Shown here: positions 1-64,000 of the stretch, piece by piece
Layout of the letters: every line of letters begins with the position of its first letter
Numbering within the stretch: position 1 is the stretch's first letter
Source of the DNA: Rhodospirillaceae bacterium
GTDB taxonomy: Bacteria; Pseudomonadota; Alphaproteobacteria; SP197
DNA length: 64,000 nt
Reading direction: 5' to 3'
NCBI GenBank assembly: GCA_002722885.1
Contig: PBNE01000018.1
Coordinates: 3,113-67,112, forward strand
The notes under the pieces: generated by a model
Told to the model about the DNA's origin: nothing
Seen by the model: the letters and a program-made list of their open reading frames with translations, nothing else
Database searches by the model: none
Program-made: the position numbers and the translations under genes

Positions 1-305
1 CCGGCAGCGATGCCTTTCGCAAGGCCTTCGAGCGCATCGTGATCCCGGCCCTGGATGGGTTCCGCCCTGAAATCGTCTTCATTTCGGCCGGTTTTGACGC
101 CCATGAGCGTGATCCTCTCGCCCAGATCAATCTTGTGGAAGAAGATTATGCCTGGGCGACCGATCAGCTTGTGGCCGTGGCGGATACACACGCGGAGGGA
201 CGCGTTGTCTCTGTGCTCGAAGGGGGTTATGACCTCTCAGCACTGGCATCCAGCGCAGCAGCCCATGTGGCGCGGCTGATGGCGGTAGGCAAAAAGGAAC
301 AGTGA
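1..305 (+). CDS. Histone deacetylase/acetoin-utilisation family protein, 3' end (5' part lies outside the window)
   Basis: The frame is open from base 3. It reads ...IVFISAGFDAHERDPL...VLEGGY, the C-terminal signature of the HDAC/AcuC family. The stop overlaps the xseB start. Confidence 0.85.
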   Translation, partial: GSDAFRKAFERIVIPALDGFRPEIVFISAGFDAHERDPLAQINLVEEDYAWATDQLVAVADTHAEGRVVSVLEGGYDLSALASSAAAHVARLMAVGKKEQ

Positions 306-556
306 TGAGCAAAGCGGCCAAACACGACGATATCAAGGCCATGAGTTTCGAAGACGCCATGGCCGAACTCGAAGCTATCGTGGGACGCCTTGAGAGCGGC
401 GAAGCCAAACTCGACGACGCAATCGGCGCCTACGAACGTGGAGCCGCCCTGAAGCAGCACTGCGAAGCAAAGTTGCGCGAAGCCCAGGACAAGGTCGAGA
501 AGATCCGCCTGAACGCTGATGGCGGTGTCGAGGCAGAGCTGACGGAGATTGCATGA
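302..556 (+). CDS. xseB: Exodeoxyribonuclease VII small subunit
   Basis: About 83 aa with FEDAMAELEAIVGRLESGEAKLDDAI..YERG, the typical XseB helix. Start is GTG 302 or ATG 305. Conserved xseB-ispA-dxs synteny. Confidence 0.9.
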   Translation: MMSKAAKHDDIKAMSFEDAMAELEAIVGRLESGEAKLDDAIGAYERGAALKQHCEAKLREAQDKVEKIRLNADGGVEAELTEIA

Positions 557-1464
557 GCGTCGCCACCCTGGAACGCTCGGTCGATATCTCTGAAAGCCTC
601 AGTGCCACAGCACAGAAGGTCGAAGCGATGCTGGACCGGCTGTTGCCTCGTGGGGAGGGTCCTGAACGTCCTCTTCTGGAAGCCATGCGCTACGCATGTC
701 TCAACGGCGGCAAGCGACTGCGTCCCTATCTGACGGTCTGCACCGCGCACCTGTTCGATGTGGATGACGAACGTGCCTATCGGACAGCAGCGGCAGTGGA
801 AATGCTGCATTGCTATTCGCTGGTTCATGACGATCTGCCGGCCATGGATGACGACGAGCTTCGTCGGGGCCGGCCGACCTGCCATATCGCTTTCGATGAA
901 GCCACGGCCATCCTGTCGGGCGATGCCTTGTTGACCCTGGCCTTTGATGTCATGGTCGACGACGCGACCCATCACGATGCCGCCGTACGCATTGACCTGG
1001 TTCGCGGCCTGACCGAGGCTGCGGGCGCCCATGGCATGGTCGCGGGGCAGATGATCGATCTGGCCGTCGAGCACTGCGCCGTCGACGAACATACCGTGCA
1101 ACGCCTGCAGGCACTGAAAACCGGAGCCCTGATCACCTATTCCGCTGAAGCCGGGGCGATTTTGGGCGAGGCAGACCCTGATCAGCGCGAAGCGATCTTG
1201 TCCTACGGCCGCGATGTCGGCTTTGCCTTCCAGATCATCGATGATCTCCTCGACGAGGAAGGCGATCAGGACGCCATGGGCAAGGCTGTCGGCAAAGACG
1301 CCGCAGCCGGTAAAGCCACCTTGGTCGGCGTGTTGGGCCGGGACGCGGCCCGCGCCAAGGCCGAAGCGCTTTCGGACAGAGCCATTGCATCCCTTGAAAC
1401 ATTCGGCGAGGCTGCCGAACTCCTGCGAGAGGTGGCGCGCTTCATCGTTGCCCGCAGGTCGTGA
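553..1464 (+). CDS. ispA: Polyprenyl (farnesyl/geranylgeranyl) diphosphate synthase
   Basis: Two Asp-rich motifs ([20 protein letters not shown] and FQIIDDLLD). ATGA overlap with the xseB stop. Confidence 0.9.
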
Positions 1465-1483
1465 GCGCAGGAGCCCTGTTTCG

Positions 1484-3406
1484 GTGACAATCTCAAACTC
1501 AACCCCGCTTCTGGACCGCATCAAGGCTCCCGCCGACATGCGCGACCTCTCACCTGAGGAACTGCGCCAGCTTGCTGATGAGCTGCGTCGGGAGACTATT
1601 GACGCTGTCTCCACGACCGGCGGGCATCTCGGTGCCGGCCTGGGTGTGGTGGAACTGACGGTGGCAATCCATCACGTCTTCGAGACGCCACACGACCGGT
1701 TGATCTGGGATGTCGGACACCAGTGTTATCCGCACAAGATCCTTACCGGGCGCCGCGACCGTATCCGTACCCTGCGCCAGAAAGGCGGGCTGTCGGGATT
1801 CACCAAACGGGCCGAAAGCGAGTATGACCCGTTCGGGGCGGCACACAGCTCCACCTCGATCTCCGCCGGCCTGGGCATGGCGGTGGCTCGTGACCTCAAG
1901 GGTGAGCGACGCGAGGTCATCAGTGTTATCGGTGACGGCTCGATGTCGGCCGGCATGGCCTATGAAGCCATGAACAATGCCGGTGCGCGCGATTGCCGCC
2001 TGATCGTAATCCTGAACGACAATGACATGTCGATTGCTCCGCCCGTGGGTGCCATGAGTGCCTATCTGGCACGGGTGCTCTCGTCTGACACCTATCGCTC
2101 GGCGCGACATATGGCAAAGGAGATCGCCTCTCGGTTCCCGCGCACGGTCGAAACGGCCGCCAAGCGTTTTGAAGAGTATGCCCGCGGCATTGTCACCGGT
2201 GGCACTCTGTTCGAAGAGCTCGGCTTCTACTACATCGGCCCGATTGACGGCCACAATCTGGATCACTTGGTTCCGATTCTGAAGAACCTGCGCGACACCG
2301 ATGAAGACCGCCCTGTCCTGATCCATTGTGTAACGCAGAAGGGCAAAGGTTACGACCCAGCCGAGAAGGCTGACGACAAGTACCACGGCGTCGCCAAATT
2401 CGACGTGATCACCGGCACGCAATCCAAGCCGACGCCCAAAGCTCCGAGCTACACCAATGTTTTCGCCAAGGCCCTGATCGCCGAAGCCGAAGTGGATGAC
2501 CGCATCTGCGCGATCACTGCGGCGATGCCATCGGGCACCGGCGTCGACAAGTTCGCCAAGGCCTTCCCGGACCGTGCCTTCGATGTCGGCATCGCCGAAC
2601 AGCATGGCGTGACCTTTGCGGCAGGTCTCGCCTGCGAAGGCTACAAGCCATTCGCGGCTATCTATTCAACCTTCCTGCAGCGCGCCTACGATCAGGTCGT
2701 CCACGACGTCGCCATCCAGCGAATGCCGGTCCGGTTCGCCATAGATCGCGCCGGCCTTGTCGGTGCAGACGGCCCGACTCATGCGGGCTCGTTCGATGTC
2801 ACCTATCTCGCCACCCTGCCCGGTTTCGTGACCATGGCTGCGGCCGACGAGCTTGAGCTGATGCACATGGTGGCAACCGCCGCCCAGATCGATGACCGCC
2901 CTTCGGCCGTGCGCTATCCGCGCGGTGAAGGCGTAGGATTGGAGCTTCCCGAACGTGGTACTCCCATCGAACTCGGAAAGGGGCGAGTCATGAGGGAAGG
3001 AACCACGATTGCCATGCTGTCGCTGGGCACACGGCTTCAGGAGTGCATGGAGGCCGCCGACGAACTGGCGGCTCGCGGCCTGTCGACGACCGTGGCCGAC
3101 GCCCGCTTCTGTACGCCTCTCGACACCGACCTGGTGACGCGCCTGGCGCGCGAGCATGAGGTGCTGATCACAGTCGAAGAAGGTTCGATCGGCGGGTTCT
3201 CATCGCATGTCCTCGACCATCTCACCCGGAATGATCTTCTAGAGAACGGCCTGAAGGTCCGTCCCATGATCCTGCCGGCGACGTTCATCGATCAGGCCAA
3301 GCCTGACGACATGTACGATGCCGCGGGTCTCAACGCCCCGCAGATTGTCGAAACGGCTCTCACGGCACTTGGCAGGGACACTTCGGAAACACCGGCACGC
3401 GCCTGA
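1484..3406 (+). CDS. dxs: 1-deoxy-D-xylulose-5-phosphate synthase
   Basis: N-terminus [29 protein letters not shown], a GDG..AG..YEA.N ThDP motif, and about 640 aa from GTG 1484. The upstream part of the listed 730-aa ORF overlaps ispA and is not coding. Confidence 0.93.
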
Positions 3407-3422
3407 GCGCGGAGACGGACCG

Positions 3423-3908
3423 ATGTTTTTTGCCAAGCTCCTGAGCCGGGCCGTTTTGCTTGTGGCGGCCATCACTGTTCTTGCGCCGCACTCCCGCGCC
3501 GAAAACGGCATCTTCAACCTCTCCGAAGTCGATTGCCTGACTCTCAACATGTACTGGGAAGCTCGCGGCGAAGGCGAGGTCGGCCTGCGTGCGGTGGCTC
3601 ACGTCACCCTCAACAGAGTAAGGAGCTTACTGTTTCCGGATTCTATCTGTGACGTCGTTGCCCAGGGTGGTCAGAATGCTCAGGGCGGGGCGTGCCAGTT
3701 CAGCTGGTGGTGTGACGGTCTCGATGACTGGCCCTACGACATGCGCATGTGGCGGGCGTCCCACACCATCGCACGCAAGGTCATGCTTGGGCGGGACAGC
3801 GATCCTACCAGCGGCGCACTCTGGTACCATGCGGACTATGTCATCCCCTACTGGGCTGACGATTACATACAAACCGTTCAGATCGGGCCGCACATCTTCT
3901 ATCGTTGA
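3423..3908 (+). CDS. Cell-wall hydrolase, SleB-domain family, with signal peptide
   Basis: N-terminal hydrophobic leader (MFFAKLLSRAVLLVAAITVLA). Motifs CLTLNMYWEARGE..VAHVTLNRV and CQFSWWCDG are typical of the Hydrolase_2/SleB domain. Confidence 0.8.
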   Translation: MFFAKLLSRAVLLVAAITVLAPHSRAENGIFNLSEVDCLTLNMYWEARGEGEVGLRAVAHVTLNRVRSLLFPDSICDVVAQGGQNAQGGACQFSWWCDGLDDWPYDMRMWRASHTIARKVMLGRDSDPTSGALWYHADYVIPYWADDYIQTVQIGPHIFYR

Positions 3909-3911
3909 ACG

Positions 3912-4661
3912 ATGGCAACGGTGAAGCGCAAACGGATCGACCAGCTTCTTGTCCAGCGTGGTCTGGCCGAGAGCCGCACGCGTGCCCAGGCTCTGATCAT
4001 GGCAGGTCTGGTGTTCACCGGCGAGACGCGAATCAACAAACCGGGCCAGCAGTTTGCCCCCGACATCAAAGTTGAGATTCGCGGACGTGACCACCCATGG
4101 GTCTCGCGTGGCGGACTGAAGCTGGATCACGCACTCGAACACTTCGGGATCGATGCCAGCGGTGCGATCGCGATTGACCTTGGCGCATCGACAGGCGGTT
4201 TCACGGATGTGCTCTTGAGCAGAGGCGCCGCCCATGTCACCGCCGTCGACGTCGGTCACGGCCAATTAGCCTGGTCTCTGCGTCAGGACACGCGCGTGAC
4301 GGTCCAGGAGAAAACCAACGTACGGACACTGGATGCGGAAAGTATCACAACACCGCCCACGCTCGTTGTCGGCGACCTTTCTTTCATTTCGCTGAAGGTC
4401 GCGCTTCCGGCATCATTGGCGCTCGCCGCACCTGGCGCGCATCTCGTTATGCTGATCAAACCGCAGTTCGAAGCAGGTCAGGACCAGGTCGGCAAGGGCG
4501 GCATCGTGCGTGACCCGGAGATCCATGACGCCGTCTGCACCGACATCTCAGACTGGCTCTGCAACGACGCCGGCTGGGCCGTGCTCGGCATCACCGACAG
4601 CCCCGTGACAGGCGCCGACGGCAACCGGGAGTTCCTGATCGCCGCGCAAAAAAACAGTTAA
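3912..4661 (+). CDS. tlyA: TlyA-family rRNA 2'-O-methyltransferase (haemolysin A-like)
   Basis: S4-like N-terminus (RIDQLLVQRGLAESRTRAQALIMAG.V) followed by the FtsJ-type SAM motif DLGASTGGFTDVLL. Confidence 0.85.
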   Translation: MATVKRKRIDQLLVQRGLAESRTRAQALIMAGLVFTGETRINKPGQQFAPDIKVEIRGRDHPWVSRGGLKLDHALEHFGIDASGAIAIDLGASTGGFTDVLLSRGAAHVTAVDVGHGQLAWSLRQDTRVTVQEKTNVRTLDAESITTPPTLVVGDLSFISLKVALPASLALAAPGAHLVMLIKPQFEAGQDQVGKGGIVRDPEIHDAVCTDISDWLCNDAGWAVLGITDSPVTGADGNREFLIAAQKNS

Positions 4662-4668
4662 GCGGTCA

Positions 4669-5514
4669 CTATCGCGCGACCGGCCCCGCCTTTTCGTTCT
4701 CGTTGTACATCATGAACACGGAGATCAGAATCAGGGCGATCGAGACAACGACGATGATCGTGCCGATGGCGTTGATCTCCGGGGTGATGCCACGCCGGAT
4801 GACCGACCAGATGTACATCGGCAAGGTGTTGTCGCGACCGGTCAGGAAGAAGGTGACCGGAATCTCATCGAACGAAAGCGTGAACGAAATCAAAGACGAG
4901 CCGATGATCGCAGAACGGATGTTCGGCAGGGTAACGAACCAGAAGGTCTGAAGCGGGGTCGCGCCAAGATCAGCCGATGCCTCTTCGACACGGCGATCGA
5001 ACCGCTGAAGCCGTGCAAAAACATTGGTGACGACAATCGCGGTCAGTGCTGTCCCATGGCCGATGATGACGGTCCAGATGCTGAGGTCGACACCCACCGA
5101 ACGGAAAAAGGTCAGCATCGACACGCCCGTGATCAGACCGGGCAGCGTAATCGGCAGGATCACCAGACGACGGAACACGGTCTTGCCCGGAAAGTCGTAA
5201 CGATCGAGCGCAAGAGCTGTGGGAATGCCGATGGCAAGACAGATCACCACGGCGAACGAACCTACGAACACGGAGTTCCAGAGGGCATCCATGAGGTCGG
5301 AATTGCCCAACGCTTTCGTATACCAGTCGAACGTGAAGCTCTCGAGCGGCAGGCGGGTGATGCTGTTCGAGTTGAAGCTGAAGATGATCAGCGTGACGAT
5401 CGGCGTGTAGAGGAACGCCAGCACGCACATCGCAGCCACGCCAAGTCCCGTTGTGCCCACATCCATGGGCCGCTTGCGGGGATCTGCGCCATTCATGCTT
5501 GTGACAGCCATCAT
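4669..5514 (-). CDS. ABC transporter permease (PotC/PotI-like, polyamine/amine importer)
   Basis: Six hydrophobic segments and the EAA-loop-like sequence EEASADLGATPLQTFWFVTLP. Last gene of a binding protein-ATPase-permease-permease operon. Confidence 0.85.
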   Translation of the reverse strand: MMAVTSMNGADPRKRPMDVGTTGLGVAAMCVLAFLYTPIVTLIIFSFNSNSITRLPLESFTFDWYTKALGNSDLMDALWNSVFVGSFAVVICLAIGIPTALALDRYDFPGKTVFRRLVILPITLPGLITGVSMLTFFRSVGVDLSIWTVIIGHGTALTAIVVTNVFARLQRFDRRVEEASADLGATPLQTFWFVTLPNIRSAIIGSSLISFTLSFDEIPVTFFLTGRDNTLPMYIWSVIRRGITPEINAIGTIIVVVSIALILISVFMMYNENEKAGPVAR

Positions 5515-5520
5515 CTATCC

Positions 5521-6390
5521 CTAACCCATGTTGAGCCGGCCGACACGCTCAAGCTTGTCGGAGGCCGTGATGATTCCAAGAACAATAAACAGCAGAACGA
5601 CACCCAGCGCCGAACCGAGCGGCCAGTTCATGGCCATGCCGAATTGTGTCGCCACAACGTTGGCAATCATGTTCGAGTACGGCCCCCCGACCAGGACCGG
5701 CGAGATGAAGTCACCGATCGACAGGCCGAAGGTGAAGGTGAAGCCAGCCAGCACGCCCGGCATTGAGAGCGGCAAGGTAATCTTCAGGAAGGTCCGGAAT
5801 CGCGGTGCACCGAGATCCTTTGACGCCTCAATCAGGCTCTTCGGGATTTTCTCGAGCGACGCGTAGATCGGCATCACCATGAAGGGTGTGAAGATGTAGG
5901 CCATGGTGATGATCATGGCACCCTGATTGTAGAGAAAGATCGTTGACGGCTCGTCGATGATCCCGATCCACATCAGGAACGAATTCAGGATGCCCTCGCT
6001 GCCCAGAATAGTCTTCCAGGTGTAGGCACGCAGCAGGTAGCTCACCCACAGCGGTACGATCGTCGCGGTATAAAGAAAGAGCTGCAGGCGGCCCGAACGC
6101 ATCTTGAAGGCCAGGAAGTACGCCAGAGGATAACTCAGCAGGAAGGCCGTGACAGAGACCGCAAGTGAGATCCAGAGGCTGCGGAACAGCACGGTGTAGT
6201 ACTGCGAATCCTCAAGAAGCGCCGCGTAGTTGCCGAACTGGAAGTCCGGCACGTGAAACGGAAACTGGCGCGAGTAGAAGCTGATCGCCAACATGATGAG
6301 ATAGGGCACCAGAAGAACGGTGCCCCACCACAGGGCCGGTCCTGAAAACAGGGCCCAGAAGTTGAAGATGCGGCGAGACTTGTGTTTCAT
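5521..6390 (-). CDS. ABC transporter permease (PotB/PotH-like)
   Basis: Polytopic membrane protein with the EAA loop IEASKDLGAPRFRTFLKITLP. 4-nt overlap with the upstream ATPase gene. Confidence 0.85.
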   Translation of the reverse strand: MKHKSRRIFNFWALFSGPALWWGTVLLVPYLIMLAISFYSRQFPFHVPDFQFGNYAALLEDSQYYTVLFRSLWISLAVSVTAFLLSYPLAYFLAFKMRSGRLQLFLYTATIVPLWVSYLLRAYTWKTILGSEGILNSFLMWIGIIDEPSTIFLYNQGAMIITMAYIFTPFMVMPIYASLEKIPKSLIEASKDLGAPRFRTFLKITLPLSMPGVLAGFTFTFGLSIGDFISPVLVGGPYSNMIANVVATQFGMAMNWPLGSALGVVLLFIVLGIITASDKLERVGRLNMG

Positions 6391-7517
6391 GCTGCGGCCT
6401 CTTCGGCCTCGATAGCCGCCACCTCGGCCGTGTCGAACAGCCGGACCGTGTCGGCGCGTACCGAACAGGTCACCGTGGCACCGACACCCGGAAGGCCCGC
6501 TTCGTTGAGACCGGTATCAAGCTGGTGATGCACCATGACCGGACGGTCGGCCCCGACGTCGAGATCAATGCGTACGGCATTGCCACTGAAAAACAGCTCC
6601 TTCACCACGCCTGAGAATGTGCTGGCACCGTCCGATGCAGCGGCATCCCTGGCGAGCTTGATTTTCTCTGGCCGAATGAAGAGGGACCGCACAGCCCCGT
6701 CATCGACGTTGCCTTCAGCGCCATCAACCTTGATTTCCATATCGCCTGCCCGGGCGATCAACCCTGCAGCGCTCCTGGTGATTGAAGCTGGTATCATGTT
6801 CGAAGCGCCCAGGAACTCGGCCACATAGGCTGTCTCGGGCCGGTCGTAGAGTTCCGTGGCCAAGCCGATCTGCTCGATCGCGCCAGCGCGCATGACCATG
6901 ATCCGATCAGACATGATCATCGCTTCAGTCTGATCATGGGTAACCATGATGAACGTGATTCCGACCCGGTCATGAATGTGGCGCAGTTCAACCTGCATGG
7001 TTTCCTTCAGCTTGGCATCGAGCGCGGACATCGGCTCGTCCAGCAGAAGGACACGCGGGCTGTTGATCAGGGCACGGGCTAGCGCAATGCGCTGGCGTTG
7101 CCCGATCGAAAGCTGCGACGGCATACGGTCAGCCATCAGGGGCAACTCGATCATGTCGAGCATGCCGCGCACGCGCTCTTCAACCTCGGCGCGGCTGACA
7201 CCTGCGATCTTGAGGCCGTAGCCGATGTTCTCGGCCGACGACATGTGGGGAAAAAGGGCAAAGTCCTGGAACATCATGTTCACGGGGCGGCGGAACGGCG
7301 GGTCATCGGTGATGTCCTTGCCATCCAGAAGAATCGAGCCGCTGTCGGGATAATCGAACCCACCGATCATACGCAGGGTCGTCGTCTTGCCACAGCCGGA
7401 CGGGCCGAGCATCGTCAGGAATTCGCCTTCGCTGATGTCGAGTGAGACATCGTCGACAGCGACAACGCCGCCGCGGAAAGTCTTCGTGATGTTGCTCAGT
7501 TCAAGGATGTTGGTCAT
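6387..7517 (-). CDS. ABC transporter ATP-binding protein (PotA-like, with C-terminal TOBE-like domain)
   Basis: Walker A GPSGCGKTT, signature LSIGQRQRIALARAL, Walker B LLLDEP. Confidence 0.9.
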   Translation of the reverse strand: MTNILELSNITKTFRGGVVAVDDVSLDISEGEFLTMLGPSGCGKTTTLRMIGGFDYPDSGSILLDGKDITDDPPFRRPVNMMFQDFALFPHMSSAENIGYGLKIAGVSRAEVEERVRGMLDMIELPLMADRMPSQLSIGQRQRIALARALINSPRVLLLDEPMSALDAKLKETMQVELRHIHDRVGITFIMVTHDQTEAMIMSDRIMVMRAGAIEQIGLATELYDRPETAYVAEFLGASNMIPASITRSAAGLIARAGDMEIKVDGAEGNVDDGAVRSLFIRPEKIKLARDAAASDGASTFSGVVKELFFSGNAVRIDLDVGADRPVMVHHQLDTGLNEAGLPGVGATVTCSVRADTVRLFDTAEVAAIEAEEAAA

Positions 7518-7534
7518 CGCGCCGCGCCCGTGTT

Positions 7535-7589
7535 TCTAAAATCAAAAGGAAAAAGGAAGAGGGCCGGCTCAAACGTCGGAGCCGGCCCA
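7535..7589 (-). terminator. Intra-operon hairpin plus T-tract (attenuator/terminator) between the binding-protein and ATPase genes
   Basis: GGGCCGGCTC/GAGCCGGCCC 10-bp stem at 7561-7589. On the minus strand it is followed by TCTTCCTTTTTCCTTTTGATTTT. Confidence 0.55.
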
Positions 7590-7609
7590 CCTTACCAGTC
7601 AACAAGCGC

Positions 7610-8680
7610 TTACTGCGCAGCCTTCACGGCATTCCACGTGTTGATGTAGGCATCGACACGGGCGGGCTCCTCCCACAGGACGAGACCGTCGATGTAGGTG
7701 AAGTCGGACATGTTGAGCGCCATCATCTCGTCGTCCGTCAGGCAGGTCGACAGAGCAACGGGATTGGAACCGGAGTACCCGGTGACACCAACCACGCCAC
7801 ACTGGCCTTCAGCGCTGACCGAGAAGTTGAGCCACTGGTAGGCACAATCGTCGTTCGGCGAATCCTTGACGATCTGCCAAGCATCGGCCCAGCCATCGGC
7901 ATTTTCGACCGGGATGAACTCAATCATCTCGATGCCCTCGTCAGCCAGCAGAGCCGACTGATAACCACCCCAGGTGTTGGAGATGGTGACTTCGCCGTTG
8001 GCATAGAGGTTCACCAGCTCACCGGCGGTCGACCAGTACTTACGGATCGCAGGCTTGAGTTCGATCAGCTTGTCGCGCACGGCTGCGAGCTGGTCGTCGT
8101 CGAGATCATAAACGTTCACATCGGTGCCATAGATCATGCGGGCGACGATATAGATGTTGGTCTTGTCGTCCCAAAGGCTGATCTTGCCGTTCAGCGAATC
8201 GTCGCCCCAGAACTGAGCAATGCTGGTCGGCGCCACATCGAAGGAATCGGCGCGGTACATGAACGGAATGGCACCCCAAGTGTAGGGAACACCGTAGACA
8301 CCGCCGTCATAATTCACACCGACATGGCTGCTGAACTGCGGGAAGATGTCGTCCCAGCCTTCGATCCGGCTCGTGTCGATTTCTTCAACCAGACCGGCCT
8401 TCATCAGGATGGTCGTGGTGTCGACCGACGGCGAGACCAGGTCGTAGACACCGCCACCACCGGCCAGCTTGGCCGGGTATTCGTCGTTCGAGCCGACATA
8501 GGTCGGCGTCACGGTGCAGCCCGTCGCTTCTTCGAAGACTGACACGAAGCTCGGGTCGGTGTAACCCTCCCAGGTCAGAATGTTGAGTTCGCCCTCGGCC
8601 TGTGCTGCAGCAGCAAACCCGGTTGCGGCAAAAGCAGCGGCAGCGACCGCCGTACTCAACCTTTTGGTTATCAACTTCAT
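7610..8680 (-). CDS. Periplasmic substrate-binding protein (PotD/PotF-like extracellular solute-binding family 1)
   Basis: Signal peptide (AAAAFAATGFAAAAQA), about 330-aa mature protein, first gene of the ABC operon. GGAGGAG Shine-Dalgarno upstream. Confidence 0.85.
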   Translation of the reverse strand: MKLITKRLSTAVAAAAFAATGFAAAAQAEGELNILTWEGYTDPSFVSVFEEATGCTVTPTYVGSNDEYPAKLAGGGGVYDLVSPSVDTTTILMKAGLVEEIDTSRIEGWDDIFPQFSSHVGVNYDGGVYGVPYTWGAIPFMYRADSFDVAPTSIAQFWGDDSLNGKISLWDDKTNIYIVARMIYGTDVNVYDLDDDQLAAVRDKLIELKPAIRKYWSTAGELVNLYANGEVTISNTWGGYQSALLADEGIEMIEFIPVENADGWADAWQIVKDSPNDDCAYQWLNFSVSAEGQCGVVGVTGYSGSNPVALSTCLTDDEMMALNMSDFTYIDGLVLWEEPARVDAYINTWNAVKAAQ

Positions 8681-8973
8681 CGCTTTAAGACTCCTCCATT
8701 ACCCTGTTGTGTCCACCGTCCTCTTGGTGAGGTCGAGATGTTCCCTGACGGTGTTCGGTACGCACTTATCTTAACGCCGAACAGGTAGCGATGAAACGAC
8801 CCATTCCCCGCGAATTAGGGCTGGCCGGGGCGTCGAAGCCCGGATTCTTGGATTTCATGATCTTGATCATCAGCGATGACCCCGCTGGGTCTTCCGCACC
8901 ACGGTGCCGATATCAACACCCAGGGCCCGGGCGGTCGCTCGTTTGCTGCCGTGGCGGCGCACGGCATCTTCTA

Positions 8974-9840
8974 TCAGGCCGCCGCCATGTAGTCGTCGAT
9001 CCAGGGCGTCCGGTAGCCGTCCTCTGTCCACAGGATCGGGAAGTAGGCTTCATCCATGACCGGGTTACCGTCGTGGCGCATGTAGCGGCCATAGATCGGC
9101 CCGACGCCGATACCGATGTGTTCGGGAACGAACTTCGTTTCCGACGAGATGCAATGGACCACCAGAGAGCGCCGCGGGTTGTCGGACTGGTTCGGTCCGG
9201 AACCGTGCCACGTCAGGCCGTGGTGGAACGAGCCACCGCCCTTCTTGACCACGATGGGAACGATTTCAGCCTCCGCAATACCTTCCCGCTCCGCAGCCAT
9301 ACGCATGTATTTCTGGTAATCGTCCGGCCCGTGGAATTCACCTTCGGGCTTCGAAACGGCCCATTTGTGCGAGCCCTTCACGACTTCCATTGTGCCGCCG
9401 TTTGCCGCCGTGTCGTCGAGGGCAATCCAGCAGGACACCATCTCCTGCGGATTCATCCACGGCAGATAGGCTGCATCCTGATGCAGACCCAGGGACCGTG
9501 TACCGGCGGGTTTCCACAGAACATTGTCGACAAAGACGCGAGCGCCCGGCCAGCCGGCCAGTCGCGCGCAGGCCTTGCCGATATCAGCACGGAGCACCGT
9601 CCGGGCGACATCGTAATCACCCTTCCAGCCGCAGCAGATCTGACGGGTGAGAGACGGATCGCTCTTGCCTTCCTGCCAGTTGACCTCGTCCGGCAGAACG
9701 CCGGTCGCGAAGTCTCCGCTGAACATACGCTCATAGCTGCGACGCACCGTCTCAACAGTTGCATCGTCGATCATGCCATCATGAAAGACATAGCCATCAG
9801 CACGGAAACCATCGATCTGATCCTGTGTCAGTTCGAACAT
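8974..9840 (-). CDS. Phytanoyl-CoA dioxygenase (PhyH) family Fe(II)/2-oxoglutarate oxygenase
   Basis: N-terminal LTQDQIDGFRADGYV, an HQD facial-triad-like motif (LGLHQDAAY) and a distal H (WHGSGPN). Size and layout are typical of PhyH. Confidence 0.85.
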   Translation of the reverse strand: MFELTQDQIDGFRADGYVFHDGMIDDATVETVRRSYERMFSGDFATGVLPDEVNWQEGKSDPSLTRQICCGWKGDYDVARTVLRADIGKACARLAGWPGARVFVDNVLWKPAGTRSLGLHQDAAYLPWMNPQEMVSCWIALDDTAANGGTMEVVKGSHKWAVSKPEGEFHGPDDYQKYMRMAAEREGIAEAEIVPIVVKKGGGSFHHGLTWHGSGPNQSDNPRRSLVVHCISSETKFVPEHIGIGVGPIYGRYMRHDGNPVMDEAYFPILWTEDGYRTPWIDDYMAAA

Positions 9841-9855
9841 GTCGTCCTCCTTCGA

Positions 9856-11325
9856 TCAGGGTAGGCAGTCGAGGTACTTCTCGAGATCCCAGCTGCTCAC
9901 CTCGGCGTTGAAGCGATCCCATTCATCACGCTTGTATTCGTCATAAACCTCGTAGAGGCGGCCCGGCATGCCGGCCTGCACCACCTTGTCTTCAGCCAGA
10001 GCATCGAGCGCATCGCCGAAGTATTTAGGCAGGCGCTTGACCTGCTTTCCGGCCTCCATAGCGTCATAGATATTCCGCTGCTCGGGCTCACCGGCATCGA
10101 CGTTCCGCTTGATACCGTCATCCATGGCGGTCAGCAGGCATGACGCCATCAGGTACGGGTTCACCATCGAATCCACGGCCCTGTACTCGAACCGGCCCGG
10201 GGCGGATACACGCAGCGATGTCGTACGGTTCTGATAGCCCCAGTCGGCATAAACCGGCGCCCACATGCCAAGGTCCAGCATGCGCCGGAACGAGTTCGGC
10301 GTGGACGACCCGATGGCGGTCAGCGCGGGCAGATGCTCCATCACACCGGCGATGGCATTCAGTCCGATCGGGCCGGGCATCCAGTCCTTCGGATCACTGA
10401 TGAAGAGATTGCCGCCGCCCTTGCTGTGTTTGTAGACGTCATCGACGCCCGGACGCGGATCACCACAATGCGCAACGACCTCATCGTCACCGCCACGCCA
10501 CAGCGACATGTTGTGGTGACAGCCGTTGGCCGGCATGCCCATGAAGGATTTCGCCATGAAGTTGGCGATCAGCCCTTCTTCGCGGGCAACCTGGGCACAG
10601 ATCTGGCGATAGGTCGTCAGCCGGTCGCAGGTCCGCAAGGCGTGGTCGTAGGTAAAGTTGAGCTCCAGCTGGCCCGGTGCGTCCTCATGGTCACCCTGGA
10701 TCATGTCGAGCCCCATGGCCTGGCCGTAATCGACCACTTTCATGTAGACATGGCTGAGCGCCTCGAACTGGTCGATGTGATAGGCGTAGGGCTTGGTCGG
10801 GCCGCCGTCGGGCATGCCGTCTTCACCGCGGTTCAGCCAGTTCATCTCCGGCTCGCAGCCGTGACGCATGTGGAGACCGTCATGGTCGTCCATGAACTGT
10901 TGGTGAATCCGGCGCAGGTTGCCGCGGCAATCCTCTTCCATGAAGCCGCCAGGGTTCTCGTCTTCCTCCCGGCCATAAAAGACCGTGCAGAACACGCGCG
11001 CGGCACGCTTGTTCCAGGGAAGCTGACAGAAGGTGTCGGGATCCGGGATGCCGACCAGCTCATGAGCGTTGGAATCGAACCCGAGCAGATTGCCCGCACG
11101 ATCGGGGAAGACATTGGCGATGCCGCCGTACCAGGTCTGGATGCCCTTCATCGCCATGGTTTCCCAGTGCGGCGATGGCACGGCCTTGCCCATGATCCGG
11201 CCGGTGATCGAGATGTACTGGTAGTAGATAAAGTCGATACCCAATTCGTCGATCTTGGCGCGAACCTGCTTGATCAGCTCATCGCGCCCGGGCGAATGGC
11301 AATAGACGTCAACATCTTTGTCCAC
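9856..11325 (-). CDS. Glutamine synthetase-family ligase (489 aa, divergent; possible gamma-glutamyl-amine synthetase)
   Basis: GS beta-grasp N-domain and catalytic-domain motifs (GDHEDAPGQLELNF, NGCHHNMSLW). Confidence 0.85.
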   Translation of the reverse strand: MDKDVDVYCHSPGRDELIKQVRAKIDELGIDFIYYQYISITGRIMGKAVPSPHWETMAMKGIQTWYGGIANVFPDRAGNLLGFDSNAHELVGIPDPDTFCQLPWNKRAARVFCTVFYGREEDENPGGFMEEDCRGNLRRIHQQFMDDHDGLHMRHGCEPEMNWLNRGEDGMPDGGPTKPYAYHIDQFEALSHVYMKVVDYGQAMGLDMIQGDHEDAPGQLELNFTYDHALRTCDRLTTYRQICAQVAREEGLIANFMAKSFMGMPANGCHHNMSLWRGGDDEVVAHCGDPRPGVDDVYKHSKGGGNLFISDPKDWMPGPIGLNAIAGVMEHLPALTAIGSSTPNSFRRMLDLGMWAPVYADWGYQNRTTSLRVSAPGRFEYRAVDSMVNPYLMASCLLTAMDDGIKRNVDAGEPEQRNIYDAMEAGKQVKRLPKYFGDALDALAEDKVVQAGMPGRLYEVYDEYKRDEWDRFNAEVSSWDLEKYLDCLP

Positions 11326-11348
11326 GTGAATTCCTCCCCTCGGCCGCT

Positions 11349-12710
11349 TCAGACGGCTTCGATGTAACGCGCCCGTTCGAAGGCGCTGACGTGTTTGCGG
11401 ATCACCGCTTCTTCGTGGCGGCGTGTGGCAACGAAATGATCGACAAAGCGGTCACCGAACAGCGCGCGTGCCGGCTTGCAGACGTCCAGACGGTCGGCGG
11501 CTTCAAGCAGATCGTGCGGCAGGCCGGGCACACCTTCCGGCGTTTCATCGGGTCCGCCGCGCGTGATCGGCGCGGGCAGCTTGGCCTTGGTCTCGATGCC
11601 GTGAAGCGCACCGGCCAGGGTCAAAGCGATGGCGAGATAGGGATTGGTGTCCGATGCCGGAAGGCGGAACTCCATGCGTGCCAGTTTCGCGGGCGACGGC
11701 ACGGCGCGCACCGCAGCAGCATAATTCTGGACCGCCCAGGTCGCCGTCTTCGGGGCCCAGTTTCCGGGCGTCAGGCGCCGATAGGCATTGGCCGTATGGG
11801 CACAAAGCGCCAGGGCTTCGGGCGCAAGGTCGACCAGGCCCGCGATGGCGTGGCGCATGGTCTTGCTCATACCGTCCTTGTCCTTGGCGTCATGGAACAG
11901 GGGCTTGCCTGTCCTGGCGTCGGACAGCGAGAGATGCACATGGCCGGAAAGGCCCGCGTGTTGTGCGCTCAACTGCGCCATGAAGGTCGCTGTCAGGCCG
12001 CGGCGGCGCGAAAATGCCTTGGTGAAGGTCTTGAACAGCACGGCATCATCGGCCGCGCGCAGCGGATCGGTCGCCCGCAGGGTGGCCTCGAAACAACCGG
12101 GGCCCAGTTCGAGGCCCAGACCATAGACACCCACGCCCAGCGTATCGAGCACACCGTTCAGATCGGCGACATAGTCGCTGTAGATCGCAGCCGACTGGCT
12201 GGCCCAGCAGCGGTTGTCGGGCGCGTACATGCCGAACCCGTCGAACCCCTGATCGCGCAGAGTCTCAGCTGCCTCATCGAGAACATGGAACTCGAACTCC
12301 AGTGCTGCCTGGATCTTGAAACCCATGGCCCTGGCCCGCTTGATCTGCGCCTTCAGCAATTCGCGCGGACTGAGCTGAGCCGACGGACCGGCATAATCGG
12401 AAAACACCAGGGCGGCATCGGCCTCGAAGGGGTAATCCCTGACGCTGTTCCAATCGAGCGACATGGCCTCGCCCACGAAGGGCGGTTCGCCGATCACGCT
12501 CTCGCCGGAATCCCATTTGTGCAGCACGTTGACGAAGGTCCCGCCCGGCCCGAAGGCCGTCTCGACATCGTCCAGCGCCAGACGACGCTCACGAAGACTG
12601 GCATCGAGGTCTGGGATCGCGACATGGACGGTTTTCACACCACGCCTGCGCAGGCCTTCTTTGCCCCCACGACCCGCGGCCTTCTTCACCGTCTTTTTCA
12701 CCGCCATCAA
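11349..12710 (-). CDS. Glutamine synthetase-family ligase (GlnT/PuuA/GmaS-like, 453 aa)
   Basis: GS catalytic motifs (ELGPGCFEATL, SGHVHLSL). Preceded by a near-consensus sigma54 promoter. Confidence 0.85.
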   Translation of the reverse strand: MMAVKKTVKKAAGRGGKEGLRRRGVKTVHVAIPDLDASLRERRLALDDVETAFGPGGTFVNVLHKWDSGESVIGEPPFVGEAMSLDWNSVRDYPFEADAALVFSDYAGPSAQLSPRELLKAQIKRARAMGFKIQAALEFEFHVLDEAAETLRDQGFDGFGMYAPDNRCWASQSAAIYSDYVADLNGVLDTLGVGVYGLGLELGPGCFEATLRATDPLRAADDAVLFKTFTKAFSRRRGLTATFMAQLSAQHAGLSGHVHLSLSDARTGKPLFHDAKDKDGMSKTMRHAIAGLVDLAPEALALCAHTANAYRRLTPGNWAPKTATWAVQNYAAAVRAVPSPAKLARMEFRLPASDTNPYLAIALTLAGALHGIETKAKLPAPITRGGPDETPEGVPGLPHDLLEAADRLDVCKPARALFGDRFVDHFVATRRHEEAVIRKHVSAFERARYIEAV

Positions 12711-12778
12711 TCATGCCCCCAGGTGTTGGCGATCGTTCGATGCAGAAACGAATCGACCGCTGCCCCACAATCCTAACC

Positions 12779-12794
12779 CGCAAGGGCCGTGCCA
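12779..12794 (-). promoter_or_regulatory. Sigma54 (-24/-12) promoter upstream of the GS-like gene
   Basis: The minus strand reads CTGGCACGGCCCTTGCG, i.e. TGGCAC-N5-TTGC with exact spacing. It lies about 70 nt upstream of the start codon at 12710. Confidence 0.65.
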
Positions 12795-12980
12795 GTTCAA
12801 TCACTGAAGCCGGTCTTGTTTTTCTTCCTTGTTTTCCAACAGTTAGTCGGCCCATCAAAAAACCGAGGAGCAAGCTTCTGTTCTTGTTGATGTAGAAATG
12901 CAGCAATGCTGCAGTTTCTCAGCGAGAGATTGACGTCGTGACTCTCTGGAAATCTGACTGTGCAGCGCAAGAGTTTCCCG

Positions 12981-13841
12981 TCAGGCCGCGCGACTTTCCA
13001 GACTCAGAACAACACAGCGCAGGTGGCTCATGATCTTACTTCGGGGCCCGATGGCGCGAAGCTGTTCAAAGTCTATCGGCGCACCAATATGCACATCGAT
13101 CGGAGAGCCACAGCGCCGGCAAAACTCGCTCGCCATGAGCGTTCGCCGAAGATCGATTTTGATCTTCCCAAGCGCGTGGGCCAATCTGCTGGCTCTACCC
13201 GGCAAGAAGATGGGAACAGTGGTGGCCCGCGTCTCCAGGATCAAACTGGCGTTCAACCGGCCCCAGGGCTGATCAACGGCCGGGCCGAAGGGATTGCGCG
13301 CAATTGCGACTCCAGCAGTCGGGAACACAATCACGATCTCGCCTCGTAACAAGCAGGCGCGCGCCTCGCGGCGGCTTTCGATGTTGGTGGTCTTGGCCGC
13401 AGGCGCATCGGAAAAGTCGACAGATAAGGCGAACTTTCTTAGCGGCTCAAATCGCAACAAGGCCTGATCGATCAAGATACGAAAGCGACGGCCCATTTGT
13501 TCGGCAAACGCCAGCATTGTTAAGCCATCAAAAACACCCAAAGGATGGTTTGCCACCATAAGAACCGCGTCGTCTTTCGGAATCGTCGGCGGCCAGCTTT
13601 CACCGTGAAGACGGCGCTGAATTCCGAGACGACCCAATCCGTCATTCCAAATCAGAGGAGTGTCGCGTTCAGAGGCTACCAGCCAAGGAGTGAATTCATA
13701 GCGATAGTCGCGCAGAAATCGGGCACACTCGCCCACCGATTCAATTAGACGGAACGCCACGCGCTGCAGAAGCGGATGTTCTTCACGAACGTAGGTTAGA
13801 ATCCTGAGACTCATCGTTCGCTGGGGGCTTGCAAGCTTCAA
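12981..13841 (-). CDS. Lysophospholipid/PlsC-family acyltransferase
   Basis: VANHPLGVFDG (acyltransferase H-box) and IVIVFPTAG (FP.G block). The start is uncertain (13841 or ATG 13814). It sits in a visibly lower-GC stretch. Confidence 0.7.
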   Translation of the reverse strand: MKLASPQRTMSLRILTYVREEHPLLQRVAFRLIESVGECARFLRDYRYEFTPWLVASERDTPLIWNDGLGRLGIQRRLHGESWPPTIPKDDAVLMVANHPLGVFDGLTMLAFAEQMGRRFRILIDQALLRFEPLRKFALSVDFSDAPAAKTTNIESRREARACLLRGEIVIVFPTAGVAIARNPFGPAVDQPWGRLNASLILETRATTVPIFLPGRASRLAHALGKIKIDLRRTLMASEFCRRCGSPIDVHIGAPIDFEQLRAIGPRSKIMSHLRCVVLSLESRAA

Positions 13842-13883
13842 ATGAGGTTCGGCGAAGCAGCAGGGAAATTCGGTCGAGTTAGC

Positions 13884-15488
13884 CTAGCCCGCACGGATCA
13901 GCTCCGCCGCACGCTCGGCAATCATCATCGTCGGTGCGTTGGTGTTGGCTCCGACAAGCCTCGGCATGATCGAGGCATCGACCACCCTCAATCCTTCGAC
14001 CCCGCGCACGTTGAGCGACGGATCGACAACGGCCATGTCGTCGATCCCCATCTTGCACGTCCCGGCCGGGTGATAGTGCGTGGCGTAGAAACGGGCAATG
14101 TGCCGATCGATCTCATCATCGCTCTGGCACTGCTCGCCCGGATCGACTTCCTCACCGCGGTAAGGCTCGAAGGCCTGGGCGGCATGAATACGCCGCGAAA
14201 TCCGGAAGGCCTCGCGGTTCACACGCTTGTCCTCCGGATCGCCGAGATAGTTGTGCCAGATGACCGGAGCGTCGTAGGGAGAATCCGAACGCAACGTCAC
14301 GTTGCCGCGTGCATAGGGTCGCAGCTGCGCCCAATGAATGTTGTAGCCGTCGTAGCTGGCGTGGTGCAACGCATCGCTCTCGGCCGGTTTGGCCACAGGA
14401 AACATCAAGAGCTGAATGTTGGGTCGTTCCAGAGCCGGGTCCGATTTCACAAACGCCTGGGCATTCATCGGGAACACAGAAAGCGGTCCGCTGCGGGTCA
14501 GCGCGAGCTGTATCAGAGCGCCGGCGAGCCGGATCGGGTTGCGCAGCTGATAGTAGGTGATGGGCTGTTTGCAGCGGTGCTGAACCATGGAGCCGAAGTG
14601 ATCCTGTAGGTTCGCCCCCACACCGGGCAGCGGAACGATCACATCGATTCCCAGTTGCCGCAGATCATCCGGGTTGCCGATCCCCGACAGCATCAGCAAC
14701 TGGGGTGACTGATAGGCGCCCGCCGACAGGATCACCTCCTGGCCGGCATGAATGACGTGCTGCTTGCCCCGGATTTCCACCAAGAGACCTGTGCAGCGAT
14801 TCCCGTCAAAGAGCAGCTTCAGCGCCCTCGCCCCCGTTTCGACACGCACGTTCCGGCGCCGTTTCGCTGGTGTCAGATAGGCATTCGACGACGAGTGCCT
14901 CAGGGGAAAGGCATGGGTATGCGTGTACTGCGACGGCCCGAACCCTTCCTGTTGCGCGCCGTTGTAGTCATTGGTGACCGGATAACCCAGTTCTGAGCCG
15001 GCATCGATGAACGCCTGATAGAGCGGGTTGTCGTAACGGCCCAGGGCCGTCCGCAGCGGGCCGTCTGTGCCGCGCCGCTCGCTGGGCGGGCCGTTCCACC
15101 GCTCGGACTTCTTGAAGCAGGGCAGCACATCCTCGAACGACCAGCCGCGGCAACCAAGCTGTGCCCATTCGTCGTAGTCTCTGTCGTGGCCGCGGACGTA
15201 GAGCTGGCCGTTGATCGACGACGACCCCCCCAGCACCTTGCCCCGTGGCAGGCCGACACGGGCGCCTTCGAGCTCTCCTTCGGGCTCGGACACGAACTTC
15301 CAGTCATGCATACCGCCAACGGTGAAAACCTCTCCGATCGGCATCCGGATCATCGGACTCCAGTCACGCGCACCGGCTTCCAGCACAAGCACACTGACGC
15401 CGGAATCCTCCGAGATCCGGTTGGCGAGGACACAGCCCGCCGAACCGGCGCCGACAATGATCACATCGTATCGCGAGGCAAGGGTCAT
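13884..15488 (-). CDS. GMC-family FAD oxidoreductase (choline dehydrogenase-like)
   Basis: DVIIVGAGSAGCVLANRLSED-type FAD fold, GGSSSINGQ.Y, and the C-terminal HP.GTCKMG active-site block. Confidence 0.9.
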   Translation of the reverse strand: MTLASRYDVIIVGAGSAGCVLANRISEDSGVSVLVLEAGARDWSPMIRMPIGEVFTVGGMHDWKFVSEPEGELEGARVGLPRGKVLGGSSSINGQLYVRGHDRDYDEWAQLGCRGWSFEDVLPCFKKSERWNGPPSERRGTDGPLRTALGRYDNPLYQAFIDAGSELGYPVTNDYNGAQQEGFGPSQYTHTHAFPLRHSSSNAYLTPAKRRRNVRVETGARALKLLFDGNRCTGLLVEIRGKQHVIHAGQEVILSAGAYQSPQLLMLSGIGNPDDLRQLGIDVIVPLPGVGANLQDHFGSMVQHRCKQPITYYQLRNPIRLAGALIQLALTRSGPLSVFPMNAQAFVKSDPALERPNIQLLMFPVAKPAESDALHHASYDGYNIHWAQLRPYARGNVTLRSDSPYDAPVIWHNYLGDPEDKRVNREAFRISRRIHAAQAFEPYRGEEVDPGEQCQSDDEIDRHIARFYATHYHPAGTCKMGIDDMAVVDPSLNVRGVEGLRVVDASIMPRLVGANTNAPTMMIAERAAELIRAG

Positions 15489-15492
15489 GGGG

Positions 15493-15903
15493 TCAGGCTC
15501 CCGTCAGGTGGTTTCGCAGGGTCCCGATAAGCGCATCTGCAGCCCTGTCGTCGTATGGTTCCACCGTACCGACGCCCCAGACCGGGCCGGGCCAGGCATG
15601 GTCACCATCATGGCGCGCAATGACATGCACATGGAGCTGACGCACCATGTTGCCCAGCGCCGCGACGTTCATCTTGTCGGCGGACATGATGGAACCGAGG
15701 ACACGCGATACGCCGTCGATCTCCTCGGTAAGAAGATGGCGCTGGTCGGGATCGAGCTCCGTCAGTTCGACAAGGTTCGGCTGCATCGGCACCAGGATGA
15801 GCCACGGAAACCGTGCGTCGTTCATCAGGCGCACAGTGCTGAGCGTCAGATCGCACACCGGCCGCGTGTCGGCCTCAAGCCTGGGGTCGAGAACAAAACT
15901 CAT
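15493..15903 (-). CDS. HIT-family protein
   Basis: 136 aa with the histidine triad QLHVHVIAR. Confidence 0.85.
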   Translation of the reverse strand: MSFVLDPRLEADTRPVCDLTLSTVRLMNDARFPWLILVPMQPNLVELTELDPDQRHLLTEEIDGVSRVLGSIMSADKMNVAALGNMVRQLHVHVIARHDGDHAWPGPVWGVGTVEPYDDRAADALIGTLRNHLTGA

Positions 15904-15918
15904 GGCACCATACTCGAC

Positions 15919-17340
15919 CTAGATGGCAAAACCGCCAAGCTTGGTTTCGAGATATTCATCGAGGCCCTCGTGAGCGCCTTCCCGGCCCAGACCGCTGTCT
16001 TTCATGCCGCCGAAAGGCGCAGCGGCTGACGTCGGATTGATGTCGTTGATCCCGATGATACCGAATTCGAGCGCCTCGAAGGTCCGGAAAGCCCGAGCGA
16101 TGTCACGCGTGTAGATGTAGGCCGCCAGCCCATAATTCGTATCGTTGGCCATGGCGATTGCCTCCTGCTCGCCCTCGAAGGGCACGATTGCGGCGATCGG
16201 ACCAAAGGTTTCCTCACGGTAGATCAACATGTCGGGCGTGACATCGGTGAGGACAGTCGGCGCAAAAAAGAAGCCGCGATCCAGTCCGCCATCGGTCAGA
16301 CGATCACCACCACAGGCGACACCGGCACCGAGACTGCGTGCGTCATCGACCTGACGCGACATCTTGTCCAGCGCAGCCTGATTGACCAGAGGTCCGATGC
16401 TGACACCCTCTTCGAGGCCGCTGCCGGCCTTCATCCTGCCGACCCGTTCGGTCAGCGTCGCGACAAAAGGCTCCACCTTCGACCGGTGCACGAAGATCCT
16501 GTTCGGGCTGATACAGGCCTGGCCGGTGTTGAGGAACTTCAAGAGCTGGGCGCCTTTGGCGGCATGCACGGGATCAGCGTCTTCCAGCACCAGGAACGGT
16601 GCATGACCGCCGAGTTCGCAAGAGACACGCTTCATGTTGGCAGCTGCCTTGCCCGCCAGCATCTTCCCCACGGCGGTTGAACCGGTGAACGTGACCTTGC
16701 GCACCTTGGAATGGGTCGTCAGCACCTTGCCCACTGGAACAGGGTCGCTGCAGGTCACCAGATTGACGACGCCCTTGGGCACGCCGGCATCTTCAAACAG
16801 ACGCATCATGGCGATTGCGGTCAGCGGCGTCGCTTCGGCTGGTTTCAGAACCGCCGTGCATCCAGCCGCCAGCGCAGGCGCCAGCTTCCGCGTAATCATG
16901 GATACGGGATAGTTCCAGGGCGTAATCGCCGCCACGACACCGACCGGCTGCCGCACGGCAAGAAAGCGCTGATCGCGCCGTGCCGAGGGGATTGTACGGC
17001 CCTCGATACGCTTGGCTTCCTCGGCAAACCAGCTCAGGAAGTCAGCCCCATAGCGCACCTCCGTTGTCGCGGCCCGCAACGGTTTTCCCTGCTCAAGGGT
17101 CATGGTGCGAGCAAGCTCGTCGCGCCGTTCCAACATGAGAGCATGGGCTTTCATCAGGATGGCGGCGCGCTCATAGGCCGTGGTTTCGGCCCAGGCCGGA
17201 AACGCTGCATGAGCCGCTTCAACAGCACGGACGGCATGGTCGGCACCACCATCGGGCACCGCCTCCAGAACGGAGCCATCGGCGGGGTTGATCACATCGA
17301 ACTGCTGGTCGGCCTTTTCCCAGGCTCCATCAATCAGCAT
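15919..17340 (-). CDS. NAD(P)-dependent aldehyde dehydrogenase (succinate-semialdehyde dehydrogenase-like)
   Basis: ALDH motifs ITPWNYP, FTGST.VG, ELGGHAP and the catalytic Cys region NTGQACISPNR. Confidence 0.9.
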   Translation of the reverse strand: MLIDGAWEKADQQFDVINPADGSVLEAVPDGGADHAVRAVEAAHAAFPAWAETTAYERAAILMKAHALMLERRDELARTMTLEQGKPLRAATTEVRYGADFLSWFAEEAKRIEGRTIPSARRDQRFLAVRQPVGVVAAITPWNYPVSMITRKLAPALAAGCTAVLKPAEATPLTAIAMMRLFEDAGVPKGVVNLVTCSDPVPVGKVLTTHSKVRKVTFTGSTAVGKMLAGKAAANMKRVSCELGGHAPFLVLEDADPVHAAKGAQLLKFLNTGQACISPNRIFVHRSKVEPFVATLTERVGRMKAGSGLEEGVSIGPLVNQAALDKMSRQVDDARSLGAGVACGGDRLTDGGLDRGFFFAPTVLTDVTPDMLIYREETFGPIAAIVPFEGEQEAIAMANDTNYGLAAYIYTRDIARAFRTFEALEFGIIGINDINPTSAAAPFGGMKDSGLGREGAHEGLDEYLETKLGGFAI

Positions 17341-17421
17341 GGCGCATGTCCTTCAGAAGAAATGGGATCTCACTGTCTGCTTCGGGCTGGTACCACGACA
17401 ATGCAACTCCGTCATGCCGGT

Positions 17422-17640
17422 TCAACCGCACGCGGCGACATCGAGTGCGAGTTGCGGCAGATGAGACACCGAGCGCAAGACCTTCCGCAGCCTCTTCCGC
17501 GTCGGGCGATCCAGAGCGGCGATATCGACCTTTGAACCTGGCGCTTTGCCCTGCCCAATGTCTTGAAGCTGCTGTGCCAGAACCAGGCGCAAGAACAGAT
17601 CGTGTGCGTCGAGTAAAGCTGAAAGATCTCCCTCTCCCAC
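17422..17640 (-). pseudogene. C-terminal remnant of a DUF294-type (cNMP/CBS/nucleotidyltransferase) signalling protein
   Basis: LLDAHDLFLRLVLAQQLQDIGQGKAPGSKVDIAALDRPTRKRLRKVLRSV resembles the DUF294_C substrate-binding tail. There is no upstream coding continuation. Confidence 0.45.
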
Positions 17641-18370
17641 CAGACCGGGACATCTTTGCCTTCACCGACCACTCCTATCGCAAGCACGCTTACATGACGG
17701 CCCATGAGTTTGCCGCATTATGGAACAAATAAAGAACTTTCAATTAAGACCCGCCGAATGCAATTCTGACGTGGGTCTCAGGTGACGAAATCAACGAAAG
17801 TGAGATAACAATAAGCGGCGCGGAATGGCGTGGCGATGGACGAGTGACATACCCATTCACCGTCACAGCCGGAGATCTGCCAGTGAGAAGTTTGATGCGA
17901 GCTTCTCTGTTCGTGGATCGCACTGAAATAGGTAGGGGATGATTTCGGCACTTTCCCACTCTGTCTGAGTACTACTCCATCTCATTCAACACTCAACAGC
18001 CTGAGTAGAGTGTGGTGCCTTCCGGCATCTTGGTATTGCAGAAAACGGCACAAGACATCGCAGCACCGCTGAGGTTGGCACCTATGATGATACAATCGAA
18101 GTCAGCCATTTCATTTTACGCTTTAGCGTTTGCGACGAAGTCGCGGGACTCGCTGTGGCGATCGTTGCCCTGAGCCGCCGCCCAGTTGTAGCGAGCGTGC
18201 GCCTGATCCTAGGCTCGTAGAGCTCTCTGGCCGTCTTAAAACATAACGACCTCTATTTATATGTTCCTCGTGTCCACGTCTGATAACGACCATTCTGGAC
18301 GCGATAGTCAAGATACAGTTCGAATCTGTCTCTGACGGCAGTTATTCAAGTCAGTAATTTTAGAGTGATA

Positions 18371-18412
18371 CATCTGCACGCGCCTGAGGTTGGCCTCGGG
18401 CGCGTGCAGATG
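18371..18412 (-). terminator. 19-bp-stem hairpin downstream of the small membrane-protein gene
   Basis: CATCTGCACGCGCCTGAGG-TTGG-CCTCGGGCGCGTGCAGATG (one G-U pair). There is no U-tract, so its terminator role is inferred from position only. Confidence 0.5.
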
Positions 18413-18438
18413 CCATTGGGTAACTTACCCAGTTACGT

Positions 18439-18669
18439 CTACGCTCTCTTTCCTAAGAGATGCAGAATGATAGCGATAGCAACCAGACCAATAACGCCAG
18501 CTCCGCCGAGTTCGGCGACAAGGCCCATAATGTTGCCAGTCACGTCACCGGTGATGAACGCGACATTCTGACCAAAGAGAAGCTGAAGCACGATACCTAG
18601 GGCCAAAAGAGCGAGCCCAATTTCCGTTAACTGCATTACCCAAGATTTAATTTTACCAAGAACATCCAT
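18439..18669 (-). CDS. Small hydrophobic protein (76 aa, two predicted TM helices, basic C-terminus)
   Basis: Consensus AGGAGG Shine-Dalgarno 7 nt before the ATG. Two Gly/Ala/Leu/Ile-rich helices. Followed by a strong hairpin. No family recognised. Confidence 0.6.
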   Translation of the reverse strand: MDVLGKIKSWVMQLTEIGLALLALGIVLQLLFGQNVAFITGDVTGNIMGLVAELGGAGVIGLVAIAIILHLLGKRA

Positions 18670-18876
18670 TTTAAAACCTCCTAGCTAGAGAGTTAGTTGT
18701 TTGATGCACCCTCCAAGGACCTACTATATAGCATATTTAGTAGCGGCGACATCAATTAGTATCCTGCCCCAAAATTGGAGTGCGCGTCAGTTCAAAAGTG
18801 ACACGTCAGCAGAGAGGACTCGGACTTATCGGGAACAATGCTCAGCCCTGGTTGTTGGGAATCGTTCTCAAACCGG

Positions 18877-19642
18877 CTAGCCATGCATGAAGAGGTTCTT
18901 GGAAGCCGGGCTCTCGTAGATGACGAGGCCATTATCCAGACGTGTCATACCAAACCGCACCGGACAGGCATCAAGCAGGCGAAGAATGAACCCATTGCTG
19001 GTACGCGCGGATTCTTCAGCAGCCTTTAGCGATGTGATGTCGTTCCGCAACAGGCCGGCCGATTGCGTCCCTGGATGTGTGGCCGAACAAAGCCTCTGCC
19101 GCCAGATTGAAACCAACGACAATCCCGCTGATGTCGACGGACACGATTCCGTACTGCGAGGCTGCGAGAATGTCATGGTTGAACGCCTCGGTGTGGCGAA
19201 GGGCCTGCTCGGCCTCCTTCTCTGCGGTGATGTCGACCATGCAACCAACATACTCCCGCAGCTTGCCCGCCTCACTGGGCAGAAGGCGTATTTCATCTCG
19301 TAACCAGAGCCACTCATCGGATGCGGTTCTGTAGCGATAGGTCTGATGAATCTGTCGTGTCTCGGGCAGATTGGCGACCTTGGCCTGATAGGCGCCGAGG
19401 TCGTTGGTATGTATCAGACCACGCCCGAGCAACCGGTCCGTCGTGAAGTCGGTGGCCTTGTGGCCTGTGATGCGGGTGACGTTGTCGCTGACAAAGCGCA
19501 ACGGAGCGCCCCGTTCCACGGCATCTTCGGTGGCCTCGATCTCGGCGGTGCAGAAGATCGCTCGTGATTGCGCCACGGCGAAGTCAACAAGGGCCTGTTC
19601 TCTCAGACTTTGCTGCACATCATCGGTGTCAGGTGTGCTCAC
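18877..19642 (-). pseudogene. Truncated, frameshifted multi-PAS sensor protein
   Basis: The PAS-like sequence continues from frame 19016..19642 into frame 18877..19317 (..AIGRPVAE | LLRNDITSLKAAEES..). It ends abruptly inside a PAS fold (..VIYESPASKNLFMHG*) with no output domain. Confidence 0.6.
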
Positions 19643-19743
19643 GCGCGCATAATCCGGTCAAGAAGGGCGGCAAGCGGCTTTGTCAACCTCCAACCAGCAA
19701 CCCTCTCAAACCTGAGTTTCAGGCTTGCATCACCGTTTGTTTC

Positions 19744-19770
19744 AATTGTTTCAGCGGCGCTGAAACAATT
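19744..19770 (-). terminator. Perfect 12-bp inverted repeat immediately after the 839-aa gene
   Basis: AATTGTTTCAGC-GGC-GCTGAAACAATT lies 6 nt downstream of the stop at 19776. No clear U-tract. Confidence 0.5.
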
Positions 19771-19775
19771 CGATC

Positions 19776-22295
19776 TCAGTGCTTTCCGGACAGGACGATG
19801 TCCGTCGCCTCGGCTGTTGCCAGGGTCAGCGCACGCATGTCCTCAGGCTCGAGATTGTGGAGATTGGTCTTGCCCGTGCAACGCGCCATCATCGACGCCT
19901 CGCCGGACGCCGACTTCAGGATGTTGGCCACGGCATGGCCCCGCTCGTCTTCCGAATGATCCGGAGCAAACGCCAGTTCGTGGTCACCCACGATTTCCGC
20001 ACCCGCAGCAAACGCCACGGTCATGCCCATCACCACGGATTTGGCACCCATGCCGATGATCTTGGCGGCATCGGTTCCCGAGCGCACACCGCCAAACCAC
20101 AGAAGATCGATCTCTTCTTCCTGATTGAGGCGGCGCAGAATGCGGATCGCATCGCGCATCATACTGAGATCGGGCGGCCCCGACAGCTCAGGCCAGTCAC
20201 GACCAAGAGTAGCGTTGCCGTTCAGCAGAAGAACATCGAACTTGTTCTCCAATCCGAACACGATGGCCTCCTCTAGAGCGTCGGCATGAGAGACCGAAAG
20301 ACCCAGAAGCTGATCGTCATGCAGGCGGCCGACGTTTTCGGGCGCCTCGAAGCGGGGCCCGATGACATGAATCTGACCTGCGGCATCGGCACTCGGCGCA
20401 ATCTGGCCGGGAATCACGAGCTGGAGCCACGGCGTCTCATCGTCGATCGGCTGCACACCGATGTAACCACCGGCGGCGCCCTTCATGCCCGCGCCCACAC
20501 CGGCCTTCACGGACGACGGTGCGTTGTCGAAGCCGGTCACGAAGAACGGCTGGGCCACATCCATACGGCCGAAACCGAGATCGGTCGCCACATTGCAGGC
20601 CTCGCGATAGGGATCGATCACCAGACGCGAGAGGTTCGCCGGTAGGAAGACCAGATCGTCGACCGTAGCGACCCGATCCTCCGGGAACGGGTTCTCGCGG
20701 GGACGCAGGCGCTTGGCCAGCATCTTGGCCTGGCGCGCGACATCGGCCTTGTCCATGCGAGCCATGAGGAAGATGTCCTCACGGTTTTGCACGGAATAAT
20801 CCGCCGAACCGGTTTCGGCATCGCAGCGATAGCACCGCGCGGCCTCGGCCTGGGCCTCCTCCCAGGTGTAGGTCGACTCGATCTCCGGGAATTCGACCGG
20901 GTTTTCGCCCACGCCGTGGAACTCGGGGTGGTGAAGCTGGTTGATCTCCCACTTCAGGTCCTGTGCGACCGGCACACGGCGTGTGCGCCACGGTGTCCGG
21001 TAGGGTACTGGACTCTCATCACCGTCGAGGAACGAACGCACGTAATAGGCGACACGCTGGCCATGGCTCATGGCCATCACGATCGTGGACCCGCCAAAGG
21101 CACCGTCACCGGCGGCAAAGACCTTGGGATCACCGGTGCGCATGTTCTCCCAGGCGGTGTCGACCCGGTCGGAACCCATCAGTGCCTTGGTTCCCGCATC
21201 ATCACAGTCACCGAACTGACCGACTGCAGCGATCACCATGCCGCAATCGATGTCGTGCTCAGATCCGGCAATCGGCTCGGGACGGCGGCGGCCGTCATCG
21301 TCGGCTTCGCCCAGACCAGTCTGAACGCAGCGCAGTTTGAGGTTGTCGTCGCCTTCGGCGATCACCTCGACCTGTTGTGTGTTGTAGATGAACTCGATGC
21401 CTTCCTCGATCGCGCCTTCAAGCTCGATCTTCCGCGCGGGGATCTCGTCGGGCCCACGGCGGTAAACAACTTTGACCTTCTCGCAGCCCGGCAGTCGAAG
21501 GGCGGCACGGCATGCGTCCATCGCCACGTCACCACCGCCGATCACAACCACGGTCTTGGGCATCTGGGGCCGCTCGCCACCGTTGATCCGGCGCAGGAAC
21601 TCCACGCCGTCCACGACGCGGCTGTCGTCCTCGCCGGGAATGCCCATCTTCTTGCCCCACCAGGAGCCGATGGTCAGGACTACTGCATCATGGCGCTGCT
21701 TGAGCTCATCCAGCGAAACATCGCGACCCAGCCCGGTGTTGGTGTGGATCGTGAGACCCGGGCACCGCGCCATCAGGCGGTTCATATCTTCTTCGATCGT
21801 GCCTGCCGGAAGCCGGAAGGCCGGAATACCCCATATCATCATGCCGCCGGCGCGGTCAGTCATCTCATAGACGTCGACCTTGAAGCCCGCCACGGTGAGA
21901 TTATGCGCCGCAACCAGGCCCGCGGGACCTGCACCGACAATGCCGACACTCTGCTCGCGCGTCACAGGTGCAGCCTCGGGCGTCCAGGTCGCGCCGAGCT
22001 TGTCCATGACAAATCGCTTGAGATTACGGATCTGGAGGGCGCCATCGCTCGCCTCACGGCGGCAGGCAGGTTCACAAGGCGCATCACAGACACGACCACA
22101 GATCGAACTGAACGGATTGGTCGCCGTGATTGCCTCGAAGGCTTCGTCGAACTGGCCGTTCCAGATGTAGCCGATGTATGACGGCGCATCGGTGCCCACC
22201 GGGCAAGCGATCTGGCAGGGCGCGGGAACGTAGTGCTTGTCGCCGGCCGCACCGATCTGGTCGGTAGGCATCAGGTTCGCGTTGGTTTCGGTCAT
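19776..22295 (-). CDS. Fusion protein: GltD-like Fe-S/FAD-NAD(P)H oxidoreductase plus a C-terminal glutamate-synthase-type TIM-barrel-like domain (839 aa)
   Basis: The N-terminal half carries Cys clusters (CQIACPVGTD.., CGRVCDAPCEPAC) and two GxGxxG folds (VGIVGAGPAGL, VVVIGGGDVAMD), like the GOGAT small subunit. The C-terminal about 350 aa (VDDLVFLPANLSRL...GGVRSGTDAAKIIGMGA) resembles the FMN-domain family. Confidence 0.85.
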   Translation of the reverse strand: MTETNANLMPTDQIGAAGDKHYVPAPCQIACPVGTDAPSYIGYIWNGQFDEAFEAITATNPFSSICGRVCDAPCEPACRREASDGALQIRNLKRFVMDKLGATWTPEAAPVTREQSVGIVGAGPAGLVAAHNLTVAGFKVDVYEMTDRAGGMMIWGIPAFRLPAGTIEEDMNRLMARCPGLTIHTNTGLGRDVSLDELKQRHDAVVLTIGSWWGKKMGIPGEDDSRVVDGVEFLRRINGGERPQMPKTVVVIGGGDVAMDACRAALRLPGCEKVKVVYRRGPDEIPARKIELEGAIEEGIEFIYNTQQVEVIAEGDDNLKLRCVQTGLGEADDDGRRRPEPIAGSEHDIDCGMVIAAVGQFGDCDDAGTKALMGSDRVDTAWENMRTGDPKVFAAGDGAFGGSTIVMAMSHGQRVAYYVRSFLDGDESPVPYRTPWRTRRVPVAQDLKWEINQLHHPEFHGVGENPVEFPEIESTYTWEEAQAEAARCYRCDAETGSADYSVQNREDIFLMARMDKADVARQAKMLAKRLRPRENPFPEDRVATVDDLVFLPANLSRLVIDPYREACNVATDLGFGRMDVAQPFFVTGFDNAPSSVKAGVGAGMKGAAGGYIGVQPIDDETPWLQLVIPGQIAPSADAAGQIHVIGPRFEAPENVGRLHDDQLLGLSVSHADALEEAIVFGLENKFDVLLLNGNATLGRDWPELSGPPDLSMMRDAIRILRRLNQEEEIDLLWFGGVRSGTDAAKIIGMGAKSVVMGMTVAFAAGAEIVGDHELAFAPDHSEDERGHAVANILKSASGEASMMARCTGKTNLHNLEPEDMRALTLATAEATDIVLSGKH

Positions 22296-22309
22296 GGCCT
22301 TGGTCTCTC

Positions 22310-24262
22310 TTAACCCGCCGCTTGGAACAGCTCTGCGTTCCGGCGTTCGGACTCATAGGGCAATCCAGTGATCTCGGCGGCTTCCGGTGTCAGGGCGACG
22401 AGATCGTCGCGCGACAGGCCTGTCACGTTGCTGTGGCCGAGCGCCTTGGTGATCGCGGCAATCTGCCAGCGCACACTCTCCAGGAAGGTGTAAATGTGCT
22501 GGGCCTCGACCTGTGACTTGTAACGCCGCTCGTGCTCGGGATCCTGCGTCGCGATGCCGGTCACACACTGGCCGACATGACACTGCATGCAGGCGATACA
22601 ACCGCCGGCGATGATGGCCGCGGTGCCCAGCGCGATGGCATCAGCTCCCAGGCACAGGCCCTTCACGGCGTCGATACCGTCACGCAGCCCGCCCATCAGA
22701 ACGATCTCGATATCCTGGCGACGGCCGATGCTGGCGAGTGCTGTCTCGGCCTCGCAGATCGCGGCCAGGGTCGGAATGCCGACATACTCCATGACCTCGG
22801 CACCACCGGCACCGGTCGAGCCCTGCATGCCGTCGAGTTCGACAAAGTCGAAGCCGTCCTTCACCGCGATCTTGATATCGTCGTGGATACGGCCCGCACC
22901 CAGCTTCACGCTGACCGGCAGGCGGTATCCCGTGGCCTCGCGCAGCTCCTCGACTTTGATGACAAGATCGTCCGCACCGAGGATGTCCGGATGGCGTGAA
23001 GGCGAACGCAGGTCGATACCGGCCGGAATGCCGCGGATCTCCGCCAGTTCCTTGGTCACCTTCTTGGCCATGAGCTGGCCACCGAAGCCCGGCTTCGCGC
23101 CTTGGGAGATGTAGATCTCCAGGCCGTCGGCACGGTTCATATCGTGAATGTTCCAACCCAGGCGTCCGCCCAGCATCTGGAAGATCAGCTGGCCGGCCGC
23201 ATCGCGCTGGGCGTCGCTCATGCCGCCCTCGCCCGTGTTTTCGGCAATGCCCGCCATACCCGAGGCGATGGCGATGGCCTGCTTGGCCGAGCGCGACAAG
23301 GCACCATAGCTCATCGGTGCGATCAGCACCGGCATGGTCAGGTCCAGCGGATTGGCGCCGTTCTTGCCGCCGATTTTGGTGTGCATTTCGACATCACCGA
23401 CGGGATCGTCTCCAATCGCAGCCATGGTGATGTCCTTGCGGAAGGCGATGTCGGCCAGATGCGGCAGCTCACGTGCGCCGCCGTACCCGCGCACACGGTA
23501 CCGGCCGATCTGCGACTTGATATAGACGTCTTCCTGGATTTTGCGATTCCAGTAGTCGCTATCGCCCGAGAAGTTGAAGTAGGGGATCGAGCGCATCTGA
23601 CGCTCTGATGTTCCGTAGCGGAGCTTCTTGCCCGCGTTGACGACCTTCTTAAACGTTCCCTTGAAGGGGATCTCGTAGCGGTCGAGGAACTCCATGATCT
23701 CGTCGGCTTCAGCCGAATCCATGTCGGTCAGTTCGGCATCCGAACCCAGGGAGTTCAACTTGCCGCCCAGGAAAATCTCTCCACCTGACATGTCTTCACC
23801 TAGGCGCTCACCGGATTCACCCAGGATGATCATGCGGCCGCCGTACATCATGTAGCCGGCCATGAAGTTGGCATTGCCACAGCACAGCAGCGTGCCCTTC
23901 TTCATCACCTGGCCGGCACGACTGCCCATGTTGCCCTTGATCACCAGTTCGGCGCCGCGAATCGCGACACCGGCAATGGCTCCGGCGTTGCCGCCAACAA
24001 CGACCGAGCCGCGGTACATGTTGTCGGCCACCCCCCAGCCCACATTGCTTTCCACATGAAAGCGCGGCGTATCGGTCAACCCGGCCAGGAAATATCCGGC
24101 CGATCCGCGGACATGGATATCCACGGGGTGGATGACGCCCACGCCAATATGATGGCGGGCATCGGGGTTCAGAACCTCGATGCTTTCGCCCTGGCTGGCT
24201 GCTTCGCGGATCCGCTCGTTGGCCTCGCGAATCTCAAGGTCGCTCAGGTCAATCGTGACCAT
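22310..24262 (-). CDS. Fusion of a GXGXG (GltB C-terminal-like) domain and an FMN-dependent glutamate synthase central domain (650 aa)
   Basis: The N-terminal 230 aa hold repeated G-x-G motifs (GSAGYF.G, GNAGAIAG, GNMGSRAG, GNANFMAG). The C-terminal part has LIAPMSYGALS, NTGEGG, GAKPGFGGQL and a Cys cluster CIACMQCHVGQC. Confidence 0.88.
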   Translation of the reverse strand: MVTIDLSDLEIREANERIREAASQGESIEVLNPDARHHIGVGVIHPVDIHVRGSAGYFLAGLTDTPRFHVESNVGWGVADNMYRGSVVVGGNAGAIAGVAIRGAELVIKGNMGSRAGQVMKKGTLLCCGNANFMAGYMMYGGRMIILGESGERLGEDMSGGEIFLGGKLNSLGSDAELTDMDSAEADEIMEFLDRYEIPFKGTFKKVVNAGKKLRYGTSERQMRSIPYFNFSGDSDYWNRKIQEDVYIKSQIGRYRVRGYGGARELPHLADIAFRKDITMAAIGDDPVGDVEMHTKIGGKNGANPLDLTMPVLIAPMSYGALSRSAKQAIAIASGMAGIAENTGEGGMSDAQRDAAGQLIFQMLGGRLGWNIHDMNRADGLEIYISQGAKPGFGGQLMAKKVTKELAEIRGIPAGIDLRSPSRHPDILGADDLVIKVEELREATGYRLPVSVKLGAGRIHDDIKIAVKDGFDFVELDGMQGSTGAGGAEVMEYVGIPTLAAICEAETALASIGRRQDIEIVLMGGLRDGIDAVKGLCLGADAIALGTAAIIAGGCIACMQCHVGQCVTGIATQDPEHERRYKSQVEAQHIYTFLESVRWQIAAITKALGHSNVTGLSRDDLVALTPEAAEITGLPYESERRNAELFQAAG

Positions 24263-25155
24263 GTGTTGTAACTTCCCGGCGGTGGTTCACGGGTGTCGAG
24301 TGCCTGACCCGGGAACAGCCGGTTCAGCGACACCTCTTCGGATGCAATGGCGATGAGATCATCGTTCTCGAACATGATCATCGGCTTGGCGGCCAGACGA
24401 TCCTTGGCGTAACCGATCTCTTCCTTGGTCGAGACTAGGAACGAGAACGTGCCGTCCATGTCGTCAATCGAAGTCTTCAGCGCTTCCTTGAGCTCGATGC
24501 CATGGCTCATCTTGTCGGCCAGGTAGACTGCCAGAAGCTCGCTGTCATTGTCGGTCGCGAACTCGAAGCCACGGCGCTCAAGACGGCGGCGCATCTTCCA
24601 ATAGTTGGTGATCTGGCCGTTGTGGACGATCGCGACATCGGAGAAACCGGTGGCCCAGAACGGATGAGACGCTTCGGGCTCAACATCGGATTCGGTCGCC
24701 AGGCGCACATGGCCCAGGCCATGGGTACCCTTGAAGACATGGACGTCATAGACGTCGTCGACATCGTGGGCACCACCGATATCCTTGACGATCTCGAGGC
24801 TTTCGCCGATCGACATGGTCTTGGCGGCATGTTCGACCGCATAGGAGAACTTCTGGAGATCGCCGCCGAAACGCACGATCACTCGGTAGGCACCGCCGAT
24901 GCGCTCATCCTCGACAATCTCTGCACCGTGCTCGTCGAACACGGCCTTCAGGCGATCAATCGCGTCACCGGCCTCGTTGTCGTTGCCGACATAGAAACGC
25001 AACTTCAGCTGACCCTGGTTGTCGTCGCCATAAAGGGCGAATCCGGTGGAGTCAGGGCCGCGATGCTGACAGCCGTCTAGCATGTCGATCAGCGCACGAC
25101 CCGTGTCGACGGTGGTACCGTCGCGCTTCAACAAAATCCCTGCGATACCGCACAT
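24244..25155 (-). CDS. Class II (Ntn) glutamine amidotransferase, GltB-N-terminal/GlxB/MgsA-like
   Basis: The mature N-terminus MCGIAGIL provides the catalytic Cys right after Met, as in Ntn amidotransferases. About 300 aa. 19-nt overlap with the downstream gene. Confidence 0.88.
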   Translation of the reverse strand: MCGIAGILLKRDGTTVDTGRALIDMLDGCQHRGPDSTGFALYGDDNQGQLKLRFYVGNDNEAGDAIDRLKAVFDEHGAEIVEDERIGGAYRVIVRFGGDLQKFSYAVEHAAKTMSIGESLEIVKDIGGAHDVDDVYDVHVFKGTHGLGHVRLATESDVEPEASHPFWATGFSDVAIVHNGQITNYWKMRRRLERRGFEFATDNDSELLAVYLADKMSHGIELKEALKTSIDDMDGTFSFLVSTKEEIGYAKDRLAAKPMIMFENDDLIAIASEEVSLNRLFPGQALDTREPPPGSYNTWSRLT

Positions 25156-25493
25156 GACTTGTTTCCTCTGATGAAACGAAGTTTCCTGCTCGTATTATCA
25201 GGATATAGCGAGTCATGCCGGTCAGTGCAACGGAAAGCGGCACATGGTTCGGACCATCCACATCTTACCCCTCGATCCGGCATGCTCACTTTGCCTCAGA
25301 ACAAGTTGCGAACCTGTACCCGGCTCTCTCCGTACAATTCCGCAACTCATCGGTGACGACTGGGCCGGACCCGCCATAAACTCCCTTTGTTACGCAGCAC
25401 AGTCGAAAGGGCGCATCGCATGGAACTGGGAGACATTCTTAAAGCAAGATTTTCGGTGTCGCGCGGTACTGACCAGCCTCCGTATTGGGCCCT

Positions 25494-27020
25494 ATGCGCT
25501 TCCTGATCGGCGAGTTCAGCCACGAGAGCAACAGTTTCTGCGAGCATCCCACAACGCGGTCGGACTTTGCCGCGGCCACCCTGCTCGAGGGCGAGGCCGT
25601 CGTCGCCGGACACGAAGGCAAGAAGACCGTGGTCGGTGGTTTCATCCACTTTGGTGTCGAGCACGGGCATGACCTCGTGCCTGCCACTGCAGCAACGACA
25701 TTTCCCTCCGGTCCCGTCGAAGCGGCGTTCTTTCACGAGATGCTCGATCGCTTCATTGCGGTCATTGATCAGGCCGGTGATCTGGACGGCGTTCTCCTTT
25801 CCCTGCACGGCGGGATGAGCGTGACCGGTGACGGGCCGGAGGCTGATGACCCGGAGGGTGTCTTCGTGGCCCGACTGGCTGATGCGTTACCTCCCAACAC
25901 GCCCATTGCTGTCGTAATGGACCTGCATTCCGACACATCAGAGCTTCTATTGGACAACACGGCGATCACGCTGGCCTTCAACGAGGAGCCGCACCGCGAT
26001 GCCTGGGATCGCGGTCTTGAGGCCGCCGGACTTCTGTCACAGGTGGTCCGCGGCGATCTGAAGCCCGCTCGGGTCCGGGTCCGCGCCCCCATGCTGCTTC
26101 CGGCCATCAACATGGCGACCGACCACGGCCCCATGGAGGTGCTTCACGCCCTGCGGAAAGATCGGGAAAACCGGCCGGAAGTCATCGACATCTCGATCCA
26201 CGCCGGTTTCTACGGCGCGGATCAATCCCAGGCCGGGTTCAGCGTCGTTGCCACGACCCGCAACGAGCCGAATCTCGCTGAGACGATGGCCCGTGACCTG
26301 GCTCTCGATGCATGGAACCGCCGCGAAACCTTTCTGATCGATCTTGTCACACCCGAGGCGGGTGTCACCCGGGCACTCCGGTCCAACGCCCCCACAGCTC
26401 TCGTCGATGAAGCTGATGATCCCGCAGGAGGCGGCTCATGCGGCAGCGTGGTCATTTTGAAAGCCATGATGGACGGCGGTATCACCTCAGGTGGTGTCTC
26501 ATCGATCCACGATTCCGAAATCATCGAATGCGCAGCTTCGGCCGGCGAAGGAGGCACAGTCACAGCTCCGCTGGGGGCAAAGACCGATCGTCTCCACGGC
26601 ACGCCTGTCCACATCAGCGGTCGTGTGGTCCGTCTCAGCCGGGAACCTGTGCCCACGGACACCTGGTCGGGCCGGACCGTCGATGTCGGGCTTGTCGCGG
26701 CCATTGATGTTGACGGCATTATCGTCCTGGTCACCGAACGCAAGCTTGTGACCGAGAACATCGATCTCTTCGCCATTCTCGGCTTCGATGTCACAGCGAT
26801 GCAGGCCGTTGTCTTCAAGGGGCTGACCCTGCACGTCCGACAGGCACTGGCGGGAAAGATCGACGAGTTTCTTCCGATCGACGGGATCGGCATCACGCAT
26901 CCCGATGTCACCCGCCTGGGCCCCTATCTCCGGTTGCAGCGTCCCTGTTGGCCCTTCGACCCCATCGATCATGCGGCATGGCTGTCGCCAAGAACCGGTC
27001 CTGAAGAGCCTCAGCGATGA
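25494..27020 (+). CDS. M81-family metallopeptidase (MlrC-like)
   Basis: MRFLIGEFSHESNSF is the characteristic MlrC N-terminus, and the length of about 508 aa fits. An alternative TTG start exists at 25485. Confidence 0.85.
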   Translation: MRFLIGEFSHESNSFCEHPTTRSDFAAATLLEGEAVVAGHEGKKTVVGGFIHFGVEHGHDLVPATAATTFPSGPVEAAFFHEMLDRFIAVIDQAGDLDGVLLSLHGGMSVTGDGPEADDPEGVFVARLADALPPNTPIAVVMDLHSDTSELLLDNTAITLAFNEEPHRDAWDRGLEAAGLLSQVVRGDLKPARVRVRAPMLLPAINMATDHGPMEVLHALRKDRENRPEVIDISIHAGFYGADQSQAGFSVVATTRNEPNLAETMARDLALDAWNRRETFLIDLVTPEAGVTRALRSNAPTALVDEADDPAGGGSCGSVVILKAMMDGGITSGGVSSIHDSEIIECAASAGEGGTVTAPLGAKTDRLHGTPVHISGRVVRLSREPVPTDTWSGRTVDVGLVAAIDVDGIIVLVTERKLVTENIDLFAILGFDVTAMQAVVFKGLTLHVRQALAGKIDEFLPIDGIGITHPDVTRLGPYLRLQRPCWPFDPIDHAAWLSPRTGPEEPQR

Positions 27021-27077
27021 TCGTCGTCACGCCGGAATGCGCGTCTGTTTGTTGATTTCCTGCCGCCACTCGCCATG

Positions 27078-27719
27078 TCAGGTCTCGTCGGTCACATAGT
27101 TTGACCGAAGATCGACCGGCGAGATAACCCAGATGAACGTTGCCACGTCGGGTCCGGCATTGAAGAATCGGTGCGGCAGCGTGCGTGGGAAGGAATAACT
27201 GTCGCCGGCCACCAGCACAAAGCTCTCTCCGTCGATGGTCAGATCAACCGTTCCGTCGAGGATGTAACCAGCTTCCTCACCGCGATATGTGTAAGCATCA
27301 TCGCCGGTCGATCCCTGGGGCTCCAGATTGGTCAGACCCATCGCCAGATTGCTGTCGACATTGGTCGACAACAGAAAGTCGCTCATACCGAGATAGTCGG
27401 TGAATCCCATATCGGAGTATGCAATCCGACGACGGTTGCGGGCCCGAACGATGTAGCGCTGCTCCTTGGGATCGACATCGTCTCCGGGAGGGAAAAACCA
27501 GCCGACATCGACACCCAAGGCCTCGCTGATGATCTGAAGCACACCGGCCGAAGGCTTGGTGATATCCCGCTCGACCTGGCTCAGGTAGCCGATCGACTTG
27601 TGGGTCTTCTCCGCAAACTCGGTCAGCGTCATGCCCTTGACCTTGCGCAAGGCACGGATTTCGGCTCCCAGAGAGAGGATCCCGTTGAACTGCCGGTCAG
27701 GCTTTTTGGCGGTGGCCAC
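27078..27719 (-). CDS. XRE-family HTH plus cupin transcriptional regulator (PuuR-like)
   Basis: HTH LGAEIRALRKVKGMTLTEFAEKTHKSIGYLSQVERD, with a C-terminal cupin (YTYRGEEAGYILDG...GDSYSFP..LPHRF). GTG 27719 was chosen because ATG 27872 would overlap the upstream gene by 80 nt. Confidence 0.8.
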   Translation of the reverse strand: MATAKKPDRQFNGILSLGAEIRALRKVKGMTLTEFAEKTHKSIGYLSQVERDITKPSAGVLQIISEALGVDVGWFFPPGDDVDPKEQRYIVRARNRRRIAYSDMGFTDYLGMSDFLLSTNVDSNLAMGLTNLEPQGSTGDDAYTYRGEEAGYILDGTVDLTIDGESFVLVAGDSYSFPRTLPHRFFNAGPDVATFIWVISPVDLRSNYVTDET

Positions 27720-27792
27720 GTCGGTGTTTCCGGTTACAGAGCGACACGGCACCCATCCTAGAGCTTCAGGCACACCGCCGCAAAGCGGCTGT

Positions 27793-29592
27793 TCACAACC
27801 AGTCGGACTGTGTGTCCAGAACCGTTGGGTCGCCCAGTTCCGTCGGAGCAAGCCAGGCACGGGCAGGACCAAGTTCGTGCTTCACCATGTAACGCATGGC
27901 CTGCACCTTGCCGCGATAAAACAGGTCATCGTCAGCGCTGCAGCCGGTTTCGAGCGCCTGATGCGCAATCGCCGCCTGACGCAGCCACAACGCCGCGACG
28001 ACATGATGGCCAAAGCCGTAAAGAAACGTCGTGGCATGTGCCAGTGCCAGCGCGATGTGGCCCTCACCCAGTCGCGAACGCGCGGCATCAAGAGTGTCCG
28101 AGACGGCACTCCAGCCTTCGCGCACAACCGAAGCTTCATTTGTGAACCCGGCAGCATCTGCCTCCTGGGCCATGGATTCGATGTCTTCCGACAGAACCTG
28201 GAAACAAGCCCCCCCATCCATCATGGCCTTGCGCCCAAGCAGGTCCAGGCCCTGAATGCCCTGCGTGCCTTCGTGAATGGGGTTGAGCCGGTTATCGCGG
28301 TAAAGCCGCTCGACCGGAAAATCCCGGGTGTAGCCGTAGCCGCCATGTACCTGGATCGCCAGGCTGTTCGCCTCAAGGCCGAAATGGCTGGGCCAGGCCT
28401 TGGCGATCGGCGTGATGATGTCGAGCAGCTGTTTGGCCCGCTTACGGTCCTGTTCGCTCTCTGCCGTCTTTTCGTGATCGACCATCATGCCGCACCACAG
28501 GCCAAGGGCCAGACCTCCCTCCACATAGACCTTCTGCTGCAACAGCATGCGGCGGACATCGGGATGATCGACGATCGGAATCGGCGGCGATGTCGGGTCA
28601 CGACCGTCAAGCGGCCTCCCCTGCCTGCGTTCCCGCGCATAGGCCAGAGAATGGAGATAGCCGGAATATCCCAGCATCGTGGCGCCCAGGCCGACCCCGA
28701 TCCTGGCCTCGTTCATCATGTGAAACATGGCGATCAGACCGCGGTGCGGCTCACCCACCAGCTCGCCGATAGTCTCGCCCTTCTCACCGAAGTTCAGCAG
28801 GCAGTTGGTGATGCCGCGATAGCCCATCTTGTGGTTAAGGCCGGCGAGTTCGATGTTGTTGATCTCGCCAGGCCGGCCTTCGTCGTCCAGCCGATACTTC
28901 GGCACGACGAAGAGCGAGATCCCCTTCACGCCCGGCGGTGCATCGGGAAGCTTAGCCAGCACAAGATGGACGATATTCTCGGCCAGCTCATGCGCGCCGC
29001 CCGAAATCCACATCTTGTTGCCGGTGATGGCATAGGTGCCGTCGCCACGCGGCGTCGCCCGCGTACGGATATCGGCCAACGATGAACCAACGTCGGGTTC
29101 CGAAAGGCACATGGTGCCGAAGAACCGTCCCTCGTTCATCGGCGCCATGTACCGTTGCTTCTGTTCCTCGGTGCCGTGTGCTTCCAAAAGATTGGCCGCC
29201 GCCCGTGTCAGCAGCAGATAGCCGGTGGTCGAAACGTTCGCTCCCTTGAACAGGGCTGCGCAGGCCTGGCCCACGGTGAACGGAAGTTGCATGCCGCCCA
29301 GCTCTTCATCGAACGTTGCCGCAAAGAAACCGGCTTCGCGCAACTGCTCGAGCGCCGCACTGGTCTCAGGAATCTGCACAACCTTGCCGTCGGCCACAAA
29401 CGGTTCTTCGACATCGGCCCTTGCCGCATGGGGCTGCAAATGTTCGTCGGCCAGCCGGAACGCAAGATCGATCACAGCGTCAAACGACACACGATCGTGC
29501 ATGGCATAACGCGGCCGTTTCGCCAGCCGATCGGCCCCGAACACCTCGTAGAGCAGAAAATCGAGGTCCCGCCTGTTGCACACGGTCGACAT
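27793..29592 (-). CDS. Long (about 600 aa) acyl-CoA dehydrogenase, AidB/DmdC-like
   Basis: FFGTMCLSEPDVGSSL, KMWISGG, and a C-terminal extension typical of the long ACAD clade. ATG 29592 avoids overlap with the upstream gene. Confidence 0.88.
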   Translation of the reverse strand: MSTVCNRRDLDFLLYEVFGADRLAKRPRYAMHDRVSFDAVIDLAFRLADEHLQPHAARADVEEPFVADGKVVQIPETSAALEQLREAGFFAATFDEELGGMQLPFTVGQACAALFKGANVSTTGYLLLTRAAANLLEAHGTEEQKQRYMAPMNEGRFFGTMCLSEPDVGSSLADIRTRATPRGDGTYAITGNKMWISGGAHELAENIVHLVLAKLPDAPPGVKGISLFVVPKYRLDDEGRPGEINNIELAGLNHKMGYRGITNCLLNFGEKGETIGELVGEPHRGLIAMFHMMNEARIGVGLGATMLGYSGYLHSLAYARERRQGRPLDGRDPTSPPIPIVDHPDVRRMLLQQKVYVEGGLALGLWCGMMVDHEKTAESEQDRKRAKQLLDIITPIAKAWPSHFGLEANSLAIQVHGGYGYTRDFPVERLYRDNRLNPIHEGTQGIQGLDLLGRKAMMDGGACFQVLSEDIESMAQEADAAGFTNEASVVREGWSAVSDTLDAARSRLGEGHIALALAHATTFLYGFGHHVVAALWLRQAAIAHQALETGCSADDDLFYRGKVQAMRYMVKHELGPARAWLAPTELGDPTVLDTQSDWL

Positions 29593-29599
29593 GGTCGGG

Positions 29600-30223
29600 C
29601 TACAGCACCTTGAACAGCCACACCCTGTGACGCACCTCGGGCTCGCCGCCGGGCATCCCCTGGAACGGTTCACCGACGAACTGCTGCTCCCAGCGGCCCT
29701 CATTCGTCAGGCGCTCGAAGGTTTCGTAGAAACCGTCGGGCACGACATCATGGCGCAGCGTGAAGCAGATCACGCCTCCCGGCTTCACGATCCGGATCAG
29801 CTCACCAAAGCCTTCGGGCGGCGCATGGCCGGGCGTGAAGGTGCCGGCGCTGACCACGGCATCATAACTGTCGGTCTCGTAATCGAGCGGTTCACCCAGA
29901 ATGCCGACCCGGATGTCGCGGTAGACGCCGTGATCCCGGGCAATCTCCAGCATGTCGAGCGAGAGATCCAAGGCATCAAGCGTCGTGAACCCCAGCTCAC
30001 GCGCGGCCAGTCCCACGGCACCCGTGCCCGCTCCAGCGTCCAGAATCGCGGCATCATCGGCCAGTAGCGGTCGCACCTGTTGGGCAATCAGCCGCGGTCC
30101 CGACCAGCCGTAGTCGACCATGATCTGCTTGTCATAGGTCCTGGCCCACGCGTCATAGGCCTCGCGCAACTCATTGGTGGTCGAGGCGTCGTAGAGCTTC
30201 TTTAAGGCGACATGGTCGCTCAC
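29600..30223 (-). CDS. Class I SAM-dependent methyltransferase
   Basis: Motif I ILDAGAGTGAVG plus acidic post-I and motif II/III blocks. The start is uncertain (GTG 30223 or ATG 30283). Confidence 0.75.
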   Translation of the reverse strand: MSDHVALKKLYDASTTNELREAYDAWARTYDKQIMVDYGWSGPRLIAQQVRPLLADDAAILDAGAGTGAVGLAARELGFTTLDALDLSLDMLEIARDHGVYRDIRVGILGEPLDYETDSYDAVVSAGTFTPGHAPPEGFGELIRIVKPGGVICFTLRHDVVPDGFYETFERLTNEGRWEQQFVGEPFQGMPGGEPEVRHRVWLFKVL

Positions 30224-30321
30224 GGCACTCTCCCCGTTTCGGTCCCTGTGATGACCTCTCTGCGTGACCCTACCATCGCACATGATCCGTGTCAGACTGT
30301 CTGCAGATCATCTGAAGGCTG

Positions 30322-31281
30322 GTGGTGACTGTCATCGAACGATTGCGCGGCGGCAAGGCGGTCGTGCTGGACGGTGCGAACGGCACCGAGCTTGAAGAAC
30401 GCGGTGCGCCGCAGACCTCCGACGCGGCCTGGGCCGATTGCAGTGCCACCCATCCGGAGATCGTGCGCGCGGTCCATGAGGACTACATCCGCGCCGGCGC
30501 CGACATCATCACCACCAACACCTACTCCACCGGCGCCCATGTTCTGCGAACGATGGGGCGCGACGAGGTTATTGCACCCTGGAATCGCGCCTCTGTCGAC
30601 ATTGCGCGCAACGCGATCAACAACACAGCCCGGGGTCGCGAGGTTCTTGTCGCGGGATCCGCCTCGCCCTTCGGCAACGGGGCGATGCGCTATCCGAGCA
30701 TGGACGGCGCCTTTACCTGGGGTGAAGACGATCCCAACCTGCTTGCCGCGAACTACCGGGAGCAGATCGGTCACCTGGTTGAGGCAGGGATCGATCTCAT
30801 TCTGCTCGAGTTTCTTGCCGGGACCGCTGCCGACATCGAGATCGGTGTCGCCGTGGCGCGGGAGTTCGACAGGCCCGTCGTCGCGTCGCTGAGCGCAACC
30901 ATCGACGACCAGGGCACGGCGATCCTCACCAGCATCTCCGAAGCCAGTGAGGTCACGCTCGGGCATGAGACCGTGACCGACACCGTCCAGCGTATTGCGG
31001 GTTCGGGCGTCGACGCGATCTACGCCATGCATTCGGAGATCGACGAGATCGACGCCATTCTGGCGGCCATTCGCGCCGCATGGCACGGCCCGCTGGGCGC
31101 CTATCCTAACAGGACCGGATACTGTGATGGCAGCCAATGGGTTTTCACAGAGCAGGTGACACCGCAGGGCTACGCCGCCCGGGTGCAACGCTGGACCGAA
31201 CTGGGGGCAACCATGATCGGCGGCGGCGGCGGCACCACACCGGCCATGATCGAAGCCGTGGCTGGAACCCTCAAACACTAG
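30322..31281 (+). CDS. Homocysteine S-methyltransferase family protein (MmuM/BHMT-like)
   Basis: VVLDGANGTELE at the N-terminus, TNTY, and C-terminal GGCCGTTP-like IGGGGGTTPAMI. In the canonical family the last motif is Cys-rich (GGCCG), so the zinc site here looks atypical. Confidence 0.8.
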   Translation: MVTVIERLRGGKAVVLDGANGTELEERGAPQTSDAAWADCSATHPEIVRAVHEDYIRAGADIITTNTYSTGAHVLRTMGRDEVIAPWNRASVDIARNAINNTARGREVLVAGSASPFGNGAMRYPSMDGAFTWGEDDPNLLAANYREQIGHLVEAGIDLILLEFLAGTAADIEIGVAVAREFDRPVVASLSATIDDQGTAILTSISEASEVTLGHETVTDTVQRIAGSGVDAIYAMHSEIDEIDAILAAIRAAWHGPLGAYPNRTGYCDGSQWVFTEQVTPQGYAARVQRWTELGATMIGGGGGTTPAMIEAVAGTLKH

Positions 31282-33242
31282 ATTGCCATCGCGGCCTGAA
31301 GCCCTTCGACAACGGCTTCTTCTGCCGTTCGCGGCGACAACACGTCACCGATCACGTGGAGCTCGCCTGACCAGCTTTCCCGGAGTTCATCGAGCAGGGC
31401 CGAATCCCGCCTGTGGCCCTGGGCCAGGACGAGAGTCTCGACCTCCTCGGCAACCAGGGCTTCACCGTTGGTCATGTGCTGGAAAAACACGCTGTCGTCA
31501 TCGGCCCCGAACAGGCGGGCGTAGGACCTGGTCTCGACGCCCAGGCTGTCGAGCACGCCGATCCAGTGATCCCGCAGATAGGCCTGAAGGTTCTGGCCGG
31601 GCTGCGTGCCCTGGCAGTAAAGCCGAACGTGGCAGCCGTTCCGAGCCAGCATCTCAGCCACGCCCATGCCAACCCAGTCGCAGCGCCAGTCCGCAATCAC
31701 GACCTGCCCGCCGACATTGGCTTCACCGCTGATGACAGGCCACGCATCCACGGCATGCACCTCATCCAGCCCGTCGAGCGCCGGCAAATAAGGCATCGCA
31801 CCGGTGGCCACCACAACGGCGTCGGGCTCAACGGCCGCGACCATGGCCGCATCAACAGCCACGCCCTTCTTCACCGTGACACCCGCGAGTTCCATCTCGC
31901 GGCTGAGATTAGTGACGATCCCGCCGAACTCGGCACGATCCGGCAGCATCTGGGCCAAGCGGACCTGCCCGCCCAACTGATTGTCCTTCTCATAGAGCGT
32001 CACCTCATGACCGCGTTCAGCCGCAATCGCCGCGGCCTTCATGCCACCGGGTCCACCGCCTATCACCATGACCTTGCGGACCGTGGCTGTCTTCTCCTTG
32101 GCATGGGGGAAGGTCCGTTCGCGGCCGGTCTCCGGATGCTGGATACACGAGACGATCGCACCCATGTGCCGGTGGCCGATGCAGGCCTGATTGCAGGCGA
32201 TGCAGGCACGTATGTCGTCCGGCCGGCCGTCTTCGGCCTTGGCAGCAAAGAAAGGATCGGCAATCAGGGCGCGCACCAAACACACCATATCGGCCTGGCC
32301 CGAGCCGATGATCTGCTCAGCCGTCTGCGGCTGGTTGATCCGGCCTCCGAGCATCGTGGGCACAGACACGGACTGCTTCAGCGTCGCGGCCGGATCGGCC
32401 AGGTACCCCTGCTCGACAAACATCGGCGGCACGATGTGAACCGCCCCGCCGACCGAGGCACCGGAACCGCCGATGACGTTGACGTAGTCGATCAGCCCGG
32501 CGTCGGCGAGCGCCTTGGCCACAGCACTGCTCTCTTCCTGCGACAACCCGCCATAGTCCAGTTCGTCGACGGAGATCCGGATGCCGACCACGGTCTTGCT
32601 GTCGACCGAAGCACGGATGGCAGCGAGAGATTCCGTCACGAACCGCATCCGGTTCTCGAAGCTGCCGCCGTAGGTGTCGGTCCGCTGATTGGCGCGCGGA
32701 TTGACGAACTGGGCCGGCAGATAGCCCATCGAAATCATGTATTCGACACCGTCGAGCCCCGCCTCAGCCATGCGCCGTGCGCCGTCGCCGTAGGACCGGA
32801 TTATGTCCCGGATCATCGCTTCGGACATCGGGGCGGGCATCACGTGGTGACGCTCATCCGGCAGCTCCGACGGCGCATAGGCCGCGAGCAGCGCACCGTT
32901 CTTCCGGTTCGCAACGGCGCGGCCGGGGTGAAAGAGCTGCCCGAACATGCGGGCGCCATGCTTGTGGGCCACGCCCGCCATCTCCCGAAGTTCGGGAATG
33001 GCGTCATCGTCGCTCACGGCCAGCAGGTTGTGCCGCACCTCATAACTCTCATGCACCGTATGGGCCTCGGTGATGATCAGCCCCACGCCCCCCTGTGCGC
33101 GCGCCTCATGATAGGCCACGAGATCAGGCATGGTGCCCGGAGCGCGGCCCTGGCTGGTGCCGTGCGGCCCGAAAATCACCCGGTTCTTCATTTCGAGGGC
33201 GCCCAATTCGATGGGCTGGAAGAGATGCGGAAACCTGGTCAT
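31278..33242 (-). CDS. NADH:flavin oxidoreductase (OYE domain + 4Fe-4S + FAD/NAD(P) domain), StcD/DgcA-like N-methyl amino-acid demethylase family, paralogue 1
   Basis: FPHLFQPIELGALEMKNR (OYE N-terminus), CIACNQACIGH...C Fe-S motif, VMVIGGGPGGMKAA dinucleotide fold. 654 aa from ATG 33242. Confidence 0.88.
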   Translation of the reverse strand: MTRFPHLFQPIELGALEMKNRVIFGPHGTSQGRAPGTMPDLVAYHEARAQGGVGLIITEAHTVHESYEVRHNLLAVSDDDAIPELREMAGVAHKHGARMFGQLFHPGRAVANRKNGALLAAYAPSELPDERHHVMPAPMSEAMIRDIIRSYGDGARRMAEAGLDGVEYMISMGYLPAQFVNPRANQRTDTYGGSFENRMRFVTESLAAIRASVDSKTVVGIRISVDELDYGGLSQEESSAVAKALADAGLIDYVNVIGGSGASVGGAVHIVPPMFVEQGYLADPAATLKQSVSVPTMLGGRINQPQTAEQIIGSGQADMVCLVRALIADPFFAAKAEDGRPDDIRACIACNQACIGHRHMGAIVSCIQHPETGRERTFPHAKEKTATVRKVMVIGGGPGGMKAAAIAAERGHEVTLYEKDNQLGGQVRLAQMLPDRAEFGGIVTNLSREMELAGVTVKKGVAVDAAMVAAVEPDAVVVATGAMPYLPALDGLDEVHAVDAWPVISGEANVGGQVVIADWRCDWVGMGVAEMLARNGCHVRLYCQGTQPGQNLQAYLRDHWIGVLDSLGVETRSYARLFGADDDSVFFQHMTNGEALVAEEVETLVLAQGHRRDSALLDELRESWSGELHVIGDVLSPRTAEEAVVEGLQAAMAI

Positions 33243-33246
33243 GCCA

Positions 33247-35211
33247 TCACACCTTGAACGCCACTTGCAGGCCTTCCAGTACGGCCTCTTCCACCGTTCT
33301 GGGGGCCAGAGCATCACCGATGATGTGGAGCTCGACATCGCCGCCGTAAAGCTCCTCCCACAGCGCCGCCTCGCGTTTATGAGGCGCGGCCAGCACGAGG
33401 GTCTCTACATCGTCACAGATGATCGGCACACCGCTGGTGACATGCTGCATAAAGACGGAGGTGTCGTCACAGCCATAGAGGCGGGGGTATGGAATGACCT
33501 CGACCCCAAACTTGTGGAGCTGCCCCATCCAGCCGTCGCGCACCATCATCGGCAGGTGTTCGCCGGGCATCGGCCCATTCACGCACAGCCTGACCGAACA
33601 GCCATCCCGTGCCAGCTTCTCGGCGACGCCTAGACCGATCCAATTAGCGTGCCAGTCATAAACCACAACCTTGCCACCCACATTGGCCGTACCCCTGGCC
33701 ACATCCCAGGCACCGACCACATGCGCCTGGTCCATGCCTTCCAGATCGGGGCGCTGTTCGGTCGCACCGGTCGCCATGATCAGGACATCGGGCGCCTCGG
33801 CCTCGATCAGAGCCCGCGTCGCTTCGGTGCTCTTGCGGATGTCGACGCCATGAATCTCACATTCACGGGTCAGGTTCGTCACGATGCCGCCGAACTCAGC
33901 GCGTCCAGGGAGGAGCTGGGCGATGGCCGCCTGGCCACCGAGCTGCGGTGAGCGTTCAAGCAAGATGACACGATGGCCTCGCTCGGCCGCCACAGCCGCC
34001 GCTTTCATGCCACCCGGTCCGCCGCCGACCACCAGCACATGACGTGCGGTCTCGGCCTTCGGTTTGGCGTAATAGTCGAGCTCACGGCCTGTTTCCGGAT
34101 GCTGGATGCAGGAAATCGGGAACCCTCGCAGACGATGACCGATGCAGGCCTGGTCGCAGGCGATGCAGGCACGAATGTCATCCACCCGTCCGTCACGCGC
34201 CTTGTTGACAAACTCGGGGTCGGCAATGTGGCCCCGAACGATGCCGACCATGTCGGCCTGGCCGCTGGCGACGATCTCTTCGGCGATCTGCGGCTGGTTG
34301 ATTCGACCTGCGATCATCACGGGCAGGCGCTTCACTGCGGATTTCAGTTCGCCCGACTTCTGGCCCGTGTAGCCGGCGTCGTACTGCATATGCGGGATAA
34401 TGTGCTGCCAGCCTGTGTAGGTCGCTGTCGAGCCCAGCACAATGTTGAGATAGTCGAGCACACCATCGGCATCGAGCGCGGCGCAGGCTTCGCGCGACTC
34501 CTCAATTGTAAGCCCCTCTTCGTCCATCTCGTCAGCCGAAATGCGCAGACCCAGGATCATGTCATCCCCGATCTTGGCCCTGATGTCGCCCGCGACCTCT
34601 CGCACGAAGCGCATGCGGTTTTCGAAGTTGCCGCCGTACTCGTCGGTCCTGCGATTGAGCCTGGGATTGATGAACTGGCTGGCGAGGTAACCCATCGACG
34701 AAATTATCTCGACCCCATCGAGTCCGGCCTCCGCCATCCGCGCCGCGCCATCACCATGGGCCGTAACGATCTCCCGGATCAGGTCGGCCGTCAGTGGCGT
34801 GGGTACGGTCTTGTACATCTCATCGGGCACCTCGGACGGCGCATAGGCCGTCATCTTGGTGCCGTCGATCGAGGCTGCCGCCACCCGGCCGGGATGGAAC
34901 ACCTGACCGATGATAGTCACACCGTAGTCCCGGCCCTTCTGTCCCAGCCGTTTTAGACCCGGCAAGCACTCGTCATTGGAAGCCCAGGCGCGGCCCTGTG
35001 GCATGTAGGTCGGATGCACGCAGTGGACTTCTGTCATGATCATGCCGACACCGCCTCGCATCCGCGCCTCGTGATAGGCGATCATCGCATCACCAACGCG
35101 GCCACCCTCACTCAACGCGGTATTGTGGCCGGGAACGAAGACCCTGTTCTTGATTTCCTTTCCGCGAATCTCCAGCGGCGAAAACAGGTGGGGAAACTGC
35201 GGGTGACTCAC
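33247..35211 (-). CDS. NADH:flavin oxidoreductase, StcD/DgcA-like, paralogue 2
   Basis: Same architecture (FPHLFSPLEIRGKEIKNR, CIACDQACIGH, VLVVGGGPGGMKAA). The GTG start at 35211 overlaps the upstream stop (GTGA). Confidence 0.88.
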   Translation of the reverse strand: MSHPQFPHLFSPLEIRGKEIKNRVFVPGHNTALSEGGRVGDAMIAYHEARMRGGVGMIMTEVHCVHPTYMPQGRAWASNDECLPGLKRLGQKGRDYGVTIIGQVFHPGRVAAASIDGTKMTAYAPSEVPDEMYKTVPTPLTADLIREIVTAHGDGAARMAEAGLDGVEIISSMGYLASQFINPRLNRRTDEYGGNFENRMRFVREVAGDIRAKIGDDMILGLRISADEMDEEGLTIEESREACAALDADGVLDYLNIVLGSTATYTGWQHIIPHMQYDAGYTGQKSGELKSAVKRLPVMIAGRINQPQIAEEIVASGQADMVGIVRGHIADPEFVNKARDGRVDDIRACIACDQACIGHRLRGFPISCIQHPETGRELDYYAKPKAETARHVLVVGGGPGGMKAAAVAAERGHRVILLERSPQLGGQAAIAQLLPGRAEFGGIVTNLTRECEIHGVDIRKSTEATRALIEAEAPDVLIMATGATEQRPDLEGMDQAHVVGAWDVARGTANVGGKVVVYDWHANWIGLGVAEKLARDGCSVRLCVNGPMPGEHLPMMVRDGWMGQLHKFGVEVIPYPRLYGCDDTSVFMQHVTSGVPIICDDVETLVLAAPHKREAALWEELYGGDVELHIIGDALAPRTVEEAVLEGLQVAFKV

Positions 35212-36347
35212 GTCATCGCCTCCACGATGAGATTGGCAAAATGCTGTGCCTGACGGTCCCAGATATCCGACAGGACGCCGCCGTCGAAGGCCGGGGAGTG
35301 GCGGCCGGTCTGCATCCACTCGATCGCACCGATGTCTTCCCGGTTCAACTCATCCCACATATCCGCAACACTCTGTGCCGCCTCGGCATAGGCGGGATCG
35401 GTTGTCGCCTCACCGATCAGGAAGATGTGCAGGTTCTCGACCGTGTGTTCGGGCCCAATGGGGAAAAGCTGGAAAACAGTCAGCTGGTCGGGCCAGAGCT
35501 GAAGACAACAGCTCGGAAACAGGAAGTACCCGCCCGCGAAGCGCGCTTGGTCTCCAGTGAGCCCCGGATACCAAGGCAGCCCCACGCCCCGTCCCTTCTG
35601 CGGCTCATCGATCAGGTATTCCGTGCGCAGCAGACCACCGTCGATCTGAAACGCCGACCGCTTGCTCAGCGGATAGAAGGCGTTAAGGCGAGGGTGAATT
35701 GTCGGGATGTGGTGGTTGTCGAAGTAGTTCTCGAAGACCAGTTTCCAGTTTGCTTTGAACTCCCACTCGACCGTCTTGTAGAGACGCAGCGCACCAAGGT
35801 CGTGTTTCGGAAGCCGGTTGGCCAGGGTCGCAATGAAATCCTCGAACGGCGCGGCCTGACCATCGAGGTTGAGAAAGATCATGCGGAACCAACGGCCCAG
35901 CCGTATAGGGACCAGACCGGGCCCGCTCCGCGACAGGTCGTGACGGTTCGCCCCCTCGAAGTGCGGTCGTGTTCGCAGCGCACCATCCAGACTATAGGCC
36001 CAGGCGTGATAGGGACAGGTCAGGACCGTCTGGTTGCTGCAGGGCTCTTCAACAACGATTGCCCCCCGATGACGGCAAACATTGTGGAAGGCCCTGATCT
36101 CACCATCGTGACCGTGAACAAGAACCACAGGCTTGCCTGCGATGGTTGTGGGAAACGCGTCGCCGGGTTCGGCAATCTGATCCAGACACCCGGCAAACAT
36201 CCATGTTCTTGCGAACAGGCGCTCGTTTTCGAGCTCCAGCCAGGCAGGGTCGGTGTAGCAGGTGTTGGGCAGACAGCTTCCACCGTCACCGGTAGGCCGT
36301 GACAGCCGGTCCCTGACTTCGGGTGTGATGAACGGCTCGATATTCAC
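35208..36347 (-). CDS. Rieske [2Fe-2S] non-haem-iron oxygenase alpha subunit, paralogue 1 (Stc2/GbcA-type betaine demethylase-like)
   Basis: Rieske motif CRHRGAIV-x-CPYHAWAY and mononuclear iron motif ENYFDNHHIPTIHP. The GTG start at 36347 overlaps the upstream stop (GTGA). Confidence 0.88.
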   Translation of the reverse strand: MNIEPFITPEVRDRLSRPTGDGGSCLPNTCYTDPAWLELENERLFARTWMFAGCLDQIAEPGDAFPTTIAGKPVVLVHGHDGEIRAFHNVCRHRGAIVVEEPCSNQTVLTCPYHAWAYSLDGALRTRPHFEGANRHDLSRSGPGLVPIRLGRWFRMIFLNLDGQAAPFEDFIATLANRLPKHDLGALRLYKTVEWEFKANWKLVFENYFDNHHIPTIHPRLNAFYPLSKRSAFQIDGGLLRTEYLIDEPQKGRGVGLPWYPGLTGDQARFAGGYFLFPSCCLQLWPDQLTVFQLFPIGPEHTVENLHIFLIGEATTDPAYAEAAQSVADMWDELNREDIGAIEWMQTGRHSPAFDGGVLSDIWDRQAQHFANLIVEAMT

Positions 36348-37483
36348 GCCATGGACTCGACAACAAGTTTCGCGAAATGCTGATGCGACGGATCCCAGTG
36401 TCCCGACAGAATCCCGCCGTCGAAAGCCGGTGAATAACGGCCTTGCTGCATCCACTCGATTGCGTTGATGTCTTCACGATTCAGCTCGTCCCACATGTCG
36501 TAGACACCTTGCCGTGCGCCTCCAAAGGCACCGTCCGTCGCGGCATCGCCGATCATAAAGACATGCAGGTTCTCGATCGTGTGATCCGGTGCAACCGGCA
36601 GGACCTGAAACACCGTGAGTTGATCAGGCCAGATTTGGTAACAGCAGCTTGGGAACAGGTGATAGCCGCCTTCCAACCGCTCAAGCTCCGGCGTCAGGCC
36701 GGGGTAATAGGGCAGCCCTACACCGCGCCCTCCCTCGGGTTCACCGAAGGCTACCTCGGTGTGGAACAGCTTGTCTTCGAATTCGAACCCCTGACGTGAG
36801 GTCATCAGTGCAAAGGCGTCGAGCCGGGGGTGGATGGCGAAGATGTGGTAGTTTTCGAAGTAGTTCTCGAAGACCAGCTTCCAGTTCGCTTTGACCTCCC
36901 ACACCAGAGTCTTCGCCAGCCGAAGCGCGGAGAGATCGTGGCCGGAAAGACGCCGTGCGAGCGGAGCGATATAGTCTTCGAACGGCGCAGCCTTGCCGTC
37001 GAGATTGAGAAAGATGGTGCGGTGGAACAGGCCCAGCCTGATCGGTACAAGCCCCGGCCCGTCCCTTGAGACGTCATGCACATCGGCACCGTTGAAATGC
37101 GGGTGCGTCCGCAGCTTGCCACCCAGTCCATAGGCCCAGGCGTGATAAGGGCAGGTCAGCACCGACTGGTTGCTGCAGGCCTGTTCGGCCACAATCGCAC
37201 TGCGGTGCCGGCAGACGTTGTGAAAGGCTCTGATCTCGCCATCACGTCCATGAACCAGAACCACAGGCTTGTTGCCGATGGTCGTGGGAAACACGTCGCC
37301 GGGTTGCGGCACATTGTCGATCGACCCCGCAAACATCCAAGTTTGCGCAAACAGGCACTCGTTCTCAAGTTCGAGCCAGCCGGAATCGGTGTAACAGGCA
37401 TTCAGCAGACACGCGGCGCCCTCGCCTGTCGGCCGCGACAATCGGTCCATGGTCTCTTTTGGGATCAAGAACGGGATGCCCAT
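36344..37483 (-). CDS. Rieske non-haem-iron oxygenase alpha subunit, paralogue 2
   Basis: CRHRSAIV..CPYHAWAY and ENYFENYHIFAIHP. Aligns with paralogue 1 from the N-terminus (GIPFLIPKETMDRLSRPTG vs NIEPFITPEVRDRLSRPTG). The ATG 37483 start overlaps the upstream gene by 19 nt. Confidence 0.85.
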   Translation of the reverse strand: MGIPFLIPKETMDRLSRPTGEGAACLLNACYTDSGWLELENECLFAQTWMFAGSIDNVPQPGDVFPTTIGNKPVVLVHGRDGEIRAFHNVCRHRSAIVAEQACSNQSVLTCPYHAWAYGLGGKLRTHPHFNGADVHDVSRDGPGLVPIRLGLFHRTIFLNLDGKAAPFEDYIAPLARRLSGHDLSALRLAKTLVWEVKANWKLVFENYFENYHIFAIHPRLDAFALMTSRQGFEFEDKLFHTEVAFGEPEGGRGVGLPYYPGLTPELERLEGGYHLFPSCCYQIWPDQLTVFQVLPVAPDHTIENLHVFMIGDAATDGAFGGARQGVYDMWDELNREDINAIEWMQQGRYSPAFDGGILSGHWDPSHQHFAKLVVESMA

Positions 37484-38673
37484 GGCCGCCTCGCCTCGTG
37501 GGCGATCATGAGGTCGGCGATCTGGCGGCCGAAATGCTGTGTCGCCGGATCCCAGAAAGGCGAGAACGCACCGCCGTCGAAGCCCGGCGAGACACGTCCG
37601 GCCTGCATGGATTCCAGCGGGTGGATATCCTCCTGATTCAGGGAATCCCATGTCTCGAACACCTTCGCACGCGTCTCATCGTACTGCCCCGCCATCGCCT
37701 CGCTCGGAAAGACGATGTGGATCATCTCCCTGGTCCTGCCCGGTGCTACAGGCTCCGCCACCAGAAAGGCGATGTGATCGGGCCAGATGTTGATGTTGCA
37801 GGTCGGCGTCACGGTAAACATGCGCCCTTCCCGGTGCAGCACGTCCGGCAGCCCCTCAAAGTAAGGCAGGCCTTGCCCCCTGCCCTCATGCGGTTTGGCG
37901 ATCACATGCCATGTCATTGTCATGTGCTGTGCGACCGGCGTCATCGGGTTGCTGGTTTCCATCGGAGCGAACTCACACAGCGCCGGGTGGATCGCGAACT
38001 TGTGGTAGACGTCGATGAAGTTCTCGTGGATGTGCTTCCAGTTGGCGTCGATGTCGTAGGTCAGGCACCCGCCGTGGGTGAAGTCGCGGCTTTCCCAGCC
38101 ATCCAGGTGCGCGTCGGCTGGCGCCATGTGTTCGGCCAGCGGCGCGGCGTCGCCCGAAATGTTCACGAACAGCACCCCGCGCCAGCTCTCGCAGCGCACG
38201 GGACGCAGGTTGCCGCGCTCATCGCCATCCTGCAGGACATCATGGTTGCCGCCACCCCGGAAATGCGGACGGGTCCGCAGCTTGCCGTCCAGGCCGTAGG
38301 CCCAGCCGTGATAGGGACAGGTGAAGGCCGCCAGCCTGCTGCAGGGTTCAGTCACGATCACCGCGCCGCGATGGCGACAGACATTGTGGAAGGCCCCGAT
38401 CGAACCGTCGTGATGCCGGACAAGGACGATCGGGCAGCCGGCCACGCGAACCGGCAGAGCATCGCCCGGCGCCAGAATCTGGCTTTCAAATCCGACCAGC
38501 ATCCACATTGGCCATATCAGGTGACGTCGTTCCAGTTCGAGCCAGTCGTTGCTGGTGTATGCGACATTGGGAAGAGCGCTGCCGTCGTCCACACCGGCAT
38601 GAAGCCGGATAAGGGCCTCCGCACCCAGAATGTCGGTCACACGGCTCGCAGCCGTCCGGTCGGCAGATGACAC
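37465..38673 (-). CDS. Rieske non-haem-iron oxygenase alpha subunit, paralogue 3 (more divergent)
   Basis: CRHRGAVIV..CPYHGWAYGLDG and ENFIDVYHKFAIHP. GTG start at 38673. Confidence 0.85.
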   Translation of the reverse strand: MSSADRTAASRVTDILGAEALIRLHAGVDDGSALPNVAYTSNDWLELERRHLIWPMWMLVGFESQILAPGDALPVRVAGCPIVLVRHHDGSIGAFHNVCRHRGAVIVTEPCSRLAAFTCPYHGWAYGLDGKLRTRPHFRGGGNHDVLQDGDERGNLRPVRCESWRGVLFVNISGDAAPLAEHMAPADAHLDGWESRDFTHGGCLTYDIDANWKHIHENFIDVYHKFAIHPALCEFAPMETSNPMTPVAQHMTMTWHVIAKPHEGRGQGLPYFEGLPDVLHREGRMFTVTPTCNINIWPDHIAFLVAEPVAPGRTREMIHIVFPSEAMAGQYDETRAKVFETWDSLNQEDIHPLESMQAGRVSPGFDGGAFSPFWDPATQHFGRQIADLMIAHEARRPWASRS

Positions 38674-38696
38674 GGCGATCTTACCTCTTACTTATC

Positions 38697-38724
38697 CGTG
38701 AAAACTCTTCCATGTAATTTCACG
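38697..38724. promoter_or_regulatory. Operator-like site A: CGTGAAA-N14-TTTCACG
   Basis: Perfect 7-bp inverted half-sites with a 14-nt spacer, 24-51 nt upstream of the Rieske paralogue 3 start. The same architecture recurs at 39888 and 45664. Confidence 0.5.
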
Positions 38725-38761
38725 CAACACAACACTCGAGAGCGGAGGAACATCCAGATCG

Positions 38762-39844
38762 TCAGGGATCGTTCGGCTGCACCACGACGTGACGTAGTCC
38801 GAGACCGCTTTCCTCCGCCTTGAGAAGCGCAGCCATGGTCTCCTCAAGCGGATAAACGATCGGTTCAACCGCCGAAAGATCGAGCTGCCCGGACGCGATC
38901 ATGGCGACCATGTGGTGGCCGGCCTCACGCGGGAACCAGATCGAGCCGATGATGTGAAGTTCCTGGAACAGGATGTCTTCATAGACAAGCGTCAGCGGGT
39001 CGGTGAACCCGACCCCCACCAGAGCGGCGCGCCCACCCTGGCCGAGACCGGCGAGCGCTGCCATCGTAGCCTCAGGCGCTGCCCCGTATCCGATCGCATC
39101 CAACATGACATCGGCGCCGCCACCGGCGGCATCACGGATGGCCGCGCCGTCGCTGTCGTCGCCGTTCAACACCACGGGCACGATCCGATTCGGCGCGAGC
39201 GCGGTCAGTTCATCGAGCAACGCCCGCCTGCGCCCGGTCGCCACAATGCGTGTGGCACCCATGGCAAGCGCCATCAAAACGCCCGACGCGCCGACCTGTC
39301 CTGTGGCGCCGCTGACAATCACGGTCTCACCCGGCTGCAGGTCCGCGTTCAGAAAGCCGCCGTAGGCTGTGCCGATCCAGCCCAGGCGCACCAGTTGCGC
39401 TGGCGTCGCTTTCTCTGTCGCCCGGCCCAGGCGCACCATGCACTCGGCGGGCTGGATCATCTGTTCCGCGAAGTTACCGTTCCGCCAGCGGGCCAGCGGC
39501 CGGTCCGATTGCTCCCCGAGCCCGAAGGATGCCAGCAAGCACCGGTCGTCGATGCCACCGGCAACCCGCGAACCATAAAAGTGGTCGCAATAGACGAGAT
39601 CGCCCGGGGCCACATGTGTGACACCGTCGGCCACGGCTCTCACGCGACCGATCGTATCCAGCCCCGGAACAAAGGGCTTCGGCGGAAACATCATGTCGGG
39701 CGGGTTTCTGATCCGCTCGGCCAGTCCACCAGTGCCGAAGGCCGCCACCACGTCCACAATTACGGAATCAGGCAACATCTCCGGCTCCGGAATGTCTTCC
39801 ATCACCAGTTCGCTGTTGTCTTCGTGCCAGACCGCCGCACGCAT
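38762..39844 (-). CDS. Medium-chain dehydrogenase/reductase (zinc-ADH/quinone oxidoreductase superfamily)
   Basis: MRAAVWHE..., GroES-like N-domain, Rossmann motif VIVSGATGQVG. First gene of the minus-strand operon. ATG 39844 was chosen over 39880. Confidence 0.85.
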   Translation of the reverse strand: MRAAVWHEDNSELVMEDIPEPEMLPDSVIVDVVAAFGTGGLAERIRNPPDMMFPPKPFVPGLDTIGRVRAVADGVTHVAPGDLVYCDHFYGSRVAGGIDDRCLLASFGLGEQSDRPLARWRNGNFAEQMIQPAECMVRLGRATEKATPAQLVRLGWIGTAYGGFLNADLQPGETVIVSGATGQVGASGVLMALAMGATRIVATGRRRALLDELTALAPNRIVPVVLNGDDSDGAAIRDAAGGGADVMLDAIGYGAAPEATMAALAGLGQGGRAALVGVGFTDPLTLVYEDILFQELHIIGSIWFPREAGHHMVAMIASGQLDLSAVEPIVYPLEETMAALLKAEESGLGLRHVVVQPNDP

Positions 39845-39887
39845 CGCTGCCTCCCCTTTTGCGAATGAAAACGCTACCACCCTTCTT

Positions 39888-39915
39888 CGTGAAATTGTTT
39901 TCCATCTTTTTCACG
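39888..39915. promoter_or_regulatory. Operator-like site B: CGTGAAA-N14-TTTCACG
   Basis: Identical half-sites and spacing to site A, in the divergent intergenic region between the MDR gene and the decayed Rieske gene. The spacer again contains TTCCAT. Confidence 0.5.
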
Positions 39916-39958
39916 AACTGAGTTAGAATGTCATCAACGCATTTGCCGGGGTCATGCC

Positions 39959-41083
39959 ATGTCCGCAAAAACCGCCGAAGCACTGGGCTTCGACATCGCT
40001 GAAATCGAGGATAGGATCGCCAACAACTGGAGCCTTCCGACCCGCTGTTACTGGGATCAGGACATCTTCGATTTCGATCTCGAAGCGATCTTTGCCAGGC
40101 GCTGGCAGTTCTTCTGTCCCGTACACAAGGTGATGAAGCCGGGTGACGTGGCCGTCCGGCAGGTAGGCCGGTATCCCGTTGTAGTCACTTGCGACCGCAA
40201 CGGCAGGCTGCAAGGCTTTCTCAACATCTGTCGCCACCGAGGCTACACAGTGGCCGAACGGGATCAGTAGAAGTGCCTCAGGCTCGTGCGCCGCTATCAC
40301 GGCTGGTCCTACAACCTCGACGGAGCGCTGGCACACGCCCCTGACGCCGACGGCGAAGCCGGGTTCTGCAAGGACGATCTGAGTCTCAGGCGGGTTGCGG
40401 TCGACCAGTGGGGAGCAGCGATCTTCATCCATCCGGATCCCCAGGCCGCCTGCATGCGCGAGACGTATCCTACTTTGTTCGAAACCGCCGACGAGATCGC
40501 CTTTGATCCCGATCCGGCAGAGTGGATTCCGTACAAGGAGGTCGTCTACGACATCCCGACCAACTGGAAGCTTTGGTACGATAACGGGACGGTGTGCTAC
40601 CACTGCCCCACGATCCACGAGAGCTCATTTGCCGACAGCTATGACTCCGGCGAAGGCAGCTACAGTTCGGAGATGGGGCCGGGCTATCTGATGAGCCACT
40701 ATCTCAACAAGCCCGGCGACCGGCGCAACGCCCCCATCGAGACCGAGCAGTATGCCTTCCAGGTCTTCCCCGGCTTCGTCTGCATCGGAGAGGGCGACAT
40801 CCTGCATATGACCGGCATGGTGCCGATCTCAGCCGGACGAACCCACCATGTCACACACTGGCTGGCGCGTCCTGGAACCGATCCGGACTACTCCAGAACG
40901 TTATCGGATGTCTGGGACCAGACCTACCGTGAAGACAACGCGGCCACATCCGACCAGTACAACAACCTTGCCGTGGGCCATCAGGACTGGAATCGTTATG
41001 TGGCAGGCCGGGAGTTCGGTGCGGTTCACATGAGCCGCACCATCTGGGACCACTACAAGGCCGCACTTTCGCCTGTCCACTGA
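39959..41083 (+). pseudogene. Rieske oxygenase alpha subunit (GbcA/CntA-like CYHC subtype) disrupted by an in-frame TAG and lacking a Rieske Cys ligand
   Basis: ORFs 39959..40270 and 40286..41083 are in the same frame, separated by TAG at 40268. The sequence reads CRHRGYTVAERDQ*KCLRLVRRYHGWSY, whereas the paralogues have C-P-Y-H at that position (Cys to Arg). Confidence 0.75.
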
Positions 41084-41134
41084 ACAACAGCACCCGCCAA
41101 CGGGCACACCACCAGGACACAAAGGGACAAACAC

Positions 41135-41524
41135 ATGACCGATCGACGCAAGGAACTCGAAGAGCTCACACATCAGTTCGTTGACTGCTTCAACCGTCAG
41201 GACATTGACGGGATCGCGGCCTTCTTTGCCGAAGACGGAGTCTATGAGGATTCCAACGGCGGCAGCCACACGGGGCCCGCCGCTATCAAGGAAGCGTTTG
41301 TGCCGCTGGTCTGCGGCAGTCGCGGCAAGATCAGCTTTGATGACGAGGACTTTTTCGCTGAGCCCGAGTCCGACAAAGTCATGGCGAGCTGGACGCTCAA
41401 CATGGAGATCGAAGGCAAGCCGATGAGGCTGCGCGGGCTGGATCTACTTCATTTCCGCGGTGACAAGCTCGTGCGCAAGATGGCGTATTGCAAGGCCGCA
41501 GCGCCCCAGCTCACCGAGGGCTGA
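41135..41524 (+). CDS. SnoaL-like/NTF2-fold protein
   Basis: 129 aa. FVDCFNRQDIDGIAAFFAEDGVYEDSNG is the typical SnoaL_2 N-terminal pattern. Confidence 0.8.
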   Translation: MTDRRKELEELTHQFVDCFNRQDIDGIAAFFAEDGVYEDSNGGSHTGPAAIKEAFVPLVCGSRGKISFDDEDFFAEPESDKVMASWTLNMEIEGKPMRLRGLDLLHFRGDKLVRKMAYCKAAAPQLTEG

Positions 41525-41689
41525 AGACACCAACCGGGCCTGTCTAAGAATCGGTTTCTTCGGTTGCATAAGGACTCGCAAATCTAAAAAGTACGGGGCA
41601 TGTTTGTCATCTGACTGCACAAGAATGCGGCTTCAACGGCTGCGGAAACTACGCATCCTCGAGAGATGTTTGAGACAAGGGAGAACACC

Positions 41690-42622
41690 ATGGGAGTTCT
41701 GAGTAGAAAACTGTTGGGTGCTGTTGCAGGCACCGTTATGGCGATGAGTGTTGCTGGAACAGCAACGGCCGACGTACCGGAAAGTGACCGGGCGATCATT
41801 ATTCCGCTCCATAACTGGACCGGAGCCACCATCGGCGGTGCGATCGCCGGCCAGATTCTTCAGGACATGGGCTACAACGTCGAGTTTGTGGCCGTGGGTG
41901 CGCTGGCTGCAGCACAGGCCATCGCAGACGGTGATGTGACCTTCACACCTGAACTCTGGGACAACAACCTCGGCGAGCTCTATCCGACCCTGATGGCAGA
42001 AGGCAAGATTGTTGACTTGGGTGAGGTCGGCATTGACGCACGCGAGGGCTGGCTCTATCCCATTCATGTCGAAGAACTCTGCCCCGGCCTGCCCGACTGG
42101 GAGGCCTTCTTGGGCTGTTCCGAGATTTTCGCAACGCCTGAGACCTTCCCCAACGGCCGTTACCTCGACTACCCCGCCGAGTGGCTGAGCCGTGGTGGCG
42201 ATATGGTGCGCAACGAAGGCCTGCCGTTCGACGTCGTACCCGCCGGATCGGAAGGCGCTCTGGTTGCCGAGCTGAACTCCTCTGTCGACCGTCAGTCTGC
42301 CCTGATCATGATGTTCTGGGCGCCGCACTGGGTCCTGTTCAAGCATGACTACAACTGGGTCGAGATGCCGACGGACCTGGTCGAGAAGTACAGCATGCAG
42401 AAGCCGCGCGTGTTCAAGGCCGGTTGGCCCGGTATGTTCGATGAATGGCCGGTGGCTTCGAACTTCATCCAGAGCTTCCAGATCGACAACGCGGCGCAGG
42501 AAGTCCTGATGGATGAGATCGACAACAAGGGTGTGCCCCTGATGGAGGCCACCCGTGCGTGGATCGACGCCAATCCCGACAAGTGGCAGCCCTTCGTGGA
42601 CGAAGCCATGGCGGGCAGCTGA
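41690..42622 (+). CDS. Glycine betaine/proline betaine-type ABC substrate-binding protein (OpuAC/ProX family)
   Basis: Signal peptide, then PLHNWTGATIGG..., TFTPELWDNN and GWLYP aromatic-box-like motifs typical of OpuAC. ATG 41690 is preceded by GGGAGA. Confidence 0.85.
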   Translation: MGVLSRKLLGAVAGTVMAMSVAGTATADVPESDRAIIIPLHNWTGATIGGAIAGQILQDMGYNVEFVAVGALAAAQAIADGDVTFTPELWDNNLGELYPTLMAEGKIVDLGEVGIDAREGWLYPIHVEELCPGLPDWEAFLGCSEIFATPETFPNGRYLDYPAEWLSRGGDMVRNEGLPFDVVPAGSEGALVAELNSSVDRQSALIMMFWAPHWVLFKHDYNWVEMPTDLVEKYSMQKPRVFKAGWPGMFDEWPVASNFIQSFQIDNAAQEVLMDEIDNKGVPLMEATRAWIDANPDKWQPFVDEAMAGS

Positions 42623-42649
42623 ACGAACCCGTCTGACTGAAACGGCAAG

Positions 42650-42686
42650 GGGCCGGGTGGCAACACCCGGCCCTTTCCATTTTGTG
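42650..42686 (+). terminator. Rho-independent terminator after the binding-protein gene
   Basis: GGGCCGGGTG-GCAA-CACCCGGCCC followed by TTTCCATTTTGTG. Confidence 0.8.
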
Positions 42687-42805
42687 TCGGCCCGAACTTG
42701 CCGATCATGGCCACAACAGGCTCGGGGCAAAGCAACTCAGGCTGCTTGAACCCGCCGATACAACCCGTCACGATGGCCGCAGCGAACCAACTTCGAGGAT
42801 CCGAC

Positions 42806-43564
42806 ATGGCCGCCACCGCACAACCCGTCAGCCAGGAGTTCAACGAACGCCGCGTCCGCGTGGAACTTGCGGCGATGTACCGTATCTCGCACTTCTACGG
42901 CTGGACCGATGTGATCGACACACATCTGACCGCACGTGTACCGGGCACCGATGATCAGTACTTCATCAACCCCTATGGCCTGATGTTCGATGAGATCACG
43001 GCCTCGACCCTTCTGAAGGTTGATTTCGAGGGCAATGTGCTGGAAGGCGACTATCCCACCAACGAGGCCGGGCATCTCATTCACACCGCCGTTTTGAAAG
43101 CGCGCCCCGATCTCAACGTCGTGCTCCATACGCACGCCCGTGCCAGCAGCGCCGTCTCGGCCATGGAATGCGGTCTGCTTCCGATCAGCCAGCAGGCCAA
43201 CGAAGTCATCAAGCTGGTGCGTTATCACGACTACCACAATGTCGTCGCCAGCCCGGAAGCCGAGTGTGAAGCGCTCGCCCGTGACATGGGCGACGATGCC
43301 AAGCTCATGATCATGCGCAACCACGGCCTGCTCTCCGGCGGCCGCACGATGTCCGAAGCCTTCTGGCTGATGATGCGCCTGGAAACCGCCTGCAAGATTC
43401 AGGTCGATGTCCTAGGCTCCGGCCAGCCCTATGTAACGCCTTCGCAGGACGCCATCGACGACCTCGCCGCCTACGCCGTGAACGCCGAAGCCGACGACTA
43501 CGACCGCTACTGGCAGGCTGCCTTGCGCCTGGCCCACCGCAAGTATCCGGGCTTCGACGCCTAG
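42806..43564 (+). CDS. Class II aldolase/adducin-family protein
   Basis: VRVELAAMYRISHFYGW.D...THLTARVPG, the metal-ligand block VVLHTHA, and RNHGLLSGG. ATG 42806 is preceded by GAGGA. Confidence 0.85.
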   Translation: MAATAQPVSQEFNERRVRVELAAMYRISHFYGWTDVIDTHLTARVPGTDDQYFINPYGLMFDEITASTLLKVDFEGNVLEGDYPTNEAGHLIHTAVLKARPDLNVVLHTHARASSAVSAMECGLLPISQQANEVIKLVRYHDYHNVVASPEAECEALARDMGDDAKLMIMRNHGLLSGGRTMSEAFWLMMRLETACKIQVDVLGSGQPYVTPSQDAIDDLAAYAVNAEADDYDRYWQAALRLAHRKYPGFDA

Positions 43565-43580
43565 ATCAGGTTCTCCCGCC

Positions 43581-45017
43581 CTAGGTCACATCCGGCATCG
43601 GCGTGTAGGCGTGCTCACCATCATTGAGCGCGGCATCGCGCCCCCCCAGGTCTGCAACCTTGTCCGCCTGCTCGGCCATGCATTGCGCGTTGACCGCTTC
43701 GTAATCGACAATCGAACGCAGCTTGGTATCGCAGGCAGAGAGGGTCTCTGCATGGGCAGGGTCGCCCATCAGATCATGCGCTTCGATCGGATCAGCGACC
43801 ATGTCGAAGAGCTGGGGTGGATAGCCCGGATAGGCAATGTACTTCCAGTTTCGCCAGCGCAGCATGAACATGCCTGTGATCGCTCCAGTCTCATGAAACT
43901 CGCTGATCACGCCCCGGTCCCTGTGATCGCCACTGATTAGGTCCTGCAGGGCCAACCCTGACAGCTCGCTGTCATCATCTCCAAGCGCCAGATCGTGCGC
44001 CTTCAGGATCGTCTGGTGCAGATCGACGTGGGACGTAGCGGAATCGCAACGCTCACCCTCAGGAATGCCGGGGCCCGCCACGATCAGCGGGATGGCCGAG
44101 GATTCCTCGTACATGTTCATCTTGGCCCACATGCCGTGGTTGCCCAGCATCTCGCCATGATCGCTGGTGTAGATGATCAGTGTGTTGTCAGCCTGGCCCG
44201 AGTCCTCAAGTGCGGCCAGGATCTTGCCGATGTTGTCGTCCAGGAATGAGACGTAGCCGTAGTACGACAGCCTCGCCTCACGAATATGGTCGTCGTCGCG
44301 GAAGTGCTTGTCGTAGTCCCAGACCGTCTGTGTGACATCGAGCACAGGATGATCCGGGCGTTCATCTGCCCCCCGCAGACGGGGCGTATCAATCGCATCG
44401 CGGTCATAGAGGTCATAGAACGCGTCAGGCGCTACGATCGGATGATGGGGCGCCACGAAGGAGGCGAACAGCGTCCAGGGTTGCTCCTGCTTCGGGGCCT
44501 CATCCCGCAACCACGCCGAGGCGAGTTCACACACCTTGCGGTCGTAGCTGGTGTAACGGGATTCACCCCGGCCGATATCGTTCGCGAAGTCCTCATTGCT
44601 TGGGTAGCCGAAGTCCCGGTCACGGACCATGGTCGAAGTGAACCCGATGCCGTCCAGGATGTGGACGGGAATCACCTCATGGGAGAACCCATTGTTGTCT
44701 TCGTTCGAACGGAAGTGGAGCTTGCCGATCGAAAAGCACTCACGTCCTTCCGCAAGCAGACGATGACCCCAGCCCTCGATATGCCCGGTGTAGGGCTCCG
44801 CACTCGACCATGTGCCCAGCTGATGCACCCAGCGGCCGGTCTGCATCGAAGCCCGTGTCGACACGCAGATCGGCCCGGCGCAATAGGCCGTGTCGAAGAT
44901 CGTGCCGCGCGCCGCGAGGCGATCGAGGTTCGGCGTCTTGACCAGCGGGTCACCGTAACATCCGGTGATGTCTCGCTGATGCTGATCCGAGCAGATGAAA
45001 AGAACGTTCTGCGCCAC
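43581..45017 (-). CDS. Sulfatase-family (alkaline-phosphatase superfamily) hydrolase
   Basis: NVLFICSDQH, PICVSTRASMQTG (sulfatase signature region) and IIYTSDHGEMLG. GTG start at 45017. Confidence 0.88.
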   Translation of the reverse strand: MAQNVLFICSDQHQRDITGCYGDPLVKTPNLDRLAARGTIFDTAYCAGPICVSTRASMQTGRWVHQLGTWSSAEPYTGHIEGWGHRLLAEGRECFSIGKLHFRSNEDNNGFSHEVIPVHILDGIGFTSTMVRDRDFGYPSNEDFANDIGRGESRYTSYDRKVCELASAWLRDEAPKQEQPWTLFASFVAPHHPIVAPDAFYDLYDRDAIDTPRLRGADERPDHPVLDVTQTVWDYDKHFRDDDHIREARLSYYGYVSFLDDNIGKILAALEDSGQADNTLIIYTSDHGEMLGNHGMWAKMNMYEESSAIPLIVAGPGIPEGERCDSATSHVDLHQTILKAHDLALGDDDSELSGLALQDLISGDHRDRGVISEFHETGAITGMFMLRWRNWKYIAYPGYPPQLFDMVADPIEAHDLMGDPAHAETLSACDTKLRSIVDYEAVNAQCMAEQADKVADLGGRDAALNDGEHAYTPMPDVT

Positions 45018-45103
45018 GACGAAGCCTCCTCAGTTCAGACCGATGGACGGTCAGGACACTGTTCCATCCCAGGGGTCCCGATGGCAACGCCCGCGCCTGG
45101 AGC

Positions 45104-45331
45104 CTACCGGCGTTCGAGTTTGGCGCGCCATCCCGGATGGTCGACGACCGCCGTGTTCACGAGGTTGCCCGGCACCTCACCGCGTTTGACGGCCAGCACC
45201 GCCCCAATGGCCTCTTGCGATGCGTCACTGTAACTCCTATCGGTCATACACATGGAATGGGGCGTCACCACGACGTTGGGCATGCTGAGCAACGGATTGC
45301 CGTCCTCAATCGGTTCGGGCCTCAAACACAC
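45104..45331 (-). pseudogene. C-terminal fragment of a D-isomer-specific 2-hydroxyacid dehydrogenase
   Basis: NPLLSMPNVVVTPHSM..T......A..A..AVKRGE.P.NLVN matches the last about 65 residues of the family. No N-terminal or NAD-binding domain is present. Confidence 0.6.
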
Positions 45332-45635
45332 CGCTGTGAATCACGAAGCCGGTCTTGGGCGCCAGTCCCTCACCGTCGATCACCTCAATCGTGTTGCCCT
45401 CCACATCCACCTTCACCAGCAGAGAAGCGGTCATCTCGTCCCAGCGCACACTCATGGGGTTAATCAGGCAGTGGTTGGGGTTGTCCGGGCAGCGCGCGGT
45501 GATGTGGTTCCACACCAGCTGATACCATCCGAACCGGTCGGCGAGCCGGAAAGCAGCCGCCAGGTCGACCCTGAGATCGTGTTCAGTCTGCCACATTCGG
45601 CCCTGATTCATCGCGACAACGGACGACATCATCAA
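45306..45635 (-). pseudogene. N-terminal fragment of a class II aldolase/adducin-family gene (paralogue of 42806..43564)
   Basis: LRVDLAAAFRLADRFGWYQLVWNHITARCPD...MTASLLVKVDVEGN aligns with residues about 15-105 of the intact paralogue. It stops before the metal-binding HTH block. Confidence 0.6.
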
Positions 45636-45663
45636 ACTTCTCGTCTTTGAACAGCATCCGAAT

Positions 45664-45691
45664 AATGAAACATTGCTAACGAATTTTCACG
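45664..45691. promoter_or_regulatory. Operator-like site C: AATGAAA-N14-TTTCACG (plus an adjacent CGTGAAC at 45698-45704)
   Basis: Same 14-nt spacing and a perfect right half-site. The left half has 2 mismatches. It lies 72-99 nt upstream of the TMADH-like gene. TTCACG-N6-CGTGAA forms a second, tighter palindrome. Confidence 0.45.
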
Positions 45692-45762
45692 CCAATTCGT
45701 GAACGGGGTCTGGCGCACCGAAGCACAACGCGTCAGGCTCTGCACGCTCGACGGAGGGCACC

Positions 45763-47832
45763 ATGGCACGCGATCCGCGCTACGACATCCTCTTCGAACC
45801 GGTGAAGATCGGTCCGGTCACGGCCAGGAACCGGTTCTATCAGGTTCCCCATTGCAACGGCATGGGCCGGAAGCATCCCACGGCCATGGCCGTGATGCGG
45901 GGTGTGAAAGCCGAAGGCGGCTGGGCTGTCGTCTGCACCGAACAGTGCGACATTCATGTTACTTCGGACACTGAGCGTGAAATCCGCCTGTGGGACGACC
46001 GCGACATTCCCTACCTCGCGCGCGTGGCCGACCAGGTGCACAAGCACGGCGGCCTCGCGGGTCTCGAACTCACCCACATGGGTTATCACGCCGGCAACTA
46101 CATTGGCCGCGAGGTCGCCATGGCGCCCTCGGGACGCCCGGCCTACGGCAACATGCCCTTCCATGCCCGTGCGATGGACAAGACCGACATTGCGGACTAC
46201 CGCCGCTGGCATCGGGCCGCCGCCCTGCGCGGCAAGGAGGCCGGCTTCGACATCATGTATGTCTACGCCGGACACAGTCTCAGTCTGCCGATGCACTTTC
46301 TGTCGCAGCGCCACAACACCCGTACTGACGAATACGGCGGCTCAATGGAGAACCGCGTGCGCCTGCTGCGCGAGGTGATCGAGGACACCAAGAACGCTGT
46401 GGGCGACACCTGCGGCATCGCCGTGCGCCTAGCGGTTAACGAACTGCTGGGTCCCGGCGGCATCACTCCCGACAAAGAAGGCCGCGCCGTCATCGAGATG
46501 CTGGGTGAGCTGCCTGATCTCTGGGACGTTAACGTGGCGGATTGGGAAAACGACAGCGAAACGTCGCGCTTCACCGAAGAGGGCTACCAAGAAGAACACA
46601 CCAGCTTCGTAAAGTCGCTGACCTCCAAGCCTGTCGTTGGTGTCGGTCGCTACACCAGCCCCGACAAGATGGTCTCGCTTATCAAGAACGGCGTGCTCGA
46701 CATGATCGGCGCGGCGCGGCCCTCGATCGCCGATCCCTTTCTGCCGAAGAAGATCGAGGAAGGCCGAATCGAGGACATTCGCGAGTGCATCGGCTGCAAC
46801 ATTTGCATCGGCACCGCGAACCAGAACACCTACATGCGCTGCACCCAGAACCCGACCCAGAGCGAGGAATGGCGGCGTGACTGGCATCCCGAGGTCATAC
46901 CGCCCAAGAACACAGACGACCGGATACTGATCGTGGGTTCCGGACCAGCCGGCCTGGAAGCGGCGCGAGCCCTTGGTCAGCGCGGCTACGACGTCATGCT
47001 GGCAGAAGCCCGCCACGAGTTGGGCGGACGTGCGGCCTGGGAATCGGGCCTGCCGGGCCTTTCGGCCTGGGGCCGTGTGAAGGACTGGCGCATCGGCCAG
47101 CTTCACAAGTTGCCCAATGTCGAGATCTTCATGGATTCGGAGATGACCGCCGAGACCGTGCGCGAAACCGGTGCCAGCCTTGTGGCCCTGGCAACCGGCG
47201 CCACATGGCGGCGCGACGGGTCGGGCCGCTATCACGACCATGCGATGCAGAGCGCCCTGAAGTTCGCCCAGAAAATCTTCACACCCGAGGACATCGTGGC
47301 CGGCGCCGATGTGGAAGGCCCCGTCGTCGTCTTCGATGATGACCACTACTACATGGGCGGTGTCATCGCCGAAGCCCTGGCCCGCGCCGGGCGCACGGTC
47401 AGCATCGTCACGCCCTCCGCTTCGGTCTCGTCATGGACCGCCTTCACGCTCGAGATCGGACGCATTCAGGCGCGCATGCGGGAGCTCGGCATTGCGCTCC
47501 ACCTCGACCACACCCTGACAGATATCGACATGGGCGAAATCGAGATTACCGACATCTACTCCGGCCGTACAGAGTGGATCAACTGCAGCAGTGTGGTGAT
47601 GGTCACCGGCCAGAATCCGAACGATGCGCTCTACCACGAGCTCATGGCCGACAAAGCCGCGAACGAAGCCGCCGGCATCCGCCGCATCTCGCGCATTGGC
47701 GACTGCTACGGCCCCGGACCCATCGCCGCCGCCGTCTTCGGCGGCCACCGTTATGCCCGTGAACTGGGTGACCATGTCGGTGACGGCGTACCCTTCAAAC
47801 GTGAAATCGTCGAACTCGTGGCCGAGATCTGA
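45763..47832 (+). CDS. Trimethylamine/dimethylamine dehydrogenase-family flavin/Fe-S protein
   Basis: The N-terminus ARDPRYDILFEPVKIGPVTARNRFYQVPHCNGMG closely parallels the remembered Methylophilus TMADH N-terminus, including the Cys used for 6-S-cysteinyl-FMN. CIGCNIC...C Fe-S motif and an ADP-binding fold ILIVGSGPAGLEAA. Confidence 0.9.
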   Translation: MARDPRYDILFEPVKIGPVTARNRFYQVPHCNGMGRKHPTAMAVMRGVKAEGGWAVVCTEQCDIHVTSDTEREIRLWDDRDIPYLARVADQVHKHGGLAGLELTHMGYHAGNYIGREVAMAPSGRPAYGNMPFHARAMDKTDIADYRRWHRAAALRGKEAGFDIMYVYAGHSLSLPMHFLSQRHNTRTDEYGGSMENRVRLLREVIEDTKNAVGDTCGIAVRLAVNELLGPGGITPDKEGRAVIEMLGELPDLWDVNVADWENDSETSRFTEEGYQEEHTSFVKSLTSKPVVGVGRYTSPDKMVSLIKNGVLDMIGAARPSIADPFLPKKIEEGRIEDIRECIGCNICIGTANQNTYMRCTQNPTQSEEWRRDWHPEVIPPKNTDDRILIVGSGPAGLEAARALGQRGYDVMLAEARHELGGRAAWESGLPGLSAWGRVKDWRIGQLHKLPNVEIFMDSEMTAETVRETGASLVALATGATWRRDGSGRYHDHAMQSALKFAQKIFTPEDIVAGADVEGPVVVFDDDHYYMGGVIAEALARAGRTVSIVTPSASVSSWTAFTLEIGRIQARMRELGIALHLDHTLTDIDMGEIEITDIYSGRTEWINCSSVVMVTGQNPNDALYHELMADKAANEAAGIRRISRIGDCYGPGPIAAAVFGGHRYARELGDHVGDGVPFKREIVELVAEI

Positions 47833-47844
47833 GCCGCCCCTCGC

Positions 47845-49452
47845 ATGTCTCAGTCCGGTTCCAGTCTACCACCGCTGCCGGTCTCGATCCCGCACATGCT
47901 GTCCGAACGGGCACGCGCAACGCCGGATCGTGAAGCGTTTGTCTTTTTCGACCAGAACAAGACAATTACTTACCGGGGACTTGAGGAGGAAGTCAGGCGG
48001 GTTGCCGCCGGCCTCTCTTCCATGGGTGTCCGCAAGGGGACCCATGTCGCGCTGATGCTGCCCAACATCGCTGAATTCCCGTTCACCTGGCTGGCACTAG
48101 CCTGGTTGGGTGCCATTTCGGTCCAGCTCAACCCGAAGTTCACCGGCCGGGAGCTCGACTACGTTCTGAACGACGCCGATGTCGACTACCTAGTGATCGA
48201 CGAAACCTGCCTGTCGTCGTTCGATGCGATGGAACAGCGCAGCGCACGCCTGCCCGACGCCAACATCATCGTTTGCAGCACGGAACGCACCGACAGTCCC
48301 TATGCCCTCTGGGCTTCATTGACCGACTCCGCCCCACTGCCCGAGGCCCCGCGCGACGACGTCACCCGGCACGATGTCGTCGCCATTCTCTACACCTCAG
48401 GCACCACAGGATTTCCCAAGGGGTGCATGCTCGATCATCAGTACTGGCTGCAGATCGCCACCTGCGCGCTGTTGGCCCAGGGCGATCACACGCCGCGCCG
48501 GTCTCTGATTCAGGAGCCGATGTTCTACATCCAAGGCAACGCCATCTTCGTTGCCTCATTGCTCGCCAACGCCACGGTCTACTGCCCCGCGAGGCCCAGC
48601 ATCGCGAAGTTCCTCGGTTGGGTGCAGGACTACGCCATCGACTATTGCGCGATCCCTGTCCCGCTGCTCCATGTCATGGAAGACTACCCTGCGGAGATGG
48701 GCCAGAGCCTTTGCTTTGTCCATGCCTGGTACTATCCTGGCGGTGCCCTGGAGCGCCTCGAAGAGCGCTTCAGACTTGTCGGCAGAGATTCCTATGCGAT
48801 GACCGAAAATGGGCTCTGTCTCTACGTGCCCGTTGACCGCCCCGACCTCGCGGGCAGGGGCTCGGTCGGTGTCCCGGCACCCGGACGCGAGATTCGTATC
48901 GTCGATGAGGATGGCAACGATGTGGCCGACGGAGAGACCGGTGAAGTCTGGACGGCCGGCCCCGGACATTTCCACGGCTACTACCGCAAGACCACCGCCA
49001 ACCGTGAGAGCTTCCAGGGACGCTGGTTCCGCACCGGCGACCTGATGCGGCGTGACGCAGACGGCGGCCACTATCTGGTCGGACGCATCAAAGACATGAT
49101 CAAACGCTCAGGAGAGAACATCTCAGCAGCAGAAGTCGAAGGCTGCCTTGCCCGCCTGCCCGGGATTGTCATGACCGCTGTGATCTCCGTGCCTGATCCG
49201 GAGCGCGGTGAAGAGGTCAAGGCCTACCTTTGTCTCGCACCGGACCTGACGCCGGAGGACATCACGCCGCAGATGGTCTTCGACCACTGCGCAGACGGCC
49301 TTGCCGCCTTCAAAATTCCTCGCTACCTCGCCTACGTTGAGAGCCTTCCCATGACCGCCAGCGACGACAAGGTTTCGAAGGCCGAGCTGACCGTTGGCAT
49401 CGATGATCTCACGTCCGGTTCGTTTGACCGAATCGACGGCGTCTGGCGCTGA
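47845..49452 (+). CDS. AMP-binding acyl-CoA synthetase/ligase
   Basis: AMP motif ILYTSGTTGFPKG, YAMTE, TGD and a C-terminal K (IKRSGENI). Confidence 0.9.
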   Translation: MSQSGSSLPPLPVSIPHMLSERARATPDREAFVFFDQNKTITYRGLEEEVRRVAAGLSSMGVRKGTHVALMLPNIAEFPFTWLALAWLGAISVQLNPKFTGRELDYVLNDADVDYLVIDETCLSSFDAMEQRSARLPDANIIVCSTERTDSPYALWASLTDSAPLPEAPRDDVTRHDVVAILYTSGTTGFPKGCMLDHQYWLQIATCALLAQGDHTPRRSLIQEPMFYIQGNAIFVASLLANATVYCPARPSIAKFLGWVQDYAIDYCAIPVPLLHVMEDYPAEMGQSLCFVHAWYYPGGALERLEERFRLVGRDSYAMTENGLCLYVPVDRPDLAGRGSVGVPAPGREIRIVDEDGNDVADGETGEVWTAGPGHFHGYYRKTTANRESFQGRWFRTGDLMRRDADGGHYLVGRIKDMIKRSGENISAAEVEGCLARLPGIVMTAVISVPDPERGEEVKAYLCLAPDLTPEDITPQMVFDHCADGLAAFKIPRYLAYVESLPMTASDDKVSKAELTVGIDDLTSGSFDRIDGVWR

Positions 49453-49467
49453 GGGCGGACAGAGACA

Positions 49468-49920
49468 ATGAGCTCCGAGACATCGATTATCCTGGAACGG
49501 TTGCACCGTCCGGACACCGAGCTTGGTGTCTCCGGTTGGCTGCTCGTCGACGCGACTCTCAATCAGGCCTTCGCCGATGCCACGCTTGATCCCGTCGCCA
49601 TAGAGATCGAAGGACAGGCTCATGCTCACGGTTTCCTCACCATGTCCCTGCTTTCCCATTTGTGCTCGCAGGCGCTGGGCCTCGTGACGCCGGGCGACAT
49701 GACGGAGGAAGGCTACACCCTTAACTACGGCTTCAACCGTCTGCGCCTGATCGAACCGGTGCCTCTGGGATCCCGCATCCGCGGGCACTTCAGGACCTCT
49801 ACTGACGGCCCGACGGAACGGGGGGAGGTTACCCTGCTGCCGCTCGATGTCAGGATCGAGATCGAGGACAACGAACGACCGGCCATGGCCGCCCAGTGGC
49901 TGCTCGCCTGGCGACCCTGA
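49468..49920 (+). CDS. MaoC-like (hot-dog fold) dehydratase/hydratase
   Basis: 150 aa with ...HAHGFLTMSLLS... and the YGFNRLRLIEPV pattern typical of the MaoC/NodN family. Confidence 0.8.
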   Translation: MSSETSIILERLHRPDTELGVSGWLLVDATLNQAFADATLDPVAIEIEGQAHAHGFLTMSLLSHLCSQALGLVTPGDMTEEGYTLNYGFNRLRLIEPVPLGSRIRGHFRTSTDGPTERGEVTLLPLDVRIEIEDNERPAMAAQWLLAWRP

Positions 49921-49929
49921 GCAGCGGGT

Positions 49930-50712
49930 TTAAGCACCTTCCAACCCATCGATCAGGGCCGGCAGGTCAGCGACGGAATCGATGACGTGATCGGCGCCGG
50001 CGGCCCTCAGCTTAGCCACGGCGTGGTCACGCAACGGTGCGATCTCCGCTTCCGACATGGCCGCTAGCTCGTCCGGAGTCTTGCCGACATAGTTGCCCGA
50101 CAGCGATACACCCACGGTCAGGCAGCCCGCCGCCACACCCTCGGTAATCCCCGGCTCGGTATCGTCGACCTTGATCACAGCTGACGGCGGATAGACGTCG
50201 AGATCAATGAAGCATTGGTACATGCCCAGCGGCCCGGGTCTGCCTTCCTTAAGATCATCGGAACAGACGAGGTTGTCGGGTTCATAGCCCTGGGCTGCAG
50301 CCACCGGCAGGACGTGGGCCATGATCGAACGGGTGTATCCGGTGGTCGAACCAATCTTCATGCCACGTCTGCGAAGGTCCTGGATCGTGCCAAGCGCACC
50401 GGGAACCAGATCGGCATACTTGGCCACAACCCGTTCGTTCATCGGTACAAACATCTCGTAGAGCGCATCGACATCCCGATCGGTCGGCGCGGCTCCGTTC
50501 AACACTTGCCACTGCGTCGCAATTCGTCCCTCGCGCAGCATCGTCCGGATGTGGTCCCGTTTGGCCATGCCCATTGGCGCGCGGGCCTCCTCGACGGTCG
50601 CCTCGATGCCGAACGCTGCAAAGGCCTCCACGAACACGCCCATCGGCGCAAACGATCCGAAGTCGACCATCGTACCGGCCCAGTCGAACACCACCGCCTT
50701 GAACATCGTCAT
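49930..50712 (-). CDS. phnX: Phosphonoacetaldehyde hydrolase (phosphonatase), HAD superfamily
   Basis: AVVFDWAGTMVDFGSFAP (HAD motif I in the PhnX context), GMAKRDHI (Schiff-base Lys region), GSTTGYTR, GRPGPLGMY and DDTEPGI. Confidence 0.85.
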   Translation of the reverse strand: MTMFKAVVFDWAGTMVDFGSFAPMGVFVEAFAAFGIEATVEEARAPMGMAKRDHIRTMLREGRIATQWQVLNGAAPTDRDVDALYEMFVPMNERVVAKYADLVPGALGTIQDLRRRGMKIGSTTGYTRSIMAHVLPVAAAQGYEPDNLVCSDDLKEGRPGPLGMYQCFIDLDVYPPSAVIKVDDTEPGITEGVAAGCLTVGVSLSGNYVGKTPDELAAMSEAEIAPLRDHAVAKLRAAGADHVIDSVADLPALIDGLEGA

Positions 50713-51064
50713 GTGCGTCACCTGTTGTTGCGGCACTCTTGTTGACCTCAACCTGCCTGTAATCCTTCCAGCCGCGACAAGATTGTGAAGCCAATCAGAT
50801 TGTAAACAATTGCATCCTTTATTGATCTGCCGGAGCCGAGCCGATGTCTTCCCTGCCAAACAACACCGATGTTCTGGTCATCGAGGCATCCAGGATGGCC
50901 GTGCAGCCCCAGTCTCCGCTCTCGCCGAGATGTTCCAGCCAACCCTCAGCGGCGTCGCGCCAATTGTCGTTCACATCATTCCTCCCCACGGGCCGCATTG
51001 TGCTACAGGAGTCTGGAAGACACGAACACCTGATAACCTTTGGGAACCCGTGAGGCACGAGGCC

Positions 51065-52741
51065 ATGCGACACGCCCCAGACGCCAGCAGCGAAACGACC
51101 GTAAGCTATCGTCGGTCGCCTTCCGAGGTCATGCGGCTCGACCGGCTGGGTTCGTTTCATGCCACGCGCCTGTCCTTCATGCAGACGCTGCTACGGCGGG
51201 TGGAGCGCGAAGACTGGCGCTTCGAACGGCGGCTATGGGAAATCGACGAAAACGGTTTGGGTCGCGCGGTCTACACCGTCTACGGCCCGGAACGTGACTA
51301 TTCTCTTGTGGCCTTTGCCCATGATCTGCCCGACGACATGCGCTCGGACCGCGTCATCGCCACAGCCTGGGACGCCACCTTCAGCCTGTTTGACGGCATC
51401 CCCGACGAAGCGGACCTGCAGCGCCTGGAAGCCAATGTGCCGAAGCAGGAAGCCGGTCGGGTGTCCGACAACGAACTGTCACTTTCCCGCGCCAACCGTT
51501 CCGTGCGCCTGTTCAACCATGTCGTCGAAAGCCTGGCATCCGGCCAGCAGCCCGACCGCGAGCGGGTGGAGAGCACCGGCTACCTGATGCGGACCACGGC
51601 CGTCTACGGCTCCGGCAAGTTCGGCGCGGCAGACCGTGTGAAGATTGCCGACCGTCCGGATGTCAGCGGCCCCTTTCAGGCCGAGATGCTCTCGGTCTGG
51701 CTCACCCGCGCCTTCACCCTCGATCTCGCAGAACATCTGGCCCGTTGTCGGGGCGGCGAGCGGGCGACGACGCTTGATCCGGACCTGCGCCGCCTGTTCG
51801 GCGTCGGCAACTCCACCGGTCTGGGCATGGCTCCGTTCCTGATGAATCATCCCGTGCTCTTTAACAATTGGATCGCCGCGCGTGAGGAGGCCTTCGCCCG
51901 CGTCCGCGCCTTGCCCATTGCCGGGACGGAAGAGATTGCCACCTTCCGCGACACGCTCCAGGCCGCCATTCGCAACGCCCGCTTCTGGACGTCCGATCAT
52001 CCGCTTCAGCAGGACAAGCTGGCCGTTCTGCGCCGTGATCTCGAGACCATCACCGGACACACGACCGATAATGCTGCATTTGCCGGGGACAGACCGTGGG
52101 ATCGCCTGTGGCACTGGGGCCAGCAGACACTGGGTCTCGAAGGACAGGAGGCACTCGTCCCGTTGATCCTTGAGCCGCACGGAGATCTGATCGACGACCT
52201 CACCGCCTGCATGGCGGCTGATGAGGACTCGGAGTTCCGCATCAATGGTGGCCAGACCGTCACGGAGCTTCGGGATCTCATGGTCCGAAGCTACGACTGG
52301 GCGCTCGACACCGACTACGACACACCGGACCACAACGCCCGCTTCTGGTACGTCTCCGAAGAGAAACTCGAGCCGCGCCTGGGCGAGCGGCACAGCGAGG
52401 ACGGCGGCCACCTCGAACAACCCCTCGCCACCGGCCGCGACGCGGCGCGGCTGAAGACAGCGCTGGATGCCTGGCGGGGCGGAGACCTCGTGGCCGACTT
52501 TCTGCTCGCCCACCCCGAGCACCGTCATATGGTCCGCCGCGCCCAGATTGCCGCCCGATTCCCCTATTCCGAGATTCGCGACAACCTGATCGACGCCACC
52601 ATGCTTCCGATCGACCTGTTGCGCTGCAAGCTCTCCTTCTTCGGCGCCTCACGCTTCGATCCGCGTTCGGACCGTTGGGTACGCATCTGCATGTATCAGG
52701 GAGCTACCTTCCCGCACGAGCTGCTTAAGGCACCGGCATGA
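51065..52741 (+). CDS. Conserved-looking hypothetical protein (558 aa), no recognisable domain
   Basis: Long ORF with native-like composition and codon usage. ATGA overlap with the downstream gene. The start is uncertain (ATG 51065; the listed ORF opens at 50810). Confidence 0.7.
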   Translation: MRHAPDASSETTVSYRRSPSEVMRLDRLGSFHATRLSFMQTLLRRVEREDWRFERRLWEIDENGLGRAVYTVYGPERDYSLVAFAHDLPDDMRSDRVIATAWDATFSLFDGIPDEADLQRLEANVPKQEAGRVSDNELSLSRANRSVRLFNHVVESLASGQQPDRERVESTGYLMRTTAVYGSGKFGAADRVKIADRPDVSGPFQAEMLSVWLTRAFTLDLAEHLARCRGGERATTLDPDLRRLFGVGNSTGLGMAPFLMNHPVLFNNWIAAREEAFARVRALPIAGTEEIATFRDTLQAAIRNARFWTSDHPLQQDKLAVLRRDLETITGHTTDNAAFAGDRPWDRLWHWGQQTLGLEGQEALVPLILEPHGDLIDDLTACMAADEDSEFRINGGQTVTELRDLMVRSYDWALDTDYDTPDHNARFWYVSEEKLEPRLGERHSEDGGHLEQPLATGRDAARLKTALDAWRGGDLVADFLLAHPEHRHMVRRAQIAARFPYSEIRDNLIDATMLPIDLLRCKLSFFGASRFDPRSDRWVRICMYQGATFPHELLKAPA

Positions 52742-53442
52742 GTGATCCCACCGCGCAAACCCCGGCCGCTCCAACCACCGACGTCACTGGAGCCTGGGAT
52801 GTCTCGCTGGCCGAAATCGACGCCATGGGGCTGAAGGCCGCACGCGGGGCCGGGTTTGCCTGGGGCATGGCCCAGGAGGCCGGACGTGCGGCTCGTTGGC
52901 TTGCCTCCTACGGCCTGCCGGGTCCAGAAACGCTGGCCAACCTGCTGCAGATCATCGACGGCGAAAACGAACGCCACACGCCGGTCGCCGACGGTCCCGT
53001 CTGGCACGGCAGGGGTGGACCCATGTGCCCCATTCATCTGGGCACCGTGCTTTCGGATCGCGCACACGAGATCACGGATTCTCGACACATGGCGGCCGGC
53101 GCTCTTGACCTTCCGATTCTCGTTCTGCCCTTCCTGTGCCGTGTTGCCCGAGACCTCGACATGACCCTGATGATGGAGCTGCAGGCTCTGACAGCATATG
53201 CAACCCCCACGGGGCCGGCGCTTGAGGATCTGCAGGCACCCTGGCCCGGTACCACAGAACGCCTGGTCGTGAGCCGCGTCGCAGCTAGCGCCTGGACGCC
53301 CCGTTCCAATAAGCCCGATGCCCACACCATTCGCCTCGACATCTGGCGTGTTCTCGATGGTTTCGCCCAGCGCACCTATGTTCCGACAACCGAACAGTCC
53401 CGTGCCACCGGCGCCGGGTCCGGGCTTGACGACAACGACTGA
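52738..53442 (+). CDS. Hypothetical protein, possibly DUF3726-like (234 aa)
   Basis: GLKAARGAGFAWGMAQEAGRAARWLASYGLPG resembles, from memory, the N-terminal signature of DUF3726 proteins. Translationally coupled to the upstream gene. Confidence 0.7.
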   Translation: MSDPTAQTPAAPTTDVTGAWDVSLAEIDAMGLKAARGAGFAWGMAQEAGRAARWLASYGLPGPETLANLLQIIDGENERHTPVADGPVWHGRGGPMCPIHLGTVLSDRAHEITDSRHMAAGALDLPILVLPFLCRVARDLDMTLMMELQALTAYATPTGPALEDLQAPWPGTTERLVVSRVAASAWTPRSNKPDAHTIRLDIWRVLDGFAQRTYVPTTEQSRATGAGSGLDDND

Positions 53443-53514
53443 GCCCCAACGGTTCCCAAGGGCCGGCCTCGGCACTATCGTGTCCACCGCATTATCGAAG
53501 TTGAGGAGTGTGTG

Positions 53515-54702
53515 ATGCCTGATCCCAAGAGCGGCGAACTCAGAGGCAACCGGAACCTGAAGCGCCTTGAGCGCATCTCGCAGACCAAGCAGCAGCAGGA
53601 GATCGAACGCGGACTGGAGCTCGGGCTCGAAGCCGCCGAGTCGATCAACGACCGCACCATCTCGAACTTCAGCCGAGGCCACCTCCCGGCCTTTGCCGGC
53701 ATCAACACCTTCATGAAGACGCCGTATTGCGAGGACATTCGCAAGGTCGGCGAGTACGAGGCCGCCTTTGTCGGCGTGCCCTTCGACACCGGCACCACCT
53801 ACCGTCCCGGAACCCGCTTCGGACCCCAGGGTGTCCGGCGCATCTCGGCGGTCTATGACGGCTACTGTGTCGACGGGGCCGTCGATCTCTTCGAAGAGCT
53901 CGATATCTGCGATGCCGGCGACATCTTTGTCATTCCCGGCAACATCGAAAAGACTTTCGATCAGGTCTCCAAGGGCATCTCGCATATCTTCCAGTCTGGC
54001 GCCTTCCCCGTCATCGTCGGCGGCGATCACAGTCTCGGCTATCCCAATGTCAGGGGTGTCGCGCCGCACATCGACGGCAATGTCGGCATCATCCATTTCG
54101 ACCGTCACCTGGACACCCAGGACATCGACATGGACGAGCGGATGCACACCACTCCGTGGTACTGGACGACCAACAACCACGAGAGCGTCGATCACTCCAA
54201 GGCCCATCAACATCACCACCACATGCACGATGTCGGGCTTTCCAACTGCCCGCCGAAGAACCTGGTGCAGATCGGCATCGGCGGCTGGTACGGCAACCGT
54301 CCGGGCTCCGAGGTCGCGCGCGACCGCGGCACCAGCGTCATCACCATGAAGGATTTCGAGGAGCTGGGTATCGCCGGCACCGCCGAAATGGCGCTGGAAC
54401 TCGCCTGGAAAGACGCTGAGGCGGTTTATCTCTCCTTCGATATCGACTCGATCGATCCCGGTTACGCGCCGGGCACCGGCACACCGGAACCGGGCGGCTT
54501 CACACCGCGCGAGGCGCTCGAGATGGTACGCCTGATCGCCCGTGAAGGCCTTTGCGCCATGGAAGTGGTCGAGGTTTCACCGCCCTATGACGTGAACGAC
54601 AACACCTCCCAGCTCGCCTGCCGTGTCATCCTGGACACGTTGGGTACCATGGTCAGCGAGGGCAAACTGGGCCACCGCGATCAGGTCATGCGGCCCGAGT
54701 AG
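53515..54702 (+). CDS. Arginase/agmatinase/guanidino-acid hydrolase (ureohydrolase) family protein with N-terminal extension and a His-rich insertion
   Basis: Metal-ligand blocks VGGDHSLGYP, IHFDRHLDT and LSFDIDSIDPGYAPGTGTPEPGG. GAGGAG Shine-Dalgarno 7 nt upstream of ATG 53515. Confidence 0.88.
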   Translation: MPDPKSGELRGNRNLKRLERISQTKQQQEIERGLELGLEAAESINDRTISNFSRGHLPAFAGINTFMKTPYCEDIRKVGEYEAAFVGVPFDTGTTYRPGTRFGPQGVRRISAVYDGYCVDGAVDLFEELDICDAGDIFVIPGNIEKTFDQVSKGISHIFQSGAFPVIVGGDHSLGYPNVRGVAPHIDGNVGIIHFDRHLDTQDIDMDERMHTTPWYWTTNNHESVDHSKAHQHHHHMHDVGLSNCPPKNLVQIGIGGWYGNRPGSEVARDRGTSVITMKDFEELGIAGTAEMALELAWKDAEAVYLSFDIDSIDPGYAPGTGTPEPGGFTPREALEMVRLIAREGLCAMEVVEVSPPYDVNDNTSQLACRVILDTLGTMVSEGKLGHRDQVMRPE

Positions 54703-54721
54703 AAGGACAGGAGTTTCCCTC

Positions 54722-55408
54722 GTGACATTTGCCGTTCCCCCGCTTGATCCTGTCGGGCTCGCCATCGAGGACAGCGAGGCGTTACTCCCTGTCGCCCGCG
54801 CCTATTGCATCGGCCGCAACTATGCCGATCACTCCATCGAGATGGGCGGAAACCCTGACCGCGAGGAACCGTTCTTCTTCACCAAACCGGCAACAGCCAT
54901 CGTTCCCGGTGGTGGCGAAATCGCCTACCCCAGTGCCACGTCGGATATGCATCACGAGCTTGAGCTTGTCGTGGCGCTCGGCAAGGGCGGGCGGGACATT
55001 GCCGTGGGCGACGCTCTGGATCATGTCTTCGGCTATGCCGTCGGCATCGACCTCACCCGCCGCGACCTGCAGGCAGCCGCGAAGAAGGCAAGTCGTCCCT
55101 GGGACATGTCCAAGGGCTTTGACCAGTCAGGCCCCATCGGCACGCTCATGACGGTCGATGCCTGCGGCCATATCGACGATGCGCCCATGAGTCTCACGGT
55201 GAACGGCGAGACGCGTCAGAGCGGTAATGTGAACCAGATGATCTGGAAGCCGCCCGAAGCGATCGCCTATCTCTCCGGTCTTGTGGAGTTGCGCGCCGGC
55301 GATATCATCTTCACCGGCACACCCGCCGGCGTTGCTGCGGTGGAGCGGGGCGACAGCCTTCATGCCGACGTTGCCGGACTTCCGGCCCTCGACTGCACCG
55401 TCGTCTGA
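54722..55408 (+). CDS. Fumarylacetoacetate hydrolase (FAH)-family protein
   Basis: YCIGRNYADH, FFTKP, ELELVVALG, GYAVGIDLTRRD and IFTGTPAGV. GTG 54722 is preceded by AGGAG. Confidence 0.85.
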   Translation: MTFAVPPLDPVGLAIEDSEALLPVARAYCIGRNYADHSIEMGGNPDREEPFFFTKPATAIVPGGGEIAYPSATSDMHHELELVVALGKGGRDIAVGDALDHVFGYAVGIDLTRRDLQAAAKKASRPWDMSKGFDQSGPIGTLMTVDACGHIDDAPMSLTVNGETRQSGNVNQMIWKPPEAIAYLSGLVELRAGDIIFTGTPAGVAAVERGDSLHADVAGLPALDCTVV

Positions 55409-55426
55409 TACGCCCGCGACCCGGGT

Positions 55427-56464
55427 CTAAGTCAGGTCCGCGCGGTCGATCACTGAGCAGATCATGGCGAGGTGATCACCGGGTTTGACGACCGGGTTCC
55501 GCCGCCGCACGGCCAGGAGGCCGCTTTGCGGCGCCACAAGTGTGCCGGCAATCATGCCAAAGCGATGAACATCGTGAATCGTCGCCACAAGAGCACCTTC
55601 CTCGACTTCCTGAGCCAGTACGAGATGTGGCTCGGCCAGGCCGTGACAATCGGTCGTAAGCAGTGAAGCGCCGTCGGTGATGTTCAGGAAGGTGGTAGCG
55701 GCTCCCTGCGAATCACCGCCCAGCGCATCGCGCAGGTCGCTGTCGATCAACCCTTCGCGACACAACAGCCGCAGGCAGCCTCGCCAGCCATGATCGAGCG
55801 AGGAGGCCGAGACCGTTCCCATACCGCCAAGCTCACAAGACAGGAATCGCGTGTTCTGACGGTAGGCCGCCGTATCGAAATCACCGGAATAGGGTCCGCC
55901 GATGGGACAGATCATGGTGTGCGGTGCTCCGAAACACTCGGCTGACGCCAGATTGTCCGCATCAAGCTCGGGCTGATCGCCGCGGCAGAGGAAGGCGCAA
56001 TCGACATACTGGGTTGCCGTGCCGCCTGAATGGAAATCGAGGATCAGGTCGGCCATGGCGATTAGATGCTCGTTGACCCATCCTGCAATGGCACGGGTCG
56101 GTCCCTGATCGGTCGCACCGGGAAAGGCCCGGTTCATGTTGCCCTTGTCCAGTGGCGAGACTCGAGCTCTGTCCAGCATGGCCGGCGTGTTGAGCGCCGG
56201 CATCATGATCAGCCGGCCCGAGATCTGATTCGGTGCCAGCGCGGTCATCAGCTGCCGCAAAACGATCTGTCCTTCGTACTCGTCTCCGTGATTGCCGGCT
56301 GTCAGCAGGATCGTCGGCCCGTCACCACCGACAAGAACGCCGATTGGCACACGAATGCTGCTGAAGGCATGCTCGCTGTCGGAGTGATCGAGATCGACAA
56401 ATCCGGCCCGTTTCCCTGGTGCCTCAAAATCAAGGGCGCAGCGCGCCGGCCCAAAGCTCAGCAT
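55427..56464 (-). CDS. Succinylglutamate desuccinylase/aspartoacylase (AstE/AspA, M14-like) family deacylase
   Basis: ILLTAGNHGDEYEG (zinc-ligand H..E block) and LDFHSGG. TGATG overlap with the upstream hyuB-like gene. Confidence 0.85.
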   Translation of the reverse strand: MLSFGPARCALDFEAPGKRAGFVDLDHSDSEHAFSSIRVPIGVLVGGDGPTILLTAGNHGDEYEGQIVLRQLMTALAPNQISGRLIMMPALNTPAMLDRARVSPLDKGNMNRAFPGATDQGPTRAIAGWVNEHLIAMADLILDFHSGGTATQYVDCAFLCRGDQPELDADNLASAECFGAPHTMICPIGGPYSGDFDTAAYRQNTRFLSCELGGMGTVSASSLDHGWRGCLRLLCREGLIDSDLRDALGGDSQGAATTFLNITDGASLLTTDCHGLAEPHLVLAQEVEEGALVATIHDVHRFGMIAGTLVAPQSGLLAVRRRNPVVKPGDHLAMICSVIDRADLT

Positions 56465-58239
56465 CAGTTTTCCCCTTCTTCGTTCGTGAGGCGCCGCCGC
56501 AAGGCAGTCGTCGCGTCCCCATCGACTCCGCCCGATGTATCGAGCACGACGCCGTAAACATCCCGCGCCCTTTGCACCGACACCAGACCTTCGGCAACAT
56601 CATGGGCCACACGGCCGGGTTCCCTTCGATGGGCAGCACCATAACCGCCGCCACCCGGTGAAACACCGGTGACGCAATCGCCCTTCTCCAGCACTAGGGT
56701 CGCCCAACCGTCGGCCGCCTCGTCGTCTCCGGCACGGCGGGTCACGGTGTTGCGTGCCGGGGCACCCGCACCACCACCCCGCGCACCCAGCGCCGGGAAG
56801 GTCGTGCCATCACTTTGATAAAACACCTCCATGCAGGCACCATGAGCCGCAAAGGTGACCTGCGACGCCGGAGCCCCCCGGAACGTCCCGGCACCCTCGC
56901 GATCCGGCACCAGGCGTCGTTCGGTCACGAGCACGGGATGGCGCAGCTCATCGACCTCGACGCTGTCAAAAAACGACATTCCGGCCGTGCCGGTCGTGAT
57001 CATTGCAAGCCAGCCGTCGGCACGCGGGCTTCCTGCTCCCAGCGTGTCGCCCAGGATCAACTGGTCGACGAAGGGCCTGCCGTCCCGTCCCTCCTCGTGG
57101 CCGGAGATCACCGCCTGCGCTGCGGTCTGAACGCCGCCGACCTCGGCCATGCCGTAGCCATCCGCCAGATTGGCAAAGGCTAGGTGCACCGCATTGGTCA
57201 GCCGGTCTGCGACGTTCTGGGTCGCCACTGAACAGCTCGTCGGATGGCGCGGAATTCCCACCACGCAATTCTCGCGCAGAGCCATATCCAGTCGCCGGAA
57301 GCTGCCTGCGTTGGTCGGCACATCAAGACCCAGACTGTTGAACGTCCCCACCATGGCGGCCGTTCGGGCGCAGGCCTCGCTGAGGTTGAGCCCGTTGGGC
57401 AGACAATCGGGGTTGTCGGTGAGATCAACCGCGATCCTGCCTCCCTCAGGGTCGACCGCAATCTCGGCCTTGATCGGGATGCCGTCCGCGGGCGTGCCGG
57501 GGAACGGATCGTGCCGTGTCTGACCGACTGCCGACCCTGCGGGCAGTTCCGCGACGGCCAGCGCCATTCGGCGTTCGCTGTAATCGAACCAGGCGGCGAT
57601 CATCTCGTCCAACCGGTCCCAGCCCATCTCACCGGCCAGCGTGATCAGTTCTCGCTCGCCCACACGCGCGGAGCCGACGCCGGCAAGATAGTCCCCGCGC
57701 CACTGCTCCGGGCTCCGGATGCGCAGTTCACACATTCGAATAAGGTCATCGAGGTCCTCGTAGTCACGCTGCACGCGGGTCGCGGCAAAGATCAATGCAC
57801 CTTCCTCGTACACATCACGGGCGGCAGCGTGATAGGTCGTGGGCACAGAGTTGCCGATGTCGGCCTGGTGGGCCTTGGCCATCACTGTGAAGCGATGGCG
57901 ACCCTGATCATCCATGACAGGCACCAGAACCGAGAGATCGGCCGCGTGGGAACAGCCGTGATAGGGCGAGTTGTGCAGAAACGCGTCGCCAGCCGCCAGG
58001 CCAGGGTGAAAGTCCTGCATCGTCGCTGCCATCTGGTCCGGGCCCGCCATCACGTGGATGGGAAGGCTTTCGGCAGCGGCCACCAGTTCGTTGCCCGCCG
58101 TAAGCACGCAGCAGGAGAAATCCCGACCCGTGTTGATCACGCCGGAGCGCGCAGAACGCAGCAGCGTGTTCTGCATCTTGCGTGCGACCCCTTCCATGCG
58201 CTTGGAGAAGATCGCGAGATCGAGGCCACTCACGGTCAT
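56464..58239 (-). CDS. Hydantoinase B/oxoprolinase family protein
   Basis: FSCCVLTA, NSPYHG.SH..D and ADGW..GG..G blocks typical of HyuB. ATGA overlap with the hyuA-like gene. Confidence 0.9.
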   Translation of the reverse strand: MTVSGLDLAIFSKRMEGVARKMQNTLLRSARSGVINTGRDFSCCVLTAGNELVAAAESLPIHVMAGPDQMAATMQDFHPGLAAGDAFLHNSPYHGCSHAADLSVLVPVMDDQGRHRFTVMAKAHQADIGNSVPTTYHAAARDVYEEGALIFAATRVQRDYEDLDDLIRMCELRIRSPEQWRGDYLAGVGSARVGERELITLAGEMGWDRLDEMIAAWFDYSERRMALAVAELPAGSAVGQTRHDPFPGTPADGIPIKAEIAVDPEGGRIAVDLTDNPDCLPNGLNLSEACARTAAMVGTFNSLGLDVPTNAGSFRRLDMALRENCVVGIPRHPTSCSVATQNVADRLTNAVHLAFANLADGYGMAEVGGVQTAAQAVISGHEEGRDGRPFVDQLILGDTLGAGSPRADGWLAMITTGTAGMSFFDSVEVDELRHPVLVTERRLVPDREGAGTFRGAPASQVTFAAHGACMEVFYQSDGTTFPALGARGGGAGAPARNTVTRRAGDDEAADGWATLVLEKGDCVTGVSPGGGGYGAAHRREPGRVAHDVAEGLVSVQRARDVYGVVLDTSGGVDGDATTALRRRLTNEEGEN

Positions 58240-60314
58240 GACGTCATCTCCCCGCCGACAGTCACAATGAGATTTCCGCTCTCGTCGCGCCTAAAGGTCG
58301 CATCGTCGTCGACCACCAGGGTTGTGACGTCGGTTTCAACAAAAGCAGGCCCCGTGAACATCGCTCCGGGTTCCAGCGAACCGAAGCCGAGGACCGGCAC
58401 CGATTGCCAGCGCCCGCCCAGGAAACCCTGCCGTGTGTTCACCGAACCGATGCGATCACCGCCTTGTTCCAGCATTGCCAGCGGCCCGGAACGCAGGTCA
58501 GCCGAAACACGCGCGCGCCAGTTCACGAATTCAATCTCCGCCCCGCGATCGTCAAACGCAAATATGTCCCGATGCAGTCGGTGGAAGTCCTCGATCAGCG
58601 CGCCAATACCATCTTCGCAGTCGAAGGTGCCATCCCGCAGAGGCAACTTGATCTCCCAAATCTGTTGCGCGTAGCGCGCTTCAACACTGTAGGACACGCG
58701 TGCCGCCTGTGGATGGGCCAGCCGCTGTGCAAAGGCATCACACCGTTTCTTCAGGCTGTTCAGGACCGCTCTGGCGCGGCCGATATCGAAGGCATCGCTC
58801 CGGATGAGCTGAAACTCTGCAACGTCGTCGCTCAACGGGCACAGCAGCCCTCCGACGGCACTGATCGCCGCCCCCGCACCGGGGAACAAAACTGTCGAAC
58901 AACTCAGTCGTCGAGCAATCGCCACGGCATTCAGACCGGCCGCACCGCCACCGCCGATCAGCACCGTCTCACGGGGATCGACACCCTGATTGACTGTGAT
59001 GTCCTCGATCGCGCCGGCCATGGTTTCGGTTGTCAACGCCAGCACAGCCGCCGCGGCCTCCTCCACGTCAAGGCCCATTGGCTCGGCAACTTCCCGTACA
59101 AGCGCCTCACGCGCCAGGTCAGGGTCAAGCGCCATCCGTCCGCCCAGGAAGTAAGCGGGATCGATGTGACCCAGCACGACAGAGGCGTCGGTCACCGTGG
59201 GAAGCCGGCCGCCTGCGCCATAGCAGGCCGGACCGGGCACGGCCCCCGCGCTTTGCGGCCCCACGTACAGGAGCCCGGCGTCGTCCACGCCCGCAATGCT
59301 GCCGCCGCCGGCTCCCACACTCGAGATGTCGACCGACGGAAATCCTGTCATGTGGCCGAGGTAGGGCTGACCGATCCAGGTTTCGCGGGTCTCCGGGATC
59401 TCGCCATCCCGGACCAGCGCCACGTCGTACGTCGTACCGCCGGTGTCCGCCACGATAGCGCGGTGCCCCAATCCAGCCCGCTCGATCAGATGGTTGGCCG
59501 CGACAGGGGCCATAGCCGGGCCCGATTTGACGACGTGAACCGGTGATGCTGCGAGCTCGGCCGCTTCCTTCATCATGCCCTGTGAAGTCACCACCAGTAG
59601 CCTGCCTTCATAGCCGGCACCACGAAGCCGTTCCTCAAGCTGTTCCAGATATGACGTCATGACCGGCTTCAGCGCCGCATCCAGTGCCGTTGCCGACGCA
59701 CGTCTGTATTCGCGCAGCGACGGATTGACTCGGTGAGAAAGGCTGACGGGAAGATCCGGAAAGCGTTCCTGGAGCATTGCACCCACACGCTGCTCGTGAA
59801 TCGGATTAACGATCGACCAAAGAAGGCAGACCGCGATGGCCTCAACTTCTGCAGCCTCGAGCCTGTCCATGACATCAACCAGCCCGCCTTCATCAAGCGG
59901 CTGCACCACGAAACCTGTCACGTCGATCCGTTCAGGCACCTCGTAGGTCAGCGCCCGCGGCACAAAGGGCTCGGGATAGGCAATGCCGTGATCGAACAAC
60001 GGCAGTCCAATGCGGCCGCCCTCGCGCAACATCAGGATATCGGGATGGCCCTTCGTTGTCAGAAAGGCAGTGCGGGCCGTCAAGCCGGTGATCACAGCGT
60101 TGGTTGCCGTGGTCGTGCCATGCACGAAGAGCTCGCAGCTCGCCAGAAGTCTGGTTGTTGTCAGCTCCAATTCGCGTGCAGCCACGTCCAGGACACCAAG
60201 CACGCCGTCCACCGGATTGTCCGGGGTGGTCGGCGCCTTGAAGAGACGCAGCGTGTTACCGTCCTCGATCACCAGATCGGTGAAGGTGCCGCCCGTATCG
60301 ACCGCAAACCGCAT
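58236..60314 (-). CDS. Hydantoinase A/oxoprolinase family protein (ATP-dependent)
   Basis: MRFAVDTGGTFTDLV at the N-terminus, HGTTTATNA and DTGGTTYDV (actin-fold ATPase motifs). Confidence 0.9.
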   Translation of the reverse strand: MRFAVDTGGTFTDLVIEDGNTLRLFKAPTTPDNPVDGVLGVLDVAARELELTTTRLLASCELFVHGTTTATNAVITGLTARTAFLTTKGHPDILMLREGGRIGLPLFDHGIAYPEPFVPRALTYEVPERIDVTGFVVQPLDEGGLVDVMDRLEAAEVEAIAVCLLWSIVNPIHEQRVGAMLQERFPDLPVSLSHRVNPSLREYRRASATALDAALKPVMTSYLEQLEERLRGAGYEGRLLVVTSQGMMKEAAELAASPVHVVKSGPAMAPVAANHLIERAGLGHRAIVADTGGTTYDVALVRDGEIPETRETWIGQPYLGHMTGFPSVDISSVGAGGGSIAGVDDAGLLYVGPQSAGAVPGPACYGAGGRLPTVTDASVVLGHIDPAYFLGGRMALDPDLAREALVREVAEPMGLDVEEAAAAVLALTTETMAGAIEDITVNQGVDPRETVLIGGGGAAGLNAVAIARRLSCSTVLFPGAGAAISAVGGLLCPLSDDVAEFQLIRSDAFDIGRARAVLNSLKKRCDAFAQRLAHPQAARVSYSVEARYAQQIWEIKLPLRDGTFDCEDGIGALIEDFHRLHRDIFAFDDRGAEIEFVNWRARVSADLRSGPLAMLEQGGDRIGSVNTRQGFLGGRWQSVPVLGFGSLEPGAMFTGPAFVETDVTTLVVDDDATFRRDESGNLIVTVGGEMTS

Positions 60315-60488
60315 GGTAATGGTGCTGCCTTCCCTGAGGCTGGCAGCATGGCCTGCGACAAGGTGCGATGTCGAGCAGGCGCTTGGAAGTCACCATAGCG
60401 TGTCGGGTCTTGCCGATCAGTGCGATCGGGTTCAACGTCGCTCGACAAGACGGCCTAATCGCCTGATTTCTGTAGGAAAGGACACGAC

Positions 60489-60866
60489 ATGCTCGCCTAT
60501 GTGATGGTCGGCAGCGCCAATCTGAAACGCTCCGCAAAGTTCTACGACGCGGTGATGGATGCACTCGGCTACATCCGAACTGAAACTGAGAAGAGCTACA
60601 TCGGCTACGGGACCAAACGTGCCCCGGATCAGACGGTGTTTTACATCACCCGCCCCTACAACCGTCGCAAGGCAAGCGTGGGCAACGGCACGATGATCAC
60701 TTTGAAGGCGCGATCCCGCAAAGCACTCGATGCCTTCCACGCAGCTGCCCTTGCGAACGGCGGAACCAACGAAGGCAAGCCCGGACCACGGCTCGACGGC
60801 GACCCTACCTGTTACGCATATGCCCGCGACCCCGACGGCAACAAGATCTGCGCCTGCAGCCCCTAG
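60489..60866 (+). CDS. VOC (glyoxalase/bleomycin-resistance) family protein
   Basis: 125 aa. LAYVMVGSANLKRSAKFYDAVMDALG... and YAYARDPDGNKI are the typical VOC ends. Confidence 0.85.
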   Translation: MLAYVMVGSANLKRSAKFYDAVMDALGYIRTETEKSYIGYGTKRAPDQTVFYITRPYNRRKASVGNGTMITLKARSRKALDAFHAAALANGGTNEGKPGPRLDGDPTCYAYARDPDGNKICACSP

Positions 60867-61152
60867 ATCGGTTCGCTGGCGATGGCGCCAGTCAAGAGCG
60901 TCACGTCGGCGTCCCCGATGACGTTCCAGACGTCGAGCTGGATCGAGCCGCCGGTCAGGTCCGCGAAGTCGCCAACCGTCGAAACCAGTCCCTGATCGGC
61001 CGTGTAACGTTCCCAGTCAAACACATCGTTGCTGGCGAAAAACCCATAGGTCTCCGTCCTGTCGGTCGTACCGCCCCGTCAAAGTCGCACGTGACCTGTG
61101 CCTGCGTGCCATTACCTACCTCGCCGCCAGCATCGAGCGGCAATGTGAACAC
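60863..61152 (-). pseudogene. Frameshifted remnant of an unidentified gene (C-terminal about 90 codons)
   Basis: The native-GC minus-strand reading ..PLDAGGEVGNGTQAQVTCDFD switches frame to TETYGFFASNDVFDWERYTADQGLVSTVGDFADLTGGSIQLDVWNVIGDADVTLLTGAIASEPI*. There is no start codon, and the upstream part is replaced by lower-GC DNA. Confidence 0.35.
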
Positions 61153-61411
61153 CGAGCTTTTTGTCAGCCTTGCAAACAGATGTAAGCTCTACAGTTCCGA
61201 GAACTATGCCGAACTGCCAGCCCTATACTTCAAGGATATGGAGACCGACGAGTTTAGCGTTGTGCTTGCGTAAATGTTGTTGAGATACCGCGGGTTCCGA
61301 GAGCACCACTACTTTCAACTGGCCAAGGCTCGGTTCTGAAAGGTAAACACGCGAAAACCGGAGGCTTTAGCTTCCAGTTTTTCTGAATTTCTTAGCGAAT
61401 TTCACAACATT

Positions 61412-61439
61412 TTTACAAACGAATTATATTTGTTATCAT
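61412..61439 (+). promoter_or_regulatory. Sigma70-type promoter candidate for the islet genes
   Basis: TTTACA-N16-TATCAT in an AT-rich stretch, 27 nt upstream of ATG 61466. Confidence 0.45.
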
Positions 61440-61465
61440 TTCATGAATATCAAAATGAGTGTGAC

Positions 61466-61693
61466 ATGAAAAACGAGTCTGTAAAACGTGAGAAATTTGT
61501 GCGCCTAGCTGAAGGTCGAACTCAAGCAGCTTTGAACGCAATTCGGAAGATCGGAAATTTATCAAACATGCGTGCTTACGAGTACACAGATGCCGATATC
61601 AAGAAGATCATCAAAGCACTGAAAGATGCAGTTAGCGATGCTGAACGCAGCTTTTCGTCGACGGGCGAACAATCCGACGCGTTTAAGCTTTAG
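61466..61693 (+). CDS. Small hydrophilic helical protein (75 aa), unknown function
   Basis: MKNESVKREKFVRLAEGRTQAALNAIRKIGNLSNMRAYEYTDADIKKIIKALKDAV. Lies 9 nt upstream of, and co-directional with, the GHKL gene. An alternative TTG start at 61430 overlaps the promoter. Confidence 0.65.
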   Translation: MKNESVKREKFVRLAEGRTQAALNAIRKIGNLSNMRAYEYTDADIKKIIKALKDAVSDAERSFSSTGEQSDAFKL

Positions 61694-61702
61694 GAGAAGT
61701 CC

Positions 61703-63571
61703 ATGGGCTCGGAACCTCTGACGATATACGATGTAAAATTCACGATTCGGCGTATGATCCAGCAGGCACCGAAGAGCACTCTGGTCCGCGAGTTCTTCAA
61801 GAACGCGGAGGAAAATGCTGCGCTAACTCCAGGCGGGCAGGGAAAAATCCGTATCTATCCAGTAACTGTTGATGGGGTTAGAAAGCTCGCCTTTTGGAAT
61901 ACCGGGATTGGCATGGACGAGGTTGAGCTTCGGACGGCGACCGAGATCTCCGCTTCAATCAACAAGCGGATGGGGTTGGATGGCAACTTCGGCATTGGAG
62001 CGAAAGTGTCGGGGCTAGCCGTATCACCTGCGGGAATCCGATACAGGTCCTGTAAGAACGGTACAGTCAACGAAGTAACAATCGGTTATGACGAAACCGA
62101 AGGCGAGTATGTTCGTTTCGCAGTTCAATTTGATGATGGAAAGACGGACACCGTATTTGATGTCACTGAGGTAGTAGAGTCCGAGGGTCACTCAACGGAT
62201 AGCGATTGGACGGAAGTTGTTTTGCTTGGTGAAAGCGACGGACATGACACTGTAGACCAACCCCTTAAGGAGGGGGATTCCCTAGAGCGGAGCTATATCC
62301 CAAGTGAGATCTTTCGCCGCTTTTCGAGATTTGCGCCCGATGTTGAGCTCGATGTCGATACGGCAATGACAAAGGGCGGAGGAAAGGATGAAACCGGCAG
62401 AAACCGATCGGTCAAACCGCTAGAGGCAATTCTCGATGACTTGCCCAGACACGAAATTATCAGCGACGACGAAAGCCGTGTTTCCGTTCGATACATCCAC
62501 GATCCAAAGCACGCCACCTCGAGCCACACTGAAAGTGCTCGTAAAATCCCGGCTGTCGCATCGACGACATTCTGTGCGTTGGTTCATAAAGGCGAGCGTT
62601 ACGACTACAAAACCAAGAAGGCTTGGTCGTCGGCGGCGCCGAACTTTGGTATCCCTTTTGGCTCAAAAGTGCTGACAATTGAAATTCATCTCTCAGACGA
62701 TATGGCCTCGCCGAACCAGTACCGGGATGGGTTAACCGATCCAAATGATCGTTCCCCTCTCGTTGCGCAGGATTTCGATGACTCGGTGCGGGAACTAATG
62801 CCGGATTGGGTAAAGGCGATCATCCAAGCAGAATCTCCAAAGTCGGGAGAAAACCTTGATGACTTGCAGAGTGAGCTGCAGAAGCTGCTAGATGAGTTCA
62901 AGGTGCCGACCCCTGCGTACCGTGAGATTTCCGCAAACGATTCGGTGCGATCCGATACATCGGACCAAGGTGAAGATTCATCAGAGCCGGTTGATGTTGA
63001 TTTCAGTCAGTTCCCCGGCGACATTGACTTCACATTGAGAGAACAGGTCGATGAAGCAATAACGGGGCAACGGGCTAACCCAAATAAGGTCCGCCGCGCT
63101 CCACAAGGCGCAAAGGCGTCAAAAGCACTCCAAGCTTTGGAACGCGTCCCAAAGATCCACATTCTCGATGATCCAACTGATATCGACGATAAGTCGATCA
63201 AAGGAAAAGCCGCCTGCTACTACAAAGACTCGCAAGAGATTTTTGTTAATGGCTTTTATCCAGCCGTCGATCGAATGGCCACAGAACTAGAAGCAGAACT
63301 GGCCGGTGAGGGTGATGCCGAGGTGCGGCGTACAGCGATAATTATGGCGTCAAGACGCTCCATGGCCTTCCGTGTTGGCAAAGCAGTCTGTTATGCGATC
63401 AGTAAGCGCCTAGTTGACGAATGGAATGCAGACGATCTCGATAAGGCAACCTCACCCGAGGCGCTATCCCTAATGGCTGACGATTATCGGCAGGGCATAA
63501 GCGAGGCCAAGCGGCATGCTAAGCAGCAAATCAAGCTTGAGGATGTGGAGAAACTCATAGCATCTAGCTAA
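61703..63571 (+). CDS. GHKL-superfamily (HATPase_c_3/MORC-like) ATPase with uncharacterised C-terminal half (622 aa)
   Basis: Bergerat-fold motifs in the correct order: N-box REFFKNAEENA, G1 box WNTGIGMD, G2 box GNFGIGAK. The remaining about 450 aa have no recognisable domain. Confidence 0.8.
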   Translation: MGSEPLTIYDVKFTIRRMIQQAPKSTLVREFFKNAEENAALTPGGQGKIRIYPVTVDGVRKLAFWNTGIGMDEVELRTATEISASINKRMGLDGNFGIGAKVSGLAVSPAGIRYRSCKNGTVNEVTIGYDETEGEYVRFAVQFDDGKTDTVFDVTEVVESEGHSTDSDWTEVVLLGESDGHDTVDQPLKEGDSLERSYIPSEIFRRFSRFAPDVELDVDTAMTKGGGKDETGRNRSVKPLEAILDDLPRHEIISDDESRVSVRYIHDPKHATSSHTESARKIPAVASTTFCALVHKGERYDYKTKKAWSSAAPNFGIPFGSKVLTIEIHLSDDMASPNQYRDGLTDPNDRSPLVAQDFDDSVRELMPDWVKAIIQAESPKSGENLDDLQSELQKLLDEFKVPTPAYREISANDSVRSDTSDQGEDSSEPVDVDFSQFPGDIDFTLREQVDEAITGQRANPNKVRRAPQGAKASKALQALERVPKIHILDDPTDIDDKSIKGKAACYYKDSQEIFVNGFYPAVDRMATELEAELAGEGDAEVRRTAIIMASRRSMAFRVGKAVCYAISKRLVDEWNADDLDKATSPEALSLMADDYRQGISEAKRHAKQQIKLEDVEKLIASS

Positions 63572-63602
63572 TATCCTTAATCTCCTTTCCACCCAAAATG
63601 CC

Positions 63603-63632
63603 CCCCCGAGCACGACGCTCGGGGGAGATTTT
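63603..63632 (+). terminator. Rho-independent terminator of the islet operon
   Basis: CCCCCGAGC-ACGAC-GCTCGGGGG followed by AGATTTTG, about 30 nt after the stop. Confidence 0.75.
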
Positions 63633-63920
63633 GCGGCAAAAACTGTTTATGCCGCTGACTTCGAACCAAGGCTTTCAGACGCCACAGCCGCTCGAACTTG
63701 CATAACAATCAATTCATGGCTTGCTGAATTCTTCGAGATCTTCTGCGGATCCCACGCCCCCATATCCAGGGCGAGCTTTTAGGCACCGACCAAACGGTCT
63801 ATGTGACGGTGCAGAAAAGCGACAGGGTCATCGACGGCCCAAAGTACCTTTCCCCCGTCAACTTTCATCAAACCTGTCAAACCGTGGAACATGGGCGCAA
63901 CCAAACCGTCGGGGTAAATG

Positions 63921-63956
63921 AAAAAGGGCCTAGCCCATATGAGCTAAGCCCTTTTT
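63921..63956 (-). terminator. Bidirectional-looking hairpin terminator just downstream of the tRNA
   Basis: AAAAAGGGCCTAGC-CCATATGA-GCTAAGCCCTTTTT (one mismatch). On the minus strand the stem is followed by TTTTTCATTT. Confidence 0.6.
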
Positions 63957-63960
63957 CAAT

Positions 63961-64000
63961 TGGTAGCGGGGGTAGGATTTGAACCTACGACCTTCAGGTT
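63961..64000 (-). tRNA. tRNA gene, 3' 40 nt only (T-arm, acceptor 3' strand, encoded CCA); probably tRNA-Met(CAU), initiator-like
   Basis: The reverse complement AACCTGAAGGTCGTAGGTTCAAATCCTACCCCCGCTACCA has T-stem GTAGG/CCTAC, T-loop TTCAAAT and a CCA end. It closely parallels the 3' half of E. coli tRNA-fMet (..AACCCGAAGGTCGTCGGTTCAAATCCGGCCCCCGCAACCA). The anticodon is outside the window. Confidence 0.85.

Follow-up and report, generated by a model that had tools for sequence, protein, structure and literature searches.

Four genes on the plus strand at positions 51065-55408 of the 64-kb stretch of DNA analysed here (the window) raise the question of whether they encode one conserved biochemical system or separate functions that have come to lie side by side. 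A sequence-only reading had held a single pathway to be plausible. Our analysis makes it fairly probable that the cluster, which comes from a marine Rhodospirillales-like alphaproteobacterium, is instead a mosaic particular to that lineage, built of three independent modules, and not a conserved four-gene system.

Gene structure and surroundings of the cluster

The ORF map contains all four open reading frames as earlier described: gene A (51065-52741; 558 aa, the presumed catalytic subunit of an A-B pair), gene B (52738-53442; 234 aa, a DUF3726 protein), gene C (53515-54702; 395 aa, an arginase-family ureohydrolase of the GdmH/guanidinase clade) and gene D (54722-55408; 228 aa, GTG start, FAH-family). 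Their co-directional, tight packing was correctly recognized, the three joints being an overlap, a 72-nt spacer and a 19-nt gap. The ATG of B overlaps the TGA of A as gcATGAgt (52738-52741), just as had been proposed; the B-C spacer (53443-53514) carries a GAGGAG ribosome-binding site at 53503-53508; and D starts 19 nt past the TAG of C, the distance previously given, with an AGGAG site within the gap. An alternative GTG start for C at 53512 would yield 396 aa. Each gene has many homologues and all four are therefore real genes, not chance reading frames. Genes called independently on metagenome contigs of identical sequence give the same four products, and about 20 contigs, drawn from several marine samples, all have the A-B-C-D arrangement.

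The 352-nt divergent intergenic region between phnX, which starts at 50712 on the minus strand, and gene A (50713-51064) presumably holds the cluster promoter. Scanning 49400-56600 revealed no sigma-70-like site on either strand, no terminator-like hairpin in the B-C spacer and a single plus-strand terminator-like match, inside gene A; Rfam elements, guanidine riboswitches included, were not found. The cluster is probably transcribed as one unit in the source lineage. The short spacers, the lack of a detected internal terminator and the fixation in about 20 contigs count against a mosaic.

The surroundings form a catabolic island for N-methylated and betaine-type compounds, in keeping with the N-methyl-amine neighbourhood noted before, with three OYE/FAD demethylase-like genes, two Rieske oxygenases, an OpuAC binding protein and PhnX, the phosphonatase that had also been named. 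Downstream lies a convergent minus-strand operon (55427-60314) whose Pfam assignments are a DoeB/AstE-like deacylase (55427-56464), hydantoinase B (56464-58239) and hydantoinase A (58236-60314). The neighbouring deacylase was thus rightly identified and is DoeB-like, scoring 229 bits against TIGR02994 (DoeB; cut-off 402.7). The hydantoinase assignment is sound for the A/B pair at 56464-60314 but not for the reading frames at 45763-49452, which encode an OYE/FAD oxidoreductase and an AMP-binding CoA ligase. A convergent pair of C and an AstE-like gene was seen once elsewhere (L113, 66% identity); we treat the downstream operon as context.

Genes A and B form an obligate pair

The product of gene A, previously described as a 558-aa protein with no recognizable motif, indeed has no Pfam or NCBIfam match and no PDB match, either by sequence or by predicted fold (best E 0.48, TM ≤ 0.14; AF2 model with pLDDT 77 and pTM 0.79). 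It has at least 8000 candidate homologues, all at E ≤ 0.001, in a family of 1480 clusters at 50% identity, and all 120 homologues among the matches listed bear the source name 'hypothetical protein'. An alignment of 56 sequences contains about 190 invariant residues, with conserved plus-strand blocks at TAVYGSGKFGAADR (51596-51637), GVGNSTGLGMAPFL (51800-51841), RFWYVSEEKLEPRLGER (52340-52390) and DPRSDRWVRI (52658-52687); the most conserved loops are modelled with low confidence. The family of A is uncharacterised and highly conserved, and no relative whose fold is known could be detected.

For gene B, Pfam agrees with the proposed DUF3726 likeness (PF12525, residues 22-77, 62.9 bits), and the motif quoted earlier, GFAWGMAQEAGRAARWL, is present at residues 39-55. 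The family carries a conserved N-terminal motif, KAARGAGFxWGxAxEAGRAARWL, and a conserved C-terminal motif, RTYVPxxxxSRxxGAGxGLxDND. Foldseek matched the AF2 model (pLDDT 88) to type-2 malate/lactate dehydrogenases (YiaK, AllD) with E 2e-4 and TMq ~0.46 over ~177 columns, so the view that only C and D have assignable folds is right for those two and needs amending for B, which is partially Ldh_2-like. In superposition the B model covers about half of an Ldh_2 enzyme (PF02615: YiaK, AllD, DpkA, ComC); however, B has 234 aa compared with ~335 aa in those enzymes, gives no Pfam Ldh_2 match, and its family aligns insignificantly with Ldh_2 (hhalign, 1.9%). Genuine Ldh_2 genes often sit after B in the canonical A-B operon. 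The likeliest reading of B is a degenerate Ldh_2 relative without catalytic activity.

The two genes are tightly associated. Of 80 A-seeded genome loci, 78 have B after A and the other two are cut by contig ends; natural A-B fusions exist (P0121, P0122, P0125, P0126, P0134, P0136, P0155 and P0161); and in A homologues of 840-940 aa the C-terminal extension matches the B profile (hhalign 88.7%, E 2.6e-6). A and B are an obligate pair, and their products may well form a complex.

The A-B pair usually accompanies an M19 hydrolase

The 80 loci, from Alpha- and Gammaproteobacteria and other bins, have a recurrent composition: an M19 dipeptidase-like hydrolase in 70, an aldehyde dehydrogenase (ALDH) in 51, BCCT in 15 and Ldh_2 in six, with amine or betaine transporters and RidA as other usual partners. 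Phaeobacter inhibens (pPGA1_262) and Ruegeria TM1040 have LysR / ALDH-M19-BCCT-A-B(-Ldh); Aminobacter has ALDH-M19-A-B-Ldh followed by a betaine ABC transporter, an operon type shared by Denitrobaculum; S. meliloti and Neorhizobium have IclR-A-B-M19-ABC(-RidA or aminotransferase); and Pseudomonas MPC6 splits the same genes over two divergent operons. Loci with A-B and no adjacent hydrolase also occur (e.g. Mesorhizobium ciceri and L082-L085), and at one locus (L086) a DDAH-like guanidino-modifying enzyme adjoins A-B. The operon ALDH scores best with the NCBIfam models for alpha-ketoglutaric semialdehyde dehydrogenase and 2,5-dioxovalerate dehydrogenase, without reaching the cut-off of either. 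Across classes, A retains 52-63% identity and is conserved as strongly as the neighbouring enzymes.

Module 1 would accordingly be a two-subunit, sometimes fused enzyme with A as the conserved catalytic subunit and B as its degenerate, Ldh_2-N-domain-like partner. Elsewhere it appears to be the core of a widespread catabolic operon comprising M19, A-B and usually a KGSADH-like ALDH, commonly with an importer of the BCCT, ProU, PotD or Dpp type and often with Ldh_2 or RidA. Judged from its gene content, this operon would take in a small nitrogen solute (an amine, a betaine or a peptide-like compound) and degrade it by amide hydrolysis and by way of an imine/enamine or aldehyde intermediate. The source lineage is without the partners M19, ALDH, transporter and Ldh_2; M19, ALDH and Ldh_2 are absent throughout the 64-kb window.

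Gene C is a variant member of the guanidine-hydrolase clade

Gene C had been read as an arginase-fold enzyme that would release urea from a guanidino group, a reading that is supported; Pfam finds Arginase (PF00491, 264 bits). Its best PDB match is the N. inopinata guanidinase (9FEK, E 2e-136; 60% identity), followed by Synechocystis GdmH (7ESR/7OI1, E 7e-136; 58%), and its scores of 198 and 158 with the NCBIfam agmatinase models fall short of the respective cut-offs, 302 and 174. The metal-ligand motifs GGDHS, HFDRHLD and SFDID are retained. The label 'His-rich ureohydrolase' is accurate as to the arginase family and the HQHHHHMH run, but C is not a generic member: it belongs to the GdmH/guanidinase clade and lacks the specificity Trp.

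C carries a His-rich, 21-residue insertion (54175-54237, plus strand; residues 221-241, NHESVDHSKAHQHHHHMHDVG) that alignments place directly past the catalytic-site His loop ERMHTTPW and that is absent from both solved guanidinases. Among the 160 clade members with the commonest ERMHTxPW-KNLVQ segment length (32 residues), one Glu and three His of the insertion are invariant, and two further His and an Asp occur in 157-159, with the consensus NxHE[SD]V..H.[TS]H..H[S]HMHD[VI]GL.NCPP. This pattern suggests a metal-binding role.

The second departure is in the GTGTPEP loop (54472-54492, plus strand), where Thr323 aligns with W305 of the Synechocystis enzyme and W313 of the N. inopinata enzyme; the position is Thr in 165, Ser in 43 and Trp in none of 208 clade members. 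Thr here is the state found in agmatinase- and guanidino-acid-hydrolase-type enzymes, which weighs against a possible but doubtful reading of C as a bona fide free-guanidine hydrolase, that is, a GdmH orthologue whose Trp-to-Thr change and His insertion leave specificity unaffected. The Trp that such a reading would call for, reported to determine guanidine specificity and required for a guanidinase call (PMC11410670), is missing in 208 of 208 members, and the Rfam search yielded no guanidine riboswitch. What speaks for a free-guanidine hydrolase is the 58-60% identity to two characterised guanidinases, the retained Thr, His, Glu and metal ligands, and the NitT/TauT importer and putative Ni permease linked to the clade.

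The neighbours of the clade were surveyed in 89 C-seeded loci. A LysR regulator is present in 29, a GimABC-like NitT/TauT-type ABC importer in 15-26, and a His-rich six-TM protein, a putative Ni permease with an HX4DH-like motif (QHALEADH) and a weak NicO match, in 28. A similar link joins GdmH to GimABC, a NitT/TauT importer (PMC12704784). Most C-clade loci have no adjacent HypA/HypB-type chaperones, and the N. inopinata guanidinase has no known Ni chaperone (PMC11410670).

Module 2 would thus be a binuclear ureohydrolase of the GdmH clade that is probably Ni-dependent. Replacement of the Trp 'lid' by Thr would enlarge the pocket, and C may act on guanidine itself or on a small, mono-substituted guanidine, with urea and either ammonia or an amine as products. 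The His-rich insertion could serve as an extra metal-binding or Ni-acquisition loop, taking the place of the HypA/HypB-like chaperones needed by cyanobacterial GdmH.

The four genes rarely occur together

The third module is gene D, whose proposed membership of the FAH family is firm (PF01557, FAA_hydrolase, 198 bits). Its best PDB match is a putative fumarylpyruvate hydrolase (4MAQ, E 1e-82), with 6J5Y, FAHD1 and YcgM also matched, and it falls below every NCBIfam equivalog cut-off. By these similarities D is an ordinary FAHD1/fumarylpyruvate-hydrolase-like enzyme, presumably a FAHD1/NagK-like acylpyruvate hydrolase or decarboxylase. Its homologues were found beside C in this population only, and once, on the opposite strand, at another locus (L103).

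Reciprocal surveys separate the modules. Neither C nor D occurs in any of the 80 A-seeded loci, and neither A nor B in any of the 89 C-seeded loci, of which one, L103, has D. The four genes are almost never together in other genomes, contrary to the four-gene pathway first envisaged, and the same counts speak against A and B as accessory or metallocentre parts of the ureohydrolase, one of the roles first suggested for them. Relatives of C at 96% (L093) and 91-92% (L087, L094) identity lie in unrelated contexts without A-B and D.

One independent metagenomic contig or lineage (L180) has the same A-B-C order, with identities of 76% for A, 56% for B and 96% over 81 aa of the C N-terminus. Its upstream context differs from that of the present cluster, and its B-C spacer has the same ribosome-binding site and CACTATC block. 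The three genes have therefore either stayed adjacent through substantial divergence or moved as a unit; this recurrence counts against a mosaic and leaves room for a functional link within the sublineage. Such a link could be a working A-B-C(-D) pathway in which C took the role of M19 and the cluster degrades the guanidino (amidino) analogue of the solute, C giving urea and an amine that A-B converts, while D cleaves a dicarbonyl acid in place of ALDH and Ldh_2. We consider this pathway rather unlikely. In its favour are the L180 order, the absence of M19, ALDH and Ldh_2 from the window, the DDAH-like enzyme at L086, the tight spacing with no terminator detected, and the position of C immediately after B, where S. 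meliloti and Neorhizobium have M19. However, two lineages stand against 0/80 and 0/89; the A protein encoded here resembles canonical M19-linked A proteins (70-72%) about as closely as it does the L180 copy (76%), giving no sign of a functional shift; a 96%-identical C occurs without A-B; same-strand D-C linkage is found nowhere else; and in a dense catabolic island chance adjacency is likely. The M19 slot and the L086 enzyme fit a swap of hydrolase partner, and so count against the mosaic.

M19 zinc enzymes are not known to depend on maturation factors. It is very improbable that A-B is an accessory, maturation or metallocentre factor for a binuclear metallohydrolase, mostly M19 and here C: A-B nearly always adjoins such an enzyme (M19 in 70/80 loci), most C-clade loci lack adjacent HypA/HypB-type chaperones and none is known for the N. 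inopinata guanidinase, and low-confidence conserved loops in A are as expected of interface regions, but A shows neither an NTPase nor a metal-chaperone signature and is without a Pfam match, 89 C-clade loci manage without A-B, M19 enzymes have no known need of such a factor, an A identity of 52-63% across classes is typical of a catalyst, and A-B occurs without an adjacent hydrolase (Mesorhizobium ciceri, L082-L085).

Comparison with known systems

Read as a mosaic, the cluster can be compared with known systems module by module. Gene D matches small FAH enzymes of the FAHD1/YcgM/NagK type (acylpyruvase, oxaloacetate decarboxylase, fumarylpyruvate hydrolase) over its full length (4MAQ as above; FAHD1, E 2e-44), and the ELE, D and K motifs can be read at HHELELVV, VGIDLTRRD and SKGFD; following the FAHD1 literature, we take these to include the family's acidic metal-binding motifs. 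Unlike those enzymes, D has no aromatic or gentisate pathway in its context.

Gene C shares its fold and urea-releasing chemistry with the Mn enzymes GbuA, GpuA, SpeB and proclavaminate amidinohydrolase. These guanidino-acid and agmatine hydrolases have Thr in the GTGTPE loop, as C does, but are far more distant from it than GdmH (PDB E 1e-30 to 1e-49) and lack its N-terminal extension and His insertion. The metformin hydrolase MfmAB/MefH and the dimethylguanidine hydrolase DmgH belong to the same superfamily (8SNF/8RYI, E ~1e-34) and are Ni enzymes whose operons include the Ni transporter HupE (PMC11399263). They are HypA/HypB-dependent alpha/beta heteromers, whereas C is a single gene much closer to GdmH; a comparable arginase gene pair with HypA lies near a C homologue (L094).

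The known systems closest to C are GdmH (Sll1077; 7OI1/7ESR) and the N. inopinata guanidinase (9FEK), which have in common with C the arginase fold and the N-terminal helical extension. C retains all six metal ligands and the equivalents of Thr97/T105 (DTGTTY), H222 (ERMHTTPW) and E344 (MEVVE). C differs from both in the Thr or Ser that replaces W305/W313 throughout its clade and in the added, conserved 21-residue His-rich insertion. It also differs in having neither adjacent GhaA/GhaB (HypA/HypB-like) genes nor a guanidine riboswitch; the usual partner of its clade is instead the His-rich membrane protein.

Gene layout and surroundings

The four genes lie in close succession on the forward strand: gene A (51065-52741, +; 558 aa), gene B (52738-53442, +; 234 aa), gene C (53515-54702, +; 395 aa, or 396 aa from an alternative GTG at 53512) and gene D (54722-55408, +; 228 aa). 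A and B are joined by an ATGA overlap, the 72-nt spacer between B and C contains a GAGGAG ribosome-binding site, and the 19-nt spacer between C and D contains an AGGAG site. The ORF map and the sequence confirm the four reading frames, the overlap and the 19-nt gap described in a sequence-only reading of this DNA, and gene prediction made separately on identical contigs of several marine metagenomes recovers these four products in unchanged order. In a Pfam scan B matched DUF3726, C matched Arginase (PF00491, 264 bits) and D matched FAA_hydrolase (PF01557, 198 bits against a cut-off of 23.9), while A matched no family; the folds previously assigned to C and D stand. Promoter and terminator scanning, which is uninformative in an alphaproteobacterium, gave nothing beyond shuffled expectation.

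Upstream of A lies a divergent phnX (phosphonoacetaldehyde hydrolase) that exceeds its NCBIfam cut-off, and downstream of D are convergent genes for a DoeB/AstE-like deacylase and then a hydantoinase B/A pair. The window around the cluster also encodes three OYE/FAD proteins, two Rieske oxygenases (36344-38673), GltB/GltD-like proteins (19776-24262), an OpuAC binding protein (41666-42622), an M81 peptidase and an acyl-CoA dehydrogenase. These surroundings are a dense island of genes for N-methylated and betaine-type compounds, a setting in which chance adjacency of catabolic modules is likely; the OYE paralogues together with the Rieske, GltB/GltD-like and OpuAC genes suggest a large island for the demethylation of betaine-type compounds. 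The region at 45.8-49.5 kb, formerly taken for a hydantoinase, encodes an OYE/FAD oxidoreductase and a CoA ligase.

Several further features of the window were observed. The three paralogues combining OYE-FMN and FAD/NAD-binding oxidoreductase regions (31278-35319, -, and 45763-47832, +; 686-690 aa) share 27-30% mutual identity. Directly 3' of the CoA ligase is a 150-aa ORF (49468-49920, +) with no Pfam or NCBIfam match that is called as a gene on every matching metagenome contig. A sulfatase gene flanked by two separate Aldolase_II-family ORFs is present at 44286-45650 (69-827 and 2569-2895 on contig L001); these ORFs are 252 aa and ~108 aa long, and the short one is maybe a gene fragment. 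Across 60001-64000 the GC content drops from ~0.63 to 0.51-0.55, and a partial tRNA-like match under the Rfam gathering score touches the window end (63964-64000); with these two features, the segment is a possible edge of the catabolic island.

A and B form a conserved pair with an operon of its own

The family of A is large and strongly conserved. All of the 8000 candidates scored were significant, the family falls into 1480 or more clusters at 50% identity, and ~190 residues are invariant across 56 sequences; every name given by a source among the 120 matches listed is 'hypothetical protein'. No family match to A was found in Pfam or NCBIfam, Pfam at E<=10 over all 56 family members gave noise alone, and PDB sequence-profile searches with A and B profiles recovered no relatives. 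The AlphaFold model of A (pLDDT 77, pTM 0.79) has no PDB fold match in Foldseek (best E 0.48, TM<=0.14). A protein-kinase-like fold is not supported: A has a GSGKFG motif, and its kinase and aminoglycoside-phosphotransferase matches in Foldseek are scattered (E>0.6, probability <=0.1, TM<=0.15).

B matches PF12525 at residues 22-77 (62.9 bits; gathering cut-off 22.1), as do all B homologues among the 67 matches listed. Its AlphaFold model (pLDDT 88), when superposed, covers about half of a type-2 malate/lactate dehydrogenase (E 2e-4, TMq ~0.46, ~177 columns); by sequence, Pfam gave no Ldh_2 (PF02615) match in B, and hhalign against neighbouring Ldh_2 proteins returned 1.9% probability. B stands directly after A in 78 of the 80 loci surveyed with A as seed, the remaining two being cut by contig ends. 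Natural A-B fusions exist, and the B profile also finds a match (hhalign 88.7%, E 2.6e-6) in the C-terminal extensions, 300-380 aa long, that distant A homologues of 840-940 aa carry. This combination of adjacency, fusion and profile match indicates that A and B almost certainly act as one protein complex.

The pair has a characteristic operon. A Peptidase_M19 gene, for a dipeptidase-like hydrolase, adjoins A-B in 70 of the 80 loci and a KGSADH-like aldehyde dehydrogenase (ALDH) in 51, with a BCCT transporter in 15 and an Ldh_2 gene in six. The arrangement LysR, ALDH-M19-BCCT-A-B(-Ldh) occurs near sarcosine-oxidase-family genes in Phaeobacter inhibens DSM 17395 (pPGA1_262) and Ruegeria sp. TM1040, Aminobacter aminovorans has ALDH-M19-A-B-Ldh and then a betaine-type ABC transporter, Denitrobaculum and one Logan contig carry the same six genes, and in Pseudomonas sp. 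MPC6 these genes are arranged as divergent operons together with RidA. Distant rhizobial versions (~30% identical) read IclR-A-B-M19 with a PotD-type ABC transporter and an aminotransferase or RidA, while Mesorhizobium ciceri places A-B within a peptide-type ABC operon with ALDH. An arginase-family or FAH gene stands beside A-B in none of the annotated or 80 surveyed loci. The recurrence of RidA, Ldh_2 and ALDH with A-B points to imine/enamine, 2-oxo-acid or aldehyde intermediates. We infer that A-B would carry out the core step by which a small nitrogenous solute is broken down after import, with the M19 hydrolase as its putative near-obligate partner.

A-B is thus a large family lacking both a Pfam model and a detectable relative of known structure. 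Literature searches found no published work on the DUF3726/A-B family, including searches by M19/BCCT/ALDH combinations or guessed Phaeobacter locus-tag prefixes; Sinorhizobium meliloti prefixes returned just a generic 'spermidine/putrescine transport' for smb20383, whose link to the A-B locus is not established. Because the operon sits on plasmids of tractable models (P. inhibens DSM 17395, Ruegeria sp. TM1040 and S. meliloti), the proposed solute-catabolism step is directly testable by genetics.

Two related loci showed irregularities of their own. In Pseudomonas sp. NFX15 (L057:7581-7991), the ORF just upstream of A-B is a C-terminal 121-aa remnant of a BCCT gene that is intact in the related loci L064 and L067; the canonical operon has decayed in this strain while A-B-RidA is retained. 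L064, from a Gordonia sp. IEGM753 assembly, is nearly collinear with the Pseudomonas loci L057 and L067 and carries a Gram-negative porin gene, and may be a misassigned contig or a contaminant in an actinobacterial assembly.

Linkage of A-B to C and D

In the window, as in the M19-A-B operon, A is directly followed by its DUF3726 partner. The whole 64-kb window contains no M19, BCCT or Ldh_2 homologue, and its sole ALDH, 34-36% identical, lies at ~16-17 kb; the nearest canonical relatives of A (67-72% identical) retain the full operon. The sequence-only reading had proposed that A and B serve the ureohydrolase, a view that did not survive the co-occurrence test which that reading had itself set: the link is absent from all 80 loci seeded with A, and neither A nor B lies near relatives of C in any of 89 loci seeded with C (80 from metagenomes and nine from contigs encoding close homologues). 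The four-gene cluster is, in our judgment, probably a lineage-specific mosaic of three modules.

The main rival to a mosaic is that A-B-C constitutes a pathway that arose by hydrolase replacement. The closest relative of the window pair is on L180, a 4.2-kb metagenome contig (A 76%, B 56% identical), where peptide-type ABC ATPase genes precede A-B and the next gene after the pair matches C at 96% identity over its first 81 residues; the B-C spacers of window and contig have a ribosome-binding site and a short block in common. As both carry A-B-C, the adjacency is present in at least two diverged lineages. Moreover, C lies immediately 3' of B, where the rhizobial variants have M19, and at locus L086 the neighbour of A-B is a DDAH-like guanidino-modifying enzyme. 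However, these are two or three cases set against ~170 loci without an A-B/C link, and we regard replacement as unlikely. We give somewhat less credence still to the fuller proposal, in which A, of unseen fold, would be the catalytic subunit, B an obligate degenerate Ldh_2-like partner, and the binuclear metallohydrolase a swappable component (M19 in most bacteria, but in this marine sublineage a Ni-type relative of the guanidine hydrolase GdmH with a His-rich loop and without the specificity Trp); A-B-C(-D) would then constitute a novel pathway acting on a marine guanidino-type nitrogen solute, with C as a self-loading Ni ureohydrolase of new substrate. A role for A-B as Ni chaperone for C was rejected on the same absence of co-occurrence (0/80 and 0/89) and because Pfam and NCBIfam detect no P-loop GTPase or metallochaperone domain (UreG/HypB/CobW, UreE/HypA) in A or B.

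The DDAH-like gene of L086 (7060-7857, -) encodes a 265-aa protein of the DDAH/arginine-deiminase superfamily, lies divergently upstream of an A-B pair without M19, and represents a second, unrelated guanidino-modifying fold beside A-B.

Returning to the mosaic, D is a standard small FAH enzyme with the acidic metal-binding ELE and D motifs. Its best match is 4MAQ, a putative fumarylpyruvate hydrolase (E 1e-82), followed by FAHD1 and YcgM, the first two matches being full-length; NCBIfam yielded no equivalog-level assignment. D is linked to C on the same strand solely in the population of the window. A conserved C-D pair was rejected, since a D homologue lies near C relatives in one of the 89 loci, on the opposite strand.

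Newness resides in two places, the guanidinase subclade of C and the orphan A-B family, and neither of these findings, both worth following up, is the four-gene pathway that had been proposed.

C belongs to a Trp-less, His-loop subclade of guanidinase relatives

The solved structures closest to C are the guanidinase of Nitrospira inopinata (9FEK) and Synechocystis GdmH (7ESR/7OI1), each with E ~1e-136 in a PDB search and respectively 60% and 58% identical to C. These are the two characterised Ni-dependent guanidine hydrolases (PMC11410670, PMC12704784). All six binuclear-metal ligands (H182, D207, H209, D211, D299 and D301 in N. inopinata numbering) are kept in C, where GGDHS, HFDRHLD and SFDID align to the 9FEK and 7OI1 positions. 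Also kept, as DTGTTY, ERMHTTPW and MEVVE, are Thr 97/105, His 222 and Glu 344, which are proposed to matter for guanidine hydrolysis in the characterised enzymes. The earlier idea that C hydrolyzes a guanidino compound is upheld and can be narrowed to a variant of the GdmH clade.

Two features define this variant. The specificity position W305/W313 (GTGWPEP) is Thr in C, within the loop GTGTPEP, and among 208 relatives of C (69-100% identical) it is Thr in 165, Ser in 43 and Trp in none. This Trp is reported to confer guanidine specificity, and because Palatinszky et al. require it for a guanidinase call (PMC11410670), C is scored as 'inferred not guanidinase'. The second feature is a 21-residue insertion directly after the ERMHTTPW loop, absent from both solved structures, which holds five His, one Glu and one Asp in fixed places, every one of them conserved in at least 157 of the 160 relatives with the commonest loop-segment length; this fixation argues for a clade-defining motif of metal-binding type and not low-complexity drift. 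In our reading C is a GdmH-type enzyme, probably Ni-dependent, whose putative substrate is guanidine itself or one of its slightly larger derivatives. The Trp-less, His-loop subclade is new, while its base family is already known.

Among the 89 C-seeded loci, a LysR regulator adjoins the C relative in 29 and a NitT/TauT (NMT1)-type ABC importer in 15-26, and an AstE-like gene is nearby in one. Directly downstream in 28 loci is a 228-237-aa, six-TM-like membrane protein with a long His-rich loop (for example L091:8231-8920, L089:8198-8884 and L094:8276-8989), which matches no Pfam family above threshold and NicO/DsbD_2 only weakly, below threshold. Its N-terminal QHALEADH motif resembles HX4DH, a signature of Ni/Co permeases, and the protein may represent an undescribed family of Ni/Co permeases that specifically serves the C-clade ureohydrolases. 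The presence of this NicO-like putative permease and of a GimABC-like importer beside clade members lends indirect support to Ni2+-dependent hydrolysis of free guanidine to urea and ammonia. Neither importer nor permease was found in the window, and close C relatives occur in unrelated contexts (L093, 96% identical; L087 and L094, 91-92%).

Other genes near C relatives were also recorded. On L094 (12446-15011), a few kb from the C homologue, and also on L095, L097 and L098, two tandem arginase-family genes follow HypA, in resemblance to the heteromeric Ni-dependent metformin/dimethylguanidine hydrolases. Convergent and downstream of the C and permease pair at L091:8917-12579 are genes for a 2OG-Fe(II) oxygenase, an amidase and an M20 peptidase; the oxygenase could be related to the methylguanidine hydroxylase MgdH (PMC12508155).

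The subclade that C defines is marine and abundant, and it belongs to the Ni-dependent guanidine hydrolases, themselves a recent discovery; present sequence rules would label it 'not a guanidinase' despite its whole catalytic apparatus and conserved five-His loop. Its substrate and metal-loading route would widen the new picture of oceanic guanidine-compound cycling, and the subclade bears on how guanidinases without HypA/HypB chaperones acquire nickel.

Comparison with GdmH reveals both differences and a likeness. GdmH is accompanied by the HypA/HypB-like maturases GhaA/GhaB and/or a guanidine riboswitch, whereas neither is found beside C: Pfam detects no HypA or HypB among called genes from ~8 kb upstream to ~10 kb downstream, and Rfam matches no guanidine or other riboswitch in 43000-64000. 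Such accompaniment is not universal, as the N. inopinata guanidinase lacks Ni chaperones yet has a guanidine-I riboswitch at its locus (PMC11410670). The C clade and GdmH are alike in adjoining a NitT/TauT-type importer, the system to which GimABC, the guanidine importer beside gdmH in Synechocystis, also belongs (PMC12704784).

Follow-up and report, generated by a model that had tools for sequence, protein, structure and literature searches.

Architecture of the locus

Near the right end of the window (the whole stretch of 64,000 nt of DNA that was analysed, from a Rhodospirillaceae bacterium), an islet of 2805 bp at positions 61153-63957 lies between the remnant of a native gene and the 3' end of a tRNA gene, and its only open reading frames are two cargo genes. 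The following features were located in this region:

60863..61152, minus strand: 3' remnant of a small native gene, frameshifted and cut by the islet on its 5' side (ORF pieces 60863-61024 and 60955-61152)
61153..61379, no strand: 5' non-coding part of the islet, GC 0.49, with a small hairpin and T-run at 61360-61375
61385-61391 and 61397-61403, no strand: two operator-like GAATTTC cores just 5' of the -35 element
61412..61439, plus strand: sigma-70-type promoter TTTACA-16-TATCAT from a promoter scan, with TG upstream of the -10 element
61445..61451, no strand: third, degenerate copy of the operator (GAATATC), lying 3' of the -10 element and 5' of the start codon, read from the sequence
61466..61693, plus strand: gene of the ATPase's partner, an orphan helical protein of 75 aa, conserved directly 5' of the ATPase gene
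61703..63571, plus strand: gene of a 622-aa ATPase with a GHKL plus S5-type transducer fold in the structure model
63601..63627, no strand: G+C-rich hairpin, a two-way intrinsic terminator (MFE -27.4 kcal/mol) that closes the cassette
63633..63915, no strand: 283 nt of non-coding islet DNA with no database match (Pfam six-frame, Rfam)
63916..63957, minus strand: hairpin adjoining the tRNA, an inverted repeat with 23-nt arms; islet-supplied replacement terminator for the tRNA/rRNA operon
63958..64000, minus strand: 3' part of tRNA-Met(CAT), with which a 23S-5S-tRNA operon ends; right junction at 63957/63958, tRNA proper at 63961-64000

An abrupt change to an AT-richer style at about 61150 had been claimed in the original prediction, and both the GC content and the tetranucleotide composition computed here bear it out. 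The GC content was 0.501 in the islet (61153-63957) and 0.614 in the remaining window, corresponding to a z value of -5.7 against 292 sliding windows of 2.8 kb, and the tetranucleotide distance of the islet lay 10.8 standard deviation units from the window mean. The GC3 values of the two islet genes were 0.46 and 0.54 compared to 0.71-0.75 in the neighbouring genes. The segment is foreign DNA beside a tRNA 3' end.

The borders were fixed by near-identical metagenome contigs. The search for an empty site, which had been proposed together with the prediction, yielded three empty alleles (L090, L091 and L096) that define both junctions: up to 61152 they match the window at 99.3-99.8% identity and there they depart from it, which places the left junction exactly at 61152/61153, and their homology resumes at 63958, with the right junction at 63957/63958. 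As these contigs keep only 302 bp of native DNA between the junctions, the islet replaced a native stretch, with 2805 bp gained and 302 bp lost, and was not simply inserted as originally supposed. Both junctions were reproduced in at least 10 independent assemblies from different samples. The filled allele L003 and the empty allele L090 both originate from the Tara sample ERZ909118, and the islet is carried by only part of the marine population; a metagenome scan with a junction-proximal 29-mer returned the same allele only. Sequence diversity was 0.04-0.3% within the islet and thus lower than the 0.3-1.0% of the flanks, and two of the five islet polymorphisms (61430 and 61434) are located inside the promoter. 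Since filled and empty alleles coexist in one sample, the islet is less diverse than its flanks and its composition has not been ameliorated, the islet is not old. Of the predicted "old, immobilised insertion", the immobility stands, as neither integrase nor att site is present, and the age does not.

The native gene on the left is both truncated and frameshifted, as had been noticed before, but the two defects differ in origin. In the empty allele L090 (6467-6856) the same native ORF runs 64 codons further, so that the truncation was caused by the islet; the frameshift is common to filled and empty alleles and therefore predates the islet.

The right edge is indeed a tRNA 3' end, positions 63961-64000 being the 3' part of tRNA-Met(CAT) on the minus strand, and the islet ends 3 nt from its CCA end. 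ARAGORN reported no tRNA in the window, where the gene is cut by the window end, and the contigs L002 and L003 were used instead; with ARAGORN and Rfam the tRNA, 5S and 23S genes were found on L002 and L090. Rfam searches of the islet and of the whole window returned nothing besides the tRNA. At the tRNA-adjacent place of the empty allele L090 (6930-6966) a different hairpin is present.

Traces of mobility were searched for on both sides of the cargo. A tolerant search (15-25 nt, 20% mismatches) found no second copy of the tRNA 3' end in 60800-63950, the best match being 12/15 and located inside the small gene, in line with the earlier failure to see such a copy at the left border. The islet has no terminal repeats, and no IS was found. 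Six-frame pieces of 61153-61470 and 63572-63960 contained no integrase remnant in Pfam searches at E <= 10; the non-coding stretch without integrase, originally given as about 290 nt (63633-63920), measures 283 nt. The left non-coding part (61153-61379) showed no similarity to related loci, plasmids or Pfam, BLAST of both non-coding islet parts against about 100 related loci and plasmids gave no match, and Rfam gave none for 63633..63915. A 12/14 repeat of the left-junction sequence at 63772 (family D1) was judged to be due to chance. Among the characteristics of integrase-mediated tRNA genomic islands, the tRNA 3'-end site, the deviant composition and the empty site in relatives are present; the islet has neither a gene or remnant of a tyrosine or serine recombinase nor, at its distal border, a directly repeated tRNA 3' end.

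The two-gene cassette and its regulatory sequences

The ATPase was modelled by AlphaFold2 with a pLDDT of 85, after a first run with 17 close homologues (pLDDT 48) had been set aside. Residues 1 to about 400 comprise the GHKL domain and the S5-type transducer, residues 403-464 a disordered linker, and residues 470-622 an orphan helical domain. Foldseek matched the model to Hsp90, MORC2/3/4, MutL LN40, SMCHD1 and GyrB with E values of 1e-10 to 1e-7 (probability 1.00 to Hsp90, MORC, MutL and GyrB), and alignments of 400-460 columns span both domains of MORC2/3/4, MutL LN40 and SMCHD1. GHKL motif I (general form ExxxNxxD, with the catalytic Glu and the Mg-binding Asn), which reads R29-E30-x3-N34-A35-x-E37, is invariant in 102 sequences, and motif III, the Gly-rich ATP lid (N95-F-G-I-G-A-K-V-S-G), is conserved. 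Motif II reads W-N66-T-G68-x-G70-M and departs from the GHKL pattern DxGxG: the adenine-contacting Asp is replaced by an Asn, which is invariant even in relatives at 30-40% identity, and ATP binding is therefore putative.

The Pfam models HATPase_c and HATPase_c_3 stay below threshold for the window ATPase and are recorded for its relatives. PDB sequence searches with the ATPase and with a profile of its C-terminal domain returned nothing significant, and no nuclease domain was found in the ATPase. Neither islet protein matches any family of PADLOC-DB v2.0.0 at E <= 1, and the ATPase and the pair have no NCBIfam or PHROG matches and belong to no Pfam family. More than 545 homologues of the ATPase at 59-81% identity, all unnamed, were found within a wider superfamily of about 1,100 clusters at 50% identity; neither the ATPase nor the small protein has a characterised homologue. 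Relationships to rIIA-like proteins and to Shedu-GHKL (VcSduA) were considered and rejected, as both are no closer than the generic GHKL fold and no nuclease domain is present.

In 68 of 77 genome loci the small gene (48-77% identity) directly precedes that of the ATPase, with fixed order and spacing of the pair and with DNA similarity that ends at the coding ends; in the window the stop codon of the small gene is separated from the ATPase gene by 9 nt. The small protein also accompanies a subfamily whose ATPase is 38% identical. It has no significant match in Pfam, NCBIfam, PADLOC, PHROG or PDB, the latter also searched with a profile, and no recognisable DNA-binding fold. The two-gene cargo is thus intact and conserved, as expected from the original view that it has been retained.

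Copies of a conserved palindrome, TGAAWTTCA, lie on either side of the -35 and -10 elements, bracketing the promoter, where the motif is enriched about 50-fold. The density of its core, GAAWTTC, over 67 loci is 7.46 per kb within the 210 nt 5' of the small gene versus 0.14 per kb elsewhere, and 61 of the 67 loci have one copy or more. In related loci the motif centre is located 13-14 nt before TTGAC, and a second GAAWTTC is found where the window has the degenerate GAATATC. The sigma70-like promoter predicted at 61412-61439 was recovered by the scan and coincides in position with the TTGAC -35 element and the operators of about 60 related loci. No enrichment of the motif was observed 3' of the cassette (0.25 per kb between cassette and downstream genes). 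The clean terminator, previously placed at 63603-63632, corresponds to the hairpin at 63601-63627, which is the strongest after the ATPase gene among 65 loci (-27.4 kcal/mol); most loci with downstream defence systems have no terminator at this place.

Distribution of the gene pair and arrival of the islet

In other Alphaproteobacteria the pair is found on ICEs, plasmids and tRNA islands. Three of these islands are flanked by att repeats: one in tRNA-Met with a 27-nt repeat and an integrase at the far end (L053), one in tRNA-Thr with a 50-nt repeat, an integrase and Gabija (L011), and one in tRNA-Glu of 3.9 kb with a 40-nt repeat and no integrase (L060). Relatives of the cargo do occur in classical islands at tRNA genes, the integration hot-spot named in the original prediction. 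Five independent loci, each at a different tRNA gene (tRNA-Met and three other isoacceptor types), have the 3' end of the cassette facing that of the tRNA.

We favour, with only modest confidence, the interpretation of the segment as a recent horizontal acquisition, an islet now immobile that is the remnant of a tRNA-targeting island and carries an autoregulated, defence-associated two-gene module. The module would have arrived as tRNA-proximal cargo of such an island, as in L053, L011 and L060, and one deletion would then have taken away 302 bp of host DNA along with the distal island and its integrase and att repeat. The islet resembles tRNA genomic islands and their integrase-less, CIME-like derivatives in its foreign composition, its tRNA 3'-end site and its presence/absence polymorphism, and its cargo has relatives in att-flanked tRNA islands, including the integrase-less 3.9-kb L060. 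It differs from them in that integrase, att repeat and second tRNA end are missing, 302 bp of host DNA were lost, and the tRNA closes an rRNA operon. The missing trace of integrase or att site in the window counts against an island followed by a deletion, which is one of two routes with a single or a double event.

The other route, which we regard as possible but on the unlikely side, is the acquisition of the same cargo by homology-facilitated illegitimate recombination in a single, integrase-free event, with an anchor in tRNA-Met/5S/23S, an illegitimate join in the pseudogene and the loss of 302 bp. Because an rRNA operon ends with this tRNA-Met, such a one-sided homologous anchor combined with an illegitimate join is a live alternative. 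The process has been documented in several bacteria (PMC3240628), and replacement with deletion is its expected outcome; moreover, one border lies in sequence conserved across species, the end of the rRNA operon, and att repeat, integrase remnant and IS are all absent. However, no donor tract is visible, as the first 637 nt of tRNA-5S-23S from the junction do not differ between filled and empty alleles, the same pair rides elsewhere on integrase-driven tRNA islands, including one in tRNA-Met, and the orientation of the cassette 3' end towards a tRNA 3' end recurs in the five independent loci mentioned above. Twelve SNPs in 23S between L002 and L090 were rejected as a donor tract, being far from the junction and maybe due to another rrn copy or a chimeric assembly.

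An ancestral segment with the short allele as its deletion, or junctions that are assembly artefacts, would fit the facts that metagenome assemblies break and may be chimeric at rRNA operons and that L002 and L090 differ at 12 sites within the last 110 nt of the available 23S fragment, but this explanation is extremely improbable and already contradicted, since the short allele has its own 302 bp, which continue the native ORF and are missing from the long allele, and hence cannot be derived by deletion of the islet, and since the repeated junctions in independent assemblies from different samples and the foreign composition also count against it.

The islet represents a cleanly bounded natural gain of cargo just 3' of an rRNA operon with no recombinase left, and is useful for studying how small cargo becomes fixed.

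Possible functions of the pair and comparison with known systems

The genes first downstream of the pair are co-directional in 42 of 63 loci (19 convergent), with a median gap of 114 nt, and the upstream neighbours are on the same strand in 33 and divergent in 32 cases. The known defence systems in this first downstream position are Gabija (at least 13 loci), QatABCD (3 loci), Septu/PDC-M01, PD-Lambda-4, Lamassu, E1-E2/JAB, AbiE, HipA and type IIG restriction-modification. About 30 of 64 loci, the window not among them, have Gabija, Qat, Septu, PD-Lambda-4, Lamassu, E1-E2/JAB or AbiE downstream on the same strand. No neighbour family occurs in more than 10 of the 64 loci, leaving the 75-aa protein as the only conserved partner. 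Solo intact pairs amid housekeeping genes are found in the window and in L086, L043 and L055, so that the pair arguably works on its own.

A defence role of the module is suggested by its gene neighbourhood only. The AT-rich promoter, bracketed by TGAAWTTCA, would drive the 75-aa protein and then the ATPase, with the strong terminator ending the unit. The small protein or the ATPase's C-terminal domain may bind the palindromes and repress the promoter, and the ATPase may work as a dimeric clamp driven by ATP, either sensing invading DNA or protein or acting on it. On this reading the host would keep the module, as a defence or defence-gating unit, for the protection it gives.

Somewhat doubtful is the view that the pair, instead of being an effector, controls the operon next to it, as do CapK-CapS, CapW and CapH-CapP; it would sense invasion or damage and license transcription of the downstream defence operon, by read-through from the pair's own promoter, with the window copy being orphaned. 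Unrelated and diverse defence systems directly downstream, the downstream bias towards co-directional genes (42 of 63, with 33 versus 32 upstream) and the mostly missing terminator after the ATPase gene in such loci, the strongest being that of the solo window copy, all speak for it, and there is a precedent for a GHKL-type protein with a small partner that controls immune operons (PMC13373217). The operator motif is not enriched between cassette and downstream genes (0.25 per kb), however, intact and conserved solo copies occur in four or more housekeeping contexts, and the architecture is unlike that of CapK/CapS, with no HTH/STAS, the opposite gene order and a MORC/Hsp90-type ATPase in place of an anti-sigma-type kinase. 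CapK is an HTH-STAS-GHKL anti-sigma-type kinase encoded by the first gene and CapS a STAS-wHTH protein (PMC13373217). The systems share a GHKL-superfamily protein with a smaller partner, a place directly 5' of many immune operons and operators in their own region; in the pair the small protein comes first and has no STAS/HTH, the large protein is of the MORC/Hsp90 type, and solo copies are common. Membership in CapK/CapS is ruled out by this architecture, with no HTH/STAS matches and reversed gene order. A rather speculative and unlikely reading is that of a sensor-controller not recognised before, in which a small repressor and a MORC/Hsp90-like clamp ATPase with an uncommon Asn in its nucleotide pocket would head defence arrays on alphaproteobacterial ICEs, plasmids and tRNA islands and gate the following immune operon by read-through from their operator-controlled promoter, and which could also persist and act alone, as in the window.

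It is quite unlikely that the pair serves the mobile element, by addiction in the manner of toxin-antitoxin systems, anti-defence or an establishment function, and is a selfish remnant in the window. As in type II toxin-antitoxin systems, a small gene comes first, the second follows closely (here after 9 nt) and the promoter is overlain by palindromic operators. On plasmids and ICE-like elements the pair adjoins ParB, DUF932 and toprim genes or relaxase and T4CP genes, in several elements being next to such conjugation or leading-region genes (ParB, DUF932, relaxase/T4CP), and one element carries an identical protein across genera. On the other hand, the pair is transcribed away from the ParB/DUF932 block and toward the defence cargo, only 7 of 72,556 plasmid records and none of 50,697 phage records contain it, and no toxin-like domain was recognised. 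Type II toxin-antitoxin systems also share the carriage on mobile elements and in defence islands, but the pair has no known toxin or antitoxin fold, and toxicity would be putative.

In its predicted fold and layout, the ATPase resembles the prokaryotic MORC/paraMORC GHKL plus S5 ATPases of restriction-modification and conflict systems (Iyer, Abhiman & Aravind 2008, PMC2292703): in the model, as in these families, the GHKL domain is N-terminal, an S5-type transducer comes next and the C-terminal extension is family-specific. The sporadic, laterally mobile distribution and the hot spots alongside other defence genes are also common to both. The conserved partner of the window ATPase is the 75-aa protein, whereas MORC/paraMORC proteins have SF2 helicase, nuclease or methylase partners; no nuclease domain was found, and motif II has an Asn where these families have an Asp. 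The cargo may matter more than the islet itself, as it belongs to a large unnamed family (more than 545 close clusters) outside Pfam families, NCBIfam and PADLOC, with a defined cis-operator and a striking place at the head of many defence systems. Should it turn out to be a defence system or to control defence expression, bacterial immunity would gain a MORC-like ATPase module, with a link to the proposed prokaryotic origin of eukaryotic MORC proteins.

From phage rIIA the pair differs in that its family is absent from phage genomes and no rIIB-like partner is present; the likeness, no closer than that to Hsp90/MORC, concerns the GHKL-S5 part, in which the ATPase model matches rIIA structure predictions with an E value of ~1e-9.

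Borders, composition and age of the islet

The islet (window 61153-63957) is real and well bounded. The following features were located in it:

61412-61439, upstream of the ORFs: promoter-like site TTTACA-16-TATCAT
61466-61693, plus strand: ORF of the 75-aa protein
61703-63571, plus strand: ORF of the 622-aa ATPase
63601-63627, downstream of the ORFs: G+C-rich hairpin
63916-63957: new hairpin, supplied by the islet in place of the native terminator

The G+C content drops from 0.59-0.68 across window 50000-61000 to 0.42 at 61200-61800 and then stays at about 0.51 up to the window end; for the whole islet it is 0.501, compared with 0.614 in the remaining window. The lower G+C content, claimed in the original prediction from the sequence, was borne out by sliding-window G+C and tetranucleotide analyses (z = -5.7 for G+C relative to 292 equally long sliding windows; z = 10.8 for tetranucleotide distance), and GC3 amounts to 0.46 and 0.54 in the two islet genes versus 0.71-0.75 in the adjacent genes. 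A second compositional outlier was observed at window 16200-20400 (G+C about 0.55, tetranucleotide distance 0.30 versus a mean of 0.18), where 17350-19000 is nearly devoid of long ORFs and a single 76-aa membrane-like ORF (18439-18669, minus strand) and a PAS-like fragment (19016-19642, minus strand) are located.

An empty site and the exact borders were sought by alignment to close relatives, using contigs that encode exactly identical proteins, and both were found. The near-identical metagenome contigs L090 (67.9 kb), L091 and L096 share 99.3-99.8% identity with window 54489-61152 and diverge from 61153; in L090 the homology resumes at 63958, and only 302 bp (6665-6966) lie between the junctions. 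The islet therefore comprises 2805 bp (borders at 61152/61153 and 63957/63958), which replaced 302 bp of native DNA, so that the predicted foreign segment was retained as an interpretation and plain insertion was not. The 302-bp stretch of L090 extends the minus-strand ORF of the decayed native gene by 64 codons and terminates in its own hairpin adjoining the tRNA. Deletion from the long allele cannot have given rise to the short one. The native small gene (window 60863-61152, minus strand; L090 6375-6856) carries the same frameshift in every assembly, with the islet present or absent, and is therefore a genuine pseudogene older than the islet.

The islet had been regarded as old but is recent. 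Filled contigs differ from the window by 0.3-1.0% in the flanks and by just 0.04-0.3% within the islet, which is thus younger than the diversity of the population, and one sample, ERZ909118, yields both a filled contig (L003) and the empty L090.

The right edge had been recognized as a tRNA 3′ end: the window closes with 40 bases that form the 3′ part of a minus-strand tRNA, which was missed by ARAGORN on the window because the gene is cut by the window end. On the filled contig L002 and on L090 it was identified as tRNA-Met(CAT), followed by 5S and 23S rRNA on the same strand, and the islet is consequently located directly downstream of an rRNA operon. Apart from three corrections (recent age, replacement, tRNA of an rRNA operon), the original prediction was largely right, and the islet itself represents an event of an ordinary type.

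The proposed lack of an integrase and an att repeat was also confirmed. The tRNA 3′ end was not found a second time in the islet region searched, the islet has no direct or inverted terminal repeats, and six-frame pieces of both non-coding parts gave no integrase or other Pfam match. Neither part resembled any of about 100 related loci or any plasmid searched, and a metagenome scan with a junction-proximal 29-mer retrieved the same allele only.

Organization and control region of the gene pair

The two-gene unit was shown to be self-contained and conserved. In 68 of 77 genome loci the gene of the 75-aa protein immediately precedes that of the ATPase, and it also accompanies the ATPase subfamily at 38% identity; no recognisable family was found for its product in Pfam, PHROGs or with a small-protein profile versus the PDB. 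At locus L101 (Rhodopseudomonas sp. HC1, 6146-8842), which belongs to a subfamily of about 33% identity, a RhuM-family gene replaces the 75-aa protein ahead of the ATPase gene, and the pair forms a lone two-gene islet between purine-synthesis genes and a PEP-mutase gene.

The sigma70-like promoter and the clean terminator ascribed to the islet correspond to the promoter-like site and the G+C-rich hairpin. Between loci, DNA similarity ends at the coding ends, while the upstream regions still share their architecture. The palindrome T-GAAWTTC-A occurs 7.46 times per kb within the 210 nt preceding the small gene versus 0.14 per kb elsewhere, with at least one copy in 61 and at least two copies in 39 of 67 loci. 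One copy has its centre 13-14 nt ahead of the TTGAC -35 element, and a further one follows the -10 element and precedes the ribosome-binding site; window copies lie at 61385 and 61397, with a degenerate one at 61445. As the palindromes are found at the promoter and are not enriched downstream of the cassette, the mobile unit consists of the promoter with its operators and the two genes, plus the terminator in the window. The conserved operator at the promoter is consistent with operator control of the unit, and the palindromes may be bound by one of its two proteins. Two of the five islet sites polymorphic among ten contigs, 61430 and 61434 (T/G and T/C), fall in the -10 / extended -10 region and give rise to three promoter variants in the population.

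The ATPase and its wider family

More than 545 full-length homologues of the 622-aa protein (59-81% identity), none of them named, were found in Rhodobacterales, Hyphomicrobiales, Sphingomonadales, Rhodospirillales and relatives. When a library clustered at 50% identity was searched with a profile, the wider family amounted to 1103 clusters at E <= 0.001, including fusions to long TPR arrays. Four distant relatives of 1000-1400 aa (P0146, P0150, P0164 and P0195) combine the GHKL-S5 module with 400-900 residues of TPR repeats, and the TPR-fused architecture is reminiscent of sensor-ATPases.

Pfam gave sub-threshold matches only (HATPase_c and HATPase_c_3), and NCBIfam, PADLOC and PHROGs gave none. 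A first structure model was poor; the second, generated from a 102-sequence alignment, reached a pLDDT of 85, and its residues 1 to 400-460 match Hsp90, MORC2/3/4, MutL LN40, SMCHD1 and GyrB/ParE. According to this model the N-terminal part is a GHKL domain with an S5-type transducer domain, by which modelling showed the large protein to be a MORC/Hsp90-type two-domain ATPase module. The remainder of the protein is divided as follows:

Residues 403-464: disordered
Residues 470-622: helical domain, no PDB match by sequence

The conserved motifs E30-x3-N34-x2-E37 and N-F-G-I-G-A-K fit an ATPase-type GHKL protein. Motif II reads N-T-G-x-G, with Asn66 (window 61898-61900) at the position normally taken by the adenine-contacting Asp of GHKL proteins; its invariance in 102 sequences, with identities as low as about 30%, may point to altered nucleotide use.

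The ATPase may function as an ATP-driven dimeric clamp that acts on a ligand derived from an invader, and the unit would then defend the host or gate downstream defence genes. Among described classes, the closest is that of the paraMORC families (Iyer et al., PMC2292703), whereas CapK-CapS (PMC13373217) differs in architecture and is therefore analogous in function only. The cargo represents an uncharacterised, widespread and distinctly organised module that merits experimental testing.

Neighbourhoods of related cassettes and origin of the islet

The two-gene unit was shown to accompany defence systems on mobile elements, yet it persists alone. No neighbouring family is common to more than 10 of 64 loci, and known defence systems repeatedly lie just downstream of the cassette (two Gabija subtypes, QatABCD, Septu/PDC-M01, PD-Lambda-4, Lamassu and E1-E2/JAB, further IetA-like, TIR, KAP NTPase, AbiE, HipA and type IIG restriction-modification genes). 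A co-directional first gene follows the cassette within 350 nt in 42 loci, against 19 loci in which this gene is convergent; on the upstream side, neighbours are on the same strand in 33 cases versus divergent in 32. Most loci have no terminator after the ATPase gene. Upstream of the cassette, genes of conjugative elements (DUF736, DUF2493, toprim, ParB and DUF932, or relaxase and T4CP) were found in about eight loci and on annotated plasmids; the ATPase family is uncommon among plasmids (7 of 72,556 records) and was not found in phage (0 of 50,697 records). The cassette stands alone amid housekeeping genes in the window, in Mesorhizobium (L086), and at L043 and L055, which adjoin tRNA-Arg and tRNA-Ser, respectively. 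The ATPase variant P0032 (L083-L085, L026-L032) is 100% identical in Maricaulis, Hirschia and many Tara contigs (73 index blocks), suggesting a very recent spread between genera; its carrier is an ICE-like element that also encodes a mer operon, AbiE and a type IIG restriction-modification system.

Classical att repeats surround the cassette in three loci:

L053: tRNA-Met, 27-nt repeat 8.5 kb away; integrase at the far end, cassette tRNA-proximal
L011: tRNA-Thr, 50-nt repeat; integrase, cassette and Gabija
L060 (Blastomonas MAG), 8169-12110: tRNA-Glu, perfect 40-nt repeats of the 3′ end; 3.9-kb islet containing just an HTH_3 protein and the cassette, no integrase

The L060 islet is a cis-mobilisable, decayed parallel to that of the window. 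The starting point may have been an island organized like L053 at the tRNA-Met of the window; a single deletion that began just ahead of the cassette, took out the integrase and the distal repeat and ended in host DNA would produce the present structure. The replacement-with-deletion geometry is explained equally well by one event of homology-facilitated illegitimate recombination with its anchor in the conserved tRNA/rRNA sequence. With filled and empty alleles identical over 637 nt of tRNA-5S-23S counted from the junction, this route stays plausible. Beyond this tract, the 23S fragments of L002 (3612-3724) and L090 (7603-7715) differ at 12 sites in 110 nt, which could stem from a further rrn copy, a donor tract or a chimeric assembly.

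What the first reader, a model, noticed from the sequence alone, without database searches (positions are those of the whole stretch)
61703..63571. Orphan 622-aa GHKL/MORC-like ATPase with an unassignable C-terminal two-thirds: candidate defence or DNA-sensing module
The first about 105 residues carry the three Bergerat-fold ATP-binding motifs in canonical order. These are E-x3-N-A-x2-N/D (REFFKNAEENA), [DN]-x-G-x-G-M (WNTGIGMD) and G-x-F-G-x-G-x-K (GNFGIGAK). That is the HATPase_c_3/MORC-type arrangement rather than a histidine kinase, since there is no DHp/H-box, no TM segment and no receiver partner. The remaining about 450 aa are acidic and low-complexity in the middle (SDTSDQGEDSSEPVDVDFSQFPGD), followed by a helical C-terminal domain I cannot assign. 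Prokaryotic MORC/paraMORC GHKL ATPases have been proposed on genomic-context grounds to act in restriction-like conflict systems. This one sits in a foreign-composition islet at a tRNA locus with a single tiny partner gene, which is the typical setting of defence cargo. I do not recognise this two-gene architecture as any named system.
Basis: partly seen in the sequence, partly recalled or inferred. Interest (0 to 1): 0.8.

Follow-up and report, generated by a model that had tools for sequence, protein, structure and literature searches.

The report
Mobile two-gene GHKL ATPase cassette
A real, uncharacterised pair of genes (an Hsp90/MORC-like ATPase with an unusually altered nucleotide pocket, plus a tiny partner) that moves between marine and soil Alphaproteobacteria and often lands among anti-phage genes, so it is a credible but unproven candidate for a new defence module.

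Summary
ORF 61703..63571 (+) encodes 622 aa, preceded by a 75-aa gene, in a low-GC islet (0.43-0.52 against 0.60-0.67) abutting a tRNA-Met at the end of an rRNA operon.

With a deep alignment AlphaFold gives pLDDT 88.3. Foldseek aligns about 400-470 columns (not mapped to residue numbers) to Hsp90, MORC2/3/4, SMCHD1, MutL-N40 and topoisomerase ATPase modules (probability 1.0). I take this as a GHKL ATPase plus transducer domain covering roughly residues 1-400. Only the acidic linker (407-457) and the C-terminal domain (about 462-622) stay unassigned.

It is not an orphan: 1107 clusters at 50% identity are related. The small gene lies 11-24 nt upstream in nearly all of about 68 species loci with both genes. 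The pair carries its own promoter, is 96-100% identical across different genera named in the record titles, and sits on ICE-like backbones and plasmids but no phage. It often lies beside Gabija, AbiE and restriction genes.

The clade replaces the motif II Asp with Asn and the motif IV Gly with Trp, while the catalytic residues stay invariant. TPR-fused relatives sit in polysaccharide loci, so defence is plausible but unshown. No named system matches.

The parts
61150..63960 (.). Low-GC islet between a chromosomal gene and the rrn/tRNA end. Apart from the two genes it holds only non-conserved spacer DNA.
   Evidence: GC 0.43-0.52 against 0.60-0.67 upstream. DNA homology to other loci is limited to 61475-63546. 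No att-like direct repeat was found.
61412..61439 (+). Sigma-70-type promoter-like site (TTTACA, 16 nt, TATCAT, with TG) ahead of the small gene
   Evidence: Consensus scan. A TTGAC(A/T), about 17 nt, TAtA element sits at the same relative place in most of 63 dereplicated loci.
61466..61693 (+). Small partner gene: 75 aa, basic (pI 9.57), with an invariant GNLSN segment and an invariant C-terminal F-x-L. Two helices are inferred from the conservation pattern only.
   Evidence: ORF. Found 11-24 nt upstream of the ATPase gene in nearly all of about 68 species loci. 315 homologues, all standalone 72-104 aa. Alignment A5. No His, so no HEPN Rx4-6H motif.
61703..62242 (+). ATPase gene, residues 1-180: Bergerat (GHKL) nucleotide-binding domain. 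Motif I E30/N34, motif II N66-x-G68-x-G70 (Asn in place of Asp), motif III G97-x-G99-x-K101, motif IV W169-T170 (Trp in place of Gly).
   Evidence: Pfam sub-threshold HATPase_c and HATPase_c_3. Profile against PDB hits MORC4/MORC3 and aligns N66 to the motif II Asp. Foldseek. Column counts. The domain boundary at residue 180 is my inference.
62243..62902 (+). ATPase gene, residues 181-400: transducer (S5-like) middle domain with invariant E298 and R341 (candidate gamma-phosphate-sensing basic residue)
   Evidence: pLDDT mostly above 90. Foldseek matches to MutL-N40, MORC, Hsp90 and topoisomerase ATPase modules span 400-468 columns, which I take to cover about residues 1-400. R341 is invariant in 80 of 80. 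Its role and the domain boundaries are inferred.
62903..63085 (+). ATPase gene, residues 401-461: acidic disordered linker (pI 4.05)
   Evidence: pLDDT below 50 at 407-457. Composition. Poorly conserved.
63086..63571 (+). ATPase gene, residues 462-622 plus stop: unassigned C-terminal domain (short beta strands, then long helices) with no conserved catalytic-type residues. Probably a dimerisation or partner-binding domain.
   Evidence: Confident model. No PDB sequence hit at E<=10 and no consistent Pfam hit for a profile of this domain only. Only P483, N516, W574 and L588 are nearly invariant. The function is inferred.
63596..63632 (.). GC-rich hairpin 25 nt after the stop codon, terminator-like
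   Evidence: Inverted repeat I3 and the terminator scan.
63964..64000 (-). 3' part of tRNA-Met(CAT), cut by the window end. It is the last gene of an rRNA operon (5S and 23S follow on the same strand beyond the window).
   Evidence: Rfam tRNA model positions 36-71, truncated. The complete gene with 5S and 23S is seen on the identical locus L082.

Best explanation
The two genes form a self-contained, horizontally mobile cassette with its own promoter. The large protein is a divergent GHKL NTPase of the MutL/MORC/Hsp90 type, with a Bergerat nucleotide-binding domain, a transducer domain, an acidic linker and a C-terminal domain that probably holds a dimer together. By analogy with its structural relatives, it most likely works as a nucleotide-driven dimeric clamp that closes on a macromolecule. 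The small basic protein is its obligate adaptor or regulator. The cassette travels as cargo of ICE-like elements and plasmids and lands at tRNA-proximal hot spots and in defence islands, so its most likely role is in conflict with foreign DNA (anti-phage or anti-plasmid defence). No nuclease or other toxin domain is detectable, so the effector step is probably non-nucleolytic, for example trapping or remodelling a target or recruiting a host factor. Shown here: the fold, the conserved catalytic residues, the conserved gene pairing, the own promoter, horizontal transfer, and the neighbourhoods. Inferred: dimeric clamping, the partner's role, the defence function and the effector step.
For: Fold: AF2 pLDDT 88.3, pTM 0.82. 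Foldseek to Hsp90, TRAP1, MORC2/3/4, SMCHD1, MutL-N40 and GyrB/ParE, probability 1.0, 400-468 aligned columns. Profile against PDB gives MORC4 at E 3.9e-4. An archaeal relative passes the Pfam HATPase_c and HATPase_c_3 cut-offs. Catalytic E30, N34, G97, G99 and R341 are invariant in 80 of 80, and K101 is in 77 of 80. Pairing: the small gene lies 11-24 nt upstream in nearly all of about 68 species loci with both genes and persists down to about 31-37% identity. No other gene recurs in more than 12 loci. Own promoter. Homology to other loci is confined to the two genes. Mobility: 96-100% identity between different genera named in the record titles. GC is below the flanks in 57 of 64 loci. By my tally of the tRNA scans, a tRNA 3' end faces the cassette in roughly 11 loci, with several different tRNA identities. 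It occurs on 7 plasmids and on no phage. Neighbours: Gabija GajA/GajB, AbiEi/AbiEii, type IIG RM, HipA, KAP NTPase, HNH, a caspase-family protein and RES-Xre, next to conjugation or ICE-like backbones. Far relatives pair with DndB, HNH and DNA methylases.
Against: No experiment supports any function, and no PADLOC, NCBIfam or PHROGs family matches. The defence association is by neighbourhood only. It is inflated by shared ancestry, because many loci carry the same element. I could not compare it with a whole-genome background; control genes 7-10 kb away in the same loci also hit defence models. Many loci, including this window, have ordinary housekeeping neighbours. TPR-fused members of the same clade sit in polysaccharide loci in 4 of 4 sampled cases. 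No effector domain was found. The protein is acidic (pI 4.87), which fits a protein-client chaperone better than a DNA clamp. From background knowledge, motif II Asp-to-Asn abolishes ATP binding in Hsp90 and GyrB, so even ATP use is uncertain.
Confidence: 0.5

Rival explanations
1. The cassette serves the mobile element and not the host. It could be an anti-defence, establishment, exclusion or addiction (toxin-antitoxin-like) module of ICE-like elements and plasmids, with the small protein neutralising or directing the ATPase.
For: In about 10 loci and 2 annotated plasmids it is the first gene pair after the conjugation or ICE-like backbone (DUF932/ParB/toprim/DUF2493, or relaxase-T4CP). The pairing is tight and has its own promoter, as in addiction modules. 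Near-identical copies occur across different genera.
Against: Most loci, including this window, show the pair with no mobile-element genes nearby. An entry-phase anti-defence gene would have little use there. The downstream genes are defence systems, which is typical of cargo regions. A 622-aa ATPase is unlike known small toxins.
Confidence: 0.2
2. It is an Hsp90-like chaperone or assembly ATPase with a small co-factor. It would act on protein clients (for example envelope or polysaccharide machinery) rather than in conflict with foreign DNA.
For: The top Foldseek hits are Hsp90-family chaperones. The protein is acidic with a charged linker, pI 4.87. The C-terminal domain has no enzymatic signature. 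Same-clade relatives fuse the module to TPR arrays and lie in glycosyltransferase/AlgX-like loci in 4 of 4 cases.
Against: The 620-aa form with the small partner is never in those polysaccharide loci. It is patchy, horizontally transferred and low in GC. It lies beside defence genes and conjugation backbones. Foldseek scores for MORC, MutL and topoisomerase modules are just as good. There is no Pfam HSP90 match.
Confidence: 0.15
3. It is a two-gene regulator of whatever operon lies downstream, a Cap-like controller comparable to CapK/CapS, in which a GHKL kinase modifies a small repressor.
For: A GHKL protein plus a small protein lie upstream of and co-directional with diverse immune genes (Gabija 56 nt downstream on pAtK224b; a 461-aa unknown gene, AbiE). 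The precedent is PMC13373217.
Against: CapK is HTH-STAS-GHKL and CapS is STAS-wHTH, and no STAS or HTH is detected here. The fold includes a transducer domain of the MutL/Hsp90 type, not an anti-sigma kinase. Only 29 of 64 loci have a close co-directional downstream gene. In this window the pair is followed by a terminator-like hairpin and a convergent tRNA.
Confidence: 0.07
4. It is a degenerate, nucleotide-independent GHKL pseudo-enzyme, or a decaying remnant with no current function.
For: Motif II Asp is replaced by Asn and motif IV Gly by Trp. The Pfam scores are below threshold.
Against: Conservation is strong along the full length (72% mean column identity among about 60%-identical proteins). 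E30, N34, G97, G99 and R341 are invariant across 80 sequences down to 23% identity. The ORFs are intact in about 68 species, and the promoter is conserved.
Confidence: 0.05

Closest known systems
Prokaryotic MORC / paraMORC1-5 GHKL ATPases (Iyer, Abhiman and Aravind 2008, PMC2292703)
   Same: An N-terminal GHKL domain followed by an S5-type transducer domain with a conserved basic residue. A patchy, horizontally transferred distribution. Distant members of the same superfamily sit next to DNA methylases, HNH nucleases and DndB.
   Different: The MORC S5 motif GhXhhpXXRhl is absent. There is no recurrent SFII helicase, methylase or nuclease partner; the conserved partner is instead a 75-aa protein. 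There is no C-terminal nuclease or TIR domain. Motif II has Asn and motif IV has Trp.
Hsp90 / HtpG / TRAP1 chaperones
   Same: They are the best structural matches (E 5.6e-12). Shared features are an acidic protein, an order of ATPase domain then middle domain then C-terminal domain with a charged linker, and an invariant Arg in the middle domain. Relatives are fused to TPR repeats, and TPR proteins are classic Hsp90 partners (background knowledge).
   Different: There is no Pfam HSP90 match. The linker lies after the middle domain rather than before it. The gene is accessory, mobile and paired with a small gene. The adenine-contacting Asp is replaced.
VcSduA / Shedu type I-D (paraMORC3), a validated GHKL-containing defence protein (PMC12137116)
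   Same: An N-terminal GHKL ATPase with a clamp-like middle domain in a defence context.
   Different: VcSduA carries a C-terminal DUF4263 PD-(D/E)xK nuclease and acts alone. Here there is no nuclease, no PADLOC Shedu hit, and there is an obligate small partner.
CapK/CapS controller pair (PMC13373217)
   Same: A two-gene unit with a GHKL protein and a small protein upstream of diverse immune operons.
   Different: CapK is HTH-STAS-GHKL of the anti-sigma kinase type and CapS is STAS-wHTH. Neither domain set is present here, and the pair often stands alone.
Phage rIIA proteins
   Same: A GHKL plus transducer fold. They are the top matches in the viral structure library.
   Different: The similarity is generic, no better than to cellular GHKL proteins. 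No homologue occurs in 50,697 phage records.

Membership tests
GHKL (Bergerat-fold) ATPase superfamily | Bergerat alpha/beta sandwich fold | tested here: met
   Foldseek probability 1.0, E 5.6e-12 to 1e-9, to many GHKL structures, using a model with pLDDT 88.3.
GHKL (Bergerat-fold) ATPase superfamily | Motif I (N-box): catalytic Glu and Mg-binding Asn, ExxxN | tested here: met
   E30 and N34 are invariant in 80 of 80 and align to the MORC3/4 N-box.
GHKL (Bergerat-fold) ATPase superfamily | Motif II (G1 box) DxGxG with the adenine-contacting Asp | tested here: not met
   The glycines are present (G68, G70), but the Asp position is Asn in 80 of 80 and 96 of 96 clade members. Asp is retained only in far relatives.
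GHKL (Bergerat-fold) ATPase superfamily | Motif III (G2 box) GxxGxG | tested here: met
   N95-F-G97-I-G99-A-K101, with G97 and G99 invariant.
GHKL (Bergerat-fold) ATPase superfamily | Motif IV G-T | tested here: inconclusive
   T170 is conserved (76 of 80), but the preceding Gly is Trp (75 of 80). Far relatives have GHGT.
GHKL (Bergerat-fold) ATPase superfamily | Pfam HATPase_c / HATPase_c_3 at the curated cut-off | tested here: not met
   17.2 bits against 26.4 and 14.9 against 25 for this protein. The relative in L077 passes both, at 28.4 and 27.6.
MORC family (sensu Iyer 2008) | GHKL plus S5-fold domain providing a conserved basic residue | tested here: met
   Foldseek matches to MORC, MutL-N40 and Hsp90 modules span 400-468 columns, long enough to include the transducer domain. 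R341 is invariant. Its contact with nucleotide was not tested.
MORC family (sensu Iyer 2008) | MORC-specific S5 motif GhXhhpXXRhl | tested here: not met
   The regular expression finds it in 0 of 80 family members, and no near-match exists in the window protein.
MORC family (sensu Iyer 2008) | Operon or neighbourhood with an SFII helicase, DNA methylase or restriction nuclease | tested here: not met
   No neighbour recurs in more than 12 of about 75 loci, and the only constant partner is the 75-aa gene.
paraMORC1-5 | Family-specific C-terminal extension (RE-fold nuclease, TIR, HxH domain, ExxxH in S5) and RM-type neighbourhood | tested here: not met
   There is no nuclease or TIR hit in Pfam or PADLOC. 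The C-terminal domain has no PDB or Pfam match. The neighbourhoods are variable. Sequence profiles of the paraMORC families were not available, so direct profile membership was not tested.
Hsp90/HtpG | Pfam HSP90 middle and C-terminal domains; core, vertically inherited gene | tested here: not met
   There is no HSP90 Pfam hit. The gene is patchy, horizontally transferred and accessory.
Shedu type I-D (VcSduA) | C-terminal DUF4263 PD-(D/E)xK nuclease | tested here: not met
   No DUF4263 hit in Pfam and no Shedu hit in PADLOC.
CapK/CapS | STAS and HTH domains in both proteins; anti-sigma-kinase-type GHKL | tested here: not met
   No STAS or HTH Pfam hits. The fold includes a MutL/Hsp90-type transducer. 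The partner is only 75 aa.
HEPN (DUF4145) for the small partner | HEPN domain of about 110-150 aa with an Rx4-6H motif | tested here: not met
   Only a 37-residue sub-threshold match (17.8 bits against 23.1). The protein is 75 aa with no histidine.
Histidine kinase / two-component system | DHp/H-box domain, often TM segments, and a cognate receiver | tested here: not met
   No HisKA or receiver hits, no TM segment, and the fold matches MutL/MORC/Hsp90-type ATPases with a transducer domain.

The most novel reading that the evidence does not exclude
The cassette is a new kind of non-nucleolytic immune or conflict module. Its Hsp90/MORC-like clamp would have a re-tuned nucleotide pocket (Asn for the adenine-contacting Asp and Trp for the motif IV Gly, with the hydrolysis residues intact). 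It would then use or sense a nucleotide other than ATP (for example GTP or a modified or signalling nucleotide) and act on its target by trapping or remodelling rather than cutting, with the 75-aa basic protein as the target-recognition or release factor.
Probability: 0.12. Interest if true: 0.8.

Novelty: new variant of a known kind. Interest (0 to 1): 0.55.

Why it matters
GHKL ATPases (MutL, MORC, Hsp90, topoisomerases) are central machines. Their prokaryotic conflict-system relatives were predicted in 2008, but few have been tested. This cassette is a large family that no source names (over 1000 clusters at 50% identity) and that moves between different genera of Alphaproteobacteria, including marine roseobacters, rhizobia and sphingomonads. 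It has a fixed small partner and no recognisable effector. If it is a defence system, it would add a GHKL-based mechanism that lacks a nuclease. Whatever its role, the clade-wide Asp-to-Asn and Gly-to-Trp changes in the base-binding pocket offer a natural experiment on nucleotide specificity in the Bergerat fold. The split between the mobile two-gene form and the TPR-fused form in polysaccharide loci also warns against inferring defence from fold plus islet alone.

Tried and rejected
These approaches gave nothing or were rejected.

- **Single-sequence PDB search:** only chance hits.
- **PADLOC, NCBIfam and PHROGs on both proteins:** nothing for the ATPase.
- **First AlphaFold run on a shallow alignment of 22 sequences:** poor, pLDDT 59.5. 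It was replaced by the 80-sequence run.
- **Viral structure library:** only generic GHKL hits such as rIIA and topoisomerase II.
- **Profile of the C-terminal domain alone against PDB sequences and Pfam:** no match. I could not search its structure separately because models cannot be cropped.
- **HEPN/DUF4145 lead for the small protein:** rejected, because it is a short sub-threshold hit and the protein has no histidine.
- **CapK/CapS identity:** rejected on domain content.
- **Shedu type I-D identity:** rejected.
- **att-type direct repeats bounding the islet:** none convincing.
- **Empty-site search in metagenomes using the left-flank junction:** returned only the window's own contig.
- **Rfam scan of the islet:** only the truncated tRNA.
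- **Phage record search:** no homologue.
- **The 78-aa ORF upstream of relative P0125:** low-complexity, not the partner.
- **Literature searches for a named GHKL or Hsp90-like defence system with this architecture:** none found.
Full report
**1. Observation**

The ORF at 61703..63571 (+) is real and encodes 622 aa. A 75-aa ORF (61466..61693, +) ends 9 nt upstream of it, and GGAG overlaps that ORF's stop codon. GC falls from 0.60-0.67 to 0.43-0.52 at about 61100 and stays near 0.51 to the window end.

ARAGORN finds no tRNA in the window. However, the last 37 nt are the 3' half of a tRNA on the minus strand (Rfam model positions 36-71). The identical locus on contig L082 shows a complete tRNA-Met(CAT), then 5S rRNA and the 3' end of 23S rRNA on the same strand.

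**2. What the large protein is**

Sequence libraries alone are weak. HATPase_c scores 17.2 bits (cut-off 26.4) and HATPase_c_3 scores 14.9 bits (cut-off 25). PADLOC, NCBIfam and PHROGs return nothing for it.

A shallow alignment gave a poor model (pLDDT 59.5). An 80-sequence alignment reaching 23% identity gave pLDDT 88.3 and pTM 0.82, with only residues 407-457 disordered.

Foldseek against the PDB returns Hsp90-family chaperones (8eoa_B, E 5.6e-12), TRAP1, GRP94, MORC2/3/4, SMCHD1, MutL-N40 (TM-score 0.56-0.58 normalised to the target) and the GyrB, ParE and topoisomerase II ATPase modules. All have probability 1.0 over 400-468 aligned columns. The output does not map those columns to query residues. 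I take them to cover roughly residues 1-400, that is a Bergerat ATPase domain plus a transducer (S5-like) domain. That is the architecture of the MutL/MORC/Hsp90/topoisomerase branch of GHKL and not of histidine kinases.

The family profile's best PDB sequence hits are MORC4 and MORC3 (E 4e-4 to 9e-4). A distant archaeal relative passes both Pfam cut-offs (28.4 and 27.6 bits), so the homology is also supported by transitivity.

The 'unassignable two-thirds' therefore shrinks to the acidic linker and a C-terminal domain of about 160 aa (462-622). That domain has no PDB sequence match at E<=10 and no consistent Pfam hit. It also has no conserved catalytic-type residues; only P483, N516, W574 and L588 are nearly invariant.

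**3. An altered nucleotide pocket**

Across 80 aligned relatives E30, N34, K61, G97, G99, G111, G176, T183, E298, R341 and P367 are invariant. The motif II position that is Asp in GHKL ATPases is Asn in 80 of 80. It is also Asn in all 96 retrieved representatives where the motif could be located, including the TPR-fused forms. Motif IV reads W-T (79) or F-T (2) instead of G-T.

The MORC alignment places N66 on the motif II Asp. The most distant relatives have the canonical forms 'IDTGIGM', 'IDNGVGM' and 'TDTGEGI', with motif IV 'GHGT'. They come from a Solirubrobacterales, a Poseidoniaceae archaeon and a gammaproteobacterium. Two changes at positions that, from background knowledge, line the adenine pocket therefore arose together in this clade, while the hydrolysis residues stayed fixed.

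Also from background knowledge, D-to-N at this position abolishes ATP binding in Hsp90 and GyrB. So either the pocket compensates or the base specificity changed. I could not test this here.

**4. The partner and the unit of inheritance**

In 80 loci from one-genome-per-species collections, the small gene lies 11-24 nt upstream of the ATPase gene in nearly all of about 68 loci that have a close homologue. It persists with ATPases down to about 31-37% identity.

It has 315 homologues, all standalone proteins of 72-104 aa. The alignment shows an invariant GNLSN segment, an invariant C-terminal F-x-L, no histidine, and pI 9.57. I infer two helices flanking GNLSN from the conservation pattern; its structure was not predicted. 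The weak DUF4145 (HEPN) hit covers only 37 residues and is not credible.

Clustering all neighbouring ORFs shows no third gene present in more than 12 loci. DNA homology between the window and other loci is confined to 61475-63546. A TTGAC(A/T), about 17 nt, TAtA promoter travels with the pair. The conserved unit is the two genes plus their promoter, with no element ends and no att repeats.

**5. Mobility and neighbourhoods**

- **Identity across genera.** The ATPase is 98-100% identical between Maricaulis, Hirschia and Pseudooceanicola. It is 96-97% identical between Ruegeria, Minwuia and Hoeflea, and between Oceaniovalibus and Erythrobacter.
- **Composition and tRNAs.** Cassette GC is below flank GC in 57 of 64 loci. 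By my tally of the tRNA scans, tRNA genes of several identities face the cassette with their 3' ends in roughly 11 loci.
- **Replicons.** The ATPase is on 7 of 72,556 plasmids and on none of 50,697 phage records.
- **Recurrent neighbours.** These are Gabija (GajA 613 bits, GajB 598 bits), AbiEi/AbiEii, a type IIG restriction-methylase, HipA, and genes I read as an ICE backbone (ParB_N, DUF7146-Toprim, YAcAr).
- **Annotated plasmids.** Two show conjugation backbone, then the pair, then a Gabija-like pair, a caspase-family protein, a restriction endonuclease, AbiE and RES-Xre.
- **Immediate neighbours.** Of 128 scanned, about 8 are OLD/GajA/AriA ATPases, 4 AbiEi, 4 KAP NTPases, 3 UvrD helicases, 3 integrases and 2 HNH nucleases, and 189 PADLOC families were hit at 1e-10.
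- **Controls.** Genes 7-10 kb away in the same loci hit 43 families, including QatA, CARF, a CBASS cyclase and PifA.

This supports a defence-island or cargo setting, with three caveats. Many loci share ancestry. I had no whole-genome background. Many neighbours are ordinary metabolic genes, as in this window.

**6. Evidence that limits the defence reading**

Relatives of 825-1394 aa fuse the same ATPase module to C-terminal TPR arrays. All four sampled lie in polysaccharide loci with glycosyltransferases, WcbI, AlgX/SGNH-like proteins and a sugar epimerase. None has the small partner.

Other relatives pair with DndB, an HNH nuclease or DNA methylases, one of them in a prophage-like region. 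That matches the restriction-like theme described for paraMORCs. The module is thus a portable ATPase used in several settings. Only the 620-aa form with the small partner shows the mobile, defence-adjacent pattern.

**7. Mechanism**

Best supported: a nucleotide-driven dimeric clamp with a small adaptor, acting in conflict with foreign DNA and without a nuclease of its own.

- **Shown:** the fold, the catalytic residues, the pairing, the promoter, horizontal transfer and the contexts.
- **Inferred:** dimerisation through the C-terminal domain, R341 as the gamma-phosphate sensor, the partner's role, and the defence function itself.

The acidic nature of the ATPase (pI 4.87) and the Hsp90-like hits keep a protein-client mechanism open.

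The rivals are a function that benefits the mobile element, a chaperone role, a Cap-like regulator and a pseudo-enzyme. They are weighed in the rival explanations.

**8. Comparison with known families**

It belongs to the GHKL superfamily by fold and by motifs I and III, but it departs at motif II and partly at motif IV.

- **MORC:** not a member, because the S5 signature motif is absent in 0 of 80 and the helicase or RM neighbourhood is lacking.
- **paraMORC1-5:** it does not fit as described, having no nuclease, TIR or HxH extension and no RM operon.
- **Shedu type I-D:** not a member, because there is no DUF4263.
- **CapK/CapS:** not a member, because there is no STAS or HTH.
- **Hsp90:** not a member.

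No source gives any homologue a name other than 'hypothetical' or 'ATP-binding protein', and no paper in the searchable library describes it.

**9. Verdict**

The feature is real. The GHKL reading is right. 'Orphan' and 'unassignable two-thirds' are wrong. The defence reading is plausible but rests on context only. It is a new variant within the known kind of prokaryotic MORC/Hsp90-like GHKL conflict-associated ATPases, with an unusual nucleotide pocket and a fixed small partner. Interest is moderate (0.55).

Noticed in passing
L082:2979-3724 (continuation of the window beyond 64000): The window ends inside tRNA-Met(CAT). 5S rRNA and the 3' end of 23S rRNA follow on the minus strand, so the islet abuts the end of an rRNA operon. 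This probably explains why all four contigs carrying the identical gene are short (under 5 kb).
   Followed up: yes
L022:4364-5749 (+); also L011-L014, L021, L024, L025; L085:10932-12317 (WP_249994690.1): A conserved 461-aa protein with no Pfam or PADLOC hit lies directly downstream of the cassette, co-directional, in 8 loci. On a Dinoroseobacter plasmid it sits between the cassette and a Gabija-like pair. It could be an optional third component or another unknown defence gene.
   Followed up: partly
L087, L088/L089, L090, L091: TPR-fused relatives of the ATPase (1081-1394 aa) lie in glycosyltransferase/AlgX-like polysaccharide loci. In L088, L089 and L090 they are followed by a Pfam-less gene of about 565 aa. 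The L088 copy contains an SGGYDS motif, which I recognise as a PP-loop (asparagine-synthetase-like) signature.
   Followed up: partly
L063:8514-9854; L077:11831-12934; L078:8762-9751; L093:7860-8597: More distant relatives of the ATPase pair with DndB (96.9 bits), an HNH endonuclease, an N6/N4 DNA methylase, and a C5 DNA methylase overlapping the ATPase stop codon. The last is in a prophage-like region with YqaJ, ERF, GcrA and ParB-MT-A70.
   Followed up: partly
window 60863-61152 (minus strand): Between the 125-aa gene ending at 60866 and the GC drop there are only short overlapping minus-strand ORFs (53 and 65 aa) in still high-GC DNA. This may be the remnant of a gene truncated when the islet arrived. 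It was not examined further.
   Followed up: no
window 63916-63961: A 23-nt perfect-spacing inverted repeat (87% complementary) lies immediately 3' of the tRNA-Met on the minus strand. It is likely the terminator of the rRNA operon.
   Followed up: no
L059:565-1761 (-) and equivalents; L086:7170-8363: The 398-aa gene divergent from the cassette in about 10 ICE-like loci gave no Pfam hit at E<=0.001. RefSeq annotates the equivalent gene in L086, which is the same length and in the same position, as a DUF932 domain protein. I did not check their sequence identity.
   Followed up: no
window 56464-60314 (minus strand): Two large adjacent ORFs (692 and 591 aa) upstream of the islet look to me like a hydantoinase/oxoprolinase A and B subunit pair, ordinary chromosomal metabolism. 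No tool was run on them.
   Followed up: no
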